A stretch of DNA of 64,000 bases from positions 172,078 through 236,077 of the forward strand of contig JAPLME010000006.1 in assembly GCA_026387175.1 (NCBI GenBank), read 5' to 3'. The notes under the pieces were generated by a model. The model was not told the origin of the DNA, made no database searches, and saw only the letters and a list, made by a program, of their open reading frames with translations. Source of the stretch: Candidatus Omnitrophota bacterium (GTDB lineage: Bacteria; Omnitrophota; Gorgyraeia; 2-01-FULL-45-10). This document shows positions 1 through 64,000 of this stretch, in pieces (positions within the stretch are counted from its first letter, which is position 1; every line of letters starts with the position of its first letter). The translations under genes and the position numbers were made by a program.

Positions 1-692
1 ACGAGGCCAATATTCACTATCCGAAAAGTATTCTCCAGTAGCTTCACCATCTCCGCAACCTTAGCGGAAGATACCGGCACTATGGTCTCGAGCGCCTGTT
101 CATACAGTAATTTGGCGATCTCAGTCGAGCTCTTCGAAATGCCGCCGATTATCTTCGGAGTGTTCTTCGTATCATACTTCGCGTTACCCGGATCAACGCG
201 CTCGGGCGAGAAAGCAAGATAAAAATCCTTCCCTTCCTTAAGGCCGTCCTCCTCCAGTATCGGAAGCATCACCTCTTCGGTGGTGCCAGGATACGTCGTC
301 GATTCCAGCACGATTATCTGGCCGCGCTTCATATAACGTTTGATATTCTTTACGGACGCGACTATATATGAGACATCCGGCTCCCTGGTTTTGTATAACG
401 GCGTCGGGACGCATATGATGACCGCGTCCAGCTCCTTTATCACGCTGAAATCCGTTGTGACTTCCAGCGACCTGTCACGTGTAACCATCATAAGTTCGGA
501 CTTGGAGACATCAAGTATGTAACTCTCGCCCTTCCTTATCTTTTCCACTCTATCTTTATCGATATCGATACCGTGCACCTTGAACCCTGCTTTCGCGAAC
601 GTAACCGAGAGCGGCAAGCCCACGTAGCCCAGGCCTATTACCCCTATATTCGCCTTCCTGCTCAATATCCTCTTCCTCAATTCATTTAGCAT
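1..692 (-). CDS. Nucleotide-sugar dehydrogenase (UDP-glucose/GDP-mannose dehydrogenase family, UDP-ManNAc/GlcNAc dehydrogenase-like). The N-terminal part is in the window; the 3' end runs off the edge.
   Basis: Translation begins MLNELRKRILSRKANIGVIGLGYVGLPLSVTFA, a Rossmann GxGxxG N-terminus, followed by the central KLLENTFR-type region typical of this family. ATG at 692 is preceded by a purine-rich RBS. Confidence 0.8.
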   Translation of the reverse strand, partial: MLNELRKRILSRKANIGVIGLGYVGLPLSVTFAKAGFKVHGIDIDKDRVEKIRKGESYILDVSKSELMMVTRDRSLEVTTDFSVIKELDAVIICVPTPLYKTREPDVSYIVASVKNIKRYMKRGQIIVLESTTYPGTTEEVMLPILEEDGLKEGKDFYLAFSPERVDPGNAKYDTKNTPKIIGGISKSSTEIAKLLYEQALETIVPVSSAKVAEMVKLLENTFRIVNIGL

Positions 693-702
693 ATAACCCC
701 TT

Positions 703-1665
703 TTAGATTGCTTCGGGCCTTCGGCCCTCGCAATGACATTTCGATAAATATTCTTTCAGCGCTATCTTCCAATCAGGCATCCTGTAGCCTGTAAATTTAC
801 TGAATTTCGAATTGTCCATGACCGACATCGCGGGCCTCCTGGCCGGACGGGCCAGTTCTTCCGACGTAATCGGCAGGACTTCAGTTTTTGACTTCACCAG
901 CCTCAGTATCTCTCTGGCGTAATTATACCATGAGACACTGCCGGAATTGGAAAGATGGTATGCGCCGCGGCATGCCATCGATAATTTATCGCCCATTGTC
1001 AATTTATCCAGGAGATGATGAATCGCCCTCGCCAGACTCTTCGTACTCGTCGGGGAACCAACTTGGTCCCGAACGACCCTTAAACACTTTTCGGTCTTTC
1101 CCTTGGCGATAATCGTATCTACGAAATTCTTGCCGCAAGCACCGTAAAGCCAGCTCGTTCGCAGTATATAGTGATTGTTAAGAGCCTTCTTTACAAAGCT
1201 CTCGCCCTTAAGCTTCGAATCACCGTAGACGCTCAAAGGGTCCGTCCTGTCCGTCTCCTTATACGGCCTTCTCTTTTTTCCATTGAAGACGAAATCGGTG
1301 CTGATATAGATGAGGGCCGCCCCTGAGGCCTTGCAGCCGAGCGCGACATTTCTGGCGCCTTCCGAATTGACTTTATAAGCCTTTTTGCTATCGAGCTCGC
1401 AACCGTCAACATCCGTCCAGGCGGCACAGTGTATCACAAAATCCGGCGAGACCTTTTGGATTATGGCGGCGACGCCTTTCCTGTCTGTAATATCTCCTTT
1501 AACATAGAGCAGGTTAAAACCTGCCCTACTATTTTGGGTTTTGGGCTTCAGACGCCGAGACAGGTCCAGTCCGATAACATCATAGCCCGAATTAAGTTCC
1601 TGGCAAAGATCGATCCCAAGCATGCCGCTTGAGCCCGTGATTAATACTTTATATCTTTTCGACAT
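703..1665 (-). CDS. rmlD: dTDP-4-dehydrorhamnose reductase
   Basis: 320 aa, begins MSKRYKVLITGSSGMLG. Length and motifs fit the RmlD/RfbD short-chain reductase family. It sits in an rml cluster. Confidence 0.85.
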   Translation of the reverse strand: MSKRYKVLITGSSGMLGIDLCQELNSGYDVIGLDLSRRLKPKTQNSRAGFNLLYVKGDITDRKGVAAIIQKVSPDFVIHCAAWTDVDGCELDSKKAYKVNSEGARNVALGCKASGAALIYISTDFVFNGKKRRPYKETDRTDPLSVYGDSKLKGESFVKKALNNHYILRTSWLYGACGKNFVDTIIAKGKTEKCLRVVRDQVGSPTSTKSLARAIHHLLDKLTMGDKLSMACRGAYHLSNSGSVSWYNYAREILRLVKSKTEVLPITSEELARPARRPAMSVMDNSKFSKFTGYRMPDWKIALKEYLSKCHCEGRRPEAI

Positions 1666-2621
1666 TTAGCCAGCCTGTGCCACCAGGCCTCGTTATCTTT
1701 ATACCACCCGACGGTTAATTCGAGCGCAGTCTTAAATTCATGACGCGGTTTCCAGCCAAGCGCCTTAAGCTTGGACACATCGAGAGCGTATCGCTTATCA
1801 TGGCCCGGCCTGTCCTTCACAAACTCTATATAGCTTTCATCTCTACCCAGGACATCCAGCAGCATCCGTGTAAGCTCCAGATTGGTAGTTTCGCCGCCGA
1901 TACCTATATTGTAAATTTCGCCTATCTTACCTTTATGCAGCACCAAGTCGATCGCTTCGCAGTTATCGACAACGTAGAGCCAATCTCTCTTATTCATCCC
2001 GTCGGCATAAAGCGGGACTTTCTTCCCGGCCGTCAGATTCGTAATGAATAACGGGATGACCTTCTCGGGATACTGGTATGGCCCGAAATTATTTGAGCTT
2101 CGGGTTATTATCACAGGCAGTTTAAACGTAACGAAATAAGACCTCGCTAAGAGGTCGGCGGCGGCCTTGGTGGCGGAGTACGGGCTATTGGGTTCCAACG
2201 GATCATCTTCTCCGGACGATCCGCTCTCGACGCTGCCGTAGACTTCATCCGTTGATATTTGACAAAATAGCTCTACGCCTGCCTTCTTCGCGGCCTCCAG
2301 GAGCGTATAAGTTCCGAAGACATTGGTTGTGACGAATACACCAGGATCCATGATGGACCTGTCGACATGGCTCTCGGCGGCAAAGTTGATGATAATGTCG
2401 GACTCTCCGGCAAGTTTCTCGACGAGCGCCTTATCGGTGATATCGCCTTTTATAAACTTATAATTCTTGTGCTTTTCTATATCTTTCAGGTTCTCGAGGT
2501 TGCCGCAGTATGTAAGCTTGTCCAGGTTCACGATCCGGTAATCCGGATACTTACTGATCATATACCTGATAAAATTGGAGCCTATGAATCCCGCGCCCCC
2601 TGTTACAAGCAACCTCTTCAT
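1641..2621 (-). CDS. rmlB: dTDP-glucose 4,6-dehydratase
   Basis: 326 aa, begins MKRLLVTGGAGFIGSNF, with a YxxxK catalytic region (SPYSATKAA). This is the canonical RmlB. Confidence 0.9.
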   Translation of the reverse strand: MKRLLVTGGAGFIGSNFIRYMISKYPDYRIVNLDKLTYCGNLENLKDIEKHKNYKFIKGDITDKALVEKLAGESDIIINFAAESHVDRSIMDPGVFVTTNVFGTYTLLEAAKKAGVELFCQISTDEVYGSVESGSSGEDDPLEPNSPYSATKAAADLLARSYFVTFKLPVIITRSSNNFGPYQYPEKVIPLFITNLTAGKKVPLYADGMNKRDWLYVVDNCEAIDLVLHKGKIGEIYNIGIGGETTNLELTRMLLDVLGRDESYIEFVKDRPGHDKRYALDVSKLKALGWKPRHEFKTALELTVGWYKDNEAWWHRLAKCRKDIKY

Positions 2622-2622
2622 A

Positions 2623-3363
2623 TTATAAAACGCATTTCTTCGCGGACGCCTTCGCCACGAGGTTATTGGCCCTTAACAGCGAATCGAAGGTTCCCGCATC
2701 CGTCCACCAGCCGTCAAGGATGCTGTGTTCGAGTTCGCCTCTCTTAAGGTAAGCATTATTGACATCCGTTATCTCAAGCTCGCCCCTGCGGGACGGCTTA
2801 AGTGTCTTTACTATATCGAAGACCCGCTCGTCGTACATATAGATGCCCGTGACCGCGTAGTTCGATTTCGGTTTCCTCGGCTTCTCCACGATCGACGTTA
2901 TCTTACCGCCCTTAAAACCTACCACGCCGAACCTATGGGGATCGCTGACCTTCTTTAAGAGTATCCTCGCGCCCCTCGGCTGTTTCCTGAATTCATCTAC
3001 CTGCTTCCTTATGCCCTTTTCTATGATATTGTCTCCAAGAATAACAACTATCTTGTCATTATCGGCAAAATGTTTTGCCAGCCCGAGGGCCTGCGCGATC
3101 CCTCCCTCACCTTCCTGATATGTATAATTAATATGCGTAAGCCCGAACTTCGCTCCGTTACCGAGAAGGCGAAGGAACTCTCCCGCGTGCGTGCCCCCGG
3201 TGACGATCAGTATATCCGTTATGCCGGCATCCACCAGCGTCTGGATCGGATAATATATCATCGGCTTGCAATAGATCGGCAATAAATGTTTGTTCGTAAT
3301 TTTTGTCAATGGGGCAAGCCTGCTGCCAAGCCCGCCGGCCAGTATCACACCTTTCAATCCCAT
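2623..3363 (-). CDS. rmlA: Glucose-1-phosphate thymidylyltransferase (short form)
   Basis: 246 aa, begins MGLKGVILAGGLGSRLAPLT, the nucleotidyltransferase G-loop. It lies adjacent to rmlB and rmlC. Confidence 0.85.
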   Translation of the reverse strand: MGLKGVILAGGLGSRLAPLTKITNKHLLPIYCKPMIYYPIQTLVDAGITDILIVTGGTHAGEFLRLLGNGAKFGLTHINYTYQEGEGGIAQALGLAKHFADNDKIVVILGDNIIEKGIRKQVDEFRKQPRGARILLKKVSDPHRFGVVGFKGGKITSIVEKPRKPKSNYAVTGIYMYDERVFDIVKTLKPSRRGELEITDVNNAYLKRGELEHSILDGWWTDAGTFDSLLRANNLVAKASAKKCVL

Positions 3364-3366
3364 TGT

Positions 3367-3813
3367 CTATTTCCTCCAGTCATAAGGTATATCATTATCA
3401 TAAGCGTCCATCCTGTATTCATCGGCTTCTTTATGGTTATATGGTATCGTAACATTGTTTATAACAACAGCCTCGATATCGCTTATGCATTTAAATCCAT
3501 GATAAACTTCCTTGGGTATATGGACGAGCATCGGATTTTCGAGGCTGATCTCAAAATCATTTACTTCGCCGAATGTCGGGGAACCTTTTCTGGCGTCATA
3601 GAGCGCGAGGCGCATCTTGCCTGAAATACACGTGAAATTATCGTCCTGCTTCTTATGGAAGTGCCACGCCTTCACCACTCCGGGGAACGCGGTAGTCATA
3701 TAGACCTGCCCGAACTTCTCGAAGATCGGATCATCGCATCTCAATATTTCCATCAGCCGTCCGCGGTCGTCCGGTATAACTTTGAGTTTTTTGACTTTCA
3801 CGCCGTCTATCAT
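3367..3813 (-). CDS. rmlC: dTDP-4-dehydrorhamnose 3,5-epimerase (cupin). The start is moved to the internal Met (MIDGVKV), because the track ORF 3367..3873 would overlap ugd.
   Basis: RmlC-like sequence (HFHKKQDDNFTCISGKMRLALYD...YHGF). The stop of the upstream ugd is at 3815, so a start at 3813 leaves a 1-nt gap. Confidence 0.8.
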   Translation of the reverse strand: MIDGVKVKKLKVIPDDRGRLMEILRCDDPIFEKFGQVYMTTAFPGVVKAWHFHKKQDDNFTCISGKMRLALYDARKGSPTFGEVNDFEISLENPMLVHIPKEVYHGFKCISDIEAVVINNVTIPYNHKEADEYRMDAYDNDIPYDWRK

Positions 3814-3814
3814 A

Positions 3815-5110
3815 CTACCTTCTCCCCATCCCGGCATACGTAAAGCCAAGCTTACGGACCTCGGCCGGCTCATAGATATTTCTGCCGTCGACTATGACGC
3901 TCTGTCTCATCAGCCTCTTCACCTTCTTCAGGTCGAGCTCCTTAAACTCGCTCCACTCGGTCGCTATCACCAGGCAATCGCTGCCTTTCGCGGCGTCGTA
4001 GGCGTCTCTGCAGAATTTTACGCGGCTTCCCAATATCAGCCTGGCCTTTATCATCGAGATCGGGTCGTACACCTTCACTTTTACGCTTTGCCTGAGCAGC
4101 ATCTCGATGATATAGATGGCCGGCGCATAACGCAGGTCGTCAGTATCAGGTTTGAACGACAGGCCGAGCACGCTCACCGTCTTGCCGGGAAGGTTCCATA
4201 TAATATTCTCTATCTTCTTCATCAGCGCCGATCTTTGGCCCTCATTTATCTTCTCAACCTCTTTCAGTAAACCAAAGTCGTAGCCGGCTTTTTCCGATAT
4301 CCTGATGAAGGCGGAAAGGTCCTTAGGAAAACAGAACCCGCCGAAACCGAGGCCGGCGTTCAGGAATTTCTCTCCTATCCTCTTGTCGAGGCCGATGCCC
4401 TTTGCCACCTCGACGACATCGGCGTTAAGCATATCGCAGACGTTGGCTATAGCGTTTATAAAGGATATCTTCATCGCGAGGAACGAATTGGCGGCATGCT
4501 TTATTATTTCCGCCGACTTTATATCGGTAACGACTATCGGCGCTTTCAGGGGCTTATAAAGCGAGCTCAATATATCCGCGGCCTTCCTGGATTTTACACC
4601 CAGGACTATACGGTCGGGATTCATGAAATCTTTTATCGCGGTTCCCTCTCTCAGGAATTCGGGATTGGACGCGACATCGAACTTTATGCCGCGTTTATTA
4701 AATACCCTGATCGTGCGCTCTACCCATTCGCCGGTATTTACCGGGACGGTTGACTTCTCCACGACAAGTTTATAAGATTGCATCGAGAGGGCTATTTCTT
4801 TAGAGACATGCTCGACGGCTGTAAGGTCCGCCTCTCCGTTATCTTTAGGGGGAGTGCCAACCGCTATGAATATTACCTCTGAGGCCTTTACCGCGGATCT
4901 TATATCGGTAGTGAAGGATAACCGGAGCTGCTTGACATTGCGTTTAACGAGTTCGGAGAGGCCGGGCTCATAGATGGGCATCACGCCGGCCTTAAGCTTT
5001 TTTATCTTGGCCTGGTCATTGTCTACGCATATGACATTATTACCGAGTTCAGCGAAACATGCGCCTGTAACTAGCCCTACATATCCTGATCCTATTATGG
5101 AGATATTCAT
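3815..5110 (-). CDS. ugd: UDP-glucose 6-dehydrogenase
   Basis: 431 aa, begins MNISIIGSGYVGLVTGACFAELGNNV, with a catalytic GFGGFCFPKD motif. Confidence 0.9.
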   Translation of the reverse strand: MNISIIGSGYVGLVTGACFAELGNNVICVDNDQAKIKKLKAGVMPIYEPGLSELVKRNVKQLRLSFTTDIRSAVKASEVIFIAVGTPPKDNGEADLTAVEHVSKEIALSMQSYKLVVEKSTVPVNTGEWVERTIRVFNKRGIKFDVASNPEFLREGTAIKDFMNPDRIVLGVKSRKAADILSSLYKPLKAPIVVTDIKSAEIIKHAANSFLAMKISFINAIANVCDMLNADVVEVAKGIGLDKRIGEKFLNAGLGFGGFCFPKDLSAFIRISEKAGYDFGLLKEVEKINEGQRSALMKKIENIIWNLPGKTVSVLGLSFKPDTDDLRYAPAIYIIEMLLRQSVKVKVYDPISMIKARLILGSRVKFCRDAYDAAKGSDCLVIATEWSEFKELDLKKVKRLMRQSVIVDGRNIYEPAEVRKLGFTYAGMGRR

Positions 5111-5163
5111 ATATTACTGAAATTATATCATAATAGTATTATATGTCTCAACTATTAATTGGA

Positions 5164-7317
5164 TTACGGGGCGCCCGCGGAGCCAAAGCGCGGCTGTGAA
5201 TAGGTCTGCTTAAACCCTATAGGATAGGTCGGGAAGGCCTTCAGCGTCATCGTTATCCAGAAGGTATGATTATTCTGATCCCTGATATCATAGGTAAATT
5301 CGAGTATCCAACAGTGCAGGTCCCTTGAGATAGTGTACTGCTGCTGTTCGAATTTATTTGAGGCCAGGTCGAATCTTTCGTACATCCGAAGCTTCCACTT
5401 TTCATTTATCTTATATCTTCCGTCCATCGTGACCTGGTAACTCTTGCCGCTGGGCAGGTCATAATACCTCTGCCCTGCGGAGAGCGCCCACTTATCTCCG
5501 CCGTTCAAAACGAAGTCAACGTTAGCGGTCTCGACCAGACATGTCTTGGTATTGACATGCCAGTCGGAATTGAGATACAGCCAGCTGTAAGGGATCAGTT
5601 CCAATTTAAAATCTACGCCGTTGAATTTGTTATTCTTAAGTTCGACCGATCTCTTTTCCAGCCTGAAAAGATAATCGGTGCTGACTATAAATCTCAGAAG
5701 GTCCACCGATGCCATCTGGTCTCCGCTCTTTCTCTTGGTCTGCAGCTTATTCTCGAGCGATAATACCACATGGTTCTCGGTATCAAGCGCGTCGATCCCG
5801 TCATATTGGGTCAGGTTTTCCGGAGCTATCGTGGGCTGATGCACATGGACATAACTGGCAGACGGCGTGATAACATGCCTCAATTTATTTATGTCAAGGC
5901 CCATATAATTGGTATTGACGTCATATAACTTATAAAACTTCGTCGAGGCATCGACGCCTTCCCTGAAGAGCGTCCTGACTTCGTTGGTATCTCCCCAGGC
6001 GTTTCTGGAATAATATGTCTCACGTATCCCCGCGAACGGCGATATGCTTACAGACTTAAAGAATCTTGCGGCATAAGCGATCTGGTTATATGTGTCGAAT
6101 CTTACGGCATTTATGTCTTTCGGCGTAGTGGTCGACTTCGCGAAAGTCTCGTTTAAATACACTCCGCTCGCGTTACCTGAATAGTAAAAAGACGTATTGC
6201 CTATCTTGTAGTTCAATACATTGATATTATATTCCGGCAGGCGCTCGACCACGGTATAGAAATTATTGAAGCGTTTCCTTATTAAAAACTCGGTGGTGTA
6301 ATCCTGTTTTGTCGTAATCAGCGATAGATAGGAATCGGGAGTGGCGCCAAGCTCTTCATACTCGGTATAGAAATAGTCCCTGATGACATTGGGATCGCTG
6401 AGGTAATGAAATTCCATAATAGCGGTGGTATCGGCATCCTTGATATCCCACCTGTGCCTGTATTGATAACGGTACCGCGTATCGACCTCGCCCGTCTTCT
6501 CGAACGCGAGATTATTATTTTCCTGGGTATAATAGGCTTTGAACGCCCCCTTACCGACATCGGTATCCATGTAGTGATTAACGCCGGCGGCCAATCCCAG
6601 TTTGGACCTGTAGTCCAGCAGGACATCGCCGCGGAACTTATCGTCGAGATAATATCTGTAGGCCGTTAAAGCATAATACCCCCAGTCCTTGCTCCGGCCG
6701 GGGATCACGGTGATATGGCTCTTCCTGGTATGCTCGTCCAACGGCTGAACGTAATACGGCAGGCAAAATACCGGAGTATCTCCGATCAGGAATACCACGT
6801 TATTCGCGACGACCTTATCCCCTAGATATATTTTGATCCTCTCTGCCTTAATACGGTAGTGCGGCCTGTCGAGGTCGCAGGTCGTTATGCTTCCGTTATT
6901 TAAGCCGAATTCGTCCTTCCCTGCCTCTTTGGTCAGATTTTCCGCCCTGCCGTAGAAAGGCCTGGCGTTGACATAACCGTAATCGATAACTGCCGAACGT
7001 TTCTCGAAATTGTAATCGATCTTATCGCCGATGAAATAAGCGCCCTTCTGGGTTATATTGACATTCCCCTCCGCTTCGGCATCATGGGTTTCCAGATTTA
7101 CCGCTACCTTATCGCAGGTAAGGACTATATCTTTATAGGTTATAGAGATGTTGCCGTTGCCTACGACCTTCTTCTCGTTCTGCAGATACTCCACATGGTC
7201 GCCGTTTACAACGATCGGTTCTTTAGTCGGAAGGCCTTCGGCATATGAGCTTTTAGCGAATAATATAAAGCAGGCGAGAGAGATTGAGATACAGGCGGTA
7301 TATCTAAATAATTTCAT
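5164..7317 (-). CDS. lptD: LPS-assembly protein LptD (OstA family)
   Basis: 717 aa with a signal peptide and an N-terminal OstA/LptA-like domain, followed by a large Tyr/Gly-rich C-terminal beta-barrel region. Confidence 0.75.
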   Translation of the reverse strand: MKLFRYTACISISLACFILFAKSSYAEGLPTKEPIVVNGDHVEYLQNEKKVVGNGNISITYKDIVLTCDKVAVNLETHDAEAEGNVNITQKGAYFIGDKIDYNFEKRSAVIDYGYVNARPFYGRAENLTKEAGKDEFGLNNGSITTCDLDRPHYRIKAERIKIYLGDKVVANNVVFLIGDTPVFCLPYYVQPLDEHTRKSHITVIPGRSKDWGYYALTAYRYYLDDKFRGDVLLDYRSKLGLAAGVNHYMDTDVGKGAFKAYYTQENNNLAFEKTGEVDTRYRYQYRHRWDIKDADTTAIMEFHYLSDPNVIRDYFYTEYEELGATPDSYLSLITTKQDYTTEFLIRKRFNNFYTVVERLPEYNINVLNYKIGNTSFYYSGNASGVYLNETFAKSTTTPKDINAVRFDTYNQIAYAARFFKSVSISPFAGIRETYYSRNAWGDTNEVRTLFREGVDASTKFYKLYDVNTNYMGLDINKLRHVITPSASYVHVHQPTIAPENLTQYDGIDALDTENHVVLSLENKLQTKRKSGDQMASVDLLRFIVSTDYLFRLEKRSVELKNNKFNGVDFKLELIPYSWLYLNSDWHVNTKTCLVETANVDFVLNGGDKWALSAGQRYYDLPSGKSYQVTMDGRYKINEKWKLRMYERFDLASNKFEQQQYTISRDLHCWILEFTYDIRDQNNHTFWITMTLKAFPTYPIGFKQTYSQPRFGSAGAP

Positions 7318-7331
7318 AATCAGTCATTATA

Positions 7332-8615
7332 CTATCTTTTATATTCACACACAACATTTTTACCTGAATTTTTTGCTTTGTAAAGCGCCTGGTCCGCCTT
7401 ATCTATTATATCGTTCAGCTCGGAGGCGTCAGCGGGGTATATGGCAAGGCCCACGCTTATCGTCAGTTTTAGCTTTTCATCGTACGCTTTAAAAACCCTG
7501 TCTTCCACTTTTTTTCGCAACCTCTCGGCCACCTGGCGAGCGCTGTTGATCCCGGTTTCGGGCAGGGCTATCACGAACTCCTCTCCTCCGTAACGCCCCA
7601 CTATATCTATTTCCCTGACGCTCTCTTTTATTATACGGGCTATATCTTTTATGACCACATCGCCCACCATATGCCCGTAGGTATCGTTGCACTTTTTAAA
7701 ATCATCTATATCCACCATTATGAACGCGAACTCAAAACTATATTTCTTTGAGCGCTGCAGCTCTTCGTCGAGCCTTTCATAGAAATACCGCCTGACGTAA
7801 AGGCCCGTAAGGGAATCGGTGACGGCCAGTTTTTCGACAGTCTCATATAGCAGCACTTTCTTGATCTCCAGCGCGAATTGCATCGCAAGTATAACGAACC
7901 GCTCCAGGTCTTCCTTCGGAAGATTTTCCACCGCAAGCATACCCACCATCTTGCGCTCGCTCAAGAGAGGCAGCACGACGAACGTTTCTACGGCGCCGTC
8001 TTTCACTCCTAGCTCCTCAAGGGCGGAAATATTTTCTTTTCTTGTGAGCCACACATCCTTGAATCCGCCCGTAAATAATTCTATCAATTTTTCGCCTTTT
8101 ATAGCGGGGACTTGAACGCCGCCGGCAGGTTCTTCATGCCATACGCTGTAGGCCCTGCCGATACGAAGGTTCTCATCTACGCGATCGAGCAGCAAGAGAT
8201 CGCATTTTCTGAACATGAAGTTACCTTTTAGAAACAGGCTGAAGACATGAAACATATCCTCAAACTTCAGGTTCTCGGACATCTTCTTAGTTATCTCATA
8301 AAGGTTGACTATCTCGGCCTCTTTAGCTTTGATGCCGCTCTCGAACCTCACCGCATGGTCGCGTTCCTCGGAAAGCCTGCGTTTGTCGTCGTCGATTTTA
8401 TTAAGCGCCTGATGCCGCAAAAGCCTTTCATCTTTAGCTATGTTTTTGTACCAGAGGTAAGAGGCCATGAGCAGATTAAACAGTACGACAGGGGCCAAAG
8501 CACCCGCCGGGGGCACTTTACATATAAATACCAGAGCAGGATACGCTATCAGCCAGGAGGCCGATATCAGAGAATATATAATGAAAACGGTATGCGGAGA
8601 CTTTAACCGGAACAA
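7332..8615 (-). CDS. Membrane-anchored diguanylate cyclase (GGDEF domain, GGEEF active site)
   Basis: N-terminal TM helices and a coiled coil, then C-terminal DSLTGLYVRRYF...RYGGEEFVIALP. Confidence 0.8.
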   Translation of the reverse strand: MFRLKSPHTVFIIYSLISASWLIAYPALVFICKVPPAGALAPVVLFNLLMASYLWYKNIAKDERLLRHQALNKIDDDKRRLSEERDHAVRFESGIKAKEAEIVNLYEITKKMSENLKFEDMFHVFSLFLKGNFMFRKCDLLLLDRVDENLRIGRAYSVWHEEPAGGVQVPAIKGEKLIELFTGGFKDVWLTRKENISALEELGVKDGAVETFVVLPLLSERKMVGMLAVENLPKEDLERFVILAMQFALEIKKVLLYETVEKLAVTDSLTGLYVRRYFYERLDEELQRSKKYSFEFAFIMVDIDDFKKCNDTYGHMVGDVVIKDIARIIKESVREIDIVGRYGGEEFVIALPETGINSARQVAERLRKKVEDRVFKAYDEKLKLTISVGLAIYPADASELNDIIDKADQALYKAKNSGKNVVCEYKR

Positions 8616-10039
8616 ACCTTATCCCTCCCATCCGCCTTCGCTTTATAAAGCCTGGCGTCCGCTATCCTTATAAGCTCTTCTTCGGTAACAGCATCTTCCG
8701 GATATGTCGACACACCTATGGAAACCGTGACATTTGCTTCATGCTCCCTTAATGTAAGAGACCTATCCTTTACCTGCTGCCGGATCTTTTCGGCCTTCAA
8801 GTGCGCTTCTTTTTTACCTTTCCTCCACAGGAGCACAGCTATCTCCTCACCGCCGTAACGGCCCGCGACATCCGGATCATCCAGCAGATCGCTTATAGTA
8901 TTAGCTATAAACTTCAGGACAAGGTCTCCGGAGGAATGCCCATATTTGTCGTTGTAATCCTTAAAGTGGTCTATATCCAGGATAAGCAGGGAAAGCTGCT
9001 CTCTCTTTCTGGACGCCCTTCTCACTTCCCTGTGTAAACTGTCGATAAAGAAACGACGCACCTTCAGGCCCGTAAGGCTGTCCTTTATCGCAAGTTCCTG
9101 GGTTCTCGAATATAATATGGAATTTTGTATGGCCACCGCTCCGAGATTCGCTATGATATCGATAAGCCTCAGGTCGTCCTGAATATACGCGAACTCATGC
9201 GGATTATCCATCCTGAGAACGCCTATCACCTTATTCTCGCTTACGAGCGGGGCCGCTATCAGAGAACGGAAAACACCGCGGGCCCCATCAATGCCTTCGG
9301 CGGGAAAACGAAAGTCCTTAGTAACATCCTCTATTATGAGGGGCTTCCTGTATCTTAAGATCCAATGATCGAAGGCATCCCCTTTCTTCGCTTTTACGAC
9401 CGGATAATTCTTGCCGCTGGACGCTGAAAGCATCAGCTCCTGTCTCTCCTGGTTCACCAGAAATAAGAGCACCCTCCCGCTCTTCCCCAGAGTCTTCAAT
9501 GTCTTCTCTATTATCATTCCGATTATGCTGTCCAAAGAGAGCACCGCGCTCAGGCTCTCGGTGACATTTTTCAGGGCGGAATACCTGATAAGCTTCTCCT
9601 CTATTACCTTTATCCCTTTATTTTTTTCTTTCACTTCGTTTGCCAGGATATTCATCTCTTCTCTGGAGCTTTCCGATCTCAAAACATATAACTGGTCCAG
9701 CCTGTTTCTGGAGCTTGCGAAGAGATAACCTATCCAGGCGGTCGCGAAGAACGTCAAGGCGTAAGCATTGTAACCATGATAGCGCATCCGAAAAGCCAGC
9801 AATAAGACAAATAGGCAGGAAGATATGGTCAGAGAAACCCCGCCCGTCATTCCGAATCCTATCCAGGCGCACAATATGGCGATATTGAAACTGGAGATGG
9901 CGGTAGCGGTCAGGGTTATATGAAGCGGAGAGATATCCAGCGGCCTTGAAGATAATATCCAGCAGAAATAAACTGATATAAAAAATGAGATTACGGATAA
10001 GGCGGAAAAGATCGATCTGGCGCGGGAAGATATCATCAT
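8603..10039 (-). CDS. Membrane-anchored GAF-GGDEF diguanylate cyclase
   Basis: 478 aa with a multi-TM N-terminus, a GAF-like middle region and a C-terminal GGDEF domain (RYGGEEIAVLL). It overlaps the upstream cyclase by 13 nt. Confidence 0.8.
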   Translation of the reverse strand: MMISSRARSIFSALSVISFFISVYFCWILSSRPLDISPLHITLTATAISSFNIAILCAWIGFGMTGGVSLTISSCLFVLLLAFRMRYHGYNAYALTFFATAWIGYLFASSRNRLDQLYVLRSESSREEMNILANEVKEKNKGIKVIEEKLIRYSALKNVTESLSAVLSLDSIIGMIIEKTLKTLGKSGRVLLFLVNQERQELMLSASSGKNYPVVKAKKGDAFDHWILRYRKPLIIEDVTKDFRFPAEGIDGARGVFRSLIAAPLVSENKVIGVLRMDNPHEFAYIQDDLRLIDIIANLGAVAIQNSILYSRTQELAIKDSLTGLKVRRFFIDSLHREVRRASRKREQLSLLILDIDHFKDYNDKYGHSSGDLVLKFIANTISDLLDDPDVAGRYGGEEIAVLLWRKGKKEAHLKAEKIRQQVKDRSLTLREHEANVTVSIGVSTYPEDAVTEEELIRIADARLYKAKADGRDKVCSG

Positions 10040-10054
10040 GCCATTCGGTTTAGA

Positions 10055-11158
10055 TTAGATTATGGTCTTATCTGTTTCCTTGTCGAAAAAATGAACCTTC
10101 GACATGTCAAAGACCACATCCATATCAGAGTTTATGGCCGGCTTGTCATGACCGCCGACCTTGGCGATCAGCTGGTTCTTGCCGGTATTGAGATAAAGAT
10201 AGGCCTCCGAACCCATAGGCTCTATGATCTCGCATGTCGCTTTTATCGTATTTTCCTGAGGGGCCTCGGAGACAAACAATTTATCATATATGTCTTCCGG
10301 CCTTATTCCGAATATCAGCTCTCTTTCAATATACGGTTCAAGTCCCTTGAACATAGCGTCCACTATCTTGACCAGAAACTTTCCTTCGTTAAAATAGAGC
10401 CTGCCGTCCTTCTTTATTATTGTGCCTCTGACGAAATTCATCGGAGGCGTGCCTATGAAACCCGCCACAAACTTATTTACAGGCTTGTCGTAAAGAGTTA
10501 TAGGATCGGCTATCTGCTGTATATCGCCGTCTTTCATAACGACGATCCTGTCGCCCATCGTCATCGCCTCCGTCTGGTCATGCGTGACATATATCATAGT
10601 GGTCTGCAGCCTGATATGCAGCTTCTTTATCTCGGTCCTCATCTGGACCCTCATCTTGGCGTCAAGGTTGGAGAGCGGCTCATCGAACAGGAATACGAGC
10701 GGTTTTCTCACTATGGCCCGCCCCACCGCGACGCGCTGGCGCTGTCCGCCGGAGAGCTCGCGGGGCTTTCTGCGCAGAAGCTGTTCGATGCCAAGCATCG
10801 TGGCCGCTTCTTTGACTCTGGCCTCGATCTCAACGGCAGGATACTTTCTGAGTTTCAATCCGAAGGCCATGTTATCGTAAACATCCATGTGGGGATAGAG
10901 GGCATAATTCTGGAATACCATGGCGATATTCCTGTCTTTAGGCGGGATATCGTTGACCAGCTGGTTGCCAATATAGACATTTCCTCCAGTGGCTGTTTCC
11001 AGACCCGCTATTATTCTTAAAGTTGTGGATTTGCCGCACCCGGATGGGCCGACGAAGACGACGAACTCTTTATTTTCGATACCCAGGTTTATGTCTTTAA
11101 TAGCCCATATGTTTCCAGGGTAACACTTTGATACCTTATTAAGGCTGACTTGTGCCAT
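10055..11158 (-). CDS. ABC transporter ATP-binding protein, MalK/UgpC type (orphan; no permease or SBP nearby)
   Basis: Walker A (GPSGCGKST), ABC signature (LSGGQRQR), Walker B (LFDEPLSNLD) and a C-terminal MalK-like regulatory/TOBE domain. Confidence 0.85.
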   Translation of the reverse strand: MAQVSLNKVSKCYPGNIWAIKDINLGIENKEFVVFVGPSGCGKSTTLRIIAGLETATGGNVYIGNQLVNDIPPKDRNIAMVFQNYALYPHMDVYDNMAFGLKLRKYPAVEIEARVKEAATMLGIEQLLRRKPRELSGGQRQRVAVGRAIVRKPLVFLFDEPLSNLDAKMRVQMRTEIKKLHIRLQTTMIYVTHDQTEAMTMGDRIVVMKDGDIQQIADPITLYDKPVNKFVAGFIGTPPMNFVRGTIIKKDGRLYFNEGKFLVKIVDAMFKGLEPYIERELIFGIRPEDIYDKLFVSEAPQENTIKATCEIIEPMGSEAYLYLNTGKNQLIAKVGGHDKPAINSDMDVVFDMSKVHFFDKETDKTII

Positions 11159-11202
11159 AGGGTTATTATTTTAACACACATTTTTATGATACGTAATCAA
11201 AA

Positions 11203-12048
11203 TCAGAAATAGCTCAGCAGTTTGGAAAGCGACTCTTTCATATTTTTTCTATGGATTATCATATCTATAAGGCCGTGCCTTAATAAAAATTCCGACTTCT
11301 GGAAGCCCGGGGGAAGCTTCTGCCTTATGGTCTGTTCTATCACGCGGGGGCCGGTGAAACCTATTAAAGCCTTCGGTTCCGCAATGATGAAATCGCCTAA
11401 AGAGGCAAAGCTCGCCATGATACCGGCCATCGTGGGATTGGTCAATACGGAGATGAAGAATCCGCCGGCGCGGTCGAAACGGTTTAGCGCCGCTGAAGTC
11501 TTCGCCATCTGCATCAGAGAGAACATCCCTTCATACATACGGGCGCCGCCTCCCGATCCCGAGACTATGATAAGCGGGCATTTATCCGCGGTGGCTTTCT
11601 CGATAGCCCTCGTAAGCCTCTCGCCCACTACAGACCCCATGGAGCCCATTATGAACCTTGAATCGGTGACTCCCAGGATTATATCGCGGCCGCCTAATTT
11701 GCCCCCGCCGGTTATCACCGCGTCCTTGAGTCCGGTGAGGCCCTGATCTTGTTTCAATTTCTCCTTATACGTCTTTGGGCCCTCGAATGAGAGCGGATCG
11801 AGCGATTCTAGGCTCGCATCCATCTCCATAAAGGTACCTTCATCTATAAGAAGCTTCACCCTTTCATGCGCTCCGAGGGTAAAATGGTAATTGCACTTAT
11901 GGCAGACTTTCATATTCTCGTCCAGCTTTTTCTTATATATAAGCTCGTTGCAATCCGAGCATCTGGCCCAGAGGTCTTCGGGAATGTCGCCCCTCTTCTT
12001 CGCGACTTTCACTATCGTGTATTTAGGTTTTCTCGGGAATAAGTGCAT
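11203..12048 (-). CDS. accD: Acetyl-CoA carboxylase carboxyltransferase subunit beta
   Basis: 281 aa with an N-terminal C4 zinc ribbon (CSDCNELIYKK...CHKCNYH) and a carboxyltransferase domain. Confidence 0.9.
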   Translation of the reverse strand: MHLFPRKPKYTIVKVAKKRGDIPEDLWARCSDCNELIYKKKLDENMKVCHKCNYHFTLGAHERVKLLIDEGTFMEMDASLESLDPLSFEGPKTYKEKLKQDQGLTGLKDAVITGGGKLGGRDIILGVTDSRFIMGSMGSVVGERLTRAIEKATADKCPLIIVSGSGGGARMYEGMFSLMQMAKTSAALNRFDRAGGFFISVLTNPTMAGIMASFASLGDFIIAEPKALIGFTGPRVIEQTIRQKLPPGFQKSEFLLRHGLIDMIIHRKNMKESLSKLLSYF

Positions 12049-12049
12049 A

Positions 12050-12691
12050 TTATCTCTTCAATAATTCTTTGGCTTTATCCACAGCGGTCGCGGCATCCCT
12101 GGCATAACCGTCGGCGCCGATGGAACTGGCGAATTCCTGGGTTATAGGTGCGCCGCCTACCAGAATCTTCACCTTATCGCGCAGGCCTGCCGTATTAAGC
12201 CCGTTGATCGTATCGCGCATAGCATTCATAGATGTGGTGAGAAGCGACGACATGGCGATTATGTCTATCTCTTTACTCCTGGCGGCGTCTATGAATTTCT
12301 GCGGGCTTACGTCTATACCCAGATCGTCTATTTCGAAACATGCGCCCTTCAGCATCATGCTCACTATATTCTTCCCTATATCGTGGAGATCTCCCTTTAC
12401 TGTGCCTATCAATACTTTGCCGATCGGCTTTATGCCGTTCTTCACGAAATGCGGCTCCAGGACCGCCATGCCGGCATGCATCGCCCTGGCCGATATCAGT
12501 ACCTCGGGAATAAATATCTCATTGGCCTTGAATTTCGCGCCGATCACATCCATCCCTGCTACCAGGGCCGAATTGATTATCTCTTTTACGGCTATACCCT
12601 GCTCAAATGCCTGGGATGTAGCCTTCACAACACCGTTACGGTCGCCTTTCATCAAAGCAGCTTTAATCTCTTCCAGGATCTCATTATGCAT
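12050..12691 (-). CDS. Standalone cobalamin-binding (corrinoid) protein: B12-binding_2 helical cap plus a Rossmann B12-binding domain
   Basis: 213 aa. The DxHxxG motif (GDLHDIGKNIV) and downstream SxL/GG motifs match MtbC/MtmC/MetH-type B12 domains. Confidence 0.75.
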   Translation of the reverse strand: MHNEILEEIKAALMKGDRNGVVKATSQAFEQGIAVKEIINSALVAGMDVIGAKFKANEIFIPEVLISARAMHAGMAVLEPHFVKNGIKPIGKVLIGTVKGDLHDIGKNIVSMMLKGACFEIDDLGIDVSPQKFIDAARSKEIDIIAMSSLLTTSMNAMRDTINGLNTAGLRDKVKILVGGAPITQEFASSIGADGYARDAATAVDKAKELLKR

Positions 12692-12710
12692 TGCTCGATT
12701 CCTTAACTTA

Positions 12711-14597
12711 TTATTTCATCCACTTATCATACCACATTTCAAACATAAAAAGCGCCCAAATTTCTTTTCTGGTATCATTTTTGTTCGCCAGGAACTCTTT
12801 TATAAGGCCGTCCACGTAGGAATAATTGAATATACCCTGCCGCTCGATCTTCGTCTTTTCAAAAGCGTCCAGCAGGAGCCCTTTAAGGTCTTCCTTGAGC
12901 CATTTGGCGACCGGGACCGCAAACCCCTGCTTCGATTTACTTATATTCTGTTCCGGAAGCTTACCCTTTAACGCCTCTTTCAATATCCATTTGGTGGTAA
13001 AATTCTTAAGCTTAAATGACGCCGGTATGCCGGTGACATACTCCGTAAATTCTGTATCCAGGAACGGCGCTCTGACCTCGAGAGAATTGGCCATGCTGGC
13101 CCTGTCAACTTTTGTCAGAATATCATCTGTCATATAAGTCTTCACATATATATATATCGCCCTGTCCAGGGGATCGAGCGCCTTTGCATTCTTAAAATAT
13201 TTCTCTGTTATATCATATACATCCGGCCTGCGGGATGAATCCCCGCTGGGGATCAATAGGGCATCTTGCTCATCGGGCGTGAACGATCCTATCCAGGCCT
13301 GATGGCGGGTCGCCTCGGGAAAATCGAGGCCGCGAGAGAAACGCATTGCCTTAAAATAGAGGCTCATATAATCGTTTGACGGCTTCATACATTTTAGCAG
13401 CAGCTTCAAGGGCAACTTCTTTAAGGAGGCGGGGACAAAACCGAAATAGCTGTCCAGCTTATGCGCCATGAACGACGGATACCCCAGGAATAATTCATCT
13501 CCGCCGTCGCCGCCGAGAGCGACTTTGACGTGCTGCCTGGTGAATTTCGATACAAGATAAGTGGGTATTATCGATGAATCCGCGAAGGGTTCGTCCAAAA
13601 GATCCAGTATCCTGGGAAAAACGTCAAGCATTACCTCGGGGCTCAGTATCTCTTCATGATGGTCGGTTCCGAAATATTCCGCTACTCTCCTGGCATCGCT
13701 CGATTCATCGAAGGATTTTTCTTTAAAACCGATGGAAAAAGTCTTTATATCCTTGGGCTCCATAAGCTCGGCCATCATGCAAACGACGGCCGAGGAGTCG
13801 ATTCCGCCCGACAGGAAGACCCCGAGCGGTACATCGCTTATGAGGCGCTTCCGCACGGATTCTTTTAAAAGCTCCAGAACGCGTAGGCGGACTTCTCTGT
13901 GATCGAATTTTTTTTGAGTATTGAAGCTGAGATCCCAGTAGCGGTCCTTATGGACCGCAGCGCCCTTTACAGAAATGCGCGAGCCGGCCTCCAGCTTGTA
14001 GATATTCTTGAATATGGAATACGGGCTCGGGACATATTCATATGCAAGGTATTTGCCGAGGGCATTCAGGTCTATCTCTTTCTTAACGGCAGGATGCTTC
14101 AGGAGGGCTTTCAATTCTGAACCAAATATGAATTGGTTATCGAAAGAAGCGTAATAGAGGGGTTTTTTACCGAAACGGTCTCTTGCTAGGAATAAGGTCT
14201 TCTTCCCTGAGTCCCATATGGCGAGGGCAAACATTCCGTTAAAATGTTTTACGCAATCTTCGCCGTATTCTTCATAAGCATGAAGGACGACTTCGGTATC
14301 GGAATTTGTATTAAAAACGTGACCCTTGCCCAGCAGGGCCGTCTTCAGCTCGATAAAATTATAGACTTCGCCGTTATAGACTATTGCCTTCGAGCCGTCA
14401 TTGCTGAACATCGGCTGGTGACCGGTCTTCAGGTCTATTATGGATAATCGCCTGTGGCCGAGCGCGGCGGGCCCGCCAATGAAAACACCGGCATCGTCGG
14501 GGCCGCGAGGGGCTATCGTATCCATCATCGACCGCAGGATACCCTCCGATGGCCGCTTCGTACTATCGAAATGTATATAGCCGCAGATACCGCACAT
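12711..14597 (-). CDS. asnB: Asparagine synthetase (glutamine-hydrolysing)
   Basis: 628 aa, begins MCGICGYI with the Ntn Cys2. It has a PP-loop SGGIDSS. Confidence 0.9.
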   Translation of the reverse strand: MCGICGYIHFDSTKRPSEGILRSMMDTIAPRGPDDAGVFIGGPAALGHRRLSIIDLKTGHQPMFSNDGSKAIVYNGEVYNFIELKTALLGKGHVFNTNSDTEVVLHAYEEYGEDCVKHFNGMFALAIWDSGKKTLFLARDRFGKKPLYYASFDNQFIFGSELKALLKHPAVKKEIDLNALGKYLAYEYVPSPYSIFKNIYKLEAGSRISVKGAAVHKDRYWDLSFNTQKKFDHREVRLRVLELLKESVRKRLISDVPLGVFLSGGIDSSAVVCMMAELMEPKDIKTFSIGFKEKSFDESSDARRVAEYFGTDHHEEILSPEVMLDVFPRILDLLDEPFADSSIIPTYLVSKFTRQHVKVALGGDGGDELFLGYPSFMAHKLDSYFGFVPASLKKLPLKLLLKCMKPSNDYMSLYFKAMRFSRGLDFPEATRHQAWIGSFTPDEQDALLIPSGDSSRRPDVYDITEKYFKNAKALDPLDRAIYIYVKTYMTDDILTKVDRASMANSLEVRAPFLDTEFTEYVTGIPASFKLKNFTTKWILKEALKGKLPEQNISKSKQGFAVPVAKWLKEDLKGLLLDAFEKTKIERQGIFNYSYVDGLIKEFLANKNDTRKEIWALFMFEMWYDKWMK

Positions 14598-14607
14598 GGA
14601 TTAGGAG

Positions 14608-15888
14608 TTAATGCTTATTTATGACTATGCCAGAGACCGGCTTCGGATAAAAATACGTCGCCTTTCTGGGCATCTTCTCGCCGAGCGACGCTATGCGCTT
14701 GACCTCAGCGACTTTTGTAGGATTCAGGAAGAACGCTATTTTGAACTTACCCTTGTCGACGGATTTTGCCGTCTCGCAGGGATCCTTTATAAATTCGATA
14801 TTATCATCTTCATCACGGATACCAAGCACGTGCTGGAATATGAACATGTGGAGTATGGAGACGTCCAACTGCTTCCACTCTTTCGGTTTATCTTTAACCA
14901 CATTATCGACATGGCTCATGCTCTTCAGCTTCAGAATATAGAATTGGCCCCGGCCCATATACATGCCGAAAACGTGAGCGCTCCGCAACTTGCCCAACTT
15001 CACCATCATCGCGTTCAAGCTCCCCGCCTTCTCGATCGCAAAGAACTTCTGCAAGCGCGCTATTATCTCTTCTTTCCGAAGGCCGCCTATATCCTTAGGG
15101 AGCCTGTGGGCCGGAAGAACGGTCAGCATATCTTCCTTAGCATCGACAAAATATACCATCACATATCCGGCGGCTTCTCTGGCGATTTTCGGCGCTCGGG
15201 AGCGCCCGAGCTCCTTGGAATACATACGCGTCACTTCAAACCTGTGGTGGCCATCGGCAATAAATGTGGGGGCGCTTCGCATGATAGCCTGTATCTTTTT
15301 TATATCCGCCTTATCATCGAGCCTCCAGGCCCGGTTTCGTATGCCTTCGAAGGATATGTCGATAAACGGCCGCTTCTCCGAGGAGGTCTTCTTTAATATC
15401 TTAAGTATGCTGTGCGGAGTATCCTCATAGAGGATAAATATCGGGCTTAGGTTAGCTTTTATACTTCTCATCAGATCGAGCCTGTCCACCTTTGGCGCAT
15501 GAAGCGTATTCTCATGCGGCAGGACCTTATTCTTTCCCTCGTCCAGCGACATAAGGGCCATGAAACCTATTCTATCTATCGTCTTAGAGCCTTCCCTGTA
15601 TTTCTGCGAATATATATAGATGGAATCTTTCTCGTCCTGCACCATCTGCTTGCCTTTTAGCCACAGATCAAAAAATTTCTTAGCGCGAGTATAGCGGTTA
15701 TCAGTAGAAGAGTCCGAACTTTTTATCTTTCCGAGTTCGAGCTTTACAATATTGTAAGGGTTCGCGCGGTAAAGCTCGTCTTGCATTTTTTTGGGGATAA
15801 TATCATAAGGGGGAGCAACGACCTTGGATAGACTGCCTACCTTCTTCTCATTGTATACTACGCCTTTAAAGGGCTTGATATTAGCCAT
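14608..15888 (-). CDS. DUF1015-family conserved protein
   Basis: 426 aa with an N-terminal VVAPPYDIIP signature and a central ADGHHR motif typical of DUF1015/COG4198. Confidence 0.55.
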   Translation of the reverse strand: MANIKPFKGVVYNEKKVGSLSKVVAPPYDIIPKKMQDELYRANPYNIVKLELGKIKSSDSSTDNRYTRAKKFFDLWLKGKQMVQDEKDSIYIYSQKYREGSKTIDRIGFMALMSLDEGKNKVLPHENTLHAPKVDRLDLMRSIKANLSPIFILYEDTPHSILKILKKTSSEKRPFIDISFEGIRNRAWRLDDKADIKKIQAIMRSAPTFIADGHHRFEVTRMYSKELGRSRAPKIAREAAGYVMVYFVDAKEDMLTVLPAHRLPKDIGGLRKEEIIARLQKFFAIEKAGSLNAMMVKLGKLRSAHVFGMYMGRGQFYILKLKSMSHVDNVVKDKPKEWKQLDVSILHMFIFQHVLGIRDEDDNIEFIKDPCETAKSVDKGKFKIAFFLNPTKVAEVKRIASLGEKMPRKATYFYPKPVSGIVINKH

Positions 15889-15891
15889 ACA

Positions 15892-16146
15892 TTAACTACC
15901 GCTTGAAGGGCATCCCTTGCAGGAGCCGCCTCCGGATCCCGGGCAAGGCCTGTCAGACTTCGATTTCTTCTTATAATCGGTCTCGTAAAAACCCGTTCCC
16001 TTAAATATCACGCCGCTGCCACCCGCGATCAGGCGCTGAGTCTTGCCGCCGCACTTAGGGCATTTTCCGACCGGACGATCCGTCATCTTCTCGAACTTTT
16101 CGAAATGGCCACCGCATTTATCACATTGATAATCATAAGTCGGCAT
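15892..16146 (-). CDS. FmdB-family zinc-ribbon protein
   Basis: 84 aa, begins MPTYDYQCDKCGGHFEKFEKMTDRPVGKCPKCGG. The CxxC...CxxC pattern matches FmdB. Confidence 0.7.
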   Translation of the reverse strand: MPTYDYQCDKCGGHFEKFEKMTDRPVGKCPKCGGKTQRLIAGGSGVIFKGTGFYETDYKKKSKSDRPCPGSGGGSCKGCPSSGS

Positions 16147-16161
16147 TTACTTCTCCTTCTA

Positions 16162-17316
16162 TCATTTAAAGATCCTCTTCATCTTCTCTACGAACGTTCT
16201 GGCCAGCGGCCCCTTGCCGTCTTCCGAAACCCTGGCAAACTCTTTAAGCGCTTTCTTCTCGTCCGGATTAAGATTTGTAGGGACATCTATCTGGACCTTC
16301 ACTATCTGATCACCCCTGCCGTAATCGTGCAGATGGGCGATTCCTTTATTTCTCAGCCGGAATTGTTTGCCGCTCTGGGTGGCTGGGGGAATCTTCATCA
16401 TTATCTTGCCTTCGATAGTAGGGACCTCTATCTCGCCTCCGAATACCGCTGTAACATAGGCTATAGGAACTTCGCAATATATATCGGCGTCGTGGCGCTC
16501 AAATATTTCATGATGTTTTACATAGATCAATATATACAGGTCACCGCGCTGACCACCCCTCTCTCCCGCCTCGCCCTCTCCGTGTATCCTCAGCCTTGAT
16601 CCGGAATCCACACCGGCAGGGATCTTAACCTTTATATTGCGTTTCGTTTTTATGCGGCCTCTGCCGTTACAGGCCGGACATGGCGTTCTTATTATGGATC
16701 CTTCGCCTCCGCATTTCCGGCATGTCTGCACAACACTAAAGAATCCATTTGAAGCCCTGACCTGCCCCTGTCCGTCGCAGTCAGGGCACCGCTCTTTCTT
16801 GGAGCCGGGTTTGGCGCCCGTGCCGCGGCATTCCTCGCAGGTCTCCTGACGAGGGATGGTAATAGTCTCCTCACCGCCGAAAGCCGCTTCGTCAAAAGAT
16901 ATCTCAAGCTGATATTCGAGATCCGACCCGCGCCTAGACCCGCCTCTGCGGGAAGAGCCGAAGATGTCGCCGCCGAAACCGAACCCCTTGAGAAGATCGC
17001 TTACATCGGCGCCGCCGAAAATATCCTTAAGATCATCGTAGTGATGGAAGTCCTGCCATTGGAAACCGCCCTGTTTAAAAGAGCTGTCGACTCCGGCATG
17101 GCCATACTGGTCGTAATTGGCACGCTTCTCTTTGTCTACGAGGACCTCATAGGCCTCCGACATCTCCTTAAATTTCTCCTCGGCTTCCTTCTTCTTGTCG
17201 GGAGTCACCCTGTCGGGGTGATATTTAAGAGCGAGATTCCTGTAAGCTTTTTTTATCTCATCGGTAGTGGCTGTTTTGCCCAGGCCGAGGATTTCATAGT
17301 AGTCGCGTTTCTCCAT
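16162..17316 (-). CDS. dnaJ: Chaperone DnaJ
   Basis: J-domain with HPD, a G/F region and four CxxCxGxG zinc motifs. Confidence 0.95.
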
Positions 17317-19250
17317 TATTTTTTCTTTTTATCTTTCTCATCCTCGGCTGTATATTCGGCGTCGATTATATCTTCACCCTGTTTGGGACCGGAAGCGTTT
17401 TCGCCGGGGCCAGGGCCTTCCTGCGAGGACTGCTCAGGGCCGGCAGCTCCGGCTCCGGGACCCGGACGAGGGCCGGAGGTCTTCTTATATACTTCCTCGG
17501 CTAACTTATGGGCCGCCTTTGTCAGCTCTTCCGTACCGCGCTTAATGCTGGGCAGATTCTTCTCTTTTATCGCCTGCTTCAATTCATTCAGGCGTGATTC
17601 TATATCCGCCCTATCCGATTGGCTTACTTTATCTCCGAATTCCTTCAGTGACTTCTCGGTCGAATAGACCAGAGCATCCGCCTGGTTCACCTGTTCGACC
17701 TCCTCTTTCTTCTTCGAGTCTTCGGCGGCATACTTCTCCGCATCCTTGATCATCTTGTCGATCTCTTCCTTGGAGAGCTTCTTGGGAGCGGTGATCTTTA
17801 TCGACTGTTCCTTGCCTGTGCCAAGGTCCTTGGCCGAGACGTGCACGATACCGTTGGCATCTATGTCAAACCCGACTTCTATCTGGGGAACTCCGCGCGG
17901 CGCCGGAGGTATGCCTACAAGGTCGAACCTGCCGAGTTCCACATTACCTTCGCCTTCCGCCAGCTGGCGCTCACCCTGAATGACGCGTATGGTAACCGCC
18001 GTCTGGTTATCCGCGGCCGTGGAGAATATCTGGCTCTTTCTGGTCGGAACGGTCGTATTGCGCTCGATCAGCTTCGTATTAACCCCGCCGAGCGTCTCGA
18101 TCCCGAGCGAAAGCGGCGTGACGTCCAGCAGCAGCACATCTTTCGTTTCGCCCTTCATAATGGATGCCTGGATCGCTGCGCCCAATGCCACGCATTCCAT
18201 CGGGTCGACCCCGCGCTCGATCTTCTTGCCTACATAATCTTCTACGAACTTCTGGACTATCGGCATCCTGGTGGGGCCGCCGACGAGAATGACCTTGCTT
18301 ATATCTTTGGCGGTGACTTTGGCGTCCGACAATGCCTGCTCGATCGGATGCTTACAGCGGTCTATGATGGGCTGCACGAGCTCTTCAACCTTGGCCCTGT
18401 TCAATGTCATCGTGAGATGCTTCGGGCCCGTCTGGTCCGCCGTTATAAACGGCAGATTGAGATCCGTCGACAAGGTGCTTGACAGCTCGACCTTGGCCTT
18501 TTCAGCGGCTTCCCTGACGCGCTGGACCGCCATCTTATCGTTCTTCAGGTCTATGCCCGTATCTCTCTTGAACTCTTTTACGATATAATCCACAAGCGTA
18601 TTATCCATGTCTGTGCCGCCGAGCTGCGTGTCGCCGGATGTCGACATTACTTCAAATGTAGCCGCTTCATGCTCGGTATCCCATCCCATTTCAAGGATCG
18701 TAACATCGAGCGTGCCGCCGCCGAGATCGAAGACCATTATCTTCTGCTCTTTCCCCGCCTTATCCAGCCCGTATGCCAGACATGCGGCCGTCGGCTCGTT
18801 AATTATTCTTAATACTTTTAATCCCGCAATCTCTCCGGCGTCTTTAGTAGCCTGGCGCTGGTTGTCATTGAAATACGCGGGGCACGTGATAACTACCTCA
18901 TTCACGGTATCGCCAAGATATGCCTCGGCGTCCTGTTTTATCTTCTGGAGCAGGAAAGACGAAATTTGCTGAGGGGTATATTCTTTCCCATACACCTTAT
19001 ACTTGAAGTCTGTTCCCATTTTACGCTTGGCCGCGAATATCGTGCCTTCAGGATTGATCGAAGCCTGTCTCTTCGCCGGCTCGCCGACCAGCTTCTGGCC
19101 GTCTTTAGTAAAGGCCACGAACGACGGAAACGCCTTACCGCTTGCCACTCCGGCGCCTTCAGCCGAAGGTATTATCACCGGGCGGCCCGCCTCCATATAT
19201 GCCGCCGCTGAGTTTGAAGTCCCGAGATCTATTCCTATAACTTTTGACAT
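17316..19250 (-). CDS. dnaK: Chaperone DnaK (Hsp70)
   Basis: 644 aa, begins [17 protein letters not shown], with canonical Hsp70 signatures. Confidence 0.95.
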
Positions 19251-19275
19251 ATTTACCTCCGTTATTTTTTCTATA

Positions 19276-19827
19276 TTATTTATTTTTTACGATCTTTACA
19301 GAAGCCGGACGCAGAAGCTTACCGTTAAGCCTATAGCCCGGCTTTAATTCGTCAACTATAATACCGTCCTCCTTATCGGGAGCTTCGACGGTTTCGATGG
19401 GTTCGTGCACATGAGGGTCGAACTTCTCCCCCACGGTCTTTATCCGCTCCAACCCTATATCTTTCAGAAAACCCTGTATCTGCAACTGTATCATATCGAC
19501 ACCGTCCTGCACCGCCTTAAAATCCTTTGCTTCCTTTATATGTTTTTCCGCTATCTCCAGATTATCTATTATCGGCAAGAGATCTAGGATAAAACCTTCG
19601 TTCGCATATTTGACGAAATCGATCTTGTCCTTTTCCAGGCGCTTCCGCACATTCTCAAATTCGGCATGGGCCCTTATATATTTATCGTTAAAGGCATCGC
19701 ACTCCCCGGACTTCGCCTTTAGCGCCTCATATTCTTTCCTGGTAATAGTAACAAGCTCGTCTCCTTGCGGAGATGGCTGCGTGTTTTTATCATCTTTACC
19801 CTTACAACCGTTTTTATTATTCGGCAC
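19276..19827 (-). CDS. grpE: Nucleotide exchange factor GrpE
   Basis: 183 aa with GrpE C-terminal motifs. Confidence 0.9.
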
Positions 19828-19832
19828 AGTCT

Positions 19833-20582
19833 CTATATCTCCATCTCATTGAATATGTCCGTCACCGCATCCGCCAGGAACTCGACCATCGGGATCACCT
19901 TTTCGTATACCATTCTCTTGGGACCGATGACTCCCAGCCTTCCGGATGCTTTACCTTTCACTTTATAGCTCTTCGTCACGATACTGCAGTCGCTTAAGGA
20001 ATTCGAAAAATTCTCTTTACCTATATGTATAGTGACGCCGTCCGTTTCAAAATCATGCTTCAATAGATCCAACAGCTCACTTTTATGTTCGAGGTATTTG
20101 AGTAAAGCGTATAGCTTTCGCAGGTCCTGGAACTCCGGCTGCTCTATTATATGGCTTGTGCCGTCGAGATACAGTTTATCATACTGCGAAGAAAGCGTTA
20201 ACCCGACATAATTCGTGACATTGGATATCATGTAAGACGTGCGTTCCAGGACATCTTCGATCGAGCGGGCCGCTGTGCCATACTGATCTTTCATGGAGCG
20301 CTTCGCCTCCAGCATGTTGACATTCTTTACATGCATCAGCAATTCGATATAGTAACGATAGCCTCTATCGGTCGGCGAGCGGCCGGCGGAGGTATGCGGC
20401 TGCATTATGTAACCCAGGTCCTCAAGGTCCGCCATCACATTGCGTATGGTGGCGCTCGAGAGGTCAAGCTTCCGCGAGATATAGCGCGACCCCACCGGCT
20501 CCGCCGTCTCGACGTAGCGGCGCACTATCATCTCCAGAACTTCCTGCTGCCTCTTATTCAATTCCCTGATCATGTTATGCAC
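19833..20582 (-). CDS. hrcA: Heat-inducible transcription repressor HrcA (compact, 249 aa; apparent GTG start)
   Basis: N-terminal wHTH (VGSRYISRKL...SSATIRNVMADLEDLGY), a GRxPTDRGYRYY motif and a C-terminal IGPKRM motif. A CIRCE element sits 11 nt upstream. Confidence 0.85.
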   Translation of the reverse strand: MHNMIRELNKRQQEVLEMIVRRYVETAEPVGSRYISRKLDLSSATIRNVMADLEDLGYIMQPHTSAGRSPTDRGYRYYIELLMHVKNVNMLEAKRSMKDQYGTAARSIEDVLERTSYMISNVTNYVGLTLSSQYDKLYLDGTSHIIEQPEFQDLRKLYALLKYLEHKSELLDLLKHDFETDGVTIHIGKENFSNSLSDCSIVTKSYKVKGKASGRLGVIGPKRMVYEKVIPMVEFLADAVTDIFNEMEI

Positions 20583-20592
20583 CTCATAAGCA

Positions 20593-20619
20593 TTAGCACT
20601 CTACACCAATGAGTGCTAA
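20593..20619. promoter_or_regulatory. CIRCE operator (HrcA binding site), perfect consensus
   Basis: The sequence reads TTAGCACTC-tacaccaat-GAGTGCTAA immediately upstream of hrcA. The right arm overlaps the hflX stop codon. Confidence 0.9.
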
Positions 20620-21875
20620 ATGTCAAGGGGATTTTCCGGAAATTCTTTACCCAGGAGCTCTTTCAGGCGCAGGGGGACCTCGGCCTCTATCAGGAGCTCA
20701 TCGCCCACATACTCTTGTTTCCTGATGAAACCGTTTTCGTGAATCAGGTTGAGCGTCTTGGCATCGCCGGCGGAGATCTTGATATTGATAAGGGCGGTCA
20801 GGCCCTTCATATGCTGAAGAATTTTCGAGATGAAACCATCAAATCCTTCCTTTTTCAACGCCGATATCAAGACTGGAGCATCAAAATGCTTTTTGAGGCG
20901 TTCGATCACCGCATTATCCGCTACCTTGTCTATCTTATTAAGAACGGTGATCATAGGTTTATCGATCGCTTTTATCTCTTTCAATACATCATAGACTGCC
21001 TCGGCCTGTTCCAGGGCCTTTGGATGGCTCGAATCGACAATATGCAATATAAGGTCCGCTTCGGTCACCTCTTCGAGCGTAGCCTTGAAGGCCTCGATAA
21101 GATGGTGCGGGAGTTCTTTTATGAAACCGACCGTATCGATAAAGAGCACCTTCTGGTTATTAGGCATGATAAATTTTCTTACGGTCGGGTCCAGTGTGGC
21201 AAATAATTTATCCCGGACGACAACATCGGAACCTGTCAGCGCATTAAGAAGGGTCGACTTCCCGACATTGGTATAACCCACTATGGCGACAGTAAGCAGC
21301 GAATGCCGCGAGCGCTTCGTCCGCATCATATCTCGCCTCTTCCCGAGGCCCTCCAGGTCCTTTGTAAGTTTAGAGACCCTGGCTTTTATTTTGCGGCGAT
21401 CCACTTCGAGCTTCTGTTCGCCCGGCCCGCTCGTACCTATCCCTCCTCCGAGCCTCGACATCTCGATTCCCTTACCCATAAGACGCGGCAGCATATATTT
21501 AAGCTGCGCGAGCTCCACCTGCAGCTTGCCTTCATTGGAATGCGCGCGGCGCGCGAATATATCCAGGATAAGCTGCGTCCTGTCGATCGTCTTTACGCCT
21601 ATTACCTCCTCGAGGTTCTTCTGCTGTGAAGCGGTGAGGTCATTATTGAATATCACGACATCTATGTCCTCGGAGAGACATATCCCGGCCAGCTCTTCGG
21701 CCTTGCCGCTGCCTATAAAGGACGCGGGGCTCGGCTCGTGCCTGTGGACTATCTCCCGACGCACAACCTTGGCGAGCGCCGAAGCTGCCAGTTCGGCGAG
21801 CTCAGCCGAGCGCTCCTCCGCGCTCCATACATCCCGCTTACCGAAATCGACCGTCACCAGGACCGCGCGCTCCAT
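20616..21875 (-). CDS. hflX: GTPase HflX
   Basis: 419 aa with the HflX N-terminal domain and a G domain (GYTNVGKSTLLNALT, DTVGF, NKID). Confidence 0.9.
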   Translation of the reverse strand: MERAVLVTVDFGKRDVWSAEERSAELAELAASALAKVVRREIVHRHEPSPASFIGSGKAEELAGICLSEDIDVVIFNNDLTASQQKNLEEVIGVKTIDRTQLILDIFARRAHSNEGKLQVELAQLKYMLPRLMGKGIEMSRLGGGIGTSGPGEQKLEVDRRKIKARVSKLTKDLEGLGKRRDMMRTKRSRHSLLTVAIVGYTNVGKSTLLNALTGSDVVVRDKLFATLDPTVRKFIMPNNQKVLFIDTVGFIKELPHHLIEAFKATLEEVTEADLILHIVDSSHPKALEQAEAVYDVLKEIKAIDKPMITVLNKIDKVADNAVIERLKKHFDAPVLISALKKEGFDGFISKILQHMKGLTALINIKISAGDAKTLNLIHENGFIRKQEYVGDELLIEAEVPLRLKELLGKEFPENPLDI

Positions 21876-21876
21876 A

Positions 21877-22812
21877 TCATCGCACCTCTTTCATTATCTT
21901 ATTTACTATCTTTGCCCCGGTATTCCGGGTGATGTCGTACCATTTTATTCTCTTGTCCGGACGAAACCAGGTGAGCTGGCGCTTGGCGAAACGCCGGGTA
22001 TTCATCTTGACCAGACCCTTTGCGTATTCCAGGTCATACTCGCCGTCCAGATAATCCGCTATCTCCTTAAATCCCAGAACTTCCCTGGCCGTCTTCGACA
22101 TTCTCTTCCTGGCCAGCCTCTTTGCTTCAACCACGGCTCCGAAGGCAAACATCTCATCGACACGGGAATCTATACGGGAATATATTTTTTCTCTTGGGGC
22201 GATGAGGCCGAATATCCGTATATCATAAAGGTCCTTTAATCCTCTGGTCGTCGACTTCAGCTCCGTCATCGTCCGGCCGGTCGACTCAAATATCTCAAGC
22301 GCCCTTATTATGCGCCGGACGTCATTAGGATGAATCTTCCCGGAGGATATCGAATCTATCTTCGCAAGCCGCTCATGCAGTTTTTTGGATCCATGGCGGG
22401 AGACGAAGGCCTGCATTCTTTTTCTGAATTTCATATCGGCCTCCGGACTCAAGAAGAGGCCGTCCACCAGGGCCTTCACGTAAAGACCGCTTCCTCCGGC
22501 GACTATCGGGATCCTTTTTCTATTTATAATGGCTTCGATTAACGGCATGGCCCTTTTTATAAATACGGCCGCGCTGTATTCTTTTTTTGGATCGAGGATA
22601 CCTACCAGATGATGTTTCACCAGCGCCCTCTCTTTCTTCGACGGCGACTGGCTTAATATACGCATACCCCTGTAAACCTGCATCGAGTCACAGGAGATTA
22701 TCTCTCCGTGGATTTTTTTTGCGAGAACCACCGCAAGGCGGGTCTTACCTATAGCAGTGGGACCGACTATGAACAATACGCATTTCCTGCGGGGCTTATT
22801 CATTAATCGCAC
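21877..22812 (-). CDS. miaA: tRNA dimethylallyltransferase
   Basis: 311 aa with a P-loop GPTAIGKT and a MiaA core. Confidence 0.9.
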   Translation of the reverse strand: MRLMNKPRRKCVLFIVGPTAIGKTRLAVVLAKKIHGEIISCDSMQVYRGMRILSQSPSKKERALVKHHLVGILDPKKEYSAAVFIKRAMPLIEAIINRKRIPIVAGGSGLYVKALVDGLFLSPEADMKFRKRMQAFVSRHGSKKLHERLAKIDSISSGKIHPNDVRRIIRALEIFESTGRTMTELKSTTRGLKDLYDIRIFGLIAPREKIYSRIDSRVDEMFAFGAVVEAKRLARKRMSKTAREVLGFKEIADYLDGEYDLEYAKGLVKMNTRRFAKRQLTWFRPDKRIKWYDITRNTGAKIVNKIMKEVR

Positions 22813-23660
22813 GTGTCATCAGTGCAGAGGCTGGTACGGTAACCATCCGACTCCAGCTTAGAGGCCATCCTGGAAGCTTCATCTTTCGAGGCGAATTTCC
22901 CTACTTTAACTCTATAGAATTTGTCGCTTGAGAAGACAGGTATTGTCACGTAACTTTCATAGCCGCGGGCGGAGAGCCTCTTGACCAGCTTATCCGCGTT
23001 CCTCTTATTCTTGAAAGACCCTACCTGCACGGAGTGTATGCCCGGGCCGCTATACGGTGAAGGGGCTTTTCTGGCCCGTCTGCCTAACATTGGTTCTTGT
23101 GCAGTCGGGCAGGCCGTTATATTTTGAAGGGGAGAACTTACAGCCGGCGCTGACTTAGCTTCGAAGCTAAGCGGCGCTTTCGTCCTGACCATGGCATGAT
23201 AAGAATCCGCCTTGTCGCGCAGGCCCATTTTGGCATAACACGAACTCAAGCGGCTGTACACTATCGCTATATTCTTATCTGAAGGATAGTTATCAGCTAT
23301 CTCATTGTAAACATTGAGCGCCTTGGTATTATTGCCTTCGAGAAAGTACGAATCACCTACACCGAGGCGCGCGTCAAATACCTTCTTTGACCATGAATAG
23401 TGAGATATTATATAGTTGAAGCTCGCCCTGGCGTCGCTGAATTTATTGGCCTTAAGCTCACTCAGGCCTTTCAGGTAATATAGCTCGTCCTTCCGGCCCG
23501 ATCCGGAGTTTATAAGCTCTTCCGATTCCGATATGACCGAGTTATATTTACCTTCGAGAAAATATTTCTCGACAACGGAGAAGCTTGCCGACGATGCCGC
23601 AAATAGCGGCTGCGCCGTAATAAAAACCGATACAAGAACCGATAATGATACCTTCCTCAT
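22803..23660 (-). CDS. Secreted TPR-repeat protein with a C-terminal SPOR (septal peptidoglycan-binding) domain
   Basis: Signal peptide and TPR-like repeats, followed by a SPOR-like C-terminus (SVQVGSF...YRVKVGKF...). Confidence 0.7.
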   Translation of the reverse strand: MRKVSLSVLVSVFITAQPLFAASSASFSVVEKYFLEGKYNSVISESEELINSGSGRKDELYYLKGLSELKANKFSDARASFNYIISHYSWSKKVFDARLGVGDSYFLEGNNTKALNVYNEIADNYPSDKNIAIVYSRLSSCYAKMGLRDKADSYHAMVRTKAPLSFEAKSAPAVSSPLQNITACPTAQEPMLGRRARKAPSPYSGPGIHSVQVGSFKNKRNADKLVKRLSARGYESYVTIPVFSSDKFYRVKVGKFASKDEASRMASKLESDGYRTSLCTDDTCD

Positions 23661-24964
23661 CCGGCTATCCTCCCCCTTAGAGCGTAAGGCGTTACGGATT
23701 CGACCTCAATCTCCGCTAATTTTCCCGTCAGAGACACGCTTCCCTTAAAGACGGCCGGCTTATTCGTCCTGGTCCTGCCGATCAAAAAGGCCTTATCCTT
23801 TTTATTGGTTCCCTCTATCAGCACCTCGACTGTCTTATCCACAAGATATCTGTTTCGCTCCCCGGAAATACCGCACTGAAGCCTGCTGATGAATTCCAGG
23901 CGCGAGGCTTTCACCTCCGGAGGCACATCGTCCGGGAGCTTCGACGACTTTGTCCCGGCGCGCGGCGAATATTTAAACGTATAAGCGCTGTCGAAATTTA
24001 TCTCTTTCAGTATATCGCACGTCTTCTTGAAATCGCCGGAGCTCTCGGACGGAAAGCCGACTATCACATCGGTAGTGATACTGCCGCCGGGAACCATTCT
24101 CTTATAATCTTCGGCTAATTTCAAATACTTTTTTGAATTATATTTTCTATTCATAAGCTTCAGGATACGGTCCGAGCCCGACTGTAGCGGCAGATGAAGA
24201 TGCTCGCAGACTTTGTCGAGATCGCGCATGGCCCTGAATAGCTCCGTATGTGCGTCCCTGGGATGGCTCGTCATGAACCGGATGCGTTCTATGTCTTTTA
24301 TCTTGTTTATATCCTTCAGTATATTTATAAAATCTTTACCGCACGCCGCCCTGTAAGAATTGACGTTCTGGCCCAGGAGCAGCACTTCCTTAAACCCGCG
24401 AGCGGCAAGGTCCTTCACTTCCCGAATGATGTCTTTGGCATCGCGCGAACGTTCCCTGCCGCGCACATACGGCACAATACAATATGAGCAGAAATTATTG
24501 CATCCCTCGCCTATCGAAACAAGCGCCTTAAATTTATTCTCGCGGTATTTCGGGAAAGCCTCGGGTTTCTTTTCATTGACCTTGTCGGCGGCTATTATAC
24601 GGCATCTCTTCTTCAATACGTCCTTTATCAATCTCGGCAGGTCCGTCTCGTTGCCGGTTCCGCAGACGATATCTATTAACGGGGACCTGTCTATGGCCTT
24701 CGGCCCGTAAGCCTGGGCCGTGCAGCCCATAAGGGCGATCACAAGCTCAGTATTCTTCTTCTTAAGCTTTTTAAGACAGTCTATATTGTTGAACAGCCTC
24801 TCTTCGGCGTGCTTCCTCACGGAGCAGGAGTTGAATATGATAACTTCGGCAGTATCCATTGAATCGGACAGCCTGAATCCTTTATCAACCAGGATCCCCG
24901 CCACAAACTCCGAATCCCGGGTGTTCATTTGGCATCCAAAGGTTTTAATAAAAATCTTCTTCAT
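23657..24964 (-). CDS. miaB: tRNA-2-methylthio-N6-dimethylallyladenosine synthase (radical SAM methylthiotransferase)
   Basis: 435 aa with UPF0004 N-terminal cysteines, a radical SAM CNNFCSYC motif and a TRAM domain. Confidence 0.9.
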   Translation of the reverse strand: MKKIFIKTFGCQMNTRDSEFVAGILVDKGFRLSDSMDTAEVIIFNSCSVRKHAEERLFNNIDCLKKLKKKNTELVIALMGCTAQAYGPKAIDRSPLIDIVCGTGNETDLPRLIKDVLKKRCRIIAADKVNEKKPEAFPKYRENKFKALVSIGEGCNNFCSYCIVPYVRGRERSRDAKDIIREVKDLAARGFKEVLLLGQNVNSYRAACGKDFINILKDINKIKDIERIRFMTSHPRDAHTELFRAMRDLDKVCEHLHLPLQSGSDRILKLMNRKYNSKKYLKLAEDYKRMVPGGSITTDVIVGFPSESSGDFKKTCDILKEINFDSAYTFKYSPRAGTKSSKLPDDVPPEVKASRLEFISRLQCGISGERNRYLVDKTVEVLIEGTNKKDKAFLIGRTRTNKPAVFKGSVSLTGKLAEIEVESVTPYALRGRIAG

Positions 24965-25025
24965 AATTCTCTCAATTCTAACCCGACAAATCTAACCAGG
25001 TTATAAACTTTATAAACTTTTCGCA

Positions 25026-26195
25026 TTATGCTTTTGCGATAAATTTACAGATATAACCGGTGATGATGCCTGTGTATGTTCCAAGTATATTCCCCAGGAC
25101 CGCCATTAAGATCCCCACACATGCCAATGCCGGCTGATATACCGCCGCCACGATCGGCGCGGAAGCCGGGCCTCCGATATTCGCCTGGCTGGCAGTGACT
25201 ACCAGGAACATCGGCGCGCGCACAATCTTCGCGGCCGCGACGAGGATCAAACCGTGCAAAATGATCACGCAAAAACCCGCTCCAATAAGCACTAAAGCAG
25301 CATTTAGATCGCGGATGCAAGCCTTAGCGCCGATAGTAGTAAGCACGAAATATAAAAGCCAGTACCCGACCGCTGTTGAGTTTGATCGCTCAAGTTTTCT
25401 TGCCGGAGTAAGCGATAACAAAACACCCAGGATCGAAGCAAAGATGATCGTCCAGGTATATACCGAGATCATATTCCTGACGGCAGGCATATAATAAGCG
25501 CATATCCTGGAGAGAATAACCCCAGCCACAACGGTAAAAATTATCCATGCGGTCCCTTTTACCGAAAAACTTTTTTTAAGCTCCTCTTGGAGGCTCAAAT
25601 GCTGCTTCAGCTCCTCCATAACATTATTATCAACCTTGAACTTTTTATCGAAAATATTCTGCATCCCGACCGCCGCGATCAAAAACGCCATCCAGACATA
25701 AGGCACGACCGTATCCACGACAAGCATCGGAGCGAACACCTGCTCAGGAGCCCCTAACGCCTCCTTGACCGCTATCATATTAGCGCTGCCTCCGACCCAC
25801 GAGGCGGAAAGCGCGCCAAAACCGCTCCACATCTTGTTACCGACTATGCCTTTAAAGAGATAAAAGACCGAAGGGATCGCGACCATTATGGAGACGCTGC
25901 CGATTAACATCATGAACAGAGCCTTTTTGCCGAGCCGCGAGATCGCCTTAAGGTCGGTGCCAAGCAGAAGGAGAATAAGGCTCCCCGGAAGCACATTAGC
26001 CGCGATGATATTATAAAATGGATTTTCCGTAGTAATGAGGCCAAGCGACGAGAAAAGCATAGGTATCGCATAGATCCAGAAAACCGGCGGGATGAAATGG
26101 AAATATTTCTTGAATCTCCGCATACTGGAAATACACAGAACGCAAAATTCGATGAGAACCAGGATAGCGATGACTGCGTAAGAATTCGTAACCAT
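25026..26195 (-). CDS. Polytopic membrane protein (possibly DUF819 family)
   Basis: 389 aa with about 10 predicted TM helices and motifs SASWVGGSANM and TASQANIGGPASAPI. Confidence 0.5.
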   Translation of the reverse strand: MVTNSYAVIAILVLIEFCVLCISSMRRFKKYFHFIPPVFWIYAIPMLFSSLGLITTENPFYNIIAANVLPGSLILLLLGTDLKAISRLGKKALFMMLIGSVSIMVAIPSVFYLFKGIVGNKMWSGFGALSASWVGGSANMIAVKEALGAPEQVFAPMLVVDTVVPYVWMAFLIAAVGMQNIFDKKFKVDNNVMEELKQHLSLQEELKKSFSVKGTAWIIFTVVAGVILSRICAYYMPAVRNMISVYTWTIIFASILGVLLSLTPARKLERSNSTAVGYWLLYFVLTTIGAKACIRDLNAALVLIGAGFCVIILHGLILVAAAKIVRAPMFLVVTASQANIGGPASAPIVAAVYQPALACVGILMAVLGNILGTYTGIITGYICKFIAKA

Positions 26196-26198
26196 TTT

Positions 26199-27284
26199 TT
26201 AAGGTATTATACCTATCCCGCTTTTTACCCTACTGAGATCATACTCGCCGCTCCTTGAAAGGAATTTATGCTTATGCTTATCCTTCAAAAAGAACGGCGT
26301 ATCCAGATCTACATAATCGATAAACCCCAGGCCGGAAGCGATATGCGCCGAACAGGTCATGGCAAGGGCGCTCTCCATCATACCGCCGATCATAAGGCCG
26401 ATATGATTGGCTCTGGCCAAAAACGCGATCTCTCTTGCCTGCACCAGCCCGCATTTCATCAACTTGATATTGATAACATCGCAGGCCTTCTCTTTGACCG
26501 CCCAAACGGCATCCGCCATATTACTTACGCTTTCATCGGCACAAACCTTTGTCTTGGAAAGGCGGGTTACTTTTTTAAGCCCCTCCCTATCATCTTTGGG
26601 AACCGGTTGTTCGATGAGATCGGGAATGATATTGTATCTTTCAAGTTTTTTAAGGAACTTTAAGGTTTGTCGCGCGCTATAACCCTGGTTAGCGTCTAAA
26701 TACAATTTTGCTTTTTTCGCAATCCTGGCAACCACTATCACCCGTGCTAGGTCAAGATCCATATCACTGCCGATCTTGATCTTGAACGCCCTGAAACCAC
26801 GAAGGTAGAATTCTCTCGTCTTCTTCTCGGCGCTCTCTACTCTATCGATCACGATCGTGATATCGGTACGCAGCTTCACCGGCCTGTCTCCATACAATCG
26901 CCATAAAGGTATATTCAGAGAGCGCGCCAACGCGTCAAAAACCGCCATCTCGATAGCGGCAAGCGCGGCTTTATTATCCGGCAGCTGCCGGTGCAGCGCG
27001 GCCGAAATACTTAAATACTCAGCAACGTTATACCCCAGCAAACTTTGCCCGCACTTCTTAAGGTTCTCTTCCGTTTGCGATAATGTTTCACCGGTGATGT
27101 GCGTTGCCACCGCCGCTTCGCCAAAACCTGTGACACCATTATTGAGCTTGATCTTAAAAAGCAGATTATCCAAGGTATCATGCTGGCCAAACGCCGTGCG
27201 AAAAGGCTGGCTTAAGGGCGCCTTTAGCGGCGCAACTTCATACTGCTTGATCTGCATTCCCTTTTGTGCGGTCATGACTGCCAT
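26199..27284 (-). CDS. Enolase-superfamily enzyme, MLE subgroup, dipeptide (L-Ala-D/L-Glu) epimerase-like. The start is placed at the internal Met to avoid overlapping the cupin gene.
   Basis: KxK motif (FKIKIG), metal ligands DANQG/EQP/ADES and a second Lys (KLMKCG). Confidence 0.7.
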   Translation of the reverse strand: MAVMTAQKGMQIKQYEVAPLKAPLSQPFRTAFGQHDTLDNLLFKIKLNNGVTGFGEAAVATHITGETLSQTEENLKKCGQSLLGYNVAEYLSISAALHRQLPDNKAALAAIEMAVFDALARSLNIPLWRLYGDRPVKLRTDITIVIDRVESAEKKTREFYLRGFRAFKIKIGSDMDLDLARVIVVARIAKKAKLYLDANQGYSARQTLKFLKKLERYNIIPDLIEQPVPKDDREGLKKVTRLSKTKVCADESVSNMADAVWAVKEKACDVINIKLMKCGLVQAREIAFLARANHIGLMIGGMMESALAMTCSAHIASGLGFIDYVDLDTPFFLKDKHKHKFLSRSGEYDLSRVKSGIGIIP

Positions 27285-27319
27285 TTCATCCACTTGCCTT
27301 TTTAGTATAGCGCTATAAG

Positions 27320-27700
27320 CTATTTCGTTACCTCTTCGTCTTCCTTGCGCCAGGCAGGGTCGACGATGCATAAAAACACCAGATCCGACTTGCCGGTATT
27401 CCTGATATGCTGTGTAGAGTGCGGCGGAATATAGACGGCGCAGCCGCTACTCACTCTGGAGGCTTCTTTATCCACGTACATCAGACCGCAGCCTTTTAAT
27501 ATGTAATACACTTCCGTCGTCTTAAGAACGTGCGGTCTTGTGTCTTTTCCGGGTTTGACTACCGCGTGCGCCAGGCTATAACGAAATCTGAAGTCGCCTT
27601 TGGCGGGATGCAGCAGCTCGCGTAAGATCGCATTGTCCCTGGAGATAAATTTTTTGCATTTGTTTAAACGTCTTATGATCATAAGGTCTTTCAATACCAC
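27320..27700 (-). CDS. Cupin-domain protein
   Basis: 126 aa with a cupin_2 barrel (HPHVLKTTEVYYILKGCG...VYIPPHSTQHIRN). Confidence 0.65.
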   Translation of the reverse strand: MVLKDLMIIRRLNKCKKFISRDNAILRELLHPAKGDFRFRYSLAHAVVKPGKDTRPHVLKTTEVYYILKGCGLMYVDKEASRVSSGCAVYIPPHSTQHIRNTGKSDLVFLCIVDPAWRKEDEEVTK

Positions 27701-28170
27701 TTCTTGCCGGGAAGTTTACTCCATTTTTTAAAAAGCTGGTTTGATTCATCGCGCATAAAACCCGGGATTATCTTAATCTTTGCCTTCCCCAGCTTCTTCA
27801 TTCTGGCGTTGGAGATGGGAAGCTCGTTGAAGCCTATCTTCTTTGCATCGGCAATAGCATTGCCATATACCAGTACGCCGATCCCGGACCAATGGATGGC
27901 GCTAAAACACATCGGACAGGGTTCGGTCGTCGAATAGATCGAGCATCCGGAAAGGTCGAAAGTCTTTAATCTTTTCGATGCCAGCCGTATGGCGTTAACT
28001 TCCGCGTGGCATGTAGCGTCTTTTTTTAATACGGTATTGCGGCTTACGGCTATGACTTTACCGCCCTTAACGATGCAGGCGCCGAACGGCCCTCCCCGCA
28101 TATCGAGAAGATTCTTCCCTGCCTCTTTTAAGGCAAGGCCCATAAGCTCAAGCTCTGGTTTCATTTTCAT
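27691..28170 (-). CDS. CMP/dCMP-type nucleoside deaminase (TadA/guanine deaminase-like)
   Basis: Zn ligands HAE...PCPMC. The start is chosen at MKMKPELEL rather than at the ORF-track start. Confidence 0.7.
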   Translation of the reverse strand: MKMKPELELMGLALKEAGKNLLDMRGGPFGACIVKGGKVIAVSRNTVLKKDATCHAEVNAIRLASKRLKTFDLSGCSIYSTTEPCPMCFSAIHWSGIGVLVYGNAIADAKKIGFNELPISNARMKKLGKAKIKIIPGFMRDESNQLFKKWSKLPGKKWY

Positions 28171-28918
28171 TTCGCAATCTTTCCAGTTTAGTCTCTCTAT
28201 GAATCGCAATAACTAGTATTATGCAAATAACTATCGAAGAAGCCACTGTGCCAAAATTAATTCCGCCCTTGCTGGCAGGCTTCGTAAGAAGATCTCCGAA
28301 TGTGGCACCGAACGGCCTTGTCAGAACAAATGCCACCCAGAATAACAATATGTTGGAGATCTTTGTAAAGTAGTGCAACAGGGCGACGATGATGAGTATC
28401 GCGGATATCAAAATCGCGCTATTCATAAAACCAAGTCCCATGTTATCGGCAAAAAAATCTCCCGCTGCTGTTCCCAATGTATTTGCGATTAAAAAAGCCG
28501 CCCAATAAAAGAGCTCGGCCGTAGGCGTAGTGATATATTCTACATTTATCGACTTTTCTTTTTTGTACCAAACTGCGAGAATTATCAATAACATCACCAC
28601 TAAAACAATGGATCCTGATGCATAACCAAGCCCTAATGTGCGATCTATGAAATCGGATATCGCGGTACCTGCTATGGCCGATGCGGTAAAGGTCAGCCAG
28701 TAAACCAATGGATGGTAGCCTTTCAAAGAAAGTTTAATCACAAGCAATGCGAGAAAAAGGCTCATAAATATCGCGATGGTATGCCAATAACCTAAATTAA
28801 GGGTCATGGAAAACATATCCGCTCCGGTTTCCCCTAATGTTGTCGATACTATTTTGATTATCCAATATAGAAAAATAATGTGTGGAACTCTATTTTTTAT
28901 CGTAATATCCATATGCAT
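28148..28918 (-). CDS. Membrane protein with four internal repeats (TLG-x-GD-F / GLGY-type)
   Basis: 256 aa. It has repeating TM segments plus TLGETGADMFS, TAISDFIDRTLGLGY, TLGTAAGDFFADNMGLGF and PFGATFGDLL. Confidence 0.5.
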   Translation of the reverse strand: MHMDITIKNRVPHIIFLYWIIKIVSTTLGETGADMFSMTLNLGYWHTIAIFMSLFLALLVIKLSLKGYHPLVYWLTFTASAIAGTAISDFIDRTLGLGYASGSIVLVVMLLIILAVWYKKEKSINVEYITTPTAELFYWAAFLIANTLGTAAGDFFADNMGLGFMNSAILISAILIIVALLHYFTKISNILLFWVAFVLTRPFGATFGDLLTKPASKGGINFGTVASSIVICIILVIAIHRETKLERLRNENETRA

Positions 28919-28931
28919 CTCTCTGGGTTTC

Positions 28932-30071
28932 CTAATTAGACTTTCTGAATTTATCCTTCAGTCTTTCAATGCGCCGGGATGATTCTACGATCCCCTTCCG
29001 TGGTATCTCTCCACTCTTGACGGCCTTAAGAATTATATCTCTCGCTCTATAAGGAGCCATCTCGTCGTATGCGCTTCCATTGTTGGAGATGATCAATAGG
29101 TCGCACCCCGCGTTAACGGCCCTGATCACGGCTTCCTTGAAACCATAGCGCTCCGTGATCGCGCCCATCTGCATATCGTCCGATACGACGACGCCTTTGA
29201 AACCCAGTTTTTTTCTGAGTATCTCCGTTATATAATGCCCTGAAAGAGTCGCCGGATACTCAGAGTCTATCTTCTTATTTATAATATGGGCCGTCATAAC
29301 CATGTCGACTGCTCCGTCTTTAATAAGTTCTTTATATGGAATAAGCTCTCTGTCCTGATACGTTTCCGAAACATCCACCAATCCTTTATGGCTATCGGCT
29401 TTTGAGCTTCCATGCCCGGGGAAATGCTTGATCGCGGTCATGATCCCGTATTTATGCTGTCCCTCTATAAAGGCCCTGGCTTGCCCGGAAACTATTCTTT
29501 CATCGAATGAAAAAGAGCGCCCTAGCGCCCCGATGACGGGATTCTCAGGGTTTACGTTAACATCAACGACCGGGGCAAAGTTCACATTGAACCCAAGCTC
29601 CGAAAGCTCTCCGGCAAGCGACGTAGACGCTTTCACGGTCTCATTCAAATCATTTTTCTCCCCAAGCTCCCGGGCGCTTGGAACCGTGATAAAACCGTAT
29701 TCTGGTTTCAGGCGATTTACGCGCCCGCCCTCGGCATCGACGGCAACCATCAAAGGCGTCGAAGAGGATTTCTTGAGACCGTTTATAAGCTCTTTTACCT
29801 GAGAGGTGCTAATAATGTTCCTGGGGAAGCTTTTCGTCGGGCCATCGATATCAAACAGGATGACTCCGCCCAGGTTCAGGTTTTTAATAGCCTTTACGAT
29901 ATAAGAATTTTCATTCGCCTCGGTTCCGCGGAAACCGATGATAAGCATCTGCCCTATTCGCACCTTAAGATCTTCGTCTGTATATTTTTTCGTATTAAAA
30001 AAATAAGAGGCGATAAAGATAGATGTTAATAAAGCAATTAAACCGAAAAAATATGAAAACCTTGAATTCAC
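28932..30071 (-). CDS. Beta-N-acetylhexosaminidase, GH3 family (NagZ-like), N-terminally membrane-anchored
   Basis: GH3 motifs (KHFPGHG...D, VVSDDMQM) and an N-terminal hydrophobic anchor. Confidence 0.8.
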   Translation of the reverse strand: MNSRFSYFFGLIALLTSIFIASYFFNTKKYTDEDLKVRIGQMLIIGFRGTEANENSYIVKAIKNLNLGGVILFDIDGPTKSFPRNIISTSQVKELINGLKKSSSTPLMVAVDAEGGRVNRLKPEYGFITVPSARELGEKNDLNETVKASTSLAGELSELGFNVNFAPVVDVNVNPENPVIGALGRSFSFDERIVSGQARAFIEGQHKYGIMTAIKHFPGHGSSKADSHKGLVDVSETYQDRELIPYKELIKDGAVDMVMTAHIINKKIDSEYPATLSGHYITEILRKKLGFKGVVVSDDMQMGAITERYGFKEAVIRAVNAGCDLLIISNNGSAYDEMAPYRARDIILKAVKSGEIPRKGIVESSRRIERLKDKFRKSN

Positions 30072-30104
30072 ATTAAATCCACTTAACCACGTTTTTGCAA
30101 TTTC

Positions 30105-31835
30105 TTAACGCAGTATCGCGAAATTGAGCAGCGTCCCGATAACGATACTGGTAAATATCATAATTAAAGTCGATTTGATGAGGTCCTTGAATCCCAATTC
30201 TTTCCATATGACCACGAATGTGGCGATACATGGAAAAGAGACCGCTAATAGCGTCGCGCCGATAAACAATTGTTTTGCGGATAGCCCTAACGGCATAAGC
30301 ATTCCGACCGCGACATCTTTTCTTATAAACCCGATGGCTAGAGCAACAACCGCTTCCTTCGGCAATCCGAACAAGCCATGAATTATGGGCGCGGATATCC
30401 TGGTCACAAAATCAAATAATTTGAAATAGATAAGCACGTTTATGAATAAAACTCCCGCCATCACAACCGGCACCGCTTCGATCAAAAAACCTTTGACGCG
30501 AAAATAAAGTTTCTGCATCAGCGTGAGCAGCGGCGGAAACCTGTAAGGAGGAATCTCCAGCAGAAATTCCGGGCTATAGCCTTTCAATGCATGATTTAAA
30601 ATTATTCCCAGTATCAGGACGAGGGAAAATAGCACCAGATACACCCCGGTTACATAAAGCCCTCCAAACTTGCCTAACAATCCGAATATCATCGCCTGTA
30701 AAGGCACGCACGGCACGCCTATAGAAATTATGGTCGCTGCGATGAACCTTTCGCGTTTAGATTCTAAAGCGCGCGTCGCTAAGATGCCCGGCACGTTGCA
30801 GCCAAAACCCAAAAGCACGGGAATTACCGCGAAGCCATGCAGCCCCAGGCGATGCAAAAGATTATCCAATAATATCGCCAGCCTGGGCAAATACCCTATA
30901 TCCTCAAGAAGGCTCAGGATAAAATAAAATGATATGACATACGGAAGGACCATTCCAAATTCGATATAAGGCGCGGTAGTCAAAACTCCCAGGGACTGCT
31001 TAAAATCGATCTTGCCGTTAATTAGATCGCCGATCAATAGATGAAACCAGAACCCTTCCCCCTTCCAGTGAAGAGTCAGCTTTTCCAGGAAAGGCTGAAA
31101 AATATTGAAAAAGATCGGATCGGTTATCTTGTTAATTATCAACTCACCCACAAAACGCACTACTTTGAATGAAGCGTAAACAATTCCTGCCGCCATTACT
31201 AATCCGGTTAATGGGCGGACAGACGCGTCCTCCAGCACCTCCCTTAAGGTGTGATGCCTGTGTTCAAGGCGCTGAACCTCTTCTACGATCCTGCCGATCT
31301 CCGTCCAGCGCTCCTGGTTAATGAACCCGGCCCTTAAAACGGGCGCGGCATGAGCGACCTTCTCGATCAACGATTTTATTCCGGAGCCCGTTACCGCGCA
31401 CGTCGGGATCACTGGAACCTTCAGCAGCTTCTCCAGCTTTTCCGTGTCGATATGAACGCCTCGATGGCCGGCTTCGTCGCACATATTCAGGCAGACGATC
31501 ACCGGAAACCCTTCCACGATCAATTGCAAGGTCAGTAGTAGATTGCGCTCTAAATTGGTAGAATCCAGGATATTGATCACGACGACATCGCTCTTGGGGT
31601 GCTCTTTCAATAAAGATACCGCCACTTCTTCCGCGCTGGAAGTCGGCTCTAACGAGTAGGTTCCCGGCAAATCCACAACCTCGATCTTATCGTCTCCCAA
31701 ATGCATGTATCCCTTGGATATTTCCACGGTTGTGCCGGGATAATTTGAGGAGATCACGTGGACTCCTGTAAGACGCGAAAAGACCACGCTCTTGCCGACG
31801 TTGGGATTGCCTATTAAATAGATCTTTTTTATCAT
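30105..31835 (-). CDS. feoB: Ferrous iron transporter FeoB (short form)
   Basis: N-terminal G domain (GNPNVGKS, DLPG, NMCD) and gate/TM domains. Confidence 0.9.
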   Translation of the reverse strand: MIKKIYLIGNPNVGKSVVFSRLTGVHVISSNYPGTTVEISKGYMHLGDDKIEVVDLPGTYSLEPTSSAEEVAVSLLKEHPKSDVVVINILDSTNLERNLLLTLQLIVEGFPVIVCLNMCDEAGHRGVHIDTEKLEKLLKVPVIPTCAVTGSGIKSLIEKVAHAAPVLRAGFINQERWTEIGRIVEEVQRLEHRHHTLREVLEDASVRPLTGLVMAAGIVYASFKVVRFVGELIINKITDPIFFNIFQPFLEKLTLHWKGEGFWFHLLIGDLINGKIDFKQSLGVLTTAPYIEFGMVLPYVISFYFILSLLEDIGYLPRLAILLDNLLHRLGLHGFAVIPVLLGFGCNVPGILATRALESKRERFIAATIISIGVPCVPLQAMIFGLLGKFGGLYVTGVYLVLFSLVLILGIILNHALKGYSPEFLLEIPPYRFPPLLTLMQKLYFRVKGFLIEAVPVVMAGVLFINVLIYFKLFDFVTRISAPIIHGLFGLPKEAVVALAIGFIRKDVAVGMLMPLGLSAKQLFIGATLLAVSFPCIATFVVIWKELGFKDLIKSTLIMIFTSIVIGTLLNFAILR

Positions 31836-32065
31836 TCGGCCTCGACTATAACTTTTGCCGCTATACTATGGCCTAAAGCCAATATGCTCCTGCCCGTCTT
31901 TATCACTACCGGGCCCCTTAAACCGATATGGCTAAGCTTAATCACTTCTCTCCCTTTATACACACCCATATTCATCAGCTTATTTTGCAGGTTTCCGCCT
32001 CCGGATATCTCCACCACCTTACCTCTGTGGTCCGCCTTAAGCGACAGCAAAGACATTTTCTTCAT
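31832..32065 (-). CDS. feoA: FeoA
   Basis: 77 aa with an SH3-like FeoA (GxxVxIxxL) fold. It overlaps feoB by 4 nt. Confidence 0.8.
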   Translation of the reverse strand: MKKMSLLSLKADHRGKVVEISGGGNLQNKLMNMGVYKGREVIKLSHIGLRGPVVIKTGRSILALGHSIAAKVIVEAE

Positions 32066-32075
32066 ATTTTCTCTT

Positions 32076-32465
32076 TTATTTTATCAAAGACTTGATCTTG
32101 GCGAGAAGGACCTTGGCGTCGAACGGTTTCAGTATGTAGTCTTCCGCGCCGATCTCTCCCGAACTTAGCTTAAGGTGCTCTTCTTCCGGATAATGCGCGG
32201 TAAATAAAATGACCGGTATGCTACGGATAGCCTCATCGGCCTTCAACTCCCTGCACACGTCGCAGCCGTTCTTTCCGGGCATCACAACGTCCAGAAGGAT
32301 GATATCCGGCATTTCGGATTTCGCGGTTTCGATGACATACTTTCCGCTGTTAAGCGTTATGACCTCATACCCGCTTGCCTCAAGCCTCGTCTTTACCAGC
32401 TTCAGGAGATCCCCTTCGTCATCTACGACCAGAATCTTCTTCGATCCGGGATTAACGTTATTCAT
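32076..32465 (-). CDS. Single-domain response regulator (CheY-like receiver)
   Basis: DD pair (VVDDE), phospho-acceptor D (LLDVVMPG), T/S and K (LKPF) motifs. No output domain. Confidence 0.85.
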   Translation of the reverse strand: MNNVNPGSKKILVVDDEGDLLKLVKTRLEASGYEVITLNSGKYVIETAKSEMPDIILLDVVMPGKNGCDVCRELKADEAIRSIPVILFTAHYPEEEHLKLSSGEIGAEDYILKPFDAKVLLAKIKSLIK

Positions 32466-32534
32466 TTTACATCCTCCCGTTTTATGTTCTATTATATTAT
32501 ATCCGCTTGTTTCCGTTTTAACAATTGAAACCCT

Positions 32535-33941
32535 TCAGGCTCGCTTGGCCCTCACATATTGATCGGCCGACCGCTTCCTGCGAAAGAAATCCCATGTTCC
32601 GAGAAGCTTCGATATGCTGATGATCCACCTGTACCAGAAGAACTCTACAAATGACAGCGCCACGAGGTACATAATATACCTTATCTTAAAGAGCCTCTGG
32701 CTCTCCACGAAAGCCAATATGCATAAGAGCGACATGAATGCCTGAGAGAGAAGCATAAGTGAAAAGTACGCGAGGAAGACATTGAATTGCAGCACACCCG
32801 CCAGGGCTCCGAATGCCACGAATGCGAAGCTCAATATTTCGATAAATACGCCGAGGACCTCATAGAGCACAAAATAAGGCAGTGTAATAAACGCGAAGAG
32901 GCCGTATTTAGGATTACATACCATATGCCTGTATTTCCAGATCGTCTCGTTGGTCACCCTTTGCCAACGGTTACGCTGTATAATAAGCGAGCGTATATTG
33001 CTGGGCCCTTCGGTCCAGCCCGAGATATACGGCAGCATGACTATCTTATATCCCTTTTCCTTATTTTTTACCGCATATTCGTGAGCACGGAACGTAAACT
33101 CTATGTCTTCGCATGTAAATTCCGCGGAATACCCGCCCAGCTCATATACTATATCCTTGCGCCACACGCCGAAGCCTCCGGACACTATCGGCATCGCGTT
33201 ATATTTACTCCATGCCAGGCGGTTACCTATAAATGAGCGGATATACTCTATGTTCTGATAGGTTATTATCGGGTTATAAGAGAAACTGCGATCCATGATC
33301 ATGCCGTCTTTTATCTTAAAACCGTTCACCAGGCCGAAATAACTTCCAATGCCTATGATCTTGCCCGGCTCCTTATCGACCTGCGCCATCACCTTAAGAA
33401 GCGCGTTCCGCTCGAGTATCGTATCGGCGTCGACGACGCACACATAGTCATATTTTGCCATATTCAGCCCGGCGTTCGCGGCGCCCGCTTTCTTATTGCC
33501 GGGATCCTTGTCTATAACGGTAATGTTCGGATACATTTCACTCTTTAATATTCTACGAACATTCCCGTCTTTGTAGTGCCTTATATACATGGTGTCGATA
33601 GGGCTAAGCTTAAGTAATTCATTAAGTCTCTCCAGAGTCCTGTCCGTCGAACCATCATTCACGACTATTATCTCGAGTTCGGGATAGTTCAGGCTTATGA
33701 GTGATTTTAATGAATCGATTATCCACTCTTCCTCGTTACGGGCAGGCACGATGATAGATACCGGCAATCTCAGGGTGGACAGGTAAAACAGCGGATAATC
33801 TTCGCCTTCGCCCTGGGATTCCCTCCTCATCCCTTCCAGGGATCCTATCAGAGTGAGAAAGAGATAATAAACTGTGAGGAGCAGGAAGTAGCTAAGCGAG
33901 GCTATGAAAACAATATATATAATTTTTGGACCAAGCGTCAT
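32535..33941 (-). CDS. Processive family-2 glycosyltransferase (PgaC/IcaA/NodC/BcsA-like polysaccharide synthase) with N- and C-terminal TM segments
   Basis: VVNDGSTD, KAGAANAGL, VVDADT, CED and QRNRWQR (QxxRW) motifs, plus four or more C-terminal TM helices. Confidence 0.8.
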   Translation of the reverse strand: MTLGPKIIYIVFIASLSYFLLLTVYYLFLTLIGSLEGMRRESQGEGEDYPLFYLSTLRLPVSIIVPARNEEEWIIDSLKSLISLNYPELEIIVVNDGSTDRTLERLNELLKLSPIDTMYIRHYKDGNVRRILKSEMYPNITVIDKDPGNKKAGAANAGLNMAKYDYVCVVDADTILERNALLKVMAQVDKEPGKIIGIGSYFGLVNGFKIKDGMIMDRSFSYNPIITYQNIEYIRSFIGNRLAWSKYNAMPIVSGGFGVWRKDIVYELGGYSAEFTCEDIEFTFRAHEYAVKNKEKGYKIVMLPYISGWTEGPSNIRSLIIQRNRWQRVTNETIWKYRHMVCNPKYGLFAFITLPYFVLYEVLGVFIEILSFAFVAFGALAGVLQFNVFLAYFSLMLLSQAFMSLLCILAFVESQRLFKIRYIMYLVALSFVEFFWYRWIISISKLLGTWDFFRRKRSADQYVRAKRA

Positions 33942-33944
33942 ATG

Positions 33945-35069
33945 CTATAGTCCGTTGTCTATTTTTGCCAAAATTTTCGCCACCTTTGCCCTTACAGACG
34001 GATCGGCATTTTTAGACGCGCTTTCAAGAGCCATGATAGAATATTTTTTTGGTATGTATTCCCCGCCGGCTATGAATTTCTCTATATCAGGAAGAGAGGC
34101 TTTTATATGTTCCGCCATTACATCCTTTACCGCGTCGAGGACCGACCATGACGCGTCGTTTATCAGCTTTATCACTTCCGGCACGGCATCGTCACCGATG
34201 GCTTTCGCCAAACCGAATATAGCGTGTCGTTTTACGAGCCAGCTGTCGTCTTTCAGCCGCTTTCTGAGCGCGACCTTCACGCCCTCTCCTCCTATCCTGC
34301 CCAGGCAATCACAGGCGCCGGCGCGCACCTCGGCAACCTCATCCCCGGTAAGCTTTTCCAGTTTTGCAATATGCTGGCGGGAAGCGAGTTTCGAAAGAAT
34401 AGTGACCCCGCATATCCGGATCCTCGGATCTTTATCATCGGTTAATTTAACAGCCTCATCCGCTATCTCTTTTGGAAAATTGCCGAGTATCGAGGCTATC
34501 TTGTAACCATTGGAAGGCTTCTTCCGCAAAAATCCCAAAAGGGCTTTCGCAGACCTCATCGTCTTTATCTGCGCCAAAGAGATCATAGCGAAATACGCTA
34601 TATCCTCATCACGACTTGAGAGCGACTCACTAAGAACGTCTATTGCCGTTTCTGCCTCCGAATAACCGAGACACAGCATGGCCTCTATCCTGTGCCATTT
34701 ATCATTTGACCTTTCGACGATCTTATTTAATTCGGCGATCTTTTCGGGTTCCCGGAAACAGCCTTTTAACAGCTGCTGTTCGGAGTCATTGAAGAATGCC
34801 GCATCGATGCTCCTATTCGTCTCTATATCTATAAATTGCTGCGGAGTGATGCCGGTAAAAAGCGGGTGACGTACACCCTCGGTAAAGGATTTCCCGGATA
34901 GGACCATTTCGTAGATATCATTCTTTATCTTTAACAACCCCTGGCGGCGTTTTTCCCAGATATAATTTTTAATGACCGCGCAAAAAAATATAACGGCGCT
35001 CGTTAATATGAGAGCGCCGAATAATACCTTATTGATCACCCAGACTATATCGGCATGGTAGTTAAACAT
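33945..35069 (-). CDS. Membrane-anchored HEAT / PBS-lyase repeat protein
   Basis: An N-terminal TM helix, then about 7 HEAT-like repeats (PRIRICGVTIL..., AEVRAGACDCLGRIG, WLVKRHAIFGLA...). Confidence 0.7.
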   Translation of the reverse strand: MFNYHADIVWVINKVLFGALILTSAVIFFCAVIKNYIWEKRRQGLLKIKNDIYEMVLSGKSFTEGVRHPLFTGITPQQFIDIETNRSIDAAFFNDSEQQLLKGCFREPEKIAELNKIVERSNDKWHRIEAMLCLGYSEAETAIDVLSESLSSRDEDIAYFAMISLAQIKTMRSAKALLGFLRKKPSNGYKIASILGNFPKEIADEAVKLTDDKDPRIRICGVTILSKLASRQHIAKLEKLTGDEVAEVRAGACDCLGRIGGEGVKVALRKRLKDDSWLVKRHAIFGLAKAIGDDAVPEVIKLINDASWSVLDAVKDVMAEHIKASLPDIEKFIAGGEYIPKKYSIMALESASKNADPSVRAKVAKILAKIDNGL

Positions 35070-35939
35070 TTAGAATTTGGCCGATGCGGCGAAATTCACG
35101 CTCCGCTTTATGAACTTGGGTTCTTCGGTACCGTAAGAGTAGCCGAATCTTAAATTTATCCCTTTGTATAACTTTATATTTACGCCGGTAAATAATATAT
35201 AACCGAATTCATCGCCGGCATCGAGACCATTTATATCGTAGAGCCTCCCGCCTACAGCCGCTCCGCAGTTCCAGCGCAAAAATTCCGTAATGGCGAAATC
35301 TCCCTTGAATACCCCGATATTAGCCGTATCATGGGCCTCCATATAGCTGGCGCCGTAATTTGCGCTGATGTAGCTGTCTCCGAAATAGTATATAAGGCCG
35401 GGAACCACCAGGTGGGTATCGTCGCCCCTGTAAGCGCGGTAGGTATAACTTATCTGGGCGAACAGGTCCTTATAAATCTTATGGCCGTATTCCGCGATGG
35501 TCTGCCATTGGTATATAAAGTGGCAATCCCATCCATAACCCATCTCAATATGCACGTATTGGTCCGTGAAATTCAGATATGCCCCTACATTCGCTGTCTG
35601 GTCTTTTACGTCAAATCGTTCCAGCTCCGAGAACGACGCGTACCCTGTGATATTTTTATGCGTGTATCCGAAGGTCTGAATGAGCTCGTTCCAGTGGCCG
35701 GTTCTCGTCCCCTGAAGTATATCGCTTGGTTCATAGAAAGCGTCCAGGTACCAACGGTCCTTTTCCGCCGCTTTTTCTTCCATCACGACAAGCGGAGGAG
35801 TGATCTTTTGCACCAATCTATCGATAGATGCCTGTTCAGCGGCACAGGAAAAGACAGGCGTTATTATCAAAAATACCGCCAATGCTATCTTCTTCCTGGA
35901 AAAAATTATTTTAGCGGTGTTTCCCTTTGAATTTTTCAT
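35070..35939 (-). CDS. Outer-membrane beta-barrel protein (YaiO-like), C-terminal Phe
   Basis: Signal peptide, alternating aromatic/Gly-rich strands and a terminal ...ASAKF. It is adjacent to the HEAT protein with no gap. Confidence 0.6.
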   Translation of the reverse strand: MKNSKGNTAKIIFSRKKIALAVFLIITPVFSCAAEQASIDRLVQKITPPLVVMEEKAAEKDRWYLDAFYEPSDILQGTRTGHWNELIQTFGYTHKNITGYASFSELERFDVKDQTANVGAYLNFTDQYVHIEMGYGWDCHFIYQWQTIAEYGHKIYKDLFAQISYTYRAYRGDDTHLVVPGLIYYFGDSYISANYGASYMEAHDTANIGVFKGDFAITEFLRWNCGAAVGGRLYDINGLDAGDEFGYILFTGVNIKLYKGINLRFGYSYGTEEPKFIKRSVNFAASAKF

Positions 35940-36303
35940 ATATTTCTATAGCTGCGGTTATATTCTTTACTTCTCTGCCAAGGTCCTGGGTTTTGACGAT
36001 AAACCCCGAGGCATTGAGCTTACTTGCAGTCTTCACTTTTTCTTCATTAGAAAAAGCCGTGATAATGAATACCGGCAGTTTCGCGTCCTTTGAGCGCACC
36101 TCTTTCAGGACGCTGAGGCCGTCGATCTCCGGCATCATTATATCCAATAGGATGGCATCGGGCTTATCCTTTTCCACCCGCTCGATAGCAGCCTTTCCGT
36201 TATTGGCGGTTATCACCTCGTAACCGTTCGCTTCGAGCCTCATCTGCATCAGCTCGACGAACTCGGCCTCATCATCAACTATCAATATCACTCTCTTTGC
36301 CAT
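35911..36303 (-). CDS. Single-domain response regulator (CheY-like), paralog of the gene at 36919
   Basis: Receiver motifs plus a shared C-terminal LNASGFIVKT motif. Confidence 0.85.
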   Translation of the reverse strand: MAKRVILIVDDEAEFVELMQMRLEANGYEVITANNGKAAIERVEKDKPDAILLDIMMPEIDGLSVLKEVRSKDAKLPVFIITAFSNEEKVKTASKLNASGFIVKTQDLGREVKNITAAIEIYEKFKGKHR

Positions 36304-36322
36304 AATTATAACCTCGCATTTT

Positions 36323-36886
36323 TTATCTGGCTAAAACCCTGTAAATACCGTTAAGCCCGAATAGGATAAATATGGAAGCCGATATCCATTTAACGGACTT
36401 TTCCGGTATATGCTTACGCATCACTATACCGACGATGATCCCTATGGCATCCGCTACGACCATACCGAGAGTAGTCCCCATAAGGACGTTAAACATATTC
36501 CGGTATTCCACAGCCAGGCTTATGGTGGCAAGCTGTGTCTTGTCTCCCATCTCGGCGAGGAAGAACGCGATACCCACTGTCGCCACCGGGCCGAACCGGG
36601 ACTCCTTCTTATTCTTAAGATTGAGTTTATCGCCGTGAAGGGTCCATATCCCGAAAGCTATAAAAGAGAGCGCCGCTATAAAAGAGATAATATCCATCGG
36701 CACTATAGTGGTCAGGAAATGGCCCGTCGCAACCGCAAGCGCATGGTTAAGGATAGTGGCAAGGAAAACCGCTATAAGCACTTTATAAGCGCTGTATCTG
36801 GCCGCGAACGCCATCGCCAAAAGCTGGGTCTTATCCCCCATCTCCGCCAGGACCACAAATATGAACGACGCGATAAACGCCTGCAT
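36323..36886 (-). CDS. UPF0016 / Gdt1 / TMEM165-family cation (Ca2+/Mn2+) transporter
   Basis: Two E-x-G-D-K-T-Q motifs (EMGDKTQ, twice). Confidence 0.8.
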   Translation of the reverse strand: MQAFIASFIFVVLAEMGDKTQLLAMAFAARYSAYKVLIAVFLATILNHALAVATGHFLTTIVPMDIISFIAALSFIAFGIWTLHGDKLNLKNKKESRFGPVATVGIAFFLAEMGDKTQLATISLAVEYRNMFNVLMGTTLGMVVADAIGIIVGIVMRKHIPEKSVKWISASIFILFGLNGIYRVLAR

Positions 36887-36918
36887 TCAGCTCCATTAAA
36901 CTTATGCCGCGTTAAAAC

Positions 36919-37305
36919 CTATCCCTTGAACTTATCCGCAAGCCTTATAGCGCTGGTTATGTTATCGATCTCTTTCTGGAGGTCTTCCGTCTTAGCGATG
37001 AAACCCGAAGCGTTAAGCTTGTTGGCAAGGGCAAAGCGTTTGGCGCTGGAGAATGCCGTAATCATGAATACCGGCAGGTTCTTATCTTTTTTCCTGATAT
37101 CCTTTAGTATATCGAGGCCGTTTATATCGGGCAGCATTATATCTAAAAGGACTGCGTCGATCTTATAGTGTTTGAGCTTCTCCATAGCCTCTTCTCCATT
37201 TACCGCAGTGACGACCTCGTAATTATTCGCTTCCAGCCTGACCCTTATCATCTTTAAAAATTCAAGCTCATCATCCACTACCAGTATGGCCTTCTTCTTA
37301 TCCAT
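36919..37305 (-). CDS. Single-domain response regulator (CheY-like). The start is trimmed to MDKKKAILVVDD.
   Basis: Receiver motifs, and about 60% identity to the receiver at 35911. Confidence 0.8.
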   Translation of the reverse strand: MDKKKAILVVDDELEFLKMIRVRLEANNYEVVTAVNGEEAMEKLKHYKIDAVLLDIMLPDINGLDILKDIRKKDKNLPVFMITAFSSAKRFALANKLNASGFIAKTEDLQKEIDNITSAIRLADKFKG

Positions 37306-38467
37306 GGCAGCCCCTTTCTTGCTTAGCCTTAACATATTTTGGCAACGCAAAGATAACTTCCGTCCCTTTGCCCAGCCTGCTCTCGACCCGTATATTACCG
37401 CCCTGCATATCTACAAATTTTTTCGCTATCAATAGCCCCAGCCCGGTGCCTTTTTCCCTGGTAACGATATTGCCATGCCCAAACTGCTGGAACTTCCCAA
37501 AGATCTTAGGCAGGTTCTCGTCGGCTATGCCGATGCCGCTGTCTGAAACCGAACATTCGAAGCCCTCCTTAAGCTCTTTGGCCGATACTTTTATGAAACC
37601 GTTATTGGTAAATTTGATCGCGTTATCTATAAGGTTGGTCATGACCTGTGTCATCATATCTTTGTCCGCATATATCTTTATTTCGCTTTCCGGCAGGTCC
37701 ATCTTCGCCTCAAGGCCCTTTTCTCTCATCCTGGGCCCAAACGACAATAAAACATTTTTCATCAGGGCCGCGATATCCATCACCTCTTTTTTTATCGCCG
37801 TCTTATCGGATTCTATTTTAGAGAGATCCAGGAGATTATTTAATATCCTCTTAAGCCTTTCTATGCTATCCTTGGCGCTTATCAAAATCTTGGCCTGTTG
37901 ATCGTTTATTTTGCCGGGGATCTCATCCAGGATAATATTTATACCTTCCCTGATGATGGAAAGCGGCGTGCGCAGTTCGTGCGATACCATATCGATGAAG
38001 TCATCCTTAAGCTCGTTGAACTTCTTATACTTGCTTATATCGCGGTAAACGCTCAGAAACATCTCCCGGCCCATATGATGTATCAGCGACGTAGAGATAA
38101 GAAGCGTCTTTACCGTCCCGTCTTTTGCGGTTATGGTCGATTCGGCCTCATATATTCTGCCCTTTTTTGCAACCTCGCCCAGCCTCTCGAAAGCCTTACG
38201 TCTCTCGTCGGCACCCGGATGAAGCAGGCTCAAGAAATCTTTTTGGGCATTGGCCTCCTCCATCTTATACCCTGTGATCTCCTCTATCTTTGAATTGAAT
38301 ATAACAAAATGGCCTTTCGAGTCGCTTAAAGTTATACCTTCATCGATACGTTCGATCACCGTAGAGAGTTCTATTACAGCTTCTTCCAGCCTCTCCTTTA
38401 TATAAGATTTTCTTCCTAGTCGCTCTTCTCCGGCATGATGCTGCCGAGGCTTTCTGGTGTCCGGCAT
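37298..38467 (-). CDS. Soluble PAS sensor histidine kinase
   Basis: PAS domain, HisKA (HELRTPLSII) and HATPase_c (N, G1 DSGIGI, G2 GTGLGL). No TM segment. Confidence 0.85.
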   Translation of the reverse strand: MPDTRKPRQHHAGEERLGRKSYIKERLEEAVIELSTVIERIDEGITLSDSKGHFVIFNSKIEEITGYKMEEANAQKDFLSLLHPGADERRKAFERLGEVAKKGRIYEAESTITAKDGTVKTLLISTSLIHHMGREMFLSVYRDISKYKKFNELKDDFIDMVSHELRTPLSIIREGINIILDEIPGKINDQQAKILISAKDSIERLKRILNNLLDLSKIESDKTAIKKEVMDIAALMKNVLLSFGPRMREKGLEAKMDLPESEIKIYADKDMMTQVMTNLIDNAIKFTNNGFIKVSAKELKEGFECSVSDSGIGIADENLPKIFGKFQQFGHGNIVTREKGTGLGLLIAKKFVDMQGGNIRVESRLGKGTEVIFALPKYVKAKQERGCHG

Positions 38468-38478
38468 TTTTATTACCC

Positions 38479-38862
38479 TTAAGCCTCTTCCTCTTTTAAA
38501 ACGCTCTCTATCTCCGCTATTATATCGAGCGGGTTAGCCGGCTTCTTTATGCATCTCCTGATGCCGCAGAATTTCATGAGCCATACATGTTCTTTCATCG
38601 TATAGTACCCTGTTATCGCTATTACGGGTATCTTGCTCGTCTGAGTAAGGGCCTTAAGGCGGTCGGCGACTTCAAATCCGCTCATAACCGGCATGCGCAA
38701 GTCCATTAATACCAGATTCGGCGATGTGACCTGAGCCGCCTTAATCGCGGCAGAGCCATCGCTTATAGCGGTTACATCATACCCCGCGGTAGTCAACATC
38801 TCGTTTAACTCTTCCAGGTATTCTTTATCATCATCCACGATCAATATTTTCTTCTTAGTCAT
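38479..38862 (-). CDS. Single-domain response regulator (CheY-like)
   Basis: Receiver motifs (IVDDD, LMDLRMP, IAITG, KKP). Confidence 0.85.
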   Translation of the reverse strand: MTKKKILIVDDDKEYLEELNEMLTTAGYDVTAISDGSAAIKAAQVTSPNLVLMDLRMPVMSGFEVADRLKALTQTSKIPVIAITGYYTMKEHVWLMKFCGIRRCIKKPANPLDIIAEIESVLKEEEA

Positions 38863-40420
38863 TTTGTCGCATTCCTCCTTTTTTTTGCTTTTTTTCTACA
38901 ATAGAATGATTTTTTATAAACGGAAGGTAAAGAGTGGCTATTGTCCCTTTGCCCGGCGAGCTTGAGAGATCCATTTTACCGTTATGAAGATTTATTATCT
39001 GTTTACAGACAGGCAGGCCCAAGCCTGTACCGTTGGCTTTCGTGCTATGAAAAGGCTCATAAATATGGCCAAGCACCTCGGGCCTTATCCCGGGGCCGTC
39101 ATCTTTAAATACGATCTTAAGCTGACCGCTTCTATGCGCCGATGCAGATACCGCTATGCCACCCGTCTTATTTTTAAATGACTCGTATGAGTTATTCAAT
39201 ATATTATTGAATACCTCCTGCATCTGTACGGGATCCGCTTTTAGCATCAGATCATGCGGACATTTGAATATTTTGCGTATGGTGACATCATAACCGGGAA
39301 ATATCGACTGCGCGAAATCAATGCATTCATTCAACAGGTCGCACACTTTTACGTTCTCATGTATCGGTGATTTTATGCTCGAATAAATGAGCAAATTCTT
39401 TATTATCTGGTCTGATTCCAGCACCTTTATCTCTATATTGCGGATATTGCTGTTAAGCTGAGGATCCCTGCTCTTCATCCTGATATTATAGGCCGCTATG
39501 CCTATAGCCGCCAGCGGGCTTCGAAGCTCGTGCGCGATAGTGGCGGCGATAGTACCTATATCGGCCAGTCTGCTGGCCCTGTCGAGCCTCTGCTGGGCGA
39601 CTAAAAGTTTTTGACTGCTCATCCTGACCAGGTTCTCAAGCTCCTCCTTATCCCTCTCCAGCACTTCCTCTGCCCGTCTATGGCTGGTCATGTCACGGGA
39701 TATACCCATTACATGCAAAACTTTGCCTTTATTATCGGTCATAGGGCTGAAGCGGGTATCCAGCCAGAACTTACTGCCGTGAAATTCGAATTCGCCAAAA
39801 GCGAAGACCGACTTACCGGTTCTGAAAACTTTTCCTATATCCCTCGTCAGGCGTGACGCTGTTTTGGGCGGAAATAGGCCGGGAAGGTGTTTGCCTATCA
39901 TCTCGCGCGGCTTCTTATTGAAATATGCCGCGCCGAAGGTATTTATATAAGTGATGATTTCCGCTTTATCTACCACGTATATGGGGTCTTCGGCCATCTC
40001 GGTAAGAGCCCTGTAACGCTCTTCGCTTCTGCGCAGCGCCTCATCGATGCGCTTACGCTCCGAAATATCTATGTTGACTTCGGCGACGAGCCATTCACCT
40101 TTCTCATTCTTGAACGGTACCGTCACAACCTCTATCGGCCTGTTACCCTCTTTGACGAGCGCCTCTTCGGTCACAATCTTCTTCTTTGTCTTGAACGCCT
40201 CTCTGACGCCGCACAGCGGACATCTCTTTTTTCGGCCCATGAAGTAAGAGTAACATTTTTTGCCGGTGGGGTCTCCCAACGTCTTCTGCCAGTAGGGGTC
40301 GATATATACTATATTGAGCTTCGAATCGATCACATCGAGGCCTATCCTCGCGGCCCCAAGGACAAGCTCGATCTGCTTCAGCAGGTTTAAGCTATCGATC
40401 TTCAATATATTATTCTTCAT
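38855..40420 (-). CDS. Soluble dual-PAS sensor histidine kinase with an N-terminal Cys-x-x-Cys-containing PAS
   Basis: Two PAS domains, HisKA (HELRSPLAAI) and HATPase_c (DDGPGI, GTGLGL). The first PAS contains CPLCGV. Confidence 0.85.
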   Translation of the reverse strand: MKNNILKIDSLNLLKQIELVLGAARIGLDVIDSKLNIVYIDPYWQKTLGDPTGKKCYSYFMGRKKRCPLCGVREAFKTKKKIVTEEALVKEGNRPIEVVTVPFKNEKGEWLVAEVNIDISERKRIDEALRRSEERYRALTEMAEDPIYVVDKAEIITYINTFGAAYFNKKPREMIGKHLPGLFPPKTASRLTRDIGKVFRTGKSVFAFGEFEFHGSKFWLDTRFSPMTDNKGKVLHVMGISRDMTSHRRAEEVLERDKEELENLVRMSSQKLLVAQQRLDRASRLADIGTIAATIAHELRSPLAAIGIAAYNIRMKSRDPQLNSNIRNIEIKVLESDQIIKNLLIYSSIKSPIHENVKVCDLLNECIDFAQSIFPGYDVTIRKIFKCPHDLMLKADPVQMQEVFNNILNNSYESFKNKTGGIAVSASAHRSGQLKIVFKDDGPGIRPEVLGHIYEPFHSTKANGTGLGLPVCKQIINLHNGKMDLSSSPGKGTIATLYLPFIKNHSIVEKKQKKGGMRQND

Positions 40421-41759
40421 CTGATGCGCCTATCTTGCCGGTGGAAATGGCCGCTATAATGGCCGCGCCGTAACCCGAACCGTCTTTAGTCAACGTAATC
40501 TTTATCTTTCCGGATGAGCGTCCGGACAGCTCCCCGATAACTTCTTTTATCTTCTCGGAGAATCCGGGAAGCTTTTCATATACACTGCCGTCTATAGCGA
40601 TGGTATGTTTCCTTATCACATGCGGATCTATCTTAGTAACTACCGCAACTATTGCCGCGGCGCTGATACGCGCGGCCCTTGTAGAGATAAGCTCGCAGGC
40701 CCTTCTCACGACCTTTAAGTCTTCGAAGGACGGATCTTTAACACCCAATCTTCGCAGCAGAACTTTGGTATCGGCCAAATCGGAAGTTCTGTCTGCCAGA
40801 ACCTGCGACACAAATTCTCCCTTGAGTAACATCTTTTTATTAAACCCGGCCGGGGCCGCGCCTTCAAACAAGATCTTTTTAGATATGAGGCCCTTTATTA
40901 TAAGCCTGCACACTTCACCCAGATACATCCCGGAGACCATCTTCTCCAGCATCTGCGCGCGGGGGTTATCCGATTCTTTATCTAATTGCTCATCATAGCG
41001 CGTTGCTTTCAGTTTATTAAAATTACCCCACTCAATATTGATTATCATGGTGCCCGAATTTCGGCATCCGCCTCCCAGCTTCTTTATCTTATGGAGGGCT
41101 TCGACATAGCAGGCATTTGTGCCCGTTCCTATTATGACGCCGACATCGCAATCTCTGTCACTGTAGCTCCTGGCCACAAGCGTGCCCACAGTGTCGTTGG
41201 TAAGCGCCCTTACCGATATATTGCCGATGCCCTCTTCCTCAAAAGACTTTTTAAGCAGCGCCACGACATCGCGGCCTTCGACTCCGCTTGCGCCGAAACC
41301 TTTGGTCCATGTGACAAGCGTACCACTGTCTATACCGGTCTGCCTAACCGGAAAAGAAAATGTAAATCCAAGATCTATATGCTGTAACGGGCTGATCCTG
41401 TTTTCTTCAATAAATTTTTTAACCGACCTTGCGAGGAACCCGAAGAGTTTTTTCCCAGTGGAGGTTATATCTTTATTTCTAAGCTTAAATTTCATTACAT
41501 GATGGCCGGAGGAAATACCGCGGCCTTTAAGCGTCAAGCTCACGATTCTGAAGTTCGTGCCGCCGAGATCCAGGGCGATGTATTTACCTTTTTCTTTACC
41601 GGTGGGTTTATCGGCGTAAGTGGGGATCATCTTCAGGGAACTGAAGCGCTCTGATAGGCCTTTATCCATTTCGAGATGAAAATCCTTGATCATATCTCTC
41701 ATCTCTTCCCCGGATAACTCAAAATCTTTCTCGAGGATCTTTATCGCGCTTAAGCTCAT
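40410..41759 (-). CDS. Hexokinase-family sugar kinase (eukaryotic-type, PF00349/PF03727)
   Basis: Phosphate-1 motif LDLGGTNFR, sugar-binding motifs, a C-terminal IDGS...GSGYGAAIIAA and an adenosine motif. Confidence 0.75.
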   Translation of the reverse strand: MSLSAIKILEKDFELSGEEMRDMIKDFHLEMDKGLSERFSSLKMIPTYADKPTGKEKGKYIALDLGGTNFRIVSLTLKGRGISSGHHVMKFKLRNKDITSTGKKLFGFLARSVKKFIEENRISPLQHIDLGFTFSFPVRQTGIDSGTLVTWTKGFGASGVEGRDVVALLKKSFEEEGIGNISVRALTNDTVGTLVARSYSDRDCDVGVIIGTGTNACYVEALHKIKKLGGGCRNSGTMIINIEWGNFNKLKATRYDEQLDKESDNPRAQMLEKMVSGMYLGEVCRLIIKGLISKKILFEGAAPAGFNKKMLLKGEFVSQVLADRTSDLADTKVLLRRLGVKDPSFEDLKVVRRACELISTRAARISAAAIVAVVTKIDPHVIRKHTIAIDGSVYEKLPGFSEKIKEVIGELSGRSSGKIKITLTKDGSGYGAAIIAAISTGKIGASDEE

Positions 41760-42229
41760 CTCGATATCTTCGCTACCTTATATTTTAGAGTTCCGGCGGG
41801 CACCTTTATCTCTACTATGTCGCCTTCCTTATGGTCTAATAGGCCGCTGCCTACAGGAGAAGATACCGATATCTTGCCCTGCGAATAGTCCGCCTCTTCT
41901 TCGGCCACCAAGGTATATGTGATCTCACGGCCCGATTTGACATCCACAAGCTTCACGGTAGCTCCTACCAGTATCTGATCGGACGCCATCTGTTCCTCGT
42001 CGATTATCTGGGAGGTCGCCAGCTTGTTTTCAAGTTCCGCGATCCTTTTCTCATTCAGCCCTTGAGCCTCTTTCGCCGCGTCATATTCAGCGTTCTCGCT
42101 GATATCTCCATGGGCTCTCGCTTCGCCGATGGCTTTTGAAAGCGCCCGGCGCTTTACCGTCTTAAGATGCTCCAGCTCTTTGCTTAATTTTTCGTAACCT
42201 GCTTTTGTAAGGTGCGAACCGGATCCCAT
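41756..42229 (-). CDS. greA: Transcription elongation factor GreA
   Basis: 157 aa with a coiled-coil N-terminal domain carrying the acidic tip (DISENAEYD) and a C-terminal FKBP-like domain. Confidence 0.9.
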   Translation of the reverse strand: MGSGSHLTKAGYEKLSKELEHLKTVKRRALSKAIGEARAHGDISENAEYDAAKEAQGLNEKRIAELENKLATSQIIDEEQMASDQILVGATVKLVDVKSGREITYTLVAEEEADYSQGKISVSSPVGSGLLDHKEGDIVEIKVPAGTLKYKVAKISR

Positions 42230-42248
42230 ATCACTCTTCCTCTTCTTA

Positions 42249-42905
42249 TTATGATGAACTTTTCAGAAAATTCGCCATATCGGCGGCAAGCGGCGATTCG
42301 AAAATCATCTTCCTGCCGCTGGCCGGATGAATAAATTCTATGCGTTTAGCGTGCAGCGCCGCCCTCTTGAAGCGCAATTTGTAATCTTTCCTGAACGCGT
42401 ACACCGTCTCGCCCACAAGCGGATGACCTATCGACTTCATATGTATCCGTATCTGGTTGGTCCTTCCCGTAATCGGCTGGGCTTCGATTACTGTGAAAGC
42501 GTTCCGTTTTTCCAGGACCGTATATTTCGTTACAGCGTCTTCGGCCCTGCCCTTATTCCTATTATAGATACAACTTGTTATAGTATCAAACCTTTTTTTC
42601 ACTATGCCGTTAACGAAAGCGATATATACCTTCTTCACGGATCTTTTGCGGAATTCTTCCATCACGGCCTGCTGGATGGCCTTGCCTTTCGCGTAGATGA
42701 TGAGCCCGGAGGTCTCTCTGTCGAGCCTGTGGCACGGATAAGCATTCACCTTAATACCGCGCTCATCCAGTTCTTGATTTATCAGGTCCGTAAGCGTATT
42801 GGTCTCTTTCTTTGGGGTGGGGATTACGAGCATTCCGGAAGGCTTATCGATAACCATTAGCTGGTCATCCTCATAAACTATTCTGTATCGCTTCGCTTGG
42901 GCCAT
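42249..42905 (-). CDS. RluA-family pseudouridine synthase
   Basis: Catalytic motif HRLDRETSGL and an RluA core. Confidence 0.85.
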   Translation of the reverse strand: MAQAKRYRIVYEDDQLMVIDKPSGMLVIPTPKKETNTLTDLINQELDERGIKVNAYPCHRLDRETSGLIIYAKGKAIQQAVMEEFRKRSVKKVYIAFVNGIVKKRFDTITSCIYNRNKGRAEDAVTKYTVLEKRNAFTVIEAQPITGRTNQIRIHMKSIGHPLVGETVYAFRKDYKLRFKRAALHAKRIEFIHPASGRKMIFESPLAADMANFLKSSS

Positions 42906-42996
42906 ATAGCATATATTATACCATATTTATTATCCAATTATAATATGGTGAAAACATCCTTCGCTCCCCAGGAGATTTTTCGGCCAGCTTAGTAGT

Positions 42997-43158
42997 CCCT
43001 TGCGGGGTGGGTGTTGAGCGGGGCGTCGAAAGTCGCGAGCGGGCACGGATTTTTGGCCCTGGTATTCCTGTATGCCAAAAAGAGCGAGCGATCTTTCCGA
43101 GCGAAATTTCCTCGCAGGGGAAATTTTGCGTCCCCGCGATGCACCCACCCCGCAAGGG
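42997..43158. repeat. Intergenic structured element closed by a perfect 17-bp inverted repeat (CCCTTGCGGGGTGGGTG / CACCCACCCCGCAAGGG), extended by GCGGGG/CCCCGC and with internal hairpins
   Basis: Read directly: 42997..43013 is the reverse complement of 43142..43158. Inner palindromic segments are tcgcga and gcgaaatttcctcgc. The element lies in a 290-bp gap between the MFS stop and the rluA-family start. Confidence 0.6.
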
Positions 43159-43194
43159 ACAGACTATGAAGGCCGAAAAACGACAGGACTCGAA

Positions 43195-44361
43195 TTAGAG
43201 TAATATGAGGAATGCAACTGATGAGATGACCGCCATGGCGGCGCCGTAGATGAAGGGCGCGGATGAACCGATATGTGTCCATAGGAGGCCGGCTATGAGG
43301 CTGGCGAAGAACGCGGCAAATCCTGTAATGCAGTAATAGAGCCCTATTGCGGTGCCCATTACCTCTTTGCCGACAACATCTGCTACGAAAGCCTTACTGA
43401 TACCGTCCGTCATGGCTATGTAGAAACCATATATAAAGAATAGCGGCCAGATCGTAACCTTGGTAACGTATGCGCCGAACCCTGTATAGACAAACGCAAA
43501 TATCAGATAACCGGCCACCATCACCGTCTTCCTAGAAAGACGGTCTGAAATGACCCCCGCGGGAAGCGAGAGCGCCGAGTATGAGATATTATAAACCACA
43601 TACGCGAGAATTATAACGCCCGTGGTCAGCCCGATATCTTTGGCGCGCATTATCAGAAAGGCGTCGCTCGAATTTCCTATGGCGAATATGGTAGATATAA
43701 AAATAAATTTCCAGAATGTCGGGGAGAATTTCCTGATATTTATCTTCAAAGGGATACCTTCACCATGCGCTGAATGAGGGCCCTCCTTAAGCCAGAATAT
43801 CAATATGCCCACGCCGGCGAGAGCCGGCACAAGAGCTATCAGAAAAATCGATCTCAGGTCATCTTTGCAAACATAGAGAAGCCAGAACGCGAGCAGGGGG
43901 CCGAGACACGCACCGATGGTATCCATGGCGCGATGAAACCCGAAGACCTTGCCTCTGTATTTGGCTTCGCAGGAGTCCGCTATCATCGCATCTCTCGGCG
44001 AAGTACGAACCCCCTTGCCTATGCGGTCCACTACTCTCGCCAGAAAGATAAAAGGCCATGAATATGCCAAAAAGAACAGTAATTTCCCCAGCGCCGATAG
44101 AGAATATCCCCATATAACAAACGGCTTCCTCTTTTCAAAGAGGTCCGAAATGTAGCCGGAGAACGCTTTCAACACACTTGCCACGGCTTCCGCGGCGCCC
44201 TCGATCAGGCCCAGTATCGACATCGGCGCGCCTAGAACTGAAGTGAGGAATATCGGGATTATCGGATATAACATCTCGCTTGAGATATCTGTGAGCAGGC
44301 TTGTTACGCTGAGGACAACTACATTTTTCTTTATGCCGGTGAAAGCGCGTGCAGGTTTCAT
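43195..44361 (-). CDS. MFS transporter
   Basis: 388 aa with 12 TM helices and MFS loop motifs (DRIGKGVRTSPRDAMIAD). Confidence 0.8.
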   Translation of the reverse strand: MKPARAFTGIKKNVVVLSVTSLLTDISSEMLYPIIPIFLTSVLGAPMSILGLIEGAAEAVASVLKAFSGYISDLFEKRKPFVIWGYSLSALGKLLFFLAYSWPFIFLARVVDRIGKGVRTSPRDAMIADSCEAKYRGKVFGFHRAMDTIGACLGPLLAFWLLYVCKDDLRSIFLIALVPALAGVGILIFWLKEGPHSAHGEGIPLKINIRKFSPTFWKFIFISTIFAIGNSSDAFLIMRAKDIGLTTGVIILAYVVYNISYSALSLPAGVISDRLSRKTVMVAGYLIFAFVYTGFGAYVTKVTIWPLFFIYGFYIAMTDGISKAFVADVVGKEVMGTAIGLYYCITGFAAFFASLIAGLLWTHIGSSAPFIYGAAMAVISSVAFLILL

Positions 44362-45386
44362 TTTATATGTTTGGTCTTGTAAGTATTCACTCTTACGTCA
44401 TATTCGTCTTCTATCTCGCCGATGATCTCCTCTACGAGATCTTCTAGAGTGACTATGCCTTGGACCTTGTCCTGGCTGTCGACTACAATGGCTATATGCG
44501 TATGTCCTTTTTGAAACTCTTTTAAGAGCTCGACGACCTTCTTCGATTCGTTGACGATCGTGGGGGGATATACTATATCCTGAAGAACAACAAGATCCTT
44601 GTTAGACGAGAGCATCAGCAGGTCTTTCATATTGATTATGCCGGATATATTATCCGGGCTGCCGCTGTAGACCGGTATCCTTGAGTAGCCCGACTCGAGG
44701 ACCTTGTTCAATATATCATCGATATTAGAGCTTGCGCTGATCGAAAATATATCTTTCTTCGGCGTCATCACATTCTTGACCACGGCTTCATGAAGAGCAA
44801 AAACTTTCGTGATCATGCTGTACTTCTCTTTTTGCAGGCTTCCCTCTTCCTGGCCTATCTTTATCATAGCCCTTATCTCTTCATCCGTAACCAGGGACGC
44901 CTTAGAAAGCGTTTTAGCTCTTATGGCCTTTAATATAGCATTTATGATCACCTCGAAGCCGATAACAAGCGGTGAGAATATTCTTATCAATAGCCGCATG
45001 GGCCGGGCGAAAAATAGCGACATTCTTTCGGAATAATTAGCCGCTATAGTCTTCGCGGTAACTTCGAATACTATTATAAGAAACGCGACTACGGCCGTAG
45101 AGACCACTATTTCCCATCCGCCCTCACCCATGAAACGTATCACTATGGCGGTCATAAGCACCGCTATCAGTGTACCAACGACACTGCTTGACACCAGAAT
45201 CGTGCTGAAGAAACGTTCCGGGGTCTCCAGTATCTTCAGAATGATCGCGGCGCGTCTTGAGCCTTCCGATGCCAGCCGTCTAAGCCTAAGGCGGCTCATA
45301 GATATTATAGAAATCTCTAATGCGGACGTAACAGCGGTCAGTATAAGCAGAAAAAGTATTATTATACTTTGCAGGAGTGCTTTCAT
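44358..45386 (-). CDS. CNNM/CorB-type protein (DUF21 TM domain plus CBS pair), a putative Mg2+/Co2+ efflux or homeostasis factor. It lacks the CorC C-terminal domain.
   Basis: N-terminal four-TM DUF21 domain followed by a tandem CBS pair. Confidence 0.75.
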   Translation of the reverse strand: MKALLQSIIILFLLILTAVTSALEISIISMSRLRLRRLASEGSRRAAIILKILETPERFFSTILVSSSVVGTLIAVLMTAIVIRFMGEGGWEIVVSTAVVAFLIIVFEVTAKTIAANYSERMSLFFARPMRLLIRIFSPLVIGFEVIINAILKAIRAKTLSKASLVTDEEIRAMIKIGQEEGSLQKEKYSMITKVFALHEAVVKNVMTPKKDIFSISASSNIDDILNKVLESGYSRIPVYSGSPDNISGIINMKDLLMLSSNKDLVVLQDIVYPPTIVNESKKVVELLKEFQKGHTHIAIVVDSQDKVQGIVTLEDLVEEIIGEIEDEYDVRVNTYKTKHIK

Positions 45387-45407
45387 AGTTATCAGTGTCC
45401 CTGCGCC

Positions 45408-46001
45408 TTACATGGCGGGCTTCACTATCCCTCCTGAAATAATAAGTTTCACGCCGTCTTCGACGGATATATTCAGCTCCGTTACGTCTTCTCTGGGCGC
45501 CAGTATGAGAAAACCCGTCAACGGACTCGGCGTGGTGGCTATAAATACATGCAGCAGATCGCGCCCGGTCTTATCATTGGCCTCCTTAAAACTCTCATTC
45601 GTTATAAAACCTACCGACCAGATCCCTTTCGACGGATACTGCACCAATACCACTTTTTTAAACGCCGGACTGTCCTTCGAGATGAAAGAGTCTACTATCT
45701 GCTTTGCCGCGGGGTAAATGTTGCGAATGAACGGAAACTTCAAGAACCAGCTTTCGAGCGCGCGTATTATCCTTTTGCCGAAGAAGTTGGCCGCGGTAAA
45801 GCCCACGGCGAAGACTATCAGGATGCTTATTATGATACCTACTCCGGGTATGGCGAAGCCCAGATACTGTTTTATGTAAAAATTAACCACCTTACCGAAT
45901 ATTCCGTCTATAAAACGGAAGATTATGAAAAGGAAATAGAGCGTGATGAATACCGGCAATGTTATCAGAAACCCTGTCGCGAGATAATGCCTTATCCTCA
46001 T
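45408..46001 (-). CDS. DUF502-family membrane protein
   Basis: 197 aa with two N-terminal TM helices and conserved FxxxPxxxxIY and GFI(T)NE motifs. Confidence 0.65.
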   Translation of the reverse strand: MRIRHYLATGFLITLPVFITLYFLFIIFRFIDGIFGKVVNFYIKQYLGFAIPGVGIIISILIVFAVGFTAANFFGKRIIRALESWFLKFPFIRNIYPAAKQIVDSFISKDSPAFKKVVLVQYPSKGIWSVGFITNESFKEANDKTGRDLLHVFIATTPSPLTGFLILAPREDVTELNISVEDGVKLIISGGIVKPAM

Positions 46002-46014
46002 AATGACCTTTCTT

Positions 46015-47289
46015 TTATTTAAATAATTTAACCAATGGAGATACTATCATCGGGATCAGAAGCAAAGCGGTAAGCGTTATAAGTATTACGGTAGTTCCCC
46101 ACCCAATCACGTTTTGAAACTTATTGTTCGTGTATTCACCCATCAGCCTCTTATTATTTACCATGAGTATCATGGATATAAGCACCACCGGCAATAACAT
46201 CGCGTTTAATACCTGCGACCATATTGTGATAGCTATAAGCGGCGCGTTGGGCATCAATATGATCAGGCATGAGATCACTATGATAAAAGCGAAAAGAGTA
46301 TAGAATTGCGGTGCTTCCTTCAGGCTCTTATTTATGCCTGCTTCGAAACCGAATGCTTCGCAGACATAGAATGCGGTAGCGAGCGGAAGGATGGTCGCCG
46401 AAAAGACCGACGCCACAAAGAGCCCGAACGCGAATAACTCCGAAGCGAACGCCCCGGCAAAAGGTTTAAGCGAAATAGCGGCGTCCTTTGCCTCATTTAT
46501 CACCACGCCGTTCACATGCAGCGTGGCGGCGCAAGCGACTATTATAAAAAATGCCACAACCACAGTGGCGGTACAGCCTATTATGACATCCCATACGACA
46601 AATTTGTATTCCTCTATCTTGAGGCCTTTCTCCATGACGGCGGACTGCATATAAAATTGCATCCATGGAGCTATCGTCGTGCCTATCACGCCCAGTACCA
46701 GACTTAAATATTCCTTATTGAAGCTTACGGTGGGCCTCGCAAAGCTTGTGGCTATCTGCCCCCAATTCGGCTTAGCAAGAACGGCGGATATGATATATGA
46801 TAAGAGGCAGAAACTGAAGAATAAAAATATTCTTTCGGATATCTTATAATTTCCCTTAACTACAAGTATCCACACTCCTATCGCGACTAAAGGAACGGAG
46901 ATATATTTGCTCACGCCGAATACCATCATGCTGCCTGCCACGCCGGCAAACTCCGTAGCCGTATTTCCTATATCGGCAATTATCAGGCCTACGAATATAA
47001 AAAATGTGATCTTGACCCCGAAGTTTTCTCTTATCAGGTCGGCCAGGCCCTTTCCTGTGACAATACCCATCCTGGCGTTCATCTCCTGCACGACCATCAA
47101 CGCTATGAACGACGGTATCAGTGTCCATAGAAGATTATACCCATACATGGCACCCGCAACCGAATATGTCGTTATACCGCCGGCGTCGTTATCGACACTG
47201 CCCGTTATTATGCCGGGGCCCAGTATGGCGGCGAATAGCGCCATATTTTGCCAAAAACTTCGCTTGATCAGTTTTCCGTTACCGTTCAC
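46015..47289 (-). CDS. Nramp-related transporter with a non-canonical metal site (NRMT-like)
   Basis: Nramp fold with 11 TM helices. TM1 reads GSVDNDAGG where canonical Nramp has DPGN, and TM6 reads TIAPWMQF where canonical has MPH. Confidence 0.75.
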   Translation of the reverse strand: MNGNGKLIKRSFWQNMALFAAILGPGIITGSVDNDAGGITTYSVAGAMYGYNLLWTLIPSFIALMVVQEMNARMGIVTGKGLADLIRENFGVKITFFIFVGLIIADIGNTATEFAGVAGSMMVFGVSKYISVPLVAIGVWILVVKGNYKISERIFLFFSFCLLSYIISAVLAKPNWGQIATSFARPTVSFNKEYLSLVLGVIGTTIAPWMQFYMQSAVMEKGLKIEEYKFVVWDVIIGCTATVVVAFFIIVACAATLHVNGVVINEAKDAAISLKPFAGAFASELFAFGLFVASVFSATILPLATAFYVCEAFGFEAGINKSLKEAPQFYTLFAFIIVISCLIILMPNAPLIAITIWSQVLNAMLLPVVLISMILMVNNKRLMGEYTNNKFQNVIGWGTTVILITLTALLLIPMIVSPLVKLFK

Positions 47290-47290
47290 T

Positions 47291-48619
47291 TCATAACCCT
47301 TTTGGTTTGGCAGGCCGTTTTCGCCATGCTATAGATATGACCTGGCTCAATATATCATCGATCGTAATAATGCCGTGCATAATCTTATTTTCATCTATCA
47401 CAGGTATAGCCGATACCTTGTACTTGTCCATAAAATACGCTATCTCTTTTGCGCTGTTATTCAGATATACATGGAGAGTCTGCTGAAAAGCCGTTTTCGA
47501 GATTTGATCCTTTGGGTCGGCAAATAAGAGCCTTCTGATAGTTGTGACGCCTTTCAAGTGGTTCTTCTCGTCTACAATATATATGTACGGCACCGTATCG
47601 TAATCTTTTGTATTCACCCTTATGTGTTCAATGGCGCTCTCGACCGGCGTAGTCTCCGGAAGAGATACAAATTCTGTCGTCATCAGGCCGCCCGCAGAAT
47701 CGCCGGAATAACCCAATAGGGTCGAGAGTTTCTTGGCGCGCGACGATTCGACTAGAGGCAATAGATTATTCACAATCCTGGGAGACAACCGCTCCAACAT
47801 ATCCGTAGCCTCATCGGTGGACATATTGCTCACTATCTGGGCCGCTTCTTTTTTATCGAGTTCTTTAAGCATGATATTCTGCTCTTCAAATTCAAGATTT
47901 TCAAATATCTTCGCCTTGGTCCTGACATCGAGCATTCTGAAAAGCGCCATCCTCTGGTTCGGGTTAAGGTCGAATATTATATCTCCGAGATCGACCGCCG
48001 GTATAGAGAGGATCTGCTTTTCCGACACGGACAGCTTCATGGTCATGCTGGCGGGATTTATCGATACCGGCTGCACGTATTTCCAGGAGATCAAGTCTGT
48101 CTCCTTAAGATATCTGGAGTTTTTATTCGCCAGTTTCACAAAAAAATCTATAAGCCTGTCCCAACCCAGCCTTCTAAATAACCCCCTAACACCTATATCG
48201 ACATGCGCTATTACCAGATCATGCTCAACCTTCAGGAGGTGAATATCATTGACGCGGCGCACCTTATGGTTAAACGTATCGACCACTTGCTGGTCCAGAA
48301 TATCGCGCTTTAACAGGAACTCGTAATCTTTTATCTCCGGCGAGAATTTCACATCATCTTTTTTTACGCTGAGCGTTATCTCTTTCGCCACCGATCCTAT
48401 ATTTGCCCATGGTATGCACCCATAGAGCCGGTTCACCGTACCTCTATATACTATAAGCTCTTCGGCTTTAGGGTAGATCTCCCCAATCTTTGAGCTGATG
48501 TCCCACACTCTGCCTATGTATGAGCCGTCAAATGCCGTGACATCCTTTTTCAGAAGGTCTGAAAAATTCACGAACATCTCCGCGGCCCGTATCTTCGCTT
48601 CGTTCAGGTCATTTATCAT
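47291..48619 (-). CDS. Soluble MgtE-N-domain plus CBS-pair protein, with an extra ~200-aa N-terminal domain and no transmembrane pore domain
   Basis: MgtE_N helical domain (…LFRMLDVRTKAKIFENL…EAAQIVSNMSTDEATDML) and a tandem CBS pair. The protein ends at ...AWRKRPAKPKGL with no TM helices. Its stop lies 2 nt from the Nramp-like start. Confidence 0.7.
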   Translation of the reverse strand: MINDLNEAKIRAAEMFVNFSDLLKKDVTAFDGSYIGRVWDISSKIGEIYPKAEELIVYRGTVNRLYGCIPWANIGSVAKEITLSVKKDDVKFSPEIKDYEFLLKRDILDQQVVDTFNHKVRRVNDIHLLKVEHDLVIAHVDIGVRGLFRRLGWDRLIDFFVKLANKNSRYLKETDLISWKYVQPVSINPASMTMKLSVSEKQILSIPAVDLGDIIFDLNPNQRMALFRMLDVRTKAKIFENLEFEEQNIMLKELDKKEAAQIVSNMSTDEATDMLERLSPRIVNNLLPLVESSRAKKLSTLLGYSGDSAGGLMTTEFVSLPETTPVESAIEHIRVNTKDYDTVPYIYIVDEKNHLKGVTTIRRLLFADPKDQISKTAFQQTLHVYLNNSAKEIAYFMDKYKVSAIPVIDENKIMHGIITIDDILSQVISIAWRKRPAKPKGL

Positions 48620-48626
48620 ATATTAC

Positions 48627-49049
48627 CTAATTCTTGACTGCCGCTACACTGACTTTCTGTATATTCAGCTCATTTATCACATCAAGCGCCTTTACCACAT
48701 TATTGAACCTGGCAGAACCGTCCACCTTCAAAACAACGCCAATGCTGTTATTCTCTTTCAATTTTGCCTCAAGAGCCGATTTAATATCGGAATCTTTAAC
48801 CTTATCTTCATTTATAAAATAATCACCATCTTTAGTGATAGTGAGCATGACCTTTTCGAATCCCTCCAGCGCTACTGCGGTGGATGCTTTCGGCAGTTTC
48901 ACCTCTATTTTCGACATCTTTACGGGATTGAACGTGTAGATCAGGCTGAAGGAGATAAAGAAAAAGATGAACATATTCATAACAATGTCCGTCATCGCGA
49001 CGGACTCGAGCGCTACAAGATAATCTTTTTTGCCTTTTATCGCGATCAT
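48627..49049 (-). CDS. exbD: ExbD/TolR-family protein
   Basis: 140 aa with a single N-terminal TM helix and a periplasmic ExbD fold. Confidence 0.8.
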   Translation of the reverse strand: MIAIKGKKDYLVALESVAMTDIVMNMFIFFFISFSLIYTFNPVKMSKIEVKLPKASTAVALEGFEKVMLTITKDGDYFINEDKVKDSDIKSALEAKLKENNSIGVVLKVDGSARFNNVVKALDVINELNIQKVSVAAVKN

Positions 49050-49663
49050 GTCGGGCGCTTCGCTTCGGCGATCGCCTCAACCAGCCGCATCGAGGAATCA
49101 CTCAGCTCGTATGAGATATATTTTATTCTTGAGATTATGAAATTGCATATGAGGTAAAACGGCACGGCTATGATGAGCCCGGCCGCCGTCGTTATCATAG
49201 CTTCATATATGCCCGCGGCCAGCTGGGATACGGTTATGTTGGAGCCGGCCTTCTCCCAGCTCACGAACGCTTTTATGAGGCCCGTTATCGTGCCCAGAAA
49301 TCCGAGAAGCGGCTCAATCCCTATTATCGATATCAGCCCGCCTATATATTTTTCGAGGCCGTTCACCTGAGCATTCCCAGCCCTTTCAAGCGTTTTCTCG
49401 ATCTCATGGGAGGCGAGGCCCCTCTTTTCGATGCCGGCCTTCAGGGTAACGGCTAACGGATACCGTATATTGTCCGAACAGAATCTAGCCGCGTCATCGA
49501 AACGTCCGGCGCGGACTTTAGCGATAACATCCTCCGTGAACTTTCCGGCGTCCATCCTGATCGCAAACAGCTGCCAGAGCTTATATATTATTATCGCAAG
49601 GCCGAGTATCGAGCCGAATATTATCGGTATCATAACCGGCCCGCCTTTTATTATCCAGATCAT
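49046..49663 (-). CDS. exbB: ExbB/TolQ/MotA-family proton channel
   Basis: 205 aa with three TM helices and a conserved C-terminal ...GFLGTITGLIKAF...EAMITTAAGLIIAVP. Confidence 0.8.
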   Translation of the reverse strand: MIWIIKGGPVMIPIIFGSILGLAIIIYKLWQLFAIRMDAGKFTEDVIAKVRAGRFDDAARFCSDNIRYPLAVTLKAGIEKRGLASHEIEKTLERAGNAQVNGLEKYIGGLISIIGIEPLLGFLGTITGLIKAFVSWEKAGSNITVSQLAAGIYEAMITTAAGLIIAVPFYLICNFIISRIKYISYELSDSSMRLVEAIAEAKRPT

Positions 49664-50310
49664 TTAGTCCCCTTATCGAATATCGCCTGGACAAGCATTA
49701 CCAATCCTATCAGCGATATTACTATTCCGCTTACTTTGGGCATGAGATGCTCGACTTTCTCGCCGAACTTGTGTTTTACGAATGTCAATATGCCGCCTAT
49801 CGCGAAAGCGAACGGCAGAAGCGATATCATCGTCCCAAAACTGAATGACGCCACAAGAAGCCCGCCGGCAAGCGCGCTCTTCGTCGACGCGGCCATAACG
49901 AGTATTGCCATCTCTATCGGGCACGGGGGCAGCCCTCTTATTATCCCGAATACGAGCATTGAAAGATCACCTTTAGCGGCGTTTAAACCTTTGGCATAGC
50001 AGTGCGATTCAAGCTTATGCGTATGGCTGAAGACCAACAGGCCGAACGCTACGGTGAATGAAGCAGACACTATCTCCAGCTGCTTCGAAAACCTGGCAAG
50101 GTACTGGGAGCCTACGTATCCCGCTATCACTCCGAGCGTCGTATCCGCTATCATCATCCCAAAGCCGTATAACATCACAAGAAATACTATTTTTCTCGTG
50201 TTCCTGCCTATTATTGTCGCATAAATACTCGCGACAGCCTTGTCTTCGCATGGTTCAAGCACATGCAGCAGGCCTATGATGAATGCCGATGTCAGCGTAA
50301 CGTCATTCAT
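49660..50310 (-). CDS. NicO/RcnA/UreH-like (DsbD_2-like) metal transporter family protein with Cys-substituted motifs
   Basis: 216 aa with six TM helices. The first half carries GLLHVLEPCEDK, resembling the HxLEPGHGK nickel/cobalt-transporter motif. The second half carries GLPPCPIEM. Confidence 0.5.
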   Translation of the reverse strand: MNDVTLTSAFIIGLLHVLEPCEDKAVASIYATIIGRNTRKIVFLVMLYGFGMMIADTTLGVIAGYVGSQYLARFSKQLEIVSASFTVAFGLLVFSHTHKLESHCYAKGLNAAKGDLSMLVFGIIRGLPPCPIEMAILVMAASTKSALAGGLLVASFSFGTMISLLPFAFAIGGILTFVKHKFGEKVEHLMPKVSGIVISLIGLVMLVQAIFDKGTK

Positions 50311-50313
50311 TAT

Positions 50314-50913
50314 TTAACCGGTTTTTTGGGAAGAGAAATACAGTATAGCATCCAGGATACCTTTGCGCATCATCATCACCGCTATCGCGGCAAGTAAAAG
50401 ATGCGCGATCTTTGACACGGCCTTGGAACCAGCTTTCCCCAGGACTTTTGATATAGCGGAGGCATAGGTAAATACGATCCACACTATGATCAGGTTCACA
50501 ACAAAAGATGAAATGGTAAAGAGCATACCGTACGAGTCGAGCATGATAACCATCGTGGTAAGCACCGCCGGGCCGGTAATTAAAGGGGTGCCTATCGGGA
50601 CCGCGCCCATGGTATCCGTTGACAGCCGGCGAAATTTCTCATGCTGGAGTAGGTCGCGGAGCGCTATGGCCAGGAGAACAAGCCCGCCGGCGATCTTAAA
50701 ATCGAATACCATGACCCCGAGTATCATGAATATCCACTTGCCTAAAAACAGAAATACTATACCTATCGCGAACGCGGTTATAATGGACTGATTGATGATA
50801 TTCCGCTTGTCTTTATTCTTCAGGTGCTCGGTAAACCCGATATACATCGGAAGTATACCGAGAGCGTCCATCGCGACGAATATAGGTATAAATGACAGAA
50901 GAAATAACCGCAT
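50314..50913 (-). CDS. MarC-family (UPF0056) membrane protein
   Basis: 199 aa with six TM helices and an N-terminal IPIFVAMDALGILP. Confidence 0.75.
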   Translation of the reverse strand: MRLFLLSFIPIFVAMDALGILPMYIGFTEHLKNKDKRNIINQSIITAFAIGIVFLFLGKWIFMILGVMVFDFKIAGGLVLLAIALRDLLQHEKFRRLSTDTMGAVPIGTPLITGPAVLTTMVIMLDSYGMLFTISSFVVNLIIVWIVFTYASAISKVLGKAGSKAVSKIAHLLLAAIAVMMMRKGILDAILYFSSQKTG

Positions 50914-50996
50914 ATCAGGGCCCTTTATATAATAATTATATCAAATTATATCATATAGCGACATAAAGACAAGGAAATTGGTATTTATAAAACAAT

Positions 50997-51023
50997 AAGG
51001 CCGGGCTTTTATAGTCCGGCCTT
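50997..51023 (-). terminator. Putative intrinsic terminator downstream of the DUF2934 gene
   Basis: Hairpin AAGGCCGG-(11 nt)-CCGGCCTT, followed on the minus strand by TTGTTTTAT. Confidence 0.4.
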
Positions 51024-51059
51024 ACTAAATTTTGTAAAACTGTTAAGATCCCCGTCAGA

Positions 51060-51242
51060 TTATCTGGAGAGCTTCCCCTTTATGATTCTCTCTGCCTCCA
51101 GCCAGTCCTCTAACGAATGACCGCTCTTGCGGCCTCTCTTCTCGTAAAGCTCATAGGCTTTTTTCGCTATCAGCGAACTTATATCTTCCTTCGACATCGT
51201 CGGATTGGAAGACTTCCCGAGCTTGAAAGTCGTTTTTGCCAT
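51060..51242 (-). CDS. DUF2934-domain small protein
   Basis: 60 aa carrying the signature IAKKAYELYEKRGRKSGHSLEDWLEAE. Confidence 0.7.
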   Translation of the reverse strand: MAKTTFKLGKSSNPTMSKEDISSLIAKKAYELYEKRGRKSGHSLEDWLEAERIIKGKLSR

Positions 51243-51299
51243 GATCTGTTCCCCCCTTTCATATAATTTGTCGAGGTTATTATACCTATTCAGCGGCCC

Positions 51300-52961
51300 T
51301 TATGCAATAGAAATTTTCAAAAAATCCGGGATGGGTTTTTTCAGAAGCTTATATATATTCTTCAGATGGGTCCTATACAGTTTATCGAACGGATTGTCAT
51401 TGCCGGCATGGGCCTTACCGGCGTACCACCAGTTCCAGTCGCTTCCTTCGGCTATATACAGCTCGCGCCAGGCATCCACTATACTGGCGCCGTCCAATTT
51501 GGAGTTATTTTCAGCCTCTTTTGTGAATTTCATAAGATCCCTTCTCACTTTATTAAGGTAGTCCCACGACAGATTATCCTGTTCCTGCCCTATCCAGACA
51601 TCAAAGTTATGGTTTATCCACGATCCGGGAAATATCTTATTGATTGACCTCTTAGGGCTTTCTATATCCAGGAAACCGCTCACTGTAGTAGACCCGACCA
51701 GTTCCTGTTTATCAAGGTTGGCATAGAGCGTCTCAAAGAACAGCCTGCCATTGTCATCAAAATACTCCCATGCGTTCTCACCGTCCATAACTATGGTCAA
51801 CAACCCCCTGTCGGTATCGCGGCGCATCTCGTGGCCTATATTGTTGCAGTGGTTTATCAGGTCCCAGGCCGCCTCATCCTGGTTCCATGAGTTATAGTTG
51901 AAACTTATCATATCGGAGAGGTTCTTGTCCCTGAAGATCATCGCGATATTGCGCGAGCCGACCTTGTAATTATACGGACGGTATATCATCCGGCGATCAA
52001 ATCCTGATAATCCCTTACATTTTTTATCATACATAGAGAGGCTTTTAAAGAGTATATCCTCGTCGGTAGCCACCCAGTCTATGCCTTTTTTTATAAGGAT
52101 ATTCAGCATCTGGTCCGACACGCTGCCTTCGGACGGCCACATACCTCGGGGAGGAGCGCCAAACTGTTCCGTGTGATATTTTATCGCTTCTTCCACCTGC
52201 CATTCGGCGTCTTCCGGGTGCGAATACTTCTTCGGAAGAGGGTTATGAGGAAGCGAAACTTTCGCGACCGAAGTATCGCATATGAGCGGCAATATCGGAT
52301 GATAGAAAGGCGTGGTCGTGATCTCTATGCGGCCTTCGTCCTGTAATCTTTTATATAGCGGCAGGATCTGGGCCATTATCTCTTTCTGCTTCACCGTTAC
52401 ATATTCTTTATCGCTCTCGGTATAGTCCCGGCCTTTCCTAATGAGATCATTAAGCTGCATATCGTCATCGATAGATATGGAATGGAACCATGCCAGATTA
52501 AAGAGCACCTGCAGGTCCAGGAAGTCTTGTTTTGAAAATGTCCTTACCATCCTCTTAAGGATCGTTCCGGTGAGAGGCTTGACTCCCTTTTTTATTAAAA
52601 GTTCGGAGTATCTCTGATTTGGTTCGATAAACTGTTTGAAGTTGACCTTGAAGAAATTGTTCAGGATATATACTTTGTCTTCAAATGTGAGGAGGCTCGC
52701 CTTCTTTATGGTCAGGTCGAGATATGTGTCCGAGACGTCGTTTTGCACATAGTCGTTTATCTGTTCTATAAGCGATGGGACAAGATTGAATGTCACCTTG
52801 ATATCGTCAAAATTCTCGACGAGCCGGGCCATCGGAAAGTAATCTTTGATGCCGTGAAGCCTGACCCACGGCATAAGGTATTTATCGGTAAGGGGGTCCT
52901 TATAGAAGGGCTGATGCATGTGCCAAAGGAACGCGACCCCTAAGGTCTTATTAATGCTCAT
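51300..52961 (-). CDS. Glycoside hydrolase family 57 enzyme (amylopullulanase / 4-alpha-glucanotransferase-like)
   Basis: 553 aa, begins LWHMHQPFY, the GH57 N-terminal catalytic region. Confidence 0.8.
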   Translation of the reverse strand: MSINKTLGVAFLWHMHQPFYKDPLTDKYLMPWVRLHGIKDYFPMARLVENFDDIKVTFNLVPSLIEQINDYVQNDVSDTYLDLTIKKASLLTFEDKVYILNNFFKVNFKQFIEPNQRYSELLIKKGVKPLTGTILKRMVRTFSKQDFLDLQVLFNLAWFHSISIDDDMQLNDLIRKGRDYTESDKEYVTVKQKEIMAQILPLYKRLQDEGRIEITTTPFYHPILPLICDTSVAKVSLPHNPLPKKYSHPEDAEWQVEEAIKYHTEQFGAPPRGMWPSEGSVSDQMLNILIKKGIDWVATDEDILFKSLSMYDKKCKGLSGFDRRMIYRPYNYKVGSRNIAMIFRDKNLSDMISFNYNSWNQDEAAWDLINHCNNIGHEMRRDTDRGLLTIVMDGENAWEYFDDNGRLFFETLYANLDKQELVGSTTVSGFLDIESPKRSINKIFPGSWINHNFDVWIGQEQDNLSWDYLNKVRRDLMKFTKEAENNSKLDGASIVDAWRELYIAEGSDWNWWYAGKAHAGNDNPFDKLYRTHLKNIYKLLKKPIPDFLKISIA

Positions 52962-52979
52962 TGCCGGCCCTGATATATT

Positions 52980-54569
52980 CTAAGTGCAATAAACCGTATA
53001 GTCCACATTCGGAAATATATTATTCTTCCACTCGAGGCGCTTTAAATACTCTTCATCGAGGGAGCCTGATTTCACATCGTCATATAGATTGGTAAAATTC
53101 TCGGCATGGCCCCTGAAGCGCTCAACGGCATACGAGGAGTGCGAACCCGTCTTTATGATAAACGCCCAATCGCTCGACTGCGCCAGGAGAAGCTCTCTAG
53201 CCATCTGGTTCAGGGCTCTTGCGGCCAGACCCTTAGCGTGCCTGTTGGCATTCGCGATTTCGACCATACGCTCAACCATCTTGTTAAGATGCCTGTATAT
53301 CCAGTCATTGGAACCCTCAAGCCAAAATTCGCTGTAACCTTTATATCCCCAGCTGGAGAATGCCGGCTGCAGCACCTGATAACTCTTATACATCTTCATA
53401 TATTCTCCGGGAGTGGTAAGCGCCACCGTATTCTGGTCATACCGTATCTTCCTGATAAGGAAATCGAGCCACATAGGGCCCTCATACCACCAGTGGCCGT
53501 ATAGCTCCGCGTCATAAGGCGCGACCACTATCGGCTTCCTGTCGCCCATGGAATGCACCAGATGTTCTATCTGTTTCTCGCGGTTAAACATGAAATTGGC
53601 GGCGTGAGAGGATGCTGTATCGCGTGCCGCGTCGGGATTGTAAGGATGCTTATGGTTTGTGGTGCCGGTGATCTTGTAGTACTTAATGCCGGTGTTTATC
53701 CTGACTCCGTCAGCGTTTATATAGGGCCTTATGTAATTGTAGTCGAGATCGAAACCTATATCCCTGTAGAATTCCCTGTAATTATAATCGCCCGGATAAC
53801 CTTCCACCGCGCTCCATACGGACTTCGACGATTCGATATCCCTACCGTACACACCCACGCCGCTCTTTGTGAGATAGCCGCTGAATACTCCAAACCTCGG
53901 TCTGGGAGTACCGAACAATATTCCGTGGTTATCGACGAGAAAATATTTTACACCCTCCCTCTTCAGCGCCTCTTCATCGCCGGGCACATATCCACACTCG
54001 GGAAGCCATATGCCGGCCGTCTTTCTGCCAAACACCTTCTGATACATATCCGTGGCGGTCTTCACCTGGGCCCTCACCGAAGCGGCCCTATCTGCTTCCA
54101 TGAGAGGCAGATAGCCGTGCGTAGCGCAGCAGGTTATGACTTCCAGATTGCCCGTCTCCTGGAAATGCTTGAAGGCATTGACAAGGTTGCGGCCATACTG
54201 ATCAACAAATATACGACGCGCGTCGAGAAAGAGCTGATGATACATATGGGCGAGCCTGTTAAACTGCTCCTCCCACCTGGTCCTCTCTACCTCTTTTTCG
54301 GAAAGCTCTATCAGCTTCTCGATGTGTTTTAGATACTTCTCCTGCAGATGGCCGTCCATCAGCATCGCCATCAGCGTAGGAGAGAGCGATATTGTGAGCT
54401 TGTAACCGATCCCGTCCCTTTCCAGGCCCTGCAGCATCTTTATGAGAGGGATATAGGTTTCGGTAATGGCCTCAAACAGCCAGTCCTCTTCCAGGAAATC
54501 GGTGAACTCGGGGTGACGTACAAAAGGAAGGTGCGCGTGCAATACTATCGCAAGATAACCTTTCGCCAT
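52980..54569 (-). CDS. GH57-type 1,4-alpha-glucan branching enzyme
   Basis: 529 aa, begins LAIVLHAHLPFVRHPE. Length and architecture match GH57 branching enzymes. Confidence 0.8.
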   Translation of the reverse strand: MAKGYLAIVLHAHLPFVRHPEFTDFLEEDWLFEAITETYIPLIKMLQGLERDGIGYKLTISLSPTLMAMLMDGHLQEKYLKHIEKLIELSEKEVERTRWEEQFNRLAHMYHQLFLDARRIFVDQYGRNLVNAFKHFQETGNLEVITCCATHGYLPLMEADRAASVRAQVKTATDMYQKVFGRKTAGIWLPECGYVPGDEEALKREGVKYFLVDNHGILFGTPRPRFGVFSGYLTKSGVGVYGRDIESSKSVWSAVEGYPGDYNYREFYRDIGFDLDYNYIRPYINADGVRINTGIKYYKITGTTNHKHPYNPDAARDTASSHAANFMFNREKQIEHLVHSMGDRKPIVVAPYDAELYGHWWYEGPMWLDFLIRKIRYDQNTVALTTPGEYMKMYKSYQVLQPAFSSWGYKGYSEFWLEGSNDWIYRHLNKMVERMVEIANANRHAKGLAARALNQMARELLLAQSSDWAFIIKTGSHSSYAVERFRGHAENFTNLYDDVKSGSLDEEYLKRLEWKNNIFPNVDYTVYCT

Positions 54570-54575
54570 AAAATA

Positions 54576-55532
54576 TTATTCTGTCTTTCGTGTGACTATC
54601 GGGGTTATACGGCGGGTGTCGATCCCATCATTGGAGGTCGCCTCCACAGGGATCGTCTGCATGCCATCGGGCAGCGCGAATCTCGCGGAGAAGGTGCCGT
54701 CCGGACGAAGCTTTATCGGCTTACCCTGCATAGTTACCTTCGCATCGGGTTCTGTGGCACCATATACAATAAGCTCGCAGTTAACGACAAGCCAGAACTT
54801 TCTCTCGAAACGTTTCTTGAAGACCGAGGCTCCGCTGGACAAAGCGCCTGAGGTGATCTGCTCCTCCAGTTGTCTCCTGACCTGCTCTCTGACCTCAATC
54901 GATCCTTTACCAAGGCCGAATCCCCCGGAGAGCGCGAAGAGCTTCCAGTATTCCTCTTCCGGCATCATCCATTCGGCATCCAGCTGATCCGACATACCGA
55001 ACCTGGGCGTCTTTATAACATTGGAGCGGGCGAGCACATAGAAATCACCCTTCTTTGTAACGATGCCTATATCTACGACCCATGCGCGGTCGGGCTTGCC
55101 TACGTTGATATACCAGCTGTTGGCCAGACCGTTGAGGTCTATATCAAAATAGGTATGGGCGTTTCTGCCATTGAAATGAATATCGGTCACATCGTAAACT
55201 CTCAGGACCGACTTTTGCCTCTGGTCGCCGGCAGATTCTATCCTGCGCAGCACTTCTTCCTCTTTATCCCGACGGATCTCCCAATAAGAAAATATCCACC
55301 ATGGGTCCCTGACGAGAATAACTATCCTGTTATCACCGTAGCCGTGCGGAAAACGGAACTCTTTTCGCTCCCTGATTCTTAGAGGATTTGTCGTTTCTTC
55401 GGTCTTCCCCGCCGGCATAGGGAGGGCTCCCTGATCAAGCCCGAACGTATCGGCTGGCCTGGTTTTCTCCGGCCGAGTTGCCGCGGCTGCGATTCCGGAT
55501 ATCTTTTCCGATTTCTCGCGTTTCTTAGGCAT
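54576..55532 (-). CDS. DUF4912-domain protein (glycogen-cluster associated)
   Basis: The IVILVRDPWWIFSYWEI signature, adjacent to the GH57 genes. Confidence 0.65.
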   Translation of the reverse strand: MPKKREKSEKISGIAAAATRPEKTRPADTFGLDQGALPMPAGKTEETTNPLRIRERKEFRFPHGYGDNRIVILVRDPWWIFSYWEIRRDKEEEVLRRIESAGDQRQKSVLRVYDVTDIHFNGRNAHTYFDIDLNGLANSWYINVGKPDRAWVVDIGIVTKKGDFYVLARSNVIKTPRFGMSDQLDAEWMMPEEEYWKLFALSGGFGLGKGSIEVREQVRRQLEEQITSGALSSGASVFKKRFERKFWLVVNCELIVYGATEPDAKVTMQGKPIKLRPDGTFSARFALPDGMQTIPVEATSNDGIDTRRITPIVTRKTE

Positions 55533-55990
55533 TATTGCTCCGGCGGTACATTTGCGGGGAGGGCCGCCTGCGATGAAGCCTCATCGGGTGCGGGGGTCTC
55601 TTCTTTCTCCACCGTCACTACCTTTGCCGTATTCTTCCCGTCTTTTACGACATAGGTCACGTCGACCCAATCGCCTTTTTTAATATCTCCGATAGCGGAA
55701 GCATTCTCCAATTTTGTATCAGGGTTAATAGCGATTGCCGCTGTCTTTTCACTATCGCTGTCATAATCGTAATACTGGACCGACAACGTATTTGCCGACG
55801 CGTCAACGGCCTGGACCTCTCCATATATAGCTATCTCTTTTGTCTGAGGCGTGACATCGGTAATCGGCGCAGGCGCCGCTTGGGCCTCTTGCGCCGGTGC
55901 GTTGCCGGCATCTTGAGAAAACGCGGGAATCACGACCATCGAGACAAGCATGCAGACAGTAAGGTAAACCTTAAGGTGAGACAATTTCAT
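55532..55990 (-). CDS. Secreted hypothetical protein
   Basis: 152 aa with a signal peptide, a strong AGGAGG RBS and a low-complexity Ala/Pro/Gln linker. Confidence 0.55.
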   Translation of the reverse strand: MKLSHLKVYLTVCMLVSMVVIPAFSQDAGNAPAQEAQAAPAPITDVTPQTKEIAIYGEVQAVDASANTLSVQYYDYDSDSEKTAAIAINPDTKLENASAIGDIKKGDWVDVTYVVKDGKNTAKVVTVEKEETPAPDEASSQAALPANVPPEQ

Positions 55991-56002
55991 AATCCGATCC
56001 TC

Positions 56003-56114
56003 CTAGTTTATTCAGCCCTATTGTAGGCTAAGTGCCGATATCTCTGATATCGGCCTAGTTTATTAAGCCGTATCGCAAGCCAACTGCCGATGTCCCTGAC
56101 ATCGGCCTTTTTGG
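56003..56114. repeat. Tandem degenerate ~50-bp repeats, each with a GCCGAT(A/G)TC-NNN-GA(T/C)ATCGGC hairpin; the second hairpin is followed by TTTTT
   Basis: Hairpins at 56034..56054 and 56086..56106. Direct repeat CCTAGTTTATT(C/A)AGCC at 56003 and 56054. Confidence 0.6.
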
Positions 56115-56175
56115 TTAGAACACCTTCTATACGCACTTATACCAAATATACCGTTAAAAGTCAAGCGCAAGGTGT

Positions 56176-56937
56176 TCAATAAGAGAGCTTGTTGCCGAGC
56201 TTACTGAATATACGCGGGGTTTTAAGCCCGCACTTCCCCACCATATATTTCCATGCCGTCCCAAGCACCTGAAAGCCATAAATTACGCTTCTCGAAAAAT
56301 TAATGGATGAGGATTCCTTTGTATAGCTCGCGGGGCATGTTATCTCTCCCACGCGGTATCCAAAATAGAATGCCTGCAGCAGCATCTGGTTATCAAAAAC
56401 AAAATCGTCTGAATTCTCGAGTAAAGGCAGGCCGGCGAGCACTTCGCGCGAAAAAGCCCGATATCCGGTATGATATTCGGAGAGTTTCTCCATTATCATG
56501 TTATTCTCCAGGAACGTCAGGATCCTGTTCGCGATATATTTATATACCGGCATCCCGCCTTTAATGGCCCTATTACCTAATATCCTTGAGCCCAGCACAA
56601 CATCGAACATGCCGCTGGTTATAAGCGCCGCCATCGGCGTTATGAGTTTGGGAGGATATTGGTAATCCGGATGCAGCATGACCACTACATCGGCTCCGGC
56701 CTTAAGGGCCTGGCTGTAACAGGTCTTCTGGTTGCCGCCGTAACCGAGATTTTTATCGTGAACAAAGACTTTGATCCCGAGCGAATGCGCGAGGCCCACC
56801 GTATTATCGCCGGACTTATCGTCGATGAGCATTATATCGTCTACTATATCTTTCGGGATCTCATCGTATGTCCGCTTCAGTGTCTTCTCGGCGTTATAAG
56901 CGGGCATCACGACCACTATCTTTTTACCGTTCAGCAT
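56176..56937 (-). CDS. Family-2 glycosyltransferase (DPM1 / polyprenol-phosphate glycosyltransferase-like)
   Basis: 253 aa with a GT-A fold ([22 protein letters not shown], DxD). Confidence 0.8.
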
Positions 56938-56957
56938 CTGTCAGCCCCTATAATATA

Positions 56958-56990
56958 AGGGGCACGCTCTTTTTACGAAAACGTGCCCCT
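56958..56990 (-). terminator. Putative intrinsic terminator downstream of the coiled-coil lipoprotein gene
   Basis: A 9-bp stem AGGGGCACG/CGTGCCCCT with a 15-nt loop, followed on the minus strand by TATATTATA. Confidence 0.45.
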
Positions 56991-57039
56991 CGATGATTCG
57001 GTCATATAATAGCTGTAAGGTAACCGCGTGAAAGCCCCT

Positions 57040-57411
57040 TTACTGTTTGGCCGGGCTCTCCTGTGTAGCCGGACTTCCCTGCGCGGCCCTGGACTCAGCC
57101 AAAAGCTTATCGTAAGATGCCTTAAGGGATATTTTTTCGTCGAGAAGCTTATCGTATTCGGCCTTGAGCGCGGCCTTTTCGTTAATAGCTGTTTCGAGTT
57201 TAGTCGCCTGGTCCATCTTTTCATTCAAGAGCGCGTCATACTCGTTCTTCAGAGCGTCTTTAGCCTTCATCATGACGGCCACCTTCTCTTCGAGGATTAT
57301 CTTCTCGTTTTGTAATGCCTCATATTTATCCCTGGGCACTCCGCAACCTATCAATAAACCCGCCAGAGAAAGCGCCATACCGCATAACCCGACCACCTTA
57401 AGAGCTTTCAT
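57040..57411 (-). CDS. Coiled-coil lipoprotein with 14-residue repeats
   Basis: Lipobox LLIGC and repeats ALKNEYDALLNEKM, ALKAEYDKLLDEKI and SLKASYDKLLAESR. Confidence 0.65.
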   Translation of the reverse strand: MKALKVVGLCGMALSLAGLLIGCGVPRDKYEALQNEKIILEEKVAVMMKAKDALKNEYDALLNEKMDQATKLETAINEKAALKAEYDKLLDEKISLKASYDKLLAESRAAQGSPATQESPAKQ

Positions 57412-57438
57412 TTCGTCATTACCTCCGTAAAAATCGCG

Positions 57439-57912
57439 CTATTGCTTCACCAAATATTTATCAAGAGCCGCCAGCGTCTTCGGGCCGCATTTACCGTCTG
57501 CCTTCAAGCCATTGGCCTTCTGGAAATCTATTATGGCCTTTTTGGTCCTCGGGCCTATTTTACCGTCGATTATTCCGGTATAGAAACCCGCCGCCTTAAG
57601 GGCCTTCTGTATATCCTTATTCCTGTCCTGCGCTACCTTTGTAACCGTGGCGGCGGATTTCTCCGCAACCTCGGGAAGAGCTGCCGTAGCAGGAATCGGC
57701 TCGGACGCCAGGCTTTGTGCCGGCTCTACTATCACATTCTGCGCGGCCTGCTGCGCGCTCATCATACCCTCCGGAGGCAATGGTGTCGTCGTCTCGGTCG
57801 TCTCTAACTTAGCTTCCTCGGCAGGCTTCTCAACCTTGCCTTTGCACCCGAATAAAGCGATCGGTAGTACTATTATTGCAACCAAAAATACCGCCAAAAA
57901 CTTTTTATTCAT
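57439..57912 (-). CDS. Lipoprotein with a C-terminal PG_binding_1 peptidoglycan-binding domain
   Basis: Lipobox LFGC, and a C-terminal IQKALKAAGFYTGIIDGKIGPRTKKAIIDFQKANGLKADGKCGPKT. Confidence 0.75.
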   Translation of the reverse strand: MNKKFLAVFLVAIIVLPIALFGCKGKVEKPAEEAKLETTETTTPLPPEGMMSAQQAAQNVIVEPAQSLASEPIPATAALPEVAEKSAATVTKVAQDRNKDIQKALKAAGFYTGIIDGKIGPRTKKAIIDFQKANGLKADGKCGPKTLAALDKYLVKQ

Positions 57913-57959
57913 CCCCTGCTCCTTTCTTTAATGTGATTATACCGCCATGCGGTTCTTTG

Positions 57960-58796
57960 TCAAGTTATATCTCTTACCGTTCCGAGCTTCGATGTGACTA
58001 CGGCGCCGAAACCGGCTATCAGAAATACCGATTTTACTATGGCGCCGGCTATCGGTACGAATCCTATTAAAAATAAGACCACCATGCCGAGAATTGCGCT
58101 AAGAAAAGATATGGCCGGCTTATTTATCGTTAAAAATATCTTATTGCCGATAAATATCGCCGACGCAATGTACCCTATTAACAGGGCCAGCGCCACCAGA
58201 AGCACTTCAAGAGGTATTAATACTATGCCCACTATGCTTATAGCCAGCAGCACGGCTATGGGGACGATAAGCATCGTCCATAAGACGCCCCATAAGAACA
58301 TGCCCAGGAACGAACGCTCGATAGAAAGCACTATCGCGCTCATATGTTCGGGAACGAGCGCTATCACAAGGACCGAAAGCCCTAGAAATCCGAGGAGCGC
58401 CAGGAGACTTATGGTCGCCCAGAAGGCCATCCATCCTCCTTTAAAAAAATCGATGACGGACGGAATAAAATGCGGCATATAAACTTGAGTGATCTTGCCG
58501 AGAACCTGCGCGGCAGGGTCCTTCGATATCTCTCCGACCACCACAGCGCTGCCGCCGACATACGACCCGCTCTTCAGCGTCATAACGCCTCCGACAACGA
58601 CGATATTGCCCTCCACTCGCCCGAGCACAGTAAGATTGCCATCGATCACGATCACGTCCTTCACCGTCATATCCCTGGAGATCTCCAGATCTTTTCTGAG
58701 CTTAATAACATCGGGTTTTTCGTCAGCCGATGCTATCGATACGGCAAATAATAGAAGAAGACCTAAAGCGACAAAGACGGATAAACGTTTTATCAT
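57960..58796 (-). CDS. Membrane protein with an N-terminal bactofilin-like beta-helical repeat region and about five C-terminal TM helices
   Basis: Signal/anchor sequence, then repeats DVIVIDGNLTVLGRVEGNIVVVGGVMTLKSGSYVGGSAVVVGEI, then a hydrophobic C-terminal half. Confidence 0.5.
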   Translation of the reverse strand: MIKRLSVFVALGLLLLFAVSIASADEKPDVIKLRKDLEISRDMTVKDVIVIDGNLTVLGRVEGNIVVVGGVMTLKSGSYVGGSAVVVGEISKDPAAQVLGKITQVYMPHFIPSVIDFFKGGWMAFWATISLLALLGFLGLSVLVIALVPEHMSAIVLSIERSFLGMFLWGVLWTMLIVPIAVLLAISIVGIVLIPLEVLLVALALLIGYIASAIFIGNKIFLTINKPAISFLSAILGMVVLFLIGFVPIAGAIVKSVFLIAGFGAVVTSKLGTVRDIT

Positions 58797-58799
58797 AAT

Positions 58800-59966
58800 T
58801 TATCCTCCCCTCTTCTTAAGCGTCTTCATGAAACGTTCGATCCGCGAGAGCGCTTCTTTGAGCCTATCCATATTGGACGCGTAAGATATTCTCAGATATC
58901 CTTCGCCGAGAGATCCGAATGCCGTGCCCGGCACAACCGCCACTTTCTCTTTACTCAGAAGTCTTTTCGAAAACTCCAAGGATGAGAGACCTGTCTTTTT
59001 TATCGACGGGAAAGCATAGAACGCTCCTTCCGGACGGTGGCATGGCAATCCTATCTCGTTCAGGCGGGAGATGACGAACTCTCTCCTTCGCTTATATTCG
59101 CGCTTCATCTCCTGGACAGACCTCTCCCCGTATTTAAGGGCCTCCAGCGCCGCCATCTGTGAAATGATCGAGGCGCAGAGCATTGTGTACTGATGTATCT
59201 TAGTCATCGCCGCGATCAGGTTGGCGGGGCCGCAGGCATATCCGACCCTCCATCCTGTCATCGCGTATGATTTCGAGAATCCGTTCAGATATATGGTGCG
59301 CTCTCTCATCTTTGGAAGCGTCGCGAAAGGCGTGTGCTCGAAATCGTAAGTGAGGTCGCAATATATCTCATCGCTTATCATTATGAGATCGCGTTTCAAC
59401 ACCACCTCGGATATGGCTTTAAGTTCTTTCCTGGAATAAGAAGCGCCTGTGGGATTATTGGGATAGTTCAATATCATCGCTTTAGTCCTATTATCACAGA
59501 GTTTCGTTATGTCTTTAGGCGTGATCTTGAAATTTCCATCCGGGCTCGTATTTATCGAAATAGGCCTACCGCCGCAAAGCGTAGTGATCGGCGCATAGGA
59601 GACATACGCCGGCTCAGGTATCAGGATCTTGTCATCTCTGTCAATAATGGCTCTCAACGAAAGATCGAAAGCCTCGCTGACACCCACCGTTATGAGTATC
59701 TCCTCTTCGGGATCATAGTCAAGACCGTATCTGTGCTTTAAAAATTTCGACACCTCGCGGCGAAGGTCGATAAGGCCTTTGTTGGACGTGTAAGAGGTGT
59801 AGCCCTCCTCTATAGCGTAGATGGCTCTCTCCCTTACGTTCCAGGGAGTCACAAAATCGGGCTCTCCCACGCCGAGCGATATGACATCTTTCATCCCAAG
59901 GACGAGATCAAAGAATACCCGTATGCCCGAAGGCGGTATCTGGTCGACTATTTTCGCTGTTTTCAT
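58800..59966 (-). CDS. Class I/II PLP-dependent aminotransferase (aspartate/aromatic aminotransferase-like)
   Basis: 388 aa with a PLP lysine motif (NGFSKSYAMTGWRVGY). Confidence 0.85.
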   Translation of the reverse strand: MKTAKIVDQIPPSGIRVFFDLVLGMKDVISLGVGEPDFVTPWNVRERAIYAIEEGYTSYTSNKGLIDLRREVSKFLKHRYGLDYDPEEEILITVGVSEAFDLSLRAIIDRDDKILIPEPAYVSYAPITTLCGGRPISINTSPDGNFKITPKDITKLCDNRTKAMILNYPNNPTGASYSRKELKAISEVVLKRDLIMISDEIYCDLTYDFEHTPFATLPKMRERTIYLNGFSKSYAMTGWRVGYACGPANLIAAMTKIHQYTMLCASIISQMAALEALKYGERSVQEMKREYKRRREFVISRLNEIGLPCHRPEGAFYAFPSIKKTGLSSLEFSKRLLSKEKVAVVPGTAFGSLGEGYLRISYASNMDRLKEALSRIERFMKTLKKRGG

Positions 59967-59973
59967 TATTTTC

Positions 59974-60462
59974 TTACAAGCTTATCGCGGGACGCTTGGA
60001 CCTCTCCGGCTGTTTTAAGATATCTCCGTCTTCTTTATATTTCTTCAATATGAAATGGGTGACCGTCCCCCTCACGCCTTCCATCGGAGACAGCTTCTCG
60101 CTGACAAAGCCCGAGACCGTATGTATGTTCTTGCCTTCGACGACGACCAGCAGGTCATAGGTGCCGGACATCAAATAGCAGCTGGTGACCTCGGGAAACT
60201 GGTATATGCGTTCAGCCAGATGATCGAATCCGACATTCTTCTGCGGCGTGAGTTTTACTTCGATCAAAGCGCGCACATCGCTATTTTCCTCTTTTGATAA
60301 CTCCCTATTTATTATAGTTTTATATTTAAGTATGATCCCATCCTTCTCCATCTTCTTTATGGCCAGGGCCACGGCCTTAGGCGTCATCCCAAGCATCTTC
60401 GCTATATCCGCGGGAGTGGCGCGCGCGTCACGCTCCAGTATCTCAACTATCTCATTCATCAT
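59974..60462 (-). CDS. Lrp/AsnC-family transcriptional regulator
   Basis: N-terminal HTH and a C-terminal RAM domain. Confidence 0.85.
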   Translation of the reverse strand: MMNEIVEILERDARATPADIAKMLGMTPKAVALAIKKMEKDGIILKYKTIINRELSKEENSDVRALIEVKLTPQKNVGFDHLAERIYQFPEVTSCYLMSGTYDLLVVVEGKNIHTVSGFVSEKLSPMEGVRGTVTHFILKKYKEDGDILKQPERSKRPAISL

Positions 60463-60481
60463 TAAGTCCCTCCTGGAATGT

Positions 60482-60523
60482 AAAAGGGGCGAACCCTTAT
60501 GTTATTGAGGGCGCGCCCCTTTT
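60482..60523 (-). terminator. Putative terminator hairpin between the PG-binding lipoprotein gene and lrp (A-tract/stem/T-tract, bidirectional shape)
   Basis: AAAAGGGGCG...CGCCCCTTTT inverted repeat. Confidence 0.4.
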
Positions 60524-60550
60524 ATGAAAAATCTCGATTTAACTCTTCTA

Positions 60551-61075
60551 TTATTTTACTCCCTCGTCGCCGCTTACGGAATCCGGGGCTGCGGCCGGGG
60601 CTGTATTCGCGGAGGCATCCGAAAGATGCTTACTCAGCATATCCCATGTCTTTCGGCCTACCACACCGTCGGCTTTGAGCCCATTGGCCTTCTGGAACTC
60701 TTTTATGGCCTTTCTAGTGCTCTTGCCTTTCACTCCGTCGATTTTACCATTATAGTAACCGGCGTTCTTAAGGGCCTGCTGGATATCTCTCATCTTTTCG
60801 GAGCGCGAACCTTCTCTCGTCTTCACGCTGATATTGGTCTTAGCCTGTGCGCCGGTAGTTTTGAGTTCGTCAAGAGCCTGGGCCTGTTCGGCGGCCAGGC
60901 GTTCAACCTCAGCCTGTTTTGACTCAACACCCTCTACTCTCGACTCAAGAGTCTCAACTCTGGTCTTGATTCCCGTAACTTCCGTTTGTACTTTCTTCTG
61001 GGACGTTCCGCATCCGGAAATAATAAATGCGGCTAAAATAGCCACAGTTAAACAAACTAAACTCTTCCTGCCCAT
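60551..61075 (-). CDS. Lipoprotein with a C-terminal PG_binding_1 domain (paralog of the gene at 57439)
   Basis: Lipobox IISGC, a coiled-coil middle region, and a C-terminal IQQALKNAGYYNGKIDGVKGKSTRKAIKEFQKANGLKADGVVGRKT. Confidence 0.75.
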   Translation of the reverse strand: MGRKSLVCLTVAILAAFIISGCGTSQKKVQTEVTGIKTRVETLESRVEGVESKQAEVERLAAEQAQALDELKTTGAQAKTNISVKTREGSRSEKMRDIQQALKNAGYYNGKIDGVKGKSTRKAIKEFQKANGLKADGVVGRKTWDMLSKHLSDASANTAPAAAPDSVSGDEGVK

Positions 61076-61163
61076 TTCTCCTCCTCCTTAAAATTAGTTA
61101 TAAAGGATTATACGGCACTGCCGGGCAAATTGCAATGAAAATCTGCAAAAAATATCCTTCGGG

Positions 61164-61946
61164 CTACTTCGCCTTGAGGATCTTGGCGGCTTCTTTGACC
61201 GAGGAGCCTTCGTGGACGATCGAACGGATGGCTTTTATCATTCCGACCGCGTTATTCGACTGCCATATATTACGGCCCATATCCACGCCATGGGCGCCTG
61301 AGCGTATAGCCTCATAAGCAAGGTTAAGCACATCCATGCTGGTTTCGAGCTTCGGCCCGCCGGCGACGACTATAGGCACCGGGCAAGATCGCACCACCTT
61401 CTCAAAATCTTCGCAATAATATGTCTTCACGACCTGTGCGCCGAGCTCGGCGGCGATCCGACAACACAGGCTCAGGTAACGGGCGTCTCTCTTTTCGAGC
61501 TCTTTACCGACCGCCGTAACCGCCAGGACCGGCATGCCGTATCTCTGGCCCTCATTTACAAGCTGGCTCAGACACGTCAGAGTCTGGTTCTCGTGTTCCG
61601 TCCCTACATATATGGAGAAAGCCACCGCCGAGGCATTCAACCTGAGCGCGTCCTCCATTGACGTCTGTATAGACTCATTCGATAACGCGGGCCCGGCTAT
61701 TGAATTGCCTCCGGAGACCCTGAGAAGAAAAGGTATATCCAGGCCGGCGTCAATGCAGTTTCTGAGGACGCCCCGCGTCAACATCAGAGCGTCTGTGTAA
61801 GGAATAAGCGGCTTTATCGTCTTTGCCGGCTCCTCCAGCTTCGATACGGGCCCCAGAAAATATCCGTGGTCTATCGCAAGCCATACCGCGTTTCCAGTCT
61901 TCGGCTTTATCAGCCTCGAGAGCCTGTTCTTCATGCCCCAATCCAT
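61164..61946 (-). CDS. Class I fructose-bisphosphate aldolase, DhnA/FbaB type (DeoC/LacD TIM-barrel family)
   Basis: 260 aa with motifs LAIDHG, a Schiff-base Lys region (VVKTYY) and GVDMGRNIWQ. Confidence 0.75.
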   Translation of the reverse strand: MDWGMKNRLSRLIKPKTGNAVWLAIDHGYFLGPVSKLEEPAKTIKPLIPYTDALMLTRGVLRNCIDAGLDIPFLLRVSGGNSIAGPALSNESIQTSMEDALRLNASAVAFSIYVGTEHENQTLTCLSQLVNEGQRYGMPVLAVTAVGKELEKRDARYLSLCCRIAAELGAQVVKTYYCEDFEKVVRSCPVPIVVAGGPKLETSMDVLNLAYEAIRSGAHGVDMGRNIWQSNNAVGMIKAIRSIVHEGSSVKEAAKILKAK

Positions 61947-61980
61947 ATTCTACCTCCGAATTTTGCGATGTAAATAACCT

Positions 61981-63759
61981 CTACCTGCCTTTTAGCTTCG
62001 CCTTCAGGCTATGCAGCTCTTCTATCAGTTCCTTCGGTATACGGCCGTCAAACTTATTGAAAAAAGCTTCGGCGTCCTCTGACTCTTTTTGCCATTCATC
62101 GAATTTGACCGCGAAGAGGCGCTCGAGATTCTCCTTCGATATCGAGAGCCCTTTCAAATCAAGGTCATTGACATTCGGCAGATATCCAATCGGCGTTTCT
62201 CTGGCACCTATTTTATCATTAGTCCTTTCAATGATCCACTTCAGCACACGGATATTATCTCCGAAACCCGGCCATATGAATTTGCCCTGACCGTCGGTCC
62301 TGAACCAGTTAATAGAAAATATCTTTGGGGGACGGGTCATTCTCTTGCCAATGTCGAGCCAATGGCCGAAATAGTCACCCATATTGTAGCCGCAGAACGG
62401 GAGCATGGCCATCGGATCTCTCCTGAGAACTCCCTCCGCATGCGTGGCGGCCGCCGTCGTCTCGGAACCCATAAGAGCGCCGGAAAATACCCCATGCTGC
62501 CAATTCTTCGACTCTACAACCAGCGGCATCATATGGGTGCGCCGGCCCCCGAAAAGGATGGCCGAGATCGGCACTCCCCGCGGGTTCTCGAACTCCCTTG
62601 AAAGGCTCGGGCACTGTGAAACGGAAACGGTAAAACGTGAGTTCGGATGCGCGGCCTTTTGGCCCGAGGCCGGGTCATACTTATTACCCAGCCAGTCTAT
62701 AAGATTTACCGGAGGGGTGCCATCTATACCTTCCCACCATGGTTCGTTCGTATCGGCGTTCAAAGCGGTATTCGTGAAGAGCGTCGGGTAGAATGTCCCT
62801 TTTAAGAGGGTGCGCATCATGTTGGGATTGGTCTTCATCGATGTGCCAGGCGCCACGCCGAAAAACCCGGTCTCCGGGTTGATCGCCCAGAGCCTGCCGT
62901 CGGATCCGACGTTGAGCCACGCGATATCATCGCCGAGCGTCCAGATTTTATAGCCGGGCAACGCGGACTCCAGCATCGCCAGGTTCGTCTTGCCGCAGGC
63001 GCTCGGCAGCGCGGCTGTGATGTAAGTGATATTGCCGGCGGGATCCTGTATCCCCACGATGACCATATGCTCGGCCAGCCATCCTTCCTTCTTGCCGAGC
63101 CATGACGCTATTCGCAGGCTGAAACATTTCTTGCCGAGAAGCGCGTTGCCGCCGTATCCGGAGCCGATCGACCATACCAGGTGCTCGTCCGGAAAATGCA
63201 TGACAAACCGTTTGTTCGAATCGAAATCACCGACCGAGTGTATGCCTTTTACAAAATCGGCGCTGTTGCCGATCTTGGCGATAGAATACCTGGACATGCG
63301 CGTCATGATGCGCATGCTCACCGCGACATACGAAACATCCGTTAACTGAATACAGGCTTTGGCGTATGGCGACTGCGGATGGCCCATCATGTATGGAAGC
63401 ACGTACATAGTGCGGCCCTTCATGCATCCGTCGGAGAGCTTTGCCATCTTCTCCTTCGCCTCTTTCGGGTCCATCCAATTGTTATTCGGGCCGGCCGTTT
63501 GCTTGTCGGGATGGCATACGAAAGTGAGATGCTCGGTGCGAGCGACATCTGTAGGATGGCTGCGGTGATAATAACTATTGGGGAAAGTTTTGTGATTTAA
63601 CTCTTTGAAGACCGGGCTGCCTTCTATCTTCTCTTCCTTGATGCCGATCTCGATAAGGCGGTGCGCCTCTTCCTCGGAGCCGTCGCACCAGTATACTCTG
63701 TCGGGCTTTGTGAGCTTCGATACTTCATCTACCCATCTCTCCAGCGGCGTTGCCATCAC
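61981..63759 (-). CDS. pckG: Phosphoenolpyruvate carboxykinase (GTP)
   Basis: 592 aa with kinase-1a GSGYGGN and other PEPCK-GTP motifs (CGKTN, FGGRR). Confidence 0.9.
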   Translation of the reverse strand: MMATPLERWVDEVSKLTKPDRVYWCDGSEEEAHRLIEIGIKEEKIEGSPVFKELNHKTFPNSYYHRSHPTDVARTEHLTFVCHPDKQTAGPNNNWMDPKEAKEKMAKLSDGCMKGRTMYVLPYMMGHPQSPYAKACIQLTDVSYVAVSMRIMTRMSRYSIAKIGNSADFVKGIHSVGDFDSNKRFVMHFPDEHLVWSIGSGYGGNALLGKKCFSLRIASWLGKKEGWLAEHMVIVGIQDPAGNITYITAALPSACGKTNLAMLESALPGYKIWTLGDDIAWLNVGSDGRLWAINPETGFFGVAPGTSMKTNPNMMRTLLKGTFYPTLFTNTALNADTNEPWWEGIDGTPPVNLIDWLGNKYDPASGQKAAHPNSRFTVSVSQCPSLSREFENPRGVPISAILFGGRRTHMMPLVVESKNWQHGVFSGALMGSETTAAATHAEGVLRRDPMAMLPFCGYNMGDYFGHWLDIGKRMTRPPKIFSINWFRTDGQGKFIWPGFGDNIRVLKWIIERTNDKIGARETPIGYLPNVNDLDLKGLSISKENLERLFAVKFDEWQKESEDAEAFFNKFDGRIPKELIEELHSLKAKLKGR

Positions 63760-63775
63760 ATTCCCTTTAAAATAG

Positions 63776-64000
63776 CTATTTTTGCGGTTCGATAATTACT
63801 TTGATCGACTCTTTTGCCTCCGAGACAAGCCTGAACCCCAGGCCCGTCTCTCTCAGAGCGAGCCGGTGCGTTATCATATCATAAACACTTATTTTTTCAA
63901 GGCATATTTTATCCAGCGCGTCAAGGTGGTCCTGCGGGCTTCCCGCATAAGAGCTTGTCACGGTAACCTCGCTCCGCCAGAATATATCATTCGTTGAGAC
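63776..64000 (-). CDS. Zinc-type (MDR) alcohol/threonine dehydrogenase family, C-terminal fragment (the N-terminus lies beyond the window edge)
   Basis: The C-terminal ...DMITHRLALRE...ESIKVIIEPQK matches MDR C-termini. Confidence 0.6.
   Translation of the reverse strand, partial: VSTNDIFWRSEVTVTSSYAGSPQDHLDALDKICLEKISVYDMITHRLALRETGLGFRLVSEAKESIKVIIEPQK

Follow-up and report, generated by a model that had tools for sequence, protein, structure and literature searches.

A conserved four-gene cassette of uncultured Omnitrophota that may represent a scaffold-less, receiver-linked variant of synthase-dependent glycan secretion

Gene layout and conservation of the cassette

The window, a stretch of 64,000 nucleotides from a Candidatus Omnitrophota MAG, carries on its minus strand five ORFs for a receiver (REC), an outer-membrane barrel (OMP), a HEAT-repeat protein, a GT2 synthase and a second receiver (Table 1). 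All five were present where a sequence-only reading had placed them. The gaps of 0 nt between the OMP and HEAT genes and 3 nt between the HEAT and GT2 genes bear out its description of three abutting genes, with a single-pass HEAT protein upstream of the GT2 and, ahead of that, a 289-aa signal-peptide barrel ending in Phe. The REC and OMP ORFs share a 29-nt overlap.

Table 1. Genes of the cassette and its surroundings (positions in the window)
Feature	Position	Strand	Length	Remarks
PAS-HisKA-HATPase histidine kinase	38467..37298	-		Pfam
Paralogue of cassette receiver	37350..36919	-		directly downstream of kinase
GDT1 transporter gene	36886..36323			between receiver paralogue and cassette; not conserved
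Cassette receiver (REC)	36303..35911	-	130 aa	
OMP (beta-barrel, signal peptide)	35939..35070	-	289 aa	C-terminus ...SAKF
HEAT-repeat protein, single-pass	35069..33945	-	374 aa	
GT2 synthase, PgaC/hyaluronan-synthase-like	33941..32535	-	468 aa	
Downstream stand-alone receiver	32465..32076	-	129 aa	
feoA	32065..31832	-		after downstream receiver
feoB	31835..30105	-		after feoA

The arrangement was compared with 24 other distinct loci, whose flanks are otherwise unrelated and among which gene order and strand are kept. Wherever it could be tested (22/22 loci), the GT2 gene lies directly downstream of the HEAT gene. The barrel occurs in 21/21 loci, and a receiver of the same subfamily (48–75% identity) stands immediately upstream of the OMP gene, or between the OMP and HEAT genes, in 18 of the 21 loci where this could be determined. 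For every core protein, between dozens and more than 100 clusters of homologues were found, at identities of 37–72% (HEAT), 48–92% (OMP) and 58–94% (GT2), which indicates that these ORFs are real genes and did not arise by chance. The HEAT family comprises about 75 or more clusters at 50% identity, and its named members are all from Omnitrophota.

REC-OMP-HEAT-GT2 is one conserved four-gene unit in uncultured Omnitrophota. The co-occurrence in other genomes that had been proposed as a check is therefore seen, and the earlier notion of a conserved functional module holds, although the actual unit has four genes instead of three. Receivers had also been described as flanking both ends; the upstream one is conserved, but the downstream one (Response_reg, 90 bits), which has its own 69-nt intergenic region, is generic: it is 35–44% identical to a large number of unrelated receivers, and none of the other loci has a specific orthologue in its place. 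The feoAB genes that follow are unrelated context; across the 24 loci neither they nor the downstream receiver are conserved with the cassette. The recurring neighbours are PAS-histidine kinase orthologues, NDP-sugar SDR genes, often fused to a receiver (the fused form in 11 loci), and YvcK-like genes (6 loci).

The putative synthase and the outer-membrane barrel

The GT2 matches Pfam Glycos_transf_2 (93 bits), and its best NCBIfam match is PgaC_IcaA, where a score of 108 bits lies far under the 422-bit equivalog cutoff. It shares 23% identity with E. coli PgaC over 387 aa (E 3e-19) and 26% with E. coli YaiP in the GT domain. The motifs VVNDGSTD, KAGAAN, VVDADT, CED and QRNRWQR are all in the translation and are invariant or nearly so in 21–24 orthologues. 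An N-terminal TM is followed by a cytoplasmic GT-A domain with the D / DxD / (C)ED / QRxRW residues and a family-specific insertion of about 24 aa; the C-terminal part has 3–4 TM or interface helices with invariant E361 and E368. The only full-length PDB match is class I hyaluronan synthase (HAS; 7sp7/8snc), to which the profile aligned over positions 60–398, a span that takes in the GT domain and reaches the membrane region. The sequence thus lacks none of the hallmarks of a processive synthase embedded in the membrane, in agreement with the initial PgaC/NodC/BcsA-type assignment. These features indicate an integral-membrane GT-A enzyme with the motifs and C-terminal helix bundle of polymerising and translocating synthases of the PgaC, class I HAS, NodC and BcsA type.

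The OMP has a Sec signal peptide with A-x-A cleavage, is not a lipoprotein and ends in K-F. In its mature form of about 255 residues, a conserved periplasmic N-terminal segment of ~28 aa (ITPP motif) precedes a barrel that is compact and 14-stranded in the structural model, which points to a Sec-exported, BAM-type protein. The model does not correspond to a 16-stranded porin of the PgaA/BcsC/PelB type. Comparison with YaiO and PgaA, also proposed earlier, gave a divided result: the YaiO matches are partial and barely over threshold (Pfam 27.9 versus 23.9 bits; TIGR04390 34.5 versus 32 bits), while HMM searches and structural comparison did not place the protein in the EPS porin families. No similarity to E. 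coli YaiO itself was detected, either pairwise or by hhalign, and we regard the OMP as a distant, only borderline member of the YaiO family by its sequence. The model is structurally nearer to CymA/OmpG/FadL-type channels than to PgaA/BcsC/PelB porins, but the 14-stranded sugar channels CymA and OmpG are uptake channels and share only 8–11% sequence identity with it.

Length-limited (NodC) and lipid-directed (GT21) transferases share the QxxRW motif. The GT2 could, in a similar way, make a glycolipid or a short oligosaccharide, an amphiphilic product that the barrel would insert or export in the manner of FadL or CymA; the weak matches of the GT2 to Glyco_transf_21 and NodC would fit this, as would a cassette with no TPR scaffold and no deacetylase, lyase or hydrolase to modify a polymer. 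We consider this unlikely. The FadL likeness is explained by strand number, and the OMP has no hatch domain and is well short of the >400 residues of FadL. Furthermore, the best affinities of the GT2 are to the polymer synthases PgaC and HAS, with a match that reaches the membrane channel region, and the invariant polar and aromatic residues of its C-terminal helices fit a glycan channel. Synthesis and export of a sugar polymer is the most likely function of the cassette.

The HEAT protein, the receivers and possible control of the synthase

The HEAT protein (Pfam HEAT_2, 101 bits) begins with a conserved stretch of 12 aa (MxNYHxDIVW) that is predicted to be periplasmic, followed by one TM (about 13–33), a basic stalk helix that ends at residue 57, a conserved segment without HEAT repeats (58–135) and a HEAT/PBS-type alpha-solenoid that extends to residue 373 and is predicted to be cytoplasmic. 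The TM is flanked by 0–1 K/R on its N-side and 3–6 K/R on its C-side in 37/37 homologues, which by the positive-inside rule places the solenoid in the cytoplasm. The helix has no signal-peptide n-region, and the AF2 model (pLDDT 89.6) shows one continuous helix from residue 6 to 57 and not a cleavable signal. In two variants (P0365 and P0367), a lipobox signal peptide and a linker stand ahead of the same TM, so that the solenoid is forced into the cytoplasm. Foldseek matched the model only to generic alphaRep/ARM/importin protein-binding scaffolds and to no enzyme fold. The protein is predicted to be anchored in the inner membrane by a single N-out/C-in helix, and it is probably a regulator or partner of the synthase inside the cell.

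The cassette receiver (Response_reg, 99 bits) is CheY-like and stands alone; Pfam detected no DNA-binding output domain in it. It belongs to a dedicated subfamily that is marked by the signature 'TAFSNEER...NASGFIxKT' and has a conserved alpha4-beta5-alpha5 face. The full set of phospho-acceptor and switch residues (DD10-11, D54, T82, F101, K104) is there, which suggests that it can be phosphorylated. A candidate cognate kinase is the PAS-HisKA-HATPase protein of the window; the receiver paralogue next to it shares 57% identity and the TAFS...NASGFIxKT signature with the cassette receiver, and orthologues of the kinase (170–341 bits) occur just upstream of the cassette in six other loci (L001, L015, L016, L018, L021 and L022). 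This linkage to a dedicated receiver subfamily and to a PAS-histidine kinase, in six loci and the window, backs the earlier proposal of control by phosphorylation. The Halobacterium HEAT_PBS protein OE2401F works with CheY at the archaellum switch (PMC2666748). The parallel, a HEAT_PBS-type solenoid that forms a complex with a CheY-like receiver and serves as adaptor, is an analogy only, as OE2401F has no membrane anchor and its target is a motility switch instead of a glycan synthase.

Input by c-di-GMP is possible, as the window also encodes two GGDEF cyclases, 22–25 kb from the cassette. The HEAT protein could then be a PgaD-like co-subunit, with a non-canonical binding site on HEAT/GT2 (or REC) and a transcriptional or indirect role for the receiver. 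PgaC-PgaD itself binds c-di-GMP without a recognisable domain, and the three most divergent loci (L025–L027) retain OMP-HEAT-GT2 in the absence of an adjacent receiver, which indicates that the HEAT protein has a role independent of a neighbouring REC gene. On the other hand, no PilZ, GIL, MshEN or PelD-type domain was found in the cassette proteins at E<=0.01 (Pfam, NCBIfam), as had been read from the sequence for PilZ, GIL and PelD, nor was an I-site-type domain found. In none of the 24 loci is a GGDEF gene linked to the cassette, in contrast to genes for REC, REC-fused SDR and HK, and a receiver with no DNA-binding output speaks against a transcriptional role. We therefore regard c-di-GMP control as doubtful and somewhat less plausible than a glycolipid or oligosaccharide product.

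Proposed export route and mechanism, and closest known systems

The OMP, a candidate glycan exit channel, could also be a nutrient channel or general porin, co-transcribed with the glycan genes but outside their pathway, in which case the polymer would stay periplasmic or cell-associated. Such a role would be in line with its position outside the EPS porin families and with YaiO itself being uncharacterised, but it is improbable: the OMP gene keeps its place without exception, its junctions being 0-nt or overlapping in 21/21 loci although HEAT identity among the genome-scan loci is only 28–63%; a crude alternation analysis concentrates the conserved residues of the barrel on its predicted lumen face; and in E. 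coli, too, yaiO shares a cluster with a GT2 gene. The sequence-only suggestion that the HEAT solenoid replaces the periplasmic TPR scaffold and guides the polymer from synthase to porin, which would suit its single N-terminal hydrophobic helix, its superficial likeness to TPR scaffolds and the lack of any other periplasmic component in the cassettes compared, is very improbable, since the predicted cytoplasmic location described above leaves it unable to do so.

For the favoured reading, a polymer-secreting cassette under receiver control, we infer the following product, export route and HEAT/receiver mechanism. The GT2 would polymerise a UDP-sugar and pass the chain through the inner membrane. 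A HexNAc or a derivative would be the most likely sugar, in view of the resemblance of the GT2 to PgaC, HAS and NodC and of the YvcK-like and LegB/UXS-like SDR genes that lie next to the cassette in relatives. The HEAT TM may pack against the synthase in the manner of PgaD or IcaD, and the cytoplasmic solenoid may act as an adaptor for the phosphorylated receiver or another signal, switching the synthase on or off, a role that PilZ- or PgaD-type sensing of c-di-GMP has elsewhere. The YaiO-like barrel would let the chain out with no TPR scaffold involved; the N-terminal periplasmic peptide of the barrel could serve as a mobile plug, as in CymA, or contact the inner-membrane complex.

The E. coli PgaABCD system for poly-beta-1,6-GlcNAc is similar in being synthase-dependent, with an inner-membrane GT2 bearing D/DxD/ED/QxxRW, an adjacently encoded membrane-anchored partner and a dedicated outer-membrane beta-barrel. 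It differs in that the Omnitrophota GT2 falls under the PgaC equivalog cutoff, its partner is, instead of the small 2-TM PgaD, a cytoplasmic HEAT solenoid of 374 aa, a PgaB deacetylase is absent, the 14-stranded barrel has no TPR domain whereas PgaA is a 16-stranded TPR-porin, and the linked regulator is a CheY-like receiver and not c-di-GMP. The uncharacterised E. coli yaiS-yaiP-yaiX-yaiO cluster also encodes a YaiO-family barrel with a membrane GT2, but it includes a PIG-L deacetylase (yaiS) and an acyltransferase (yaiX) and has no HEAT protein or receiver, and the Omnitrophota barrel resembles YaiO only at the level of a partial HMM match. Class I HAS of Chlorella virus (PDB 7sp6-7spa, 8snc-8sne), the only solved structure that aligns from GT-A through QxxRW into the membrane helices, polymerises and translocates in a single polypeptide; the relationship is remote (E about 1e-8 to 4e-11), HAS works without a co-subunit or porin, and the substrate of the Omnitrophota GT2 cannot be read from that of HAS. 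As with BcsA-PilZ, Alg44 and PelD, a cytoplasmic sensor attached to the synthase would be expected to gate polymerisation post-translationally, but here the candidate sensor is a phosphorylatable receiver with a HEAT adaptor instead of a PilZ, GIL or PelD protein. Bcs, Alg and Pel all have TPR scaffolds and 16–18-stranded porins, unlike the Omnitrophota cassette.

Overall, we put at roughly 55% the probability that the cassette is an undescribed, phosphorelay/receiver-linked and scaffold-less four-gene variant of synthase-dependent glycan secretion, which, as far as organism names go, is confined to Omnitrophota.

A recurring four-gene block and its neighbours

The ORF list of the window bore out five co-directional genes, with all the glycosyltransferase motifs quoted in the sequence-only reading of this DNA, at the coordinates in the table. 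Four of them form the cassette of receiver (REC), outer-membrane protein (OMP), HEAT-repeat protein and glycosyltransferase 2 synthase (GT2); the fifth encodes a downstream receiver, RECdn. The REC and OMP reading frames overlap by 29 nt, and the gaps are 0 nt between OMP and HEAT and 3 nt between HEAT and GT2. An Rfam scan of the window found no RNA family and no riboswitch close to the cassette, and the matches in promoter and terminator consensus scans lay inside coding sequence, in counts only modestly above those of shuffled controls. The minus strand holds nearly all of the longest ORFs, plus-strand ORFs being mostly nested in those, and the GC skew is negative in 32/32 bins over 64 kb, an unusually long co-directional stretch.

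Coordinates of the cassette and of other features in the window
Feature	Coordinates	Strand	Length, matches and position
Sugar-nucleotide set	703-5110		RmlD-like, RmlB-like (GDP_Man_Dehyd/Epimerase), RmlA-like nucleotidyl transferase, UDP-glucose/GDP-mannose dehydrogenase
ORF beside the GGDEF pair	5164-7317		717 aa; no Pfam match
Two tandem GGDEF diguanylate cyclases	7332-10039		one is GAF-GGDEF
Glyco_hydro_3 (glycoside hydrolase family 3) protein	28932-30071		N-terminal hydrophobic segment; directly downstream of feoB
Downstream receiver RECdn	32465..32076	minus	129 aa; Response_reg; then feoA, feoB
GT2	33941..32535	minus	468 aa; Glycos_transf_2 and related GT2 models
HEAT protein	35069..33945	minus	374 aa; HEAT_2 101 bits (Pfam)
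OMP, signal-peptide protein	35939..35070	minus	289 aa; C-terminus SAKF
Cassette receiver	36303..35911	minus	130 aa; Response_reg (Pfam)
Receiver paralogue	37350..36919	minus	after kinase; 57% identity to cassette receiver, signature in common
PAS-HisKA-HATPase kinase	38467..37298
Hexokinase-family protein	40410-41759		Hexokinase_1 and Hexokinase_2; directly upstream of two PAS-kinase/receiver pairs

The window's HEAT protein has a 100% identical counterpart annotated from a Candidatus Omnitrophica/Omnitrophota MAG. Around HEAT homologues of 37-53% identity, the REC-YaiO-HEAT-GT2 block recurs in otherwise unrelated context. A scan of species-representative genomes yielded 22 further loci; all loci were scored by phmmer with the window proteins, and the conservation counts refer to 24 distinct loci, the window left out. 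GT2 lies directly 3' of HEAT in 22/22 loci having downstream sequence, and the barrel gene was found in 21/21 loci with at least 0.9 kb upstream, in 20 of them directly upstream of HEAT; in one locus, L003, the receiver is placed between the two. Of the 21 determinable loci, 18 have a receiver orthologue; it is absent only from the three most divergent (L025-L027), which keep HEAT with no receiver adjacent. The triad picked out in the sequence-only reading thus co-occurs in other genomes, and the four cassette genes very probably constitute one functional unit.

The GT2 family comprises at least 120 clusters at 58% identity or more, the OMP search gave 181 matches, with orthologues called 'YaiO family' by PGAP, and an exhaustive HMMER search gave about 75 or more full-length HEAT representatives at 50% clustering. 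Every family member with an organism name belongs to Omnitrophota. Unverified labels of other kinds (Ratteibacteria; TPA MAGs named 'uncultured Planctomycetia/Planctomycetales/Clostridia') are attached to a few genome records, those of L007, L011, L020, L025 and L026; unless such labels are imprecise, the cassette is slightly wider than Omnitrophota. Neither HEAT-GT2 nor REC-HEAT fusions occurred among the 150 best HMMER representatives, the longer matches there being giant multi-HEAT proteins that match in the repeat region only.

Several genes recur beside the cassette. An orthologue of an extended-SDR enzyme of the NDP-sugar dehydratase/decarboxylase type flanks it in 11 loci, carrying a fused N-terminal receiver domain in 7 of these 11; it is closest to LegB, UXS and RmlB, with all scores below the equivalog cutoffs. 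A YvcK/CofD-related protein accompanies the cassette in 6 loci; its score with TIGR01826, the model for 'UDP-GlcNAc-binding protein YvcK', is 295 bits, and by eye its N-terminus looks receiver-like. The receiver-fused SDR and the YvcK-like gene adjoin the cassette in L001 (3056-5766) and also in L007, L009, L011, L015 and L020. Taken together, these two neighbours point to a phosphorelay that may control not only the synthase but also the supply of sugar nucleotides. The window holds no close orthologue of the cassette-linked SDR, its sole candidate being an RmlB-like gene 30 kb off; the sugar-nucleotide set that includes RmlB-, RmlD- and RmlA-like genes, at least 27 kb from the cassette, is a possible supplier of precursors.

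In 6 loci, an orthologue of the PAS-HisKA-HATPase kinase is encoded shortly upstream of the cassette. In the window, the receiver paralogue that follows this kinase is separated from the cassette by a GDT1 transporter gene, which is not conserved. Second receivers of the same 'TAFSNEER' subfamily occur near the cassette in L015 (10714-11097, downstream of GT2) and L022 (5324-5722, further upstream), paralleling the window paralogue. The hexokinase-family protein encoded upstream of the kinase/receiver pairs belongs to a family that is mainly eukaryotic.

The sequence-only reading had the block bracketed by receivers and followed by feoAB. These genes are present in the window, but RECdn and feoAB recur in no other locus, and feoAB was rejected as a module member on that ground. 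RECdn was likewise rejected, both as a member and as what is left of the REC-SDR fusion that occupies the same position in L019 and L022, as it has no specific orthology; its identity to many receivers is only 35-44%, which marks it as generic.

The synthase and the outer-membrane barrel

When 21-24 orthologues were aligned with PgaC and YaiP, the nucleotide-binding aspartates of GT2 (NDGSTD; D96/D100), D171xD173, C277-E278-D279 and Q322-R323-x-R325-W326 proved invariant. The family differs from PgaC and YaiP in a conserved insertion of about 24 residues past the STD motif. One hydrophobic helix precedes the catalytic domain and 3-4 follow it at the C-terminus (segments at about residues 346-446), where Glu361 and Glu368 are invariant. 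Among PDB structures, class I hyaluronan synthase (HAS) alone aligned over the GT domain and on into the membrane region, where the profile alignment extends to residue 412. The sequence features of processive membrane-embedded GT2 enzymes of the BcsA/PgaC/HAS/NodC/chitin synthase type, namely GT-A motifs and helices after QxxRW, are therefore present, and by its invariant motifs, C-terminal helices and HAS alignment GT2 qualifies, on sequence, as a polymerising membrane-embedded synthase.

The best NCBIfam model was PgaC_IcaA (TIGR03937) at 108.5 bits, far below the 422.3-bit cutoff for the PgaC/IcaA PNAG synthase equivalog. GT2 shares 23% identity with E. coli PgaC over 387 residues (E 3e-19) and 26% with YaiP across the GT domain, and its match to NfrB was not significant (BLAST E 0.21). 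To judge from these comparisons, GT2 is an orthologue of no characterised synthase. We consider it probable that GT2 makes a polymer, and we infer, as a reasonable supposition only, a HexNAc-type substrate, because of the affinities to PgaC, HAS and NodC and the YvcK-like and LegB-like neighbours. We also considered, as less likely, a glycolipid or oligosaccharide product handled by a FadL/CymA-like barrel.

In the OMP alignment, a Sec signal peptide cleaved at A-x-A leads into about 28 conserved periplasmic residues (…ITPP…), and the K-F terminus is conserved. A lipoprotein assignment from an FSC motif was rejected because its cysteine, noticed by eye, is not conserved in the alignment; the A-x-A site is. 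AF2 modelled the protein (pLDDT 81.5) as a compact barrel of 14 strands, with loops mostly of 2-5 residues, and in a crude in/out alternation analysis the side predicted to face the lumen carried most of the invariant residues (Tyr, His, Glu, Arg, Gly). The mature protein, about 255 aa, consists of the barrel only, and no periplasmic TPR scaffold is fused to it or partners it.

The family assignment of the barrel, a point raised in the sequence-only reading, came out in part. OMP scored just over the YaiO thresholds (PF19413, 27.9 vs 23.9 bits; TIGR04390, 34.5 vs 32 bits), with about half of each model covered. Direct similarity to E. coli YaiO was not found, BLASTP giving nothing significant and hhalign of the family profile a probability of 0.2%. 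OMP is thus a borderline, distant member of the YaiO family, and since pairwise and profile similarity to E. coli YaiO is lacking, membership rests on the curated HMMs. In E. coli K-12 (L006, 380069-384616), yaiO clusters with yaiS (PIG-L deacetylase), yaiP (GT2) and yaiX (an IS2-split acyltransferase), which supports a general association of YaiO with GT2. This cryptic cluster, with its deacetylase, GT2, acyltransferase and barrel, looks like an inactivated glycan locus. No functional description of YaiO or YaiP was found in the searchable literature, in which YaiO appears almost solely as a PCR marker or in lists of outer-membrane proteins. We slightly favour the barrel as the exit channel; the alternative that we considered, an OMP with no part in export, would have to accommodate its presence in every locus with enough upstream sequence.

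The receiver and the HEAT-repeat protein

The acidic pocket (D10, D11), phospho-acceptor D54, T82, aromatic switch F101 and K104 are conserved in 19 receiver orthologues, which also have in common the signature TAFSNEER…A…NASGFIxKT. This signature spans the alpha4-beta5-alpha5 surface, through which CheY-like receivers contact their targets. According to Pfam, the cassette receiver has no output domain. Since genes for a kinase, a HEAT scaffold and a membrane synthase are tightly linked to it, post-translational control through protein-protein contact is the most economical reading. There is a precedent in Halobacterium, in which a HEAT_PBS protein works with CheY (PMC2666748).

The absence of a PilZ, GIL or PelD-like receptor, claimed from sequence, held up: Pfam and NCBIfam at E<=0.01 gave no PilZ, PelD-GGDEF I-site, GIL or MshEN receptor in or beside the synthase. 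The two GGDEF cyclases in the window show that the organism uses c-di-GMP, and they speak for an alternative that we considered but hold to be improbable, a cryptic c-di-GMP control with HEAT as an analogue of PgaD. Because of these cyclases, and because L025-L027 lack the adjacent receiver, a switch from receiver through HEAT to synthase is something that we infer; that the receiver/HEAT pair acts in this way has, in our estimate, an even chance.

The tandem HEAT repeats were confirmed by the HEAT_2 match and by the AF2 model (pLDDT 89.6), which has a continuous helix at residues 6-57 and a solenoid at 76-373. Foldseek of the model against the PDB returned generic protein-binding repeats only (alphaRep, armadillo, importin-alpha; alphaRep/ARM E 3.5e-8). 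Across 37 aligned homologues, the sole hydrophobic helix lies at about residues 13-33; in 37/37 the stretch of about 12 residues ahead of it is acidic or neutral and has 0-1 Lys/Arg, and the stretch after it has 3-6 Lys/Arg. By the positive-inside rule, the helix is predicted to be an N-out/C-in signal anchor. In two family members, P0365 and P0367, this helix and its basic cluster come after a signal peptide of lipoprotein type (…FLGC, …FIGC) and a linker some 65 residues long, an arrangement compatible with N-out/C-in topology only. The charge pattern and these two proteins therefore place the solenoid with high confidence in the cytoplasm, where the GT-A domain and the receiver also lie. 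In P0365 (512 aa) and P0367 (502 aa), the periplasmic linker of about 65 aa is Pro/Glu/Ser-rich; tethered by N-terminal lipid and transmembrane helix, these proteins might bridge towards the outer membrane.

The sequence-only reading had the HEAT solenoid replace the periplasmic TPR scaffold, a role impossible for a cytoplasmic solenoid; with two independent lines, flanking charges and the lipobox proteins, against it, that model has almost no standing left. Cytoplasmic placement was named there, jointly with homology to an unrelated enzyme family, as speaking against the proposal. Such homology was not found: no lyase or other enzyme equivalog matched (NblB, 36.7 vs 300 bits), so membership among HEAT/PBS-lyase-type solenoids implies no enzyme assignment. 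The non-HEAT segment 58-135 is strongly conserved, with N85, F92, F93, N94, E97 and F105 invariant, and is a candidate interaction surface.

Relation to known secretion systems

To our knowledge, post-translational activation by c-di-GMP, a periplasmic TPR scaffold and a 16-18-stranded porin are common to all well-studied synthase-dependent exopolysaccharide systems of Gram-negative bacteria (cellulose, PNAG, alginate, Pel, Nfr). Of the components of the Pga system, the PgaD-type partner, the PgaB deacetylase and the TPR-porin PgaA are absent from the cassette. Unlike Bcs, Alg, Pel and Nfr, it lacks a c-di-GMP receptor at the synthase, and in place of the periplasmic TPR scaffold that these systems and Pga possess it has a barrel-only OMP and a cytoplasmic HEAT solenoid. 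We place the cassette within synthase-dependent secretion and outside Pga, Bcs, Alg, Pel and Nfr, whose defining accessory features it lacks. The searchable literature yielded no description of this cassette, of Omnitrophota exopolysaccharide, or of HEAT proteins in synthase-dependent systems.

As the best-supported explanation, we propose that the cassette encodes a variant of synthase-dependent glycan secretion that has no scaffold and is linked to a receiver, and we assign the whole chain a probability of about 0.55. GT2 would polymerise and translocate the chain, with the HEAT protein as a membrane-tethered cytoplasmic co-subunit or adaptor; the machine would be switched by its dedicated receiver, fed by the adjacent PAS-kinase, and the product would exit through the YaiO-like 14-stranded barrel. 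A more specific version, which we offer tentatively and hold to be on balance doubtful, is secretion gated by phosphorylation and independent of c-di-GMP. In it, a CheY-like receiver would dock on the membrane-anchored cytoplasmic HEAT solenoid, itself an obligate co-subunit of the synthase, replacing PilZ/PgaD-type sensing, and the glycan would leave scaffold-free through a 14-stranded YaiO-type channel. The YaiO family, and with it the cryptic yaiO-yaiP locus of E. coli, would in that version receive its first function.

If the proposal is true, a conserved system has kept the synthase and exchanged all three accessory principles: control passes to a receiver with a cytoplasmic HEAT adaptor, the scaffold is missing, and the barrel is small, with 14 strands. 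This would show that the three elements are not obligatory. It would represent a direct two-component route to polymer secretion. It would also offer a hypothesis on what the orphan YaiO family does. With only four genes, the cassette should be tractable for heterologous expression. Omnitrophota are an uncultured, often ultra-small, host-associated phylum whose cell-surface biology is almost unknown, and the cassette would identify a surface-glycan machine in them.

Follow-up and report, generated by a model that had tools for sequence, protein, structure and literature searches.

A candidate receiver-gated polysaccharide synthase cassette within a mosaic stretch of an Omnitrophota genome

The closest described counterparts of the locus considered here are the synthase-dependent exopolysaccharide systems of Gram-negative bacteria, such as those for cellulose (Bcs), PNAG (Pga), alginate, and Pel (PMC7112194). 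Like these, the Omnitrophota cassette has an inner-membrane processive family 2 glycosyltransferase (GT2) with D,D,D,QxxRW-type residues and a predicted BcsA/hyaluronan-synthase-like fold, a dedicated outer-membrane β-barrel, and a compact gene arrangement with an extra inner-membrane partner; regulation at the protein level is expected. Unlike them, it has no domain for binding c-di-GMP (PilZ, I-site, or MshEN) and lacks a periplasmic TPR scaffold, its helical-repeat protein being predicted to face the cytoplasm, as well as any periplasmic modifying enzyme, while a stand-alone receiver is a fixed member of the cassette. The GT2 also falls well short of the PgaC/IcaA cutoff, with 108 bits against 422.

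In Myxococcus xanthus, the single-domain response regulator EpsW in its phosphorylated form switches on the polysaccharide glycosyltransferase EpsZ by direct contact (PMC12802240). There, as here, a single-domain receiver is encoded with polysaccharide genes, and the post-translational switch acts through contact with a membrane glycosyltransferase, established experimentally for EpsW and inferred in our case. However, EpsZ is a phosphoglycosyl transferase initiating a Wzx/Wzy pathway, whereas in Omnitrophota the receiver would contact a processive synthase, or the HEAT subunit of one, in a synthase-dependent pathway; EpsW is fed by the chemosensory Dif system, whereas the Omnitrophota receiver is probably fed by a soluble PAS kinase.

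Two further systems resemble parts of the cassette. Chlorella virus hyaluronan synthase (7sp7, 8snc) likewise combines a cytosolic GT-A domain with its own transmembrane channel and is the best match to the GT2 both by structure (TM score, 0.65 to 0.67; Foldseek E about 1e-12; BcsA and Chs1 follow) and, among PDB entries, by sequence (7sp7; phmmer E=4e-11), at only 17 to 19% identity, which is too low to infer the substrate. The structural match depends on an AlphaFold model of only moderate confidence (pLDDT 73). Hyaluronan synthase works alone, unlike the Omnitrophota GT2, with no barrel, HEAT partner, or receiver. In the yaiS-yaiP-yaiX-yaiO locus of Escherichia coli K-12, a YaiO-family barrel shares its orientation with the GT2 YaiP and with enzymes that modify sugars, as a barrel and GT2 are co-oriented here; YaiP is 26% identical to our GT2 over the catalytic domain, and E. 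coli YaiO matches our barrel at the profile level only. That locus, uncharacterized and split by IS2, has neither a HEAT protein nor a receiver.

The window, by which we mean the whole 64-kb stretch of uncultured metagenome sequence analyzed, carries the following genes in the region of interest, with domains assigned by Pfam.

41756..42229, minus strand: greA, transcript cleavage factor (PF03449, PF01272), a backbone neighbor outside the signaling unit
40410..41759, minus strand: hexokinase (HXK), eukaryote-like two-domain type (PF00349, E=8.5e-64; PF03727, E=2.3e-76)
38855..40420, minus strand: HK1, soluble histidine kinase (PAS, HisKA, HATPase_c)
38479..38862, minus strand: RR1, stand-alone receiver, putative cognate partner of HK1 (REC only)
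37298..38467, minus strand: HK2, soluble histidine kinase (PAS-HisKA-HATPase_c; H-box HELRTP at 163)
36919..37305, minus strand: RR2, stand-alone receiver (REC only; TTG-extended ORF to 37350)
36323..36886, minus strand: GDT1/UPF0016 cation transporter (PF01169, E=3.8e-45), backbone gene between RR2 and RR3
35911..36303, minus strand: RR3, stand-alone receiver (REC only), first gene of the cassette
35070..35939, minus strand: YaiO-like outer-membrane β-barrel (PF19413, E=2.8e-6; TIGR04390)
33945..35069, minus strand: single-pass membrane protein with a predicted cytoplasmic HEAT/α-solenoid domain (PF13646, E=3.9e-29)
32535..33941, minus strand: processive GT2, synthase/translocase (Pfam)
32076..32465, minus strand: RR4, stand-alone receiver from another subfamily (REC only)
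31832-32065, minus strand: feoA (translated ORF, called also in locus L001), 10 nt after RR4
30105-31835, minus strand: feoB, iron transporter of the backbone (FeoB Pfam matches; feoAB span, 30105..32065)

Every domain call agreed with the original prediction, which had placed the hexokinase, two PAS kinases, four receivers, and the barrel, HEAT, and GT2 genes at these coordinates. It also held up in describing both kinases as soluble, with no hydrophobic segment found in either (maximal 19-residue Kyte-Doolittle mean, 1.31 for HK1 and 0.96 for HK2), and the receivers as lacking an output domain; its total of four receivers was right, while its numbering, which ran up to a fifth, was inconsistent. 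The interval it gave, 36919-41759, omits the most important part, from RR3 to GT2 (32535-36303).

Comparison with 160 related loci divides the array into four parts: a housekeeping backbone, the HK1-RR1 pair, a cassette, and HK2, considered with RR2. The functional unit, as shown by this comparison of gene order and sequence, is the four-gene cassette of an RR3-type receiver, the YaiO-like barrel, the membrane-anchored HEAT protein, and the processive GT2, a synthase of the hyaluronan/cellulose/PNAG-synthase kind. Of 61 Omnitrophota-type loci with the GT2, 52 have the HEAT gene and 38 the barrel; upstream DNA is long enough for a test in 34 loci, and 25 of these have a receiver directly 5′ of the barrel (27 with L130 and L128). 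The receiver-barrel-HEAT-GT2 order was then seen again, and the receiver kept its leading position in loci with GT2 identities of 58% to 76%. RR3 orthologs are 50 to 75% identical and lie immediately 5′ of the barrel gene, mostly overlapping it by 4 to 8 nt.

The GT2 has the motifs D96, D171xD173, T276-C-E-D279, and Q322RNRW326, invariant in 20 homologs, with one N-terminal hydrophobic segment and a C-terminal hydrophobic block. The barrel begins with a hydrophobic segment resembling a signal or lipoprotein-like peptide and is presumed to be the export pore; its placement in the YaiO family is weakly supported, at 34.5 bits against a TIGR04390 cutoff of 32. The HEAT protein has one transmembrane helix, which follows a conserved MYNYHxD tail. 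Across 42 orthologs, the flanks of this helix average 0.24 K/R on the N side versus 3.48 on the C side, and by the positive-inside rule the HEAT domain is predicted to face the cytoplasm. Its AlphaFold model is a confident, all-helical solenoid (pLDDT 89.4) that matched only generic alphaRep/importin solenoids in Foldseek. Even in distant soil loci the HEAT-GT2 pair is kept, and the HEAT protein is the constant partner of the GT2.

How would such a synthase be regulated? No PilZ, GGDEF, EAL, or Hpt domain was found by Pfam in any protein of the array. RR2 and RR3, the receivers flanking the transporter gene, are paralogs with 58% identity, as anticipated (about 60%), and form one clade of the receiver tree, within which RR3 groups with cassette-linked receivers and RR2 with receivers linked to HK2 at the hexokinase locus. 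Among 35 members of the clade, at least 90% retain the acidic pair, D54, T82, and K104, and the clade-specific α4-β5-α5 face is conserved (TAFSneER..Ank.nAsGFI.KT.Dl..Ei.nit). An HK2-type kinase lies immediately 5′ of the cassette receiver in L016 and three other loci (L098, L103, and L106), with a fifth case at a contig edge (L093), and HK2-like kinases precede the RR2 orthologs in four loci (L005, L009, L010, and L021). It is likely, from these associations, that HK2 is the kinase for both RR2 and RR3. Since a kinase is found anywhere in the fetched DNA for only 10 of 26 receiver-led cassettes, its assignment as the cognate kinase rests on the five adjacent cases. The start of RR2 is most likely the ATG at 37305 (MDKKK...), which leaves 2 nt between HK2 and RR2.

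Our preferred reading, to which we give a probability of roughly 55%, is that the locus encodes a synthase-dependent polysaccharide system in which His-Asp phosphorylation acts as the gate, by way of protein-protein contact, with a receiver fed by HK2 and with the hexokinase separate from the system. Output onto the synthase by protein contact had been proposed for the array as a whole; because so many cassettes are receiver led and HK2 is adjacent in five, it is a reasonable proposal for the RR3-type receiver.

A tentative alternative, which we think improbable, is that the receivers never touch the synthase. Stand-alone CheY-like receivers are often phosphate sinks or connectors, and those in this array could act as such, serve another process (motility, division, or a distant transcription factor), be linked to the cassette for expression or assembly, or act on the barrel and export. 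Consistent with this, the four RR2 orthologs just mentioned occur with HK2 but with no nearby cassette, so that the target of RR2 may differ from that of RR3, and most cassette loci have no kinase nearby. Moreover, the most divergent cassettes, in L124, L133, L137, L146, and the soil loci L145-L164, consist of a receiver-free HEAT-GT2 pair or of an unfused epimerase followed by barrel, HEAT, and GT2; receiver docking is therefore not the primary role of the HEAT protein, and the receiver may have some other target. Against this stand the dedicated receiver subfamily fixed as the first cassette gene with its usual short barrel overlap, the strongly conserved output face, and the EpsW-EpsZ precedent (PMC12802240). 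Further receivers are, in addition, fused to nucleotide-sugar enzymes of the same cassettes: most relatives carry a receiver joined to a UDP-xylose-synthase/UDP-glucuronate-decarboxylase-like enzyme, together with a YvcK/CofD-like protein. Neither the fusion nor the YvcK/CofD-like protein is present in the cassette of the window.

Another possibility, about as doubtful, concerns the product and is compatible with the regulatory model: the barrel, HEAT protein, and GT2 might produce a glycolipid, or a glycan of the envelope or periplasm, that the Omnitrophota cell surface requires, the receiver tuning envelope homeostasis rather than a biofilm matrix. Conservation of the GT2 is unusually high (58 to 94% identity among the best 120 matches; mean column identity, 74%), which fits a core envelope function, and the cassette lacks a periplasmic TPR scaffold and modifying enzymes. 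Against this, the GT2 has the processive-synthase motifs and, in its model, a channel-forming fold of the hyaluronan-synthase/BcsA type, and the pairing with an outer-membrane barrel argues for export past the outer membrane.

Setting the product aside and returning to the gated synthase, we next consider the genes around it, in which the original prediction saw one integrated array. Comparison shows that CNNM-(MFS)-RluA-GreA-hexokinase, GDT1, and FeoAB form a conserved housekeeping backbone, among whose genes those for signaling and polysaccharide lie. Relatives of the hexokinase, which is common in the phylum, were found in 364 genome loci from Omnitrophota, Victivallales, Syntrophales, and other groups. 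When window proteins were compared by blastp with 80 hexokinase loci, GreA adjoined the hexokinase in about 20 Omnitrophota loci. GDT1 is near the hexokinase in eight, with or without two-component genes, and FeoB in four; in five, GDT1 or FeoB comes after the hexokinase and two-component genes are few or absent. Besides the window itself, the cassette adjoins the hexokinase in 1 of the 80 loci (L016), and no hexokinase is present in any of the 61 Omnitrophota-type cassette loci of the metagenome scan; the suggestion that sugar flux is sensed via a co-transcribed hexokinase therefore finds no comparative support. The hexokinase may be co-transcribed with the signaling genes and is most likely, on its distribution, an ordinary glycolytic housekeeping neighbor.

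HK1 and RR1 form a separate, self-contained two-component pair, whose output would be at the protein level. RR1 falls in its own clade, whose members follow an HK1 ortholog except in L016, where the receiver follows the hexokinase. HK1 orthologs lie directly between hexokinase and RR1 in L005, L006, L007, L009, L010, and L069; the pair occurs alone in L006 and L007 and as HK1-RR1-HK2-RR2 in L005, L009, and L010. In the cassette loci of the metagenome scan, it was never found with the cassette. The pair directly follows the hexokinase in six or seven loci, an adjacency in which a functional tie may be indistinguishable from shared ancestry.

In HK1 itself, a three-cysteine PAS-like domain (residues 1-125) is followed by another PAS, by HisKA with its H-box HELRSP at 297, and by HATPase_c. 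The predicted CPLC is present at residues 67-70, inside a C-x10-C-x2-C motif (residues 56-70), and the three cysteines are conserved as the hallmark of a large family of sensor domains; the closest HK1 orthologs lack this domain. No sequence match to a solved structure was found for it. NreB of Staphylococcus, a soluble kinase, has an N-terminal PAS-like cluster of four cysteines (C-x2-C-x11-C-x2-C). By analogy, the HK1 cluster could ligate an Fe-S center or metal, although it has three cysteines, not four.

RR4, which had been counted as part of the module, probably belongs with feoAB, possibly co-transcribed, or is an independent receiver. Its identity to receivers of the cassette loci does not exceed 47%, and the 69-nt spacer that separates it from GT2 contains a promoter-like TTGTTA-17-TATAAT and a ribosome-binding site, GGGAGG. 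The order GT2-RR4-FeoA-FeoB is kept in L166, where the GT2 is 94% identical, and in L016 the end of the GT2 gene shares 4 nt with a receiver gene. Attachment of RR4 to the cassette is uncertain. feoA, packed directly after RR4, is missing from the original prediction.

Overlaps of 4 to 11 nt throughout had been reported. These are found for GreA/hexokinase (4 nt), hexokinase/HK1 (11 nt), and HK1/RR1 (8 nt), together with gaps of 11 nt (RR1-HK2), 32 nt (RR2-GDT1), 19 nt (GDT1-RR3), and 69 nt (GT2-RR4). Since the minus strand carries 61 of the window's 63 ORFs and the gaps have a median of 8.5 nt, co-orientation and tight spacing are properties of the whole window and have no value as operon evidence. 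The clustering is real, in that a single 9.7-kb stretch contains every REC ORF (four) and every kinase ORF (two) of the window. One co-transcribed branched phosphorelay from hexokinase to RR4, with sugar flux and Cys-PAS redox inputs converging on the synthase, could draw on this clustering, on the co-directional and partly overlapping genes, on the single run of hexokinase, receivers, and cassette in L016, and on carbon-flux proteins beside the cassette in relatives (the YvcK/CofD-like protein, and a phosphofructokinase in L086), and yet it is very improbable given the window-wide spacing, the absence from the array of any hybrid kinase or Hpt protein by Pfam, the near-exclusion of hexokinase and cassette from each other's loci (79 of 80 and 61 of 61), the separation of HK1-RR1 from cassettes, the missing Cys-PAS in the closest HK1 orthologs, and a GT2-RR4 spacer that resembles a separate start. 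A branch stands if HK2 indeed serves two paralogous receivers; the domain content indicates that no multi-step phosphorelay is at work here. The stretch is a mosaic within a gene-dense, single-strand Omnitrophota genome and not one integrated pathway.

For the receiver-gated synthase that we favor, one can picture the following. The PAS domain of soluble HK2 would sense a cytoplasmic cue, and HK2 would phosphorylate RR3 and its paralog RR2, which may act on a different target. The α4-β5-α5 face of phosphorylated RR3 would then bind the cytoplasmic side of HEAT/GT2 and alter synthase activity, a gating by protein-protein contact that we infer. The GT2 would polymerize a nucleotide sugar, passing the chain through a membrane channel of its own, and the barrel would export it across the outer membrane. 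The same type of signal may, in most relatives, also reach precursor supply, via the fusion of REC to a UDP-glucuronate-decarboxylase-like enzyme and the YvcK/CofD-like protein; such fusions point to post-translational control of the polysaccharide pathway. In these Omnitrophota, the receiver would be the on/off switch, taking the place of the c-di-GMP receptor of known synthase-dependent systems.

The array on the minus strand combines two PAS histidine kinases (HK1 and HK2), four stand-alone receivers (RR1 to RR4), and a cassette of barrel, HEAT, and glycosyltransferase genes. Apart from small errors, Pfam confirmed the gene content and order of the original prediction:

Genes of the array, in minus-strand order (window positions)
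Upstream of the hexokinase, minus: CNNM/CBS protein, MFS protein, RluA-type pseudouridine synthase, and GreA (Pfam)
40410-41759, minus: two-domain hexokinase (Pfam)
38855-40420, minus: HK1, PAS-PAS-HisKA-HATPase kinase (Pfam)
38479-38862, minus: RR1 receiver (Pfam)
37298-38467, minus: HK2, PAS-HisKA-HATPase kinase (Pfam)
36919-37350, minus: RR2 receiver, start more likely at 37305 (Pfam)
36323-36886, minus: GDT1/UPF0016 transporter, between RR2 and RR3 (Pfam)
35911-36303, minus: RR3 receiver (Pfam)
Downstream of RR3, minus, in this order: beta-barrel (YaiO-like); TM+HEAT protein; GT2 bearing the motifs of a processive synthase
32466-32534: 69-nt spacer between GT2 and RR4
32076-32465, minus: RR4 receiver (Pfam)
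30105-32065, minus: FeoA and FeoB, after RR4

The kinases are soluble, as proposed, neither having a hydrophobic segment; the receivers, at 127 to 143 residues, have no second domain that could serve as an output, and those on either side of the UPF0016 gene are indeed paralogs (58% identity between RR2 and RR3). Searching the 64 kb with a profile built on all four receivers and on the catalytic core of HK2 turned up no kinase or receiver ORF beyond these. A minus-strand ORF of 97 residues (42989-43282) has a single hydrophobic segment and matches nothing in Pfam; it shares 88 nt with the end of the MFS gene and may be spurious.

Co-orientation and overlaps of 4 to 11 nt had been noted for the array. 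They turn out to be the normal state of this whole genome stretch: across positions 1-64000, gene arrangement is extremely one-sided and compact, with 61 of 63 non-overlapping ORFs on the minus strand, a median gap of 8.5 nt, 45 of 58 gaps no longer than 35 nt, and negative GC skew throughout. A consensus scan for promoters and terminators was rejected as a means of defining operons, its counts being essentially those of chance (40 promoter-like sites versus 30.7 ± 5.5 in shuffles; 24 terminator-like sites versus 19.7 ± 4.9); the only individually convincing site was in the GT2-RR4 spacer. The question of the unit therefore had to be settled by cross-genome comparison, and only comparative synteny told the real unit from its neighbors in this genome.

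The hexokinase scores above both Pfam gathering cutoffs (Hexokinase_1, 215.5 bits, cutoff 24.3; Hexokinase_2, 256.8 bits, cutoff 24), and its catalytic-core residues are invariant across 26 homologs. Relatives were found at 364 genome loci; they are abundant in Omnitrophota and occur also in Victivallales, Syntrophales, and other groups. All window proteins were compared with the ORFs of the best 80 of these 364 loci, among which about 20 Omnitrophota loci keep the order CNNM-(MFS)-RluA-GreA-hexokinase. What follows the hexokinase is variable:

Genes following the hexokinase in related loci
L005: HK1-RR1-HK2-RR2-GDT1
L006, L007: HK1-RR1-GDT1
L009, L010: HK1-RR1-HK2-RR2
L008: receiver only
L081: receiver-GDT1-FeoB
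L052, L071: GDT1 alone
L015, L031: kinase, then FeoB and GDT1
L016 (fen MAG): RR1, kinase fragment, receiver, barrel, HEAT, GT2, another receiver

These varied runs make GDT1 and FeoAB part of the same backbone. Metal-ion transporters are in fact abundant nearby, and FeoAB, GDT1/UPF0016, and the CorC-like CNNM/CBS protein (44358-45386) all belong to the conserved backbone around greA-hexokinase. GDT1 lies near the hexokinase with or without two-component genes, and we rejected it as a member of the signaling unit. Judged by gene order, the two-component genes are modular, HK1 going with RR1 and HK2 with RR2. Polysaccharide genes occur with the hexokinase only in the window and L016 among the best 80 of 364 loci, and no cassette locus from a metagenome scan carries the hexokinase or an HK1 or RR1 ortholog. 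The hexokinase, common in the phylum and unlinked to the cassette, was thus rejected as an unsupported functional partner, and the idea that it shares one phosphorelay with the cassette lacks comparative support.

The cassette itself, an RR3-type receiver followed by the barrel, HEAT, and GT2 genes, is conserved. The top 120 database matches of the GT2 are 58 to 94% identical to it, and every match with a named organism is from Omnitrophota. Scanning metagenomes with a GT2 alignment gave 80 loci, and neighbors were counted in 61 of them, those with a GT2 identity of 50% or more. The HEAT protein was present in 52 of the 61, the barrel in 38, and a stand-alone receiver in 28; 16 had an SDR epimerase/dehydratase (mostly with a receiver fused to its N terminus) and 8 a CofD/YvcK-like protein. 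The receiver has a fixed place. In the 34 loci with 450 nt or more of sequence available ahead of the barrel, a receiver of 127 to 136 residues lay directly upstream of it in 25, or in 27 once L130 (a miscalled start) and L128 (a local rearrangement) are taken into account; the two genes most often overlap by 4 or 8 nt, and the best match of these receivers is RR3 or RR2 (50 to 75% identity). Close homologs examined independently again showed the order CofD-like, REC-epimerase, REC, barrel, HEAT, GT2. The proposed tie between receivers and synthase is therefore borne out, in that an RR3-type receiver is the first cassette gene. It is absent solely from the most divergent cassettes, three of which (L124, L133, and L146) have an unfused epimerase directly upstream of the barrel. 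Soil loci with 37 to 40% GT2 identity retain the HEAT-GT2 pair; since the pair also occurs without a receiver, the HEAT protein is not primarily a receiver adaptor.

Two neighbors of the cassette deserve mention. In L137, a divergent receiver-less cassette, a 1,019-residue protein joining a Ser/Thr protein kinase to an FGE-sulfatase-like domain is encoded directly upstream of the barrel (4824-7883) and may represent another regulatory solution for the same machine. Downstream of the cassette, most close relatives have a membrane-bound hydrogenase/complex-I-like operon (L167, 9090-17501; three Proton_antipo_M domains, Oxidored_q6, Complex1_30kDa, NiFeSe_Hases, and NADHdh), the place of which is taken in the window by RR4-feoAB.

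The GT2 carries the motifs D96, D171xD173, TCED276-279, and QRNRW322-326, all invariant in 20 homologs, and has hydrophobic segments at both its N and C termini. Its model (pLDDT 73) has the fold of a processive synthase, matching Chlorella virus hyaluronan synthase best, followed by BcsA and chitin synthase. Assignment as a PgaC/IcaA poly-beta-1,6-GlcNAc synthase was rejected, as it reached 108.5 bits against TIGR03937, for which the equivalog cutoff is 422.3; among the array proteins, Pfam found no PgaA, PgaB, or PgaD homolog adjacent to the GT2. The HEAT protein starts with a conserved MYNYHxD tail and one transmembrane helix. Over 42 orthologs, the mean number of Lys and Arg residues is 0.24 in the 15 residues before this helix and 3.48 in the 15 after it, so that by the positive-inside rule the repeat domain is predicted to be cytoplasmic; the same analysis led us to reject a periplasmic TPR-like scaffold. 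AlphaFold gave a confident all-helical solenoid (pLDDT 89.4), for which a fold search returned only generic protein-binding solenoids (designed alphaRep/armadillo and importin), with no functional clue. The barrel, with a signal-like segment at its N terminus, matches its family weakly (PF19413, E = 2.8e-6; TIGR04390, a narrow pass at 34.5 bits over a cutoff of 32). From its family and its conservation in 38 loci, we infer that it is the outer-membrane pore for the polymer.

Which kinase, then, serves the cassette receiver? Both kinases have HisKA and HATPase_c domains, with H-boxes HELRSP at residue 297 of HK1 and HELRTP at residue 163 of HK2 (HisKA, E = 4.1e-15; HATPase_c, E = 1.6e-27 in HK2). 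The receivers have intact phospho-acceptor residues: across 35 sequences of the RR2/RR3 clade, conservation is 90% or more for the acidic pair, Asp54, Thr82, and Lys104, and RR1 and RR4 show the DD...D...T...K pattern (PF00072, E = 7e-23 and 2e-25, respectively). In a neighbor-joining tree of the stand-alone receivers of the sampled loci, RR2 and RR3 share one clade. Within it, RR3 clusters with receivers linked to the cassette in the loci closest by GT2 (L085-L092) and RR2 with receivers that follow HK2 orthologs at the hexokinase locus (L005, L008-L010, and L021); a third set (L016, L093, L098, L103, and L106) comes from five loci where kinase, receiver, barrel, HEAT, and GT2 form one run. 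RR1 makes up its own clade, following an HK1 ortholog in every member except L016, and RR4 stands apart, at most 47% identical to any receiver sampled. Adjacency, used as a proxy for cognate pairing, joins HK1 to RR1 in L005, L006, L007, L009, L010, and L069, and an HK2-type kinase to an RR2/RR3-type receiver in L005, L009, L010, L016, L021, L093, L098, L103, and L106. The simplest history suggested by these patterns is an ancestral kinase-receiver-cassette followed by duplication of the receiver, RR2 staying with the kinase and RR3 with the cassette; in the window, only the backbone GDT1 gene separates the two. RR2 orthologs also occur away from any cassette. At the alpha1 positions commonly cited as setting partner specificity (Spo0F numbering), RR2 has E-F-M-V-R and RR3 E-F-L-M-R, compared to E-Y-E-E-M in RR1 and D-L-L-T-R in RR4, a pattern consistent with one kinase serving both RR2 and RR3. 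A kinase was present anywhere in the fetched DNA for only 10 of 26 receiver-led cassettes, and thus it is often encoded elsewhere.

A branched system is therefore partly upheld: a branch from HK2 to RR2 and RR3 is possible, while a single phosphorelay joining hexokinase, HK1-RR1, and cassette is not supported. Nor does the array have the defining features of a multistep His-Asp-His-Asp phosphorelay, as neither kinase is a hybrid with a REC domain and Pfam found no Hpt domain or protein among the 20 proteins scanned at 27691-45386.

HK1-RR1, by its recurrence, is a conserved pair; it directly follows the hexokinase in six or seven related loci, a pattern indistinguishable from inherited gene order. 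Residues 1-125 of HK1 (40046-40420, minus) are a Cys-containing PAS sensor domain of a huge and unusually conserved family, with 2,787 representative clusters reaching E ≤ 1e-3, of which 410 reach E ≤ 1e-30. Many top matches are 58 to 68% identical to it within otherwise unrelated architectures, often with 2 to 6 copies per protein, and C-x10-C-x2-C is kept in 176 of 198 domain copies from the top 150 proteins. The best hit in a PDB sequence search had an E value of 0.69, giving no solved relative. A metal or Fe-S site is plausible, and such domains may represent a type of metal or Fe-S sensor not described before. The domain is missing from the closest HK1 orthologs (L005 and L006); in that of L007, the Cys motif is missing and an extra, unrelated PAS domain takes its place.

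The spacer that precedes RR4 carries a promoter-like TTGTTA-17-TATAAT and a GGGAGG ribosome-binding site, and feoA starts 10 nt after RR4. The order GT2-RR4-FeoA-FeoB recurs in L166, a relative with a 94% identical GT2; in L016, however, the GT2 stop and a receiver gene share 4 nt. A receiver tied to ferrous-iron uptake, as RR4 may be, would be of interest in itself.

Relatives of the cassette hint at a second point of control. Genes directly upstream of the cassette receiver encode receivers fused to SDR nucleotide-sugar enzymes (L086, 6088-7479; L085, 1410-2732; L111, 9098-10480; L130, 11422-12804; L114, 5850-7460; and L167, 3689-5068), the SDR domain being closest to human UDP-glucuronate decarboxylase (UXS1, PDB 4lk3, E = 4e-52). 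Upstream of the REC-epimerase, in eight cassette loci, is a gene for a CofD/YvcK (UPF0052)-like protein (e.g., L086, 4781-6091; L115, 4701-6026; and L167, 2368-3696), closest to UPF0052/YvcK structures and with about 110 extra N-terminal residues that are weakly receiver-like in L086 (E = 2.3e-5). YvcK/GlmR proteins regulate UDP-sugar flux in Firmicutes. Together, the fused enzymes of relatives suggest that precursor supply may be gated by the same kind of signal. The window has no receiver-fused epimerase, only unfused epimerase-like ORFs at 703-1665 and 1641-2621. We considered RR4 as a relic of such a fusion and rejected this, since its identity to the fusions (37 to 39%) is no closer than that to RR3 (43%). 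A literature search on the receiver-epimerase architecture found nothing relevant.

Synthase-dependent exopolysaccharide systems have been defined by a processive inner-membrane synthase, a regulatory domain or co-polymerase binding c-di-GMP, periplasmic modifying enzymes, an outer-membrane pore, and a pore-coupled periplasmic TPR scaffold, and the five surveyed (cellulose, acetylated cellulose, PNAG, alginate, and Pel) are all described as switched by c-di-GMP binding to the synthase or a partner (PMC7112194). The window shares with these the inner-membrane-associated processive synthase and a candidate pore, the weakly matched YaiO-family barrel. It differs in having a stand-alone receiver and a HEAT protein in the accessory positions; from hexokinase to RR4, Pfam found no PilZ, GGDEF, EAL, or other c-di-GMP-binding domain. 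Periplasmic polysaccharide-modifying enzymes were found neither in the window cassette nor among the recurrent neighbors at the 61 cassette loci, and there is no TPR domain, the sole helical-repeat protein being the predicted cytoplasmic HEAT protein. The array shares its core logic with the known systems and lacks their c-di-GMP, TPR, and modifying-enzyme features.

Among experimentally studied cases, EpsW of Myxococcus comes closest: this single-domain receiver, once phosphorylated, switches on the phosphoglycosyl transferase EpsZ through direct contact (PMC12802240). Like EpsW, RR3 and its orthologs are encoded with polysaccharide genes; EpsW, however, acts on a large monotopic phosphoglycosyl transferase that belongs to a Wzx/Wzy pathway, whereas the window enzyme is a processive GT2, and the array has no phosphoglycosyl transferase, Wzx, or Wzy. 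In E. coli K-12 (L165, NC_000913.3, 380069-384616), the genes yaiS (deacetylase), yaiP (GT2), yaiX (acyltransferase, interrupted by IS2), and yaiO (outer-membrane barrel) are clustered in one orientation and resemble a cryptic polysaccharide locus, in which yaiO is paired with a GT2 as in the window cassette. Among the YaiO papers listed by a literature search (15 of 65), yaiO served solely as a target for E. coli detection or PCR; further searches returned no work joining synthase-dependent, exopolysaccharide, HEAT repeat, and glycosyltransferase, and nothing relevant on Omnitrophota and exopolysaccharide.

We imagine that HK2 would phosphorylate RR3 and RR2, and that phosphorylated RR3, the dedicated receiver encoded first in the cassette, would dock on the complex of membrane-tethered cytoplasmic HEAT solenoid and GT2 and gate polymerization, filling the role of the c-di-GMP receptors in the Bcs, Pga, Alg, and Pel systems (PMC7112194); the barrel would export the polymer. 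In relatives, the supply of precursors would be gated by the same signal through sister receivers, one type fused to a UDP-xylose-synthase-like enzyme and another to a YvcK/GlmR-like protein. In the window lineage, the module would have come to lie immediately after its soluble PAS kinase, and its receiver would have been duplicated. The most conserved stretch of the RR2/RR3 clade outside the active site is alpha4-beta5-alpha5 ('TAFSneER..Ank.nAsGFI.KT.Dl..Ei.nit'), the face by which receivers usually contact their targets. The original prediction was right in part, in placing the output at the protein level, plausibly on the synthase. Our confidence is high for the comparative anatomy of the array and moderate for the regulatory mechanism of the cassette, which is read from sequence. 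That the Omnitrophota possess an undescribed synthase-dependent class, in which His-Asp signaling replaces c-di-GMP, with a receiver acting on HEAT/GT2 and sister receivers on precursors, is a tentative reading to which we give a probability of about 35%.

If true, such a cassette would show that a secretion scheme of this kind can also be placed under His-Asp signaling, through a two-component receiver, and would extend the EpsW/EpsZ mechanism of Myxococcus to processive synthases. The cassette is conserved across many Omnitrophota lineages, some versions fusing receivers to nucleotide-sugar enzymes. The reading proposed here would, if correct, name an unusually conserved surface polymer in this phylum, whose members are very small bacteria and for the most part uncultured.

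Follow-up and report, generated by a model that had tools for sequence, protein, structure and literature searches.

Why would the Mg2+-sensing part of an MgtE channel be encoded, without a pore, directly in front of an Nramp-fold transporter? This arrangement is found on the minus strand of a 64,000-nt stretch of a Candidatus Omnitrophota genome (hereafter, the window), where a gene for a 442-aa soluble protein (47291..48619; the partner) is followed by one for a 424-aa transporter with a GTG start codon (46015..47289), the junction sequence placing a single nucleotide between the stop codon of the former and the start codon of the latter. An earlier note on this DNA had read the pair as the MgtE regulatory module, uncoupled from its own pore and joined as a separate polypeptide to an NRMT-like permease, and had called the partnership undescribed. 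In the identity of its parts and in its operon type, the locus is almost certainly an Omnitrophota example of the nrmT operon that has been described already.

The transporter and its gene cluster

The transporter adopts the SLC11/Nramp fold, as indicated by a Pfam PF01566 match of 322.7 bits spanning profile positions 1-356 of 357. Its best solved homologue is EleNRMT of Eggerthella lenta (7qia, also 7qic, 7qji and 7qjj; Ramanadane et al. 2022, eLife, PMC8806188), with which it shares 46% identity over the full length (E=2e-109, 369 bits), as compared to at most 102 bits for DraNramp (~100 bits), ScaDMT and EcoDMT. The altered metal-site motifs and the NRMT-like character noticed previously are both borne out by this alignment. 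In TM1, D35-A36-G37-G38 (47176..47187, minus strand) stands where canonical Nramps have D-P-G-N and is identical to the aligned D55-A56-G57-G58 of EleNRMT. In TM6, the motif T204-T205-I206-A207-P208-W209 (46663..46680, minus strand), evident from the translation and from the alignment to EleNRMT, carries A207 in place of the canonical Met and W209 in place of the first His. The site thus reads DAGG/APW rather than DPGN/MPH, within stretches (NDAGG in TM1 and GTTIAPWM in TM6) that are the same in both proteins. Indeed, every published NRMT site position is matched, with D35, G38, T204, A207, W209, E113 and Q359 corresponding to D55, G58, T224, A227, W229, E133 and Q379 of EleNRMT. The α6b His positions of the proton pathway are occupied by W209 and M214, the second being Asn in EleNRMT and neither residue being protonatable, while the α3 Glu (E113) and the α10 Gln (Q359) are kept.

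The Asn-to-Gly exchange in TM1 belongs to the NRMT signature, and in TM6 of EleNRMT, T224 is needed for Mg2+ and roles have been described for the Met-to-Ala and His-to-Trp exchanges (PMC8806188). On sequence grounds, the window protein is clearly a member of the NRMT clade and not a canonical Nramp. By analogy with EleNRMT, a monomer that transports both Mg2+ and Mn2+ uncoupled from H+ and is active alone in liposomes (PMC8806188), it most likely imports Mg2+ without H+ coupling and probably carries Mn2+ as well.

The pair is embedded in a packed cluster of nine genes, all on the minus strand and assigned by Pfam. Upstream lie the genes for MarC (50314..50913), DsbD_2 (49660..50310), ExbB (49046..49663) and ExbD (48627..49049), with intergenic gaps of -4 to +7 nt over 48627..50913, and the ATG of the partner begins 7 nt past the end of the ExbD gene. 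Downstream of the transporter follow a DUF502 membrane protein (45408..46001; PF04367, 108 bits), a CorB-type CNNM protein (44358..45386; CNNM 145 bits, CBS 67 bits) and, as the last cluster gene, an MFS transporter (43195..44361; MFS_1, 147 bits) that overlaps with corB by 4 nt. The CorB-type protein has a DUF21/CNNM domain in the membrane and, behind it, a CBS pair, without the CorC_HlyC C-terminal domain; among solved structures, the archaeal MtCorB matches it best (7m1t, E=5.9e-47), and by homology it is predicted to be a putative Mg2+ exporter. The best promoter-like site (50945..50972, minus strand), composed of TTGTCT, a 16-nt spacer and a TG-extended TATAAT with 10 of 12 positions matching, is located just upstream of marC. 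As a plausible start of the nine-gene unit it is only suggestive, the promoter scan having returned overall no more sites than in shuffled sequence. Rfam families, including the M-box riboswitch (RF00380), gave no match at threshold across the whole window, i.e. the pair lacks an M-box.

Architecture and metal sites of the partner

The partner is predicted to comprise, from its N-terminus, a PRC domain, a PRC-like domain, MgtE_N, two CBS domains and a short basic tail; it is 100% identical to P0001, a 'Candidatus Omnitrophica CBS domain-containing protein'. Pfam matched MgtE_N at aa 208-305 (75.8 bits) and two CBS domains extending to about aa 430 (61.7 bits), with the helical MgtE_N domain as a whole placed at aa 205-305 (47705..48007, minus strand) and the CBS pair at aa 310-430 (47330..47692, minus strand). 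The best Foldseek matches were the MgtE cytoplasmic domains 8gpv, 2oux, 2zy9 and 2yvy (E about 1e-17), the last two from T. thermophilus, all having the N domain plus CBS fold in common with the partner. The NCBIfam mgtE model TIGR00400 scored 169.6 bits, short of its 232.75 cut-off, and covered only profile positions 24-254 of 450, i.e. the cytoplasmic half, and the MgtE membrane domain PF01769 had no Pfam match in the partner. With the former below cut-off and the latter absent, these profiles indicate that the partner is not an MgtE channel, in agreement with its initial description as an MgtE_N-CBS protein devoid of a pore. Since the protein ends 12 residues past the second CBS domain and the next gene begins 1 nt beyond the stop codon, the locus offers no space in which a pore could be hidden.

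For the first ~200 residues, a PRC barrel had been suggested. On the window protein alone, Pfam PRC (PF05239) reached 16.7 bits, below its cut-off of 21.2, but nine of ten diverse NRMT-linked relatives of the partner passed this cut-off, and in four of the ten two PRC stretches were visible. The region of PRC domain 1 (aa 16-90; 48350..48574, minus strand) is all-beta in an AF2 model of the partner (pLDDT 73-90). A domain-only AF2 model of aa 1-200, based on a 15-sequence alignment, was poor (pLDDT 59); its top fold matches were all PRC barrels (8onw, 1pm3, 3htr, RimM and the reaction-centre H subunit), albeit weak ones (E 1.5e-3 or worse). With the domain-only model being poor, the assignment leans mainly on the Pfam matches in relatives: an N-terminal PRC module holds at the family level, where the suggestion was correct, and is borderline for the window sequence alone.

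The second beta domain (aa 100-185; 48065..48322, minus strand), recognizable by the motif LDxQ(I/V)VDxxGxK(V)xRVNDL, is the best-conserved region of the partner across phyla, with a mean identity to the window protein of 38% among 70 partners, as compared to 18% for PRC domain 1, 30% for MgtE_N and 29% for the CBS pair. Alignment of the profiles of the two beta domains by hhalign (E=1.8e-4, probability 48%) placed the PRC motif in register, and the second domain is probably a duplicated PRC barrel. No discussion of it was found in the literature, and our literature search returned no paper pairing 'PRC-barrel' with 'MgtE'.

Using the site definitions for MgtE in PMC5882242, we mapped the residues of T. 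thermophilus MgtE (TtMgtE) by alignment over 71 partners. The acidic residues of two Mg2+ sites are kept: D91 and D247 (site Mg4) correspond to D269 in the MgtE_N domain (Asp in 64 of the 71) and D422 in the CBS pair (66 of 71), respectively, and D95 (site Mg6) corresponds to D273, again in MgtE_N and Asp in every partner (71/71). Unlike in MgtE, the residues of site Mg7 (E59, replaced by K237) and of site Mg5 (D226 and D250, replaced by K401 and S425) are lost from the window partner, and for Mg2 and Mg3, the sites of the plug helix, there is no counterpart. ATP sensing of the TtMgtE type is unsupported, with equivalents of Y170 and R187 kept and those of D188, N203 (F378) and the ATP-stacking F227 (V402, mostly Leu in the family) lost. 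The acidic plug helix of MgtE (E255, E258 and D259) is replaced in the partner by a basic C-terminal tail, AWRKRPAKPKGL (47294..47329, minus strand). In 60 of the 71 partners the net charge of this tail is positive (mean +3), as compared to -3 for the equivalent segment of TtMgtE and also of P0203 and P0227, two full-length PRC-MgtE channels.

These two proteins (602 and 593 aa, respectively) are full-length MgtEs bearing a module homologous to aa 1-200 of the partner (E about 1e-15 to 1e-17), a stretch that in the partner amounts to ~190 N-terminal residues of PRC-type domains beyond those of TtMgtE. P0227 passes the Pfam PRC cut-off and P0203 does not. As in the partner, the module is followed by MgtE_N and the CBS pair, but both proteins retain the membrane domain PF01769 and the acidic plug helix, and they likely represent the ancestral state. 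The existence of these channels, with an acidic plug helix where most partners, which have no transmembrane domain, bear a basic tail, points to a subfamily of PRC-bearing MgtE proteins as the most likely ancestor of the partner, the membrane domain having been lost.

The pair across genomes and in published operons

The earlier note had made its proposal depend on the adjacency being conserved in related genomes. We surveyed 80 NRMT loci in one-genome-per-species data, covering diverse bacterial phyla and one Methanocellaceae archaeon, and found a homologous partner gene immediately upstream on the same strand at 69 of them. Among the other 11, four are cut off by contig ends; the partner is absent at six of the 80 loci. 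The gap between the two genes has a median of 11 nt over the 69 pairs and falls within -60..+40 nt in 61 of these. This adjacency is far beyond chance, and since the pairing is conserved across phyla, a functional partnership between partner and NRMT is very likely. No other neighbour is conserved, nrmT being the sole gene consistently adjacent to the partner across phyla. Among the best 150 clusters with the N-terminal module, the longest member of which has 643 aa, none joined the partner to an Nramp domain in a Rosetta-stone fusion. At 10 of 11 Bacillota loci, where the NRMT is 55-74% identical to that of the window in the best tblastn segment, the pair is preceded by an M-box riboswitch.

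The wider neighbourhood is less constant. A Mg2+-homeostasis island had been proposed, and the CNNM/CorB and DUF502 genes on which this was based are indeed present; however, the two follow the pair in only three related Omnitrophota arrangements, that of the window included, and are missing next to it at the Omnitrophota loci L003, L005 and L006 and in all other phyla sampled. A general island of NRMT, CorB and DUF502 is therefore rejected, its conservation being confined to a subset of Omnitrophota.

The description of the partnership as undescribed does not stand. Shin et al. 2014 (PLoS Genet, PMC4072509) had reported that most nrmT genes adjoin a gene for an MgtE cytoplasmic domain and had speculated on a role for this MgtE-like neighbour in feedback regulation from the cytoplasm or as a chaperone for metals. 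The two-gene unit and its order in the window are those of the nrmT operons of C. acetobutylicum (Ca_c0685) and A. capsulatum (Acp2976/Acp2977), the latter also lacking an M-box; this riboswitch is common in front of such operons without being a strict mark of the type. The window differs from these operons in its Omnitrophota host and in the surrounding cluster of nine genes, where ExbB/ExbD precede the pair and DUF502, CorB and MFS genes follow it. Mention of the PRC-barrel half of the partner was not found in the passages of Shin et al. that were consulted, EleNRMT was studied alone with the partner undiscussed (PMC8806188), and the openly available literature yielded no follow-up on the MgtE-like protein after 2014.

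Possible roles of the partner

We lean, slightly, toward an explanation of the whole in which the known nrmT operon supplies a Mg2+-importing NRMT together with a soluble, MgtE-derived partner as its brake in trans. The NRMT would import Mg2+, and probably Mn2+ too, down the membrane potential and uncoupled from protons. The partner would bind cytoplasmic Mg2+ at the acidic sites bridging its N and CBS domains (D269/D422 as Mg4, D273 as Mg6), change conformation in the manner of MgtE and, while attached to the NRMT from its cytoplasmic side, slow transport when Mg2+ suffices, thereby braking in trans an importer that is otherwise uncoupled. Candidates for the elements that dock are its PRC barrels and its basic tail at the C-terminus. 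The conservation of the Mg4 and Mg6 residues, both in the window protein and in 64 to 71 of the 71 partners, speaks for a capacity to sense, and the M-box riboswitches of the Bacillota loci for a link to Mg2+. The gating step itself, i.e. the slowing of the NRMT by the partner, we infer with a confidence that just about reaches an even balance. More tentative still is its most specific form, in which the partner would be a detachable Mg2+ gate that docks in trans, via its second PRC-like domain and its basic tail, on a LeuT-fold carrier and closes it at sufficient Mg2+.

A precedent in outline exists in TrkA-TrkH and KtrA-KtrB, in which a separate soluble, ligand-sensing subunit gates a membrane transporter. 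As in those systems, the gene for a soluble, ligand-binding regulator lies beside that of the transporter on which it would act in trans. The likeness goes no further than analogy, with neither the folds (RCK/NAD-binding rings there, PRC-MgtE_N-CBS here) nor the ligands being related, and the complex of the present pair is a proposed one. Several observations run counter to gating. NRMTs function without the partner, both in vivo (PMC4072509) and in liposomes (PMC8806188), the partner is lacking at six of the 80 loci, and fusions were not seen among the best 150 clusters. Site residues of Mg5 and Mg7 are lost, Mg2 and Mg3 are without equivalent and the ATP site of TtMgtE is unconserved. Moreover, co-expression of A. 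capsulatum Acp2976 and Acp2977 in B. subtilis added nothing to the rescue (PMC4072509), which is weak counter-evidence, since a negative regulator is not expected to improve rescue.

We consider it unlikely that the partner instead serves the NRMT as a metal chaperone or buffer, or as an assembly or stability factor, without any Mg2+-dependent inhibition. At the cytoplasmic mouth of the transporter, it might deliver the imported ion or take it over, or it might help the transporter fold. The conserved acidic sites would suit either kind of ion binding, and tight translational coupling fits any stoichiometric partner; however, cytoplasmic Mg2+ is present at millimolar levels, and we know of no need for chaperones there. 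Metal-chaperone activity is the alternative raised by Shin et al. (PMC4072509), yet the module in question is homologous to a domain with a documented gating role (PMC5882242), and NRMTs fold and transport unaided (PMC8806188; PMC4072509).

It seems improbable, too, that the partner responds to Mg2+ by regulating a different target, such as ribosome-associated or other membrane proteins, reached via its PRC barrels, with the linkage to nrmT reflecting co-expression under Mg2+ demand. PRC barrels are protein-protein adaptors in systems as unrelated as RimM, the reaction-centre H subunit and archaeal CdpB proteins, the module also occurs on full-length MgtE, where docking to a separate transporter is unneeded, and no part of the partner is better conserved than its second beta domain. 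Against this stands the genomic record, in which only nrmT is consistently adjacent across phyla, mostly with a gap of a few nucleotides or an overlap.

Equally improbable, in our view, is that the pair in its host is primarily an importer and sensor of Mn2+ (a transition metal) rather than of Mg2+. The NrmT of A. capsulatum, likewise with a partner and no M-box, fully rescued Mn2+ transport and Mg2+ transport only partly, and acted mainly as a Mn2+ importer (PMC4072509), for which reason an ion other than Mg2+ may be sensed in some cases; EleNRMT also carries Mn2+ (PMC8806188), and the window is without an M-box. Yet the window transporter has the entire EleNRMT site, including T204 at the position of T224, which EleNRMT requires for Mg2+, the close Bacillota relatives are under Mg2+ riboswitches and a homologue of CorB-type Mg2+ exporters resides within the same operon. 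That the partner is merely a broken mgtE (a functionless product of frameshift, truncation or assembly artefact, with or without a cryptic pore), as a match confined to the N-terminal half of the mgtE profile might suggest, is refuted by the lack of space before the next gene, the different, basic C-terminus that has evolved and the conservation of the ~440-aa length and a fixed four-module architecture in more than 100 close homologues, ~900 cross-phylum clusters (50% identity) and 69 NRMT-linked genomes, leaving this reading a vanishingly small chance.

The window brings no new principle and is a new example of a known arrangement. Among the importers of Mg2+ in bacteria, NRMTs form the fourth class, and they lack the proton coupling of classical Nramps; the MgtE-like partner is the obvious candidate for a regulator that prevents NRMT-driven Mg2+ overload. 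Added here are the tandem PRC module, the PRC-bearing full-length MgtE channels, the retention of Mg4 and Mg6, the replacement of the plug helix by a basic tail and the lack, in the window, of the M-box that 10 of 11 Bacillota loci possess. The large cross-phylum family with its fixed architecture, the PRC-like domain as its most conserved part, the two kept Mg2+ sites and the exchanged tail offer specific residues to mutate and domains to truncate when the role of the partner is tested directly. The idea of a gate dates from 2014; new would be its proof, together with docking through a PRC module and the reversed charge of the tail. If the partner does act as a gate, it would be the first MgtE gating module shown to regulate an unrelated transporter as a separate subunit, and would account for the avoidance of Mg2+ overload in cells with an uncoupled importer.

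A soluble MgtE_N-CBS protein next to an Nramp-related transporter

ORF and Pfam analysis confirmed in every detail the two minus-strand ORFs, with coordinates and domains, described in the earlier note: a partner protein of 442 aa (47291..48619(-)) and a full-length Nramp-fold transporter of 424 aa (46015..47289(-); PF01566, 322.7 bits). Pfam placed MgtE_N at aa 208-305 of the partner (75.8 bits), with two CBS matches extending to ~aa 430. The NCBIfam mgtE equivalog TIGR00400 aligned over profile positions 24-254 of 450 only, its 169.6 bits falling under the cut-off of 232.75 bits; the membrane half of the channel is therefore absent from the partner. As its stop codon is followed after 1 nt by the GTG start of the transporter gene, there is no room for a hidden pore domain either, and the pore-less state proposed in the note stands. 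One public protein record, P0001, has the identical sequence and carries the annotation Candidatus Omnitrophica CBS-domain protein, and the length of ~440 aa is kept in more than 100 relatives (64-91% identity). In an AlphaFold2 model of the partner (mean pLDDT 75), beta-rich domains spanning roughly aa 16-83 and aa 100-185 precede a ten-helix MgtE_N domain and the CBS pair, with a final helix (aa 420-433) leading into a disordered tail. In Foldseek, the C-terminal half matched the MgtE cytoplasmic domains 8gpv, 2oux, 2zy9 and 2yvy (E about 1e-17).

The best solved-structure match of the transporter was, by far, the Nramp-related Mg2+ transporter (NRMT) of Eggerthella lenta, EleNRMT (E=2e-109, 369 bits), as compared to about 100 bits or less for DraNramp and other classical Nramps. 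In EleNRMT, Asp55 is universally conserved, Gly58 replaces Asn, the hydroxyl of Thr224 is required for Mg2+ transport, the soft-ligand Met is exchanged for Ala and the two proton-pathway histidines for Trp and a non-His residue, and Glu133 and Gln379 are retained (PMC8806188). The altered metal-site motifs singled out in the note, D35-A36-G37-G38 in TM1 and T204-T205-I206-A207-P208-W209 in TM6, persisted on alignment to this protein: D35, G38, T204, A207, W209, E113 and Q359 each carry the EleNRMT residue, and the second histidine position is occupied by M214, which is likewise non-protonatable. Given this agreement at all site positions and the structure match, the transporter is an NRMT clade member by every sequence criterion testable.

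Conservation and genomic setting of the pair

An NRMT alignment was scanned against one genome per species, matching at least 598 genomes, and the best 80 loci were kept. These represent Omnitrophota, Bacteroidota, Ignavibacteriota, Bacillota, Spirochaetota, Acidobacteriota, Nitrospirota, deltaproteobacterial lineages, Binatia and one Methanocellaceae archaeon. We searched these loci with HMMs derived from both window proteins together with relatives. In 69 of the 80, the NRMT gene is immediately preceded, on the same strand, by a gene for a partner that combines the N-terminal module with MgtE_N-CBS. This fraction holds for the sub-clade from which the sample was drawn, the one nearest to the query (best tblastn segment 52-80% identical). 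The adjacency is thus conserved in other genomes, a point the note had set as a check, with a median gap of 11 nt (-60 to +40 nt in 61/69). Four further loci are interrupted by a contig end, and in one (L078) the partner lies elsewhere, downstream on the opposite strand. The HMM search recovered no partner gene in the flanks of the remaining six (L055, L062, L065, L073, L074 and L079), several of which stem from Nitrospirota (Magnetobacterium-like) genomes; such natural partner-less NRMTs could serve as comparison cases. The association of partner and NRMT is real and non-random.

In 10 of the 11 Bacillota loci, the partner gene is closely preceded by an M-box Mg2+ riboswitch (RF00380, 91-151 bits); their NRMTs share 55-74% identity with that of the window (best tblastn segment). 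An Rfam search of the whole window returned no match, and hence no M-box.

The pair sits within a run of nine genes on one strand (43195..50913(-)), encoding MarC, DsbD_2, ExbB, ExbD, the partner, NRMT, DUF502, a CorB-type CNNM protein and an MFS protein, the intergenic distances ranging from -4 to +21 nt; 7 nt lie between exbD and the partner gene, and at the downstream end of the run a gap of 289 nt precedes rluA. The best promoter-like site (50945..50972) lies upstream of marC, in a scan that as a whole performed no better than chance. The DUF502 (45408..46001(-)) and CNNM-type (44358..45386(-); best structure MtCorB 7m1t, E=5.9e-47) genes that the note had placed in the operon follow the pair. 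NRMT and CorB, predicted to import and to export the same ion, occur within one unit. This downstream arrangement was confined to the window and two other Omnitrophota arrangements, being absent at other Omnitrophota loci and in all other phyla sampled. The two genes are adjacent in all three of these arrangements (window 44358..46001(-); L001, a related Omnitrophota contig, 12441..14038), overlapping by 4 nt in L001 and related contigs and lying 21 nt apart in the window. DUF502, an uncharacterised family, and the CorB-type CNNM may form a functional pair.

The ExbB/ExbD (MotA/TolQ-ExbD/TolR) genes directly upstream of the partner (48627..49663(-)) recur in L001 (3285..4324); no TonB- or TolA-like gene adjoins them in the window. 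In L001 (4358..7832) and related contigs, TrkA-TrkA-TrkH (K+ uptake) genes are inserted directly upstream of the partner gene, accompanied by a ~160-aa protein lacking a Pfam match, and in L001 NRMT and DUF502 are separated by a CitMHS transporter and a protein of 152 aa that has CBS alone. The NRMT region seems to gather ion-transport genes in this Omnitrophota lineage. Upstream of the nine-gene cluster lie two neighbouring ORFs of 553 and 529 aa (51300..54569(-)), both resembling glycoside hydrolase family 57; this pair (Glyco_hydro_57) is syntenic in L001.

The PRC-like N-terminal module

The Pfam PRC-barrel profile matched the window partner below cut-off only, and 9 of 10 orthologous partners from other phyla passed the cut-off, four of these nine with two matched stretches. 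A low-confidence, domain-only model of the N-terminus retrieved PRC barrels as every top fold match, and profile-profile comparison placed the two beta domains in register on the PRC motif (E=1.8e-4, probability 48%). Across phyla, the second beta domain is the best-conserved partner region, its mean identity of 38% exceeding the 18% of the first domain (PRC1) and the roughly 30% of MgtE_N and CBS. In a sensitive search, aa 1-200 recovered 903 clusters at 50% identity, and in nearly all of them the module forms the N-terminus of 415-450-aa proteins. Two longer matches of this search, P0203 (602 aa) and P0227 (593 aa; also above the Pfam PRC cut-off), are complete MgtE channels with a homologous N-terminal extension, ordered N-terminal module, MgtE_N, CBS and MgtE membrane domain. 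Since these full-length channels share its module, the soluble partner seems to derive, without the pore, from an MgtE subfamily that bears PRC domains, of which we found no discussion in the literature searched. Likewise, no paper combining 'PRC-barrel' with 'MgtE' was found there, subscription-only papers lying outside the search.

Possible role of the partner

The note had taken the partnership to be undescribed. This was mistaken, because Shin et al. (2014, PLoS Genet, PMC4072509) define NrmT and describe an MgtE-like gene alongside most nrmT genes, often co-transcribed under an M-box and split in two in C. acetobutylicum. The window locus belongs to this known operon type, as a new example from Omnitrophota, and differs from the published operons in lacking an M-box and in sharing its cluster with DUF502, an MFS protein and a homologue of CorB-type exporters. 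The EleNRMT paper (PMC8806188) does not mention the partner, and no work on it after Shin et al. was found in the literature searched, which excluded subscription-only papers.

The analysis shows what the two proteins are, that they are genetically coupled, tightly and over a wide range of genomes, and that relatives are under Mg2+ riboswitch control; that the partner would sense Mg2+ and brake the NRMT is inferred. The note's regulatory idea coincides here with the cytoplasmic feedback regulation on which Shin et al. speculated; when they co-expressed the A. capsulatum pair, a strain deficient in Mg2+ transport was rescued no better. Following the logic of MgtE and CorA gating, a Mg2+ importer that is uncoupled and potential-driven would plausibly require a fast brake besides transcriptional control.

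Based on the site definitions and gating roles established for MgtE (PMC5882242), T. thermophilus MgtE (TtMgtE) D91/D247 (Mg4) correspond to window D269/D422, with D in 64/71 and 66/71 partners, and D95 (Mg6) to D273, with D in 71/71; these retained acidic residues count in favour of a sensor role. In contrast, the window partner has lost Mg5 (D226/D250 to K401/S425) and Mg7 (E59 to K237), although in the family two of the three often remain acidic. The pore-contacting plug helix (E255, E258, D259), acidic in the full-length PRC-MgtE channels, is replaced by a short tail, net basic in 60/71 partners (AWRKRPAKPKGL in the window), and conservation does not extend to the ATP-stacking Phe of TtMgtE. 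Together, these losses speak against MgtE gating having simply been copied. The reversed tail charge and the highly conserved second PRC-like domain are candidate docking elements and, speculatively, might dock the partner on NRMT or the membrane.

Alternatively, the partner could be a chaperone or stability factor: Shin et al. also considered metal-chaperone activity. EleNRMT, which is H+-uncoupled and monomeric, is active alone in proteoliposomes (PMC8806188). The partner could also regulate some other target via its PRC barrels, an account to be set against its coupling to NRMT. Or the pair could serve Mn2+ in place of Mg2+; A. capsulatum NrmT behaved mainly as a Mn2+ importer in the work of Shin et al., and EleNRMT transports both Mg2+ and Mn2+ and not Ca2+ (PMC8806188). 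Against this view, the riboswitch in the Bacillota relatives is one for Mg2+. A broken mgtE is effectively excluded by the conservation data. For the proposed Mg2+-sensing brake and its competitors, the architecture and residue analysis of the partner provide specific constructs for testing its function, a question dating from 2014.
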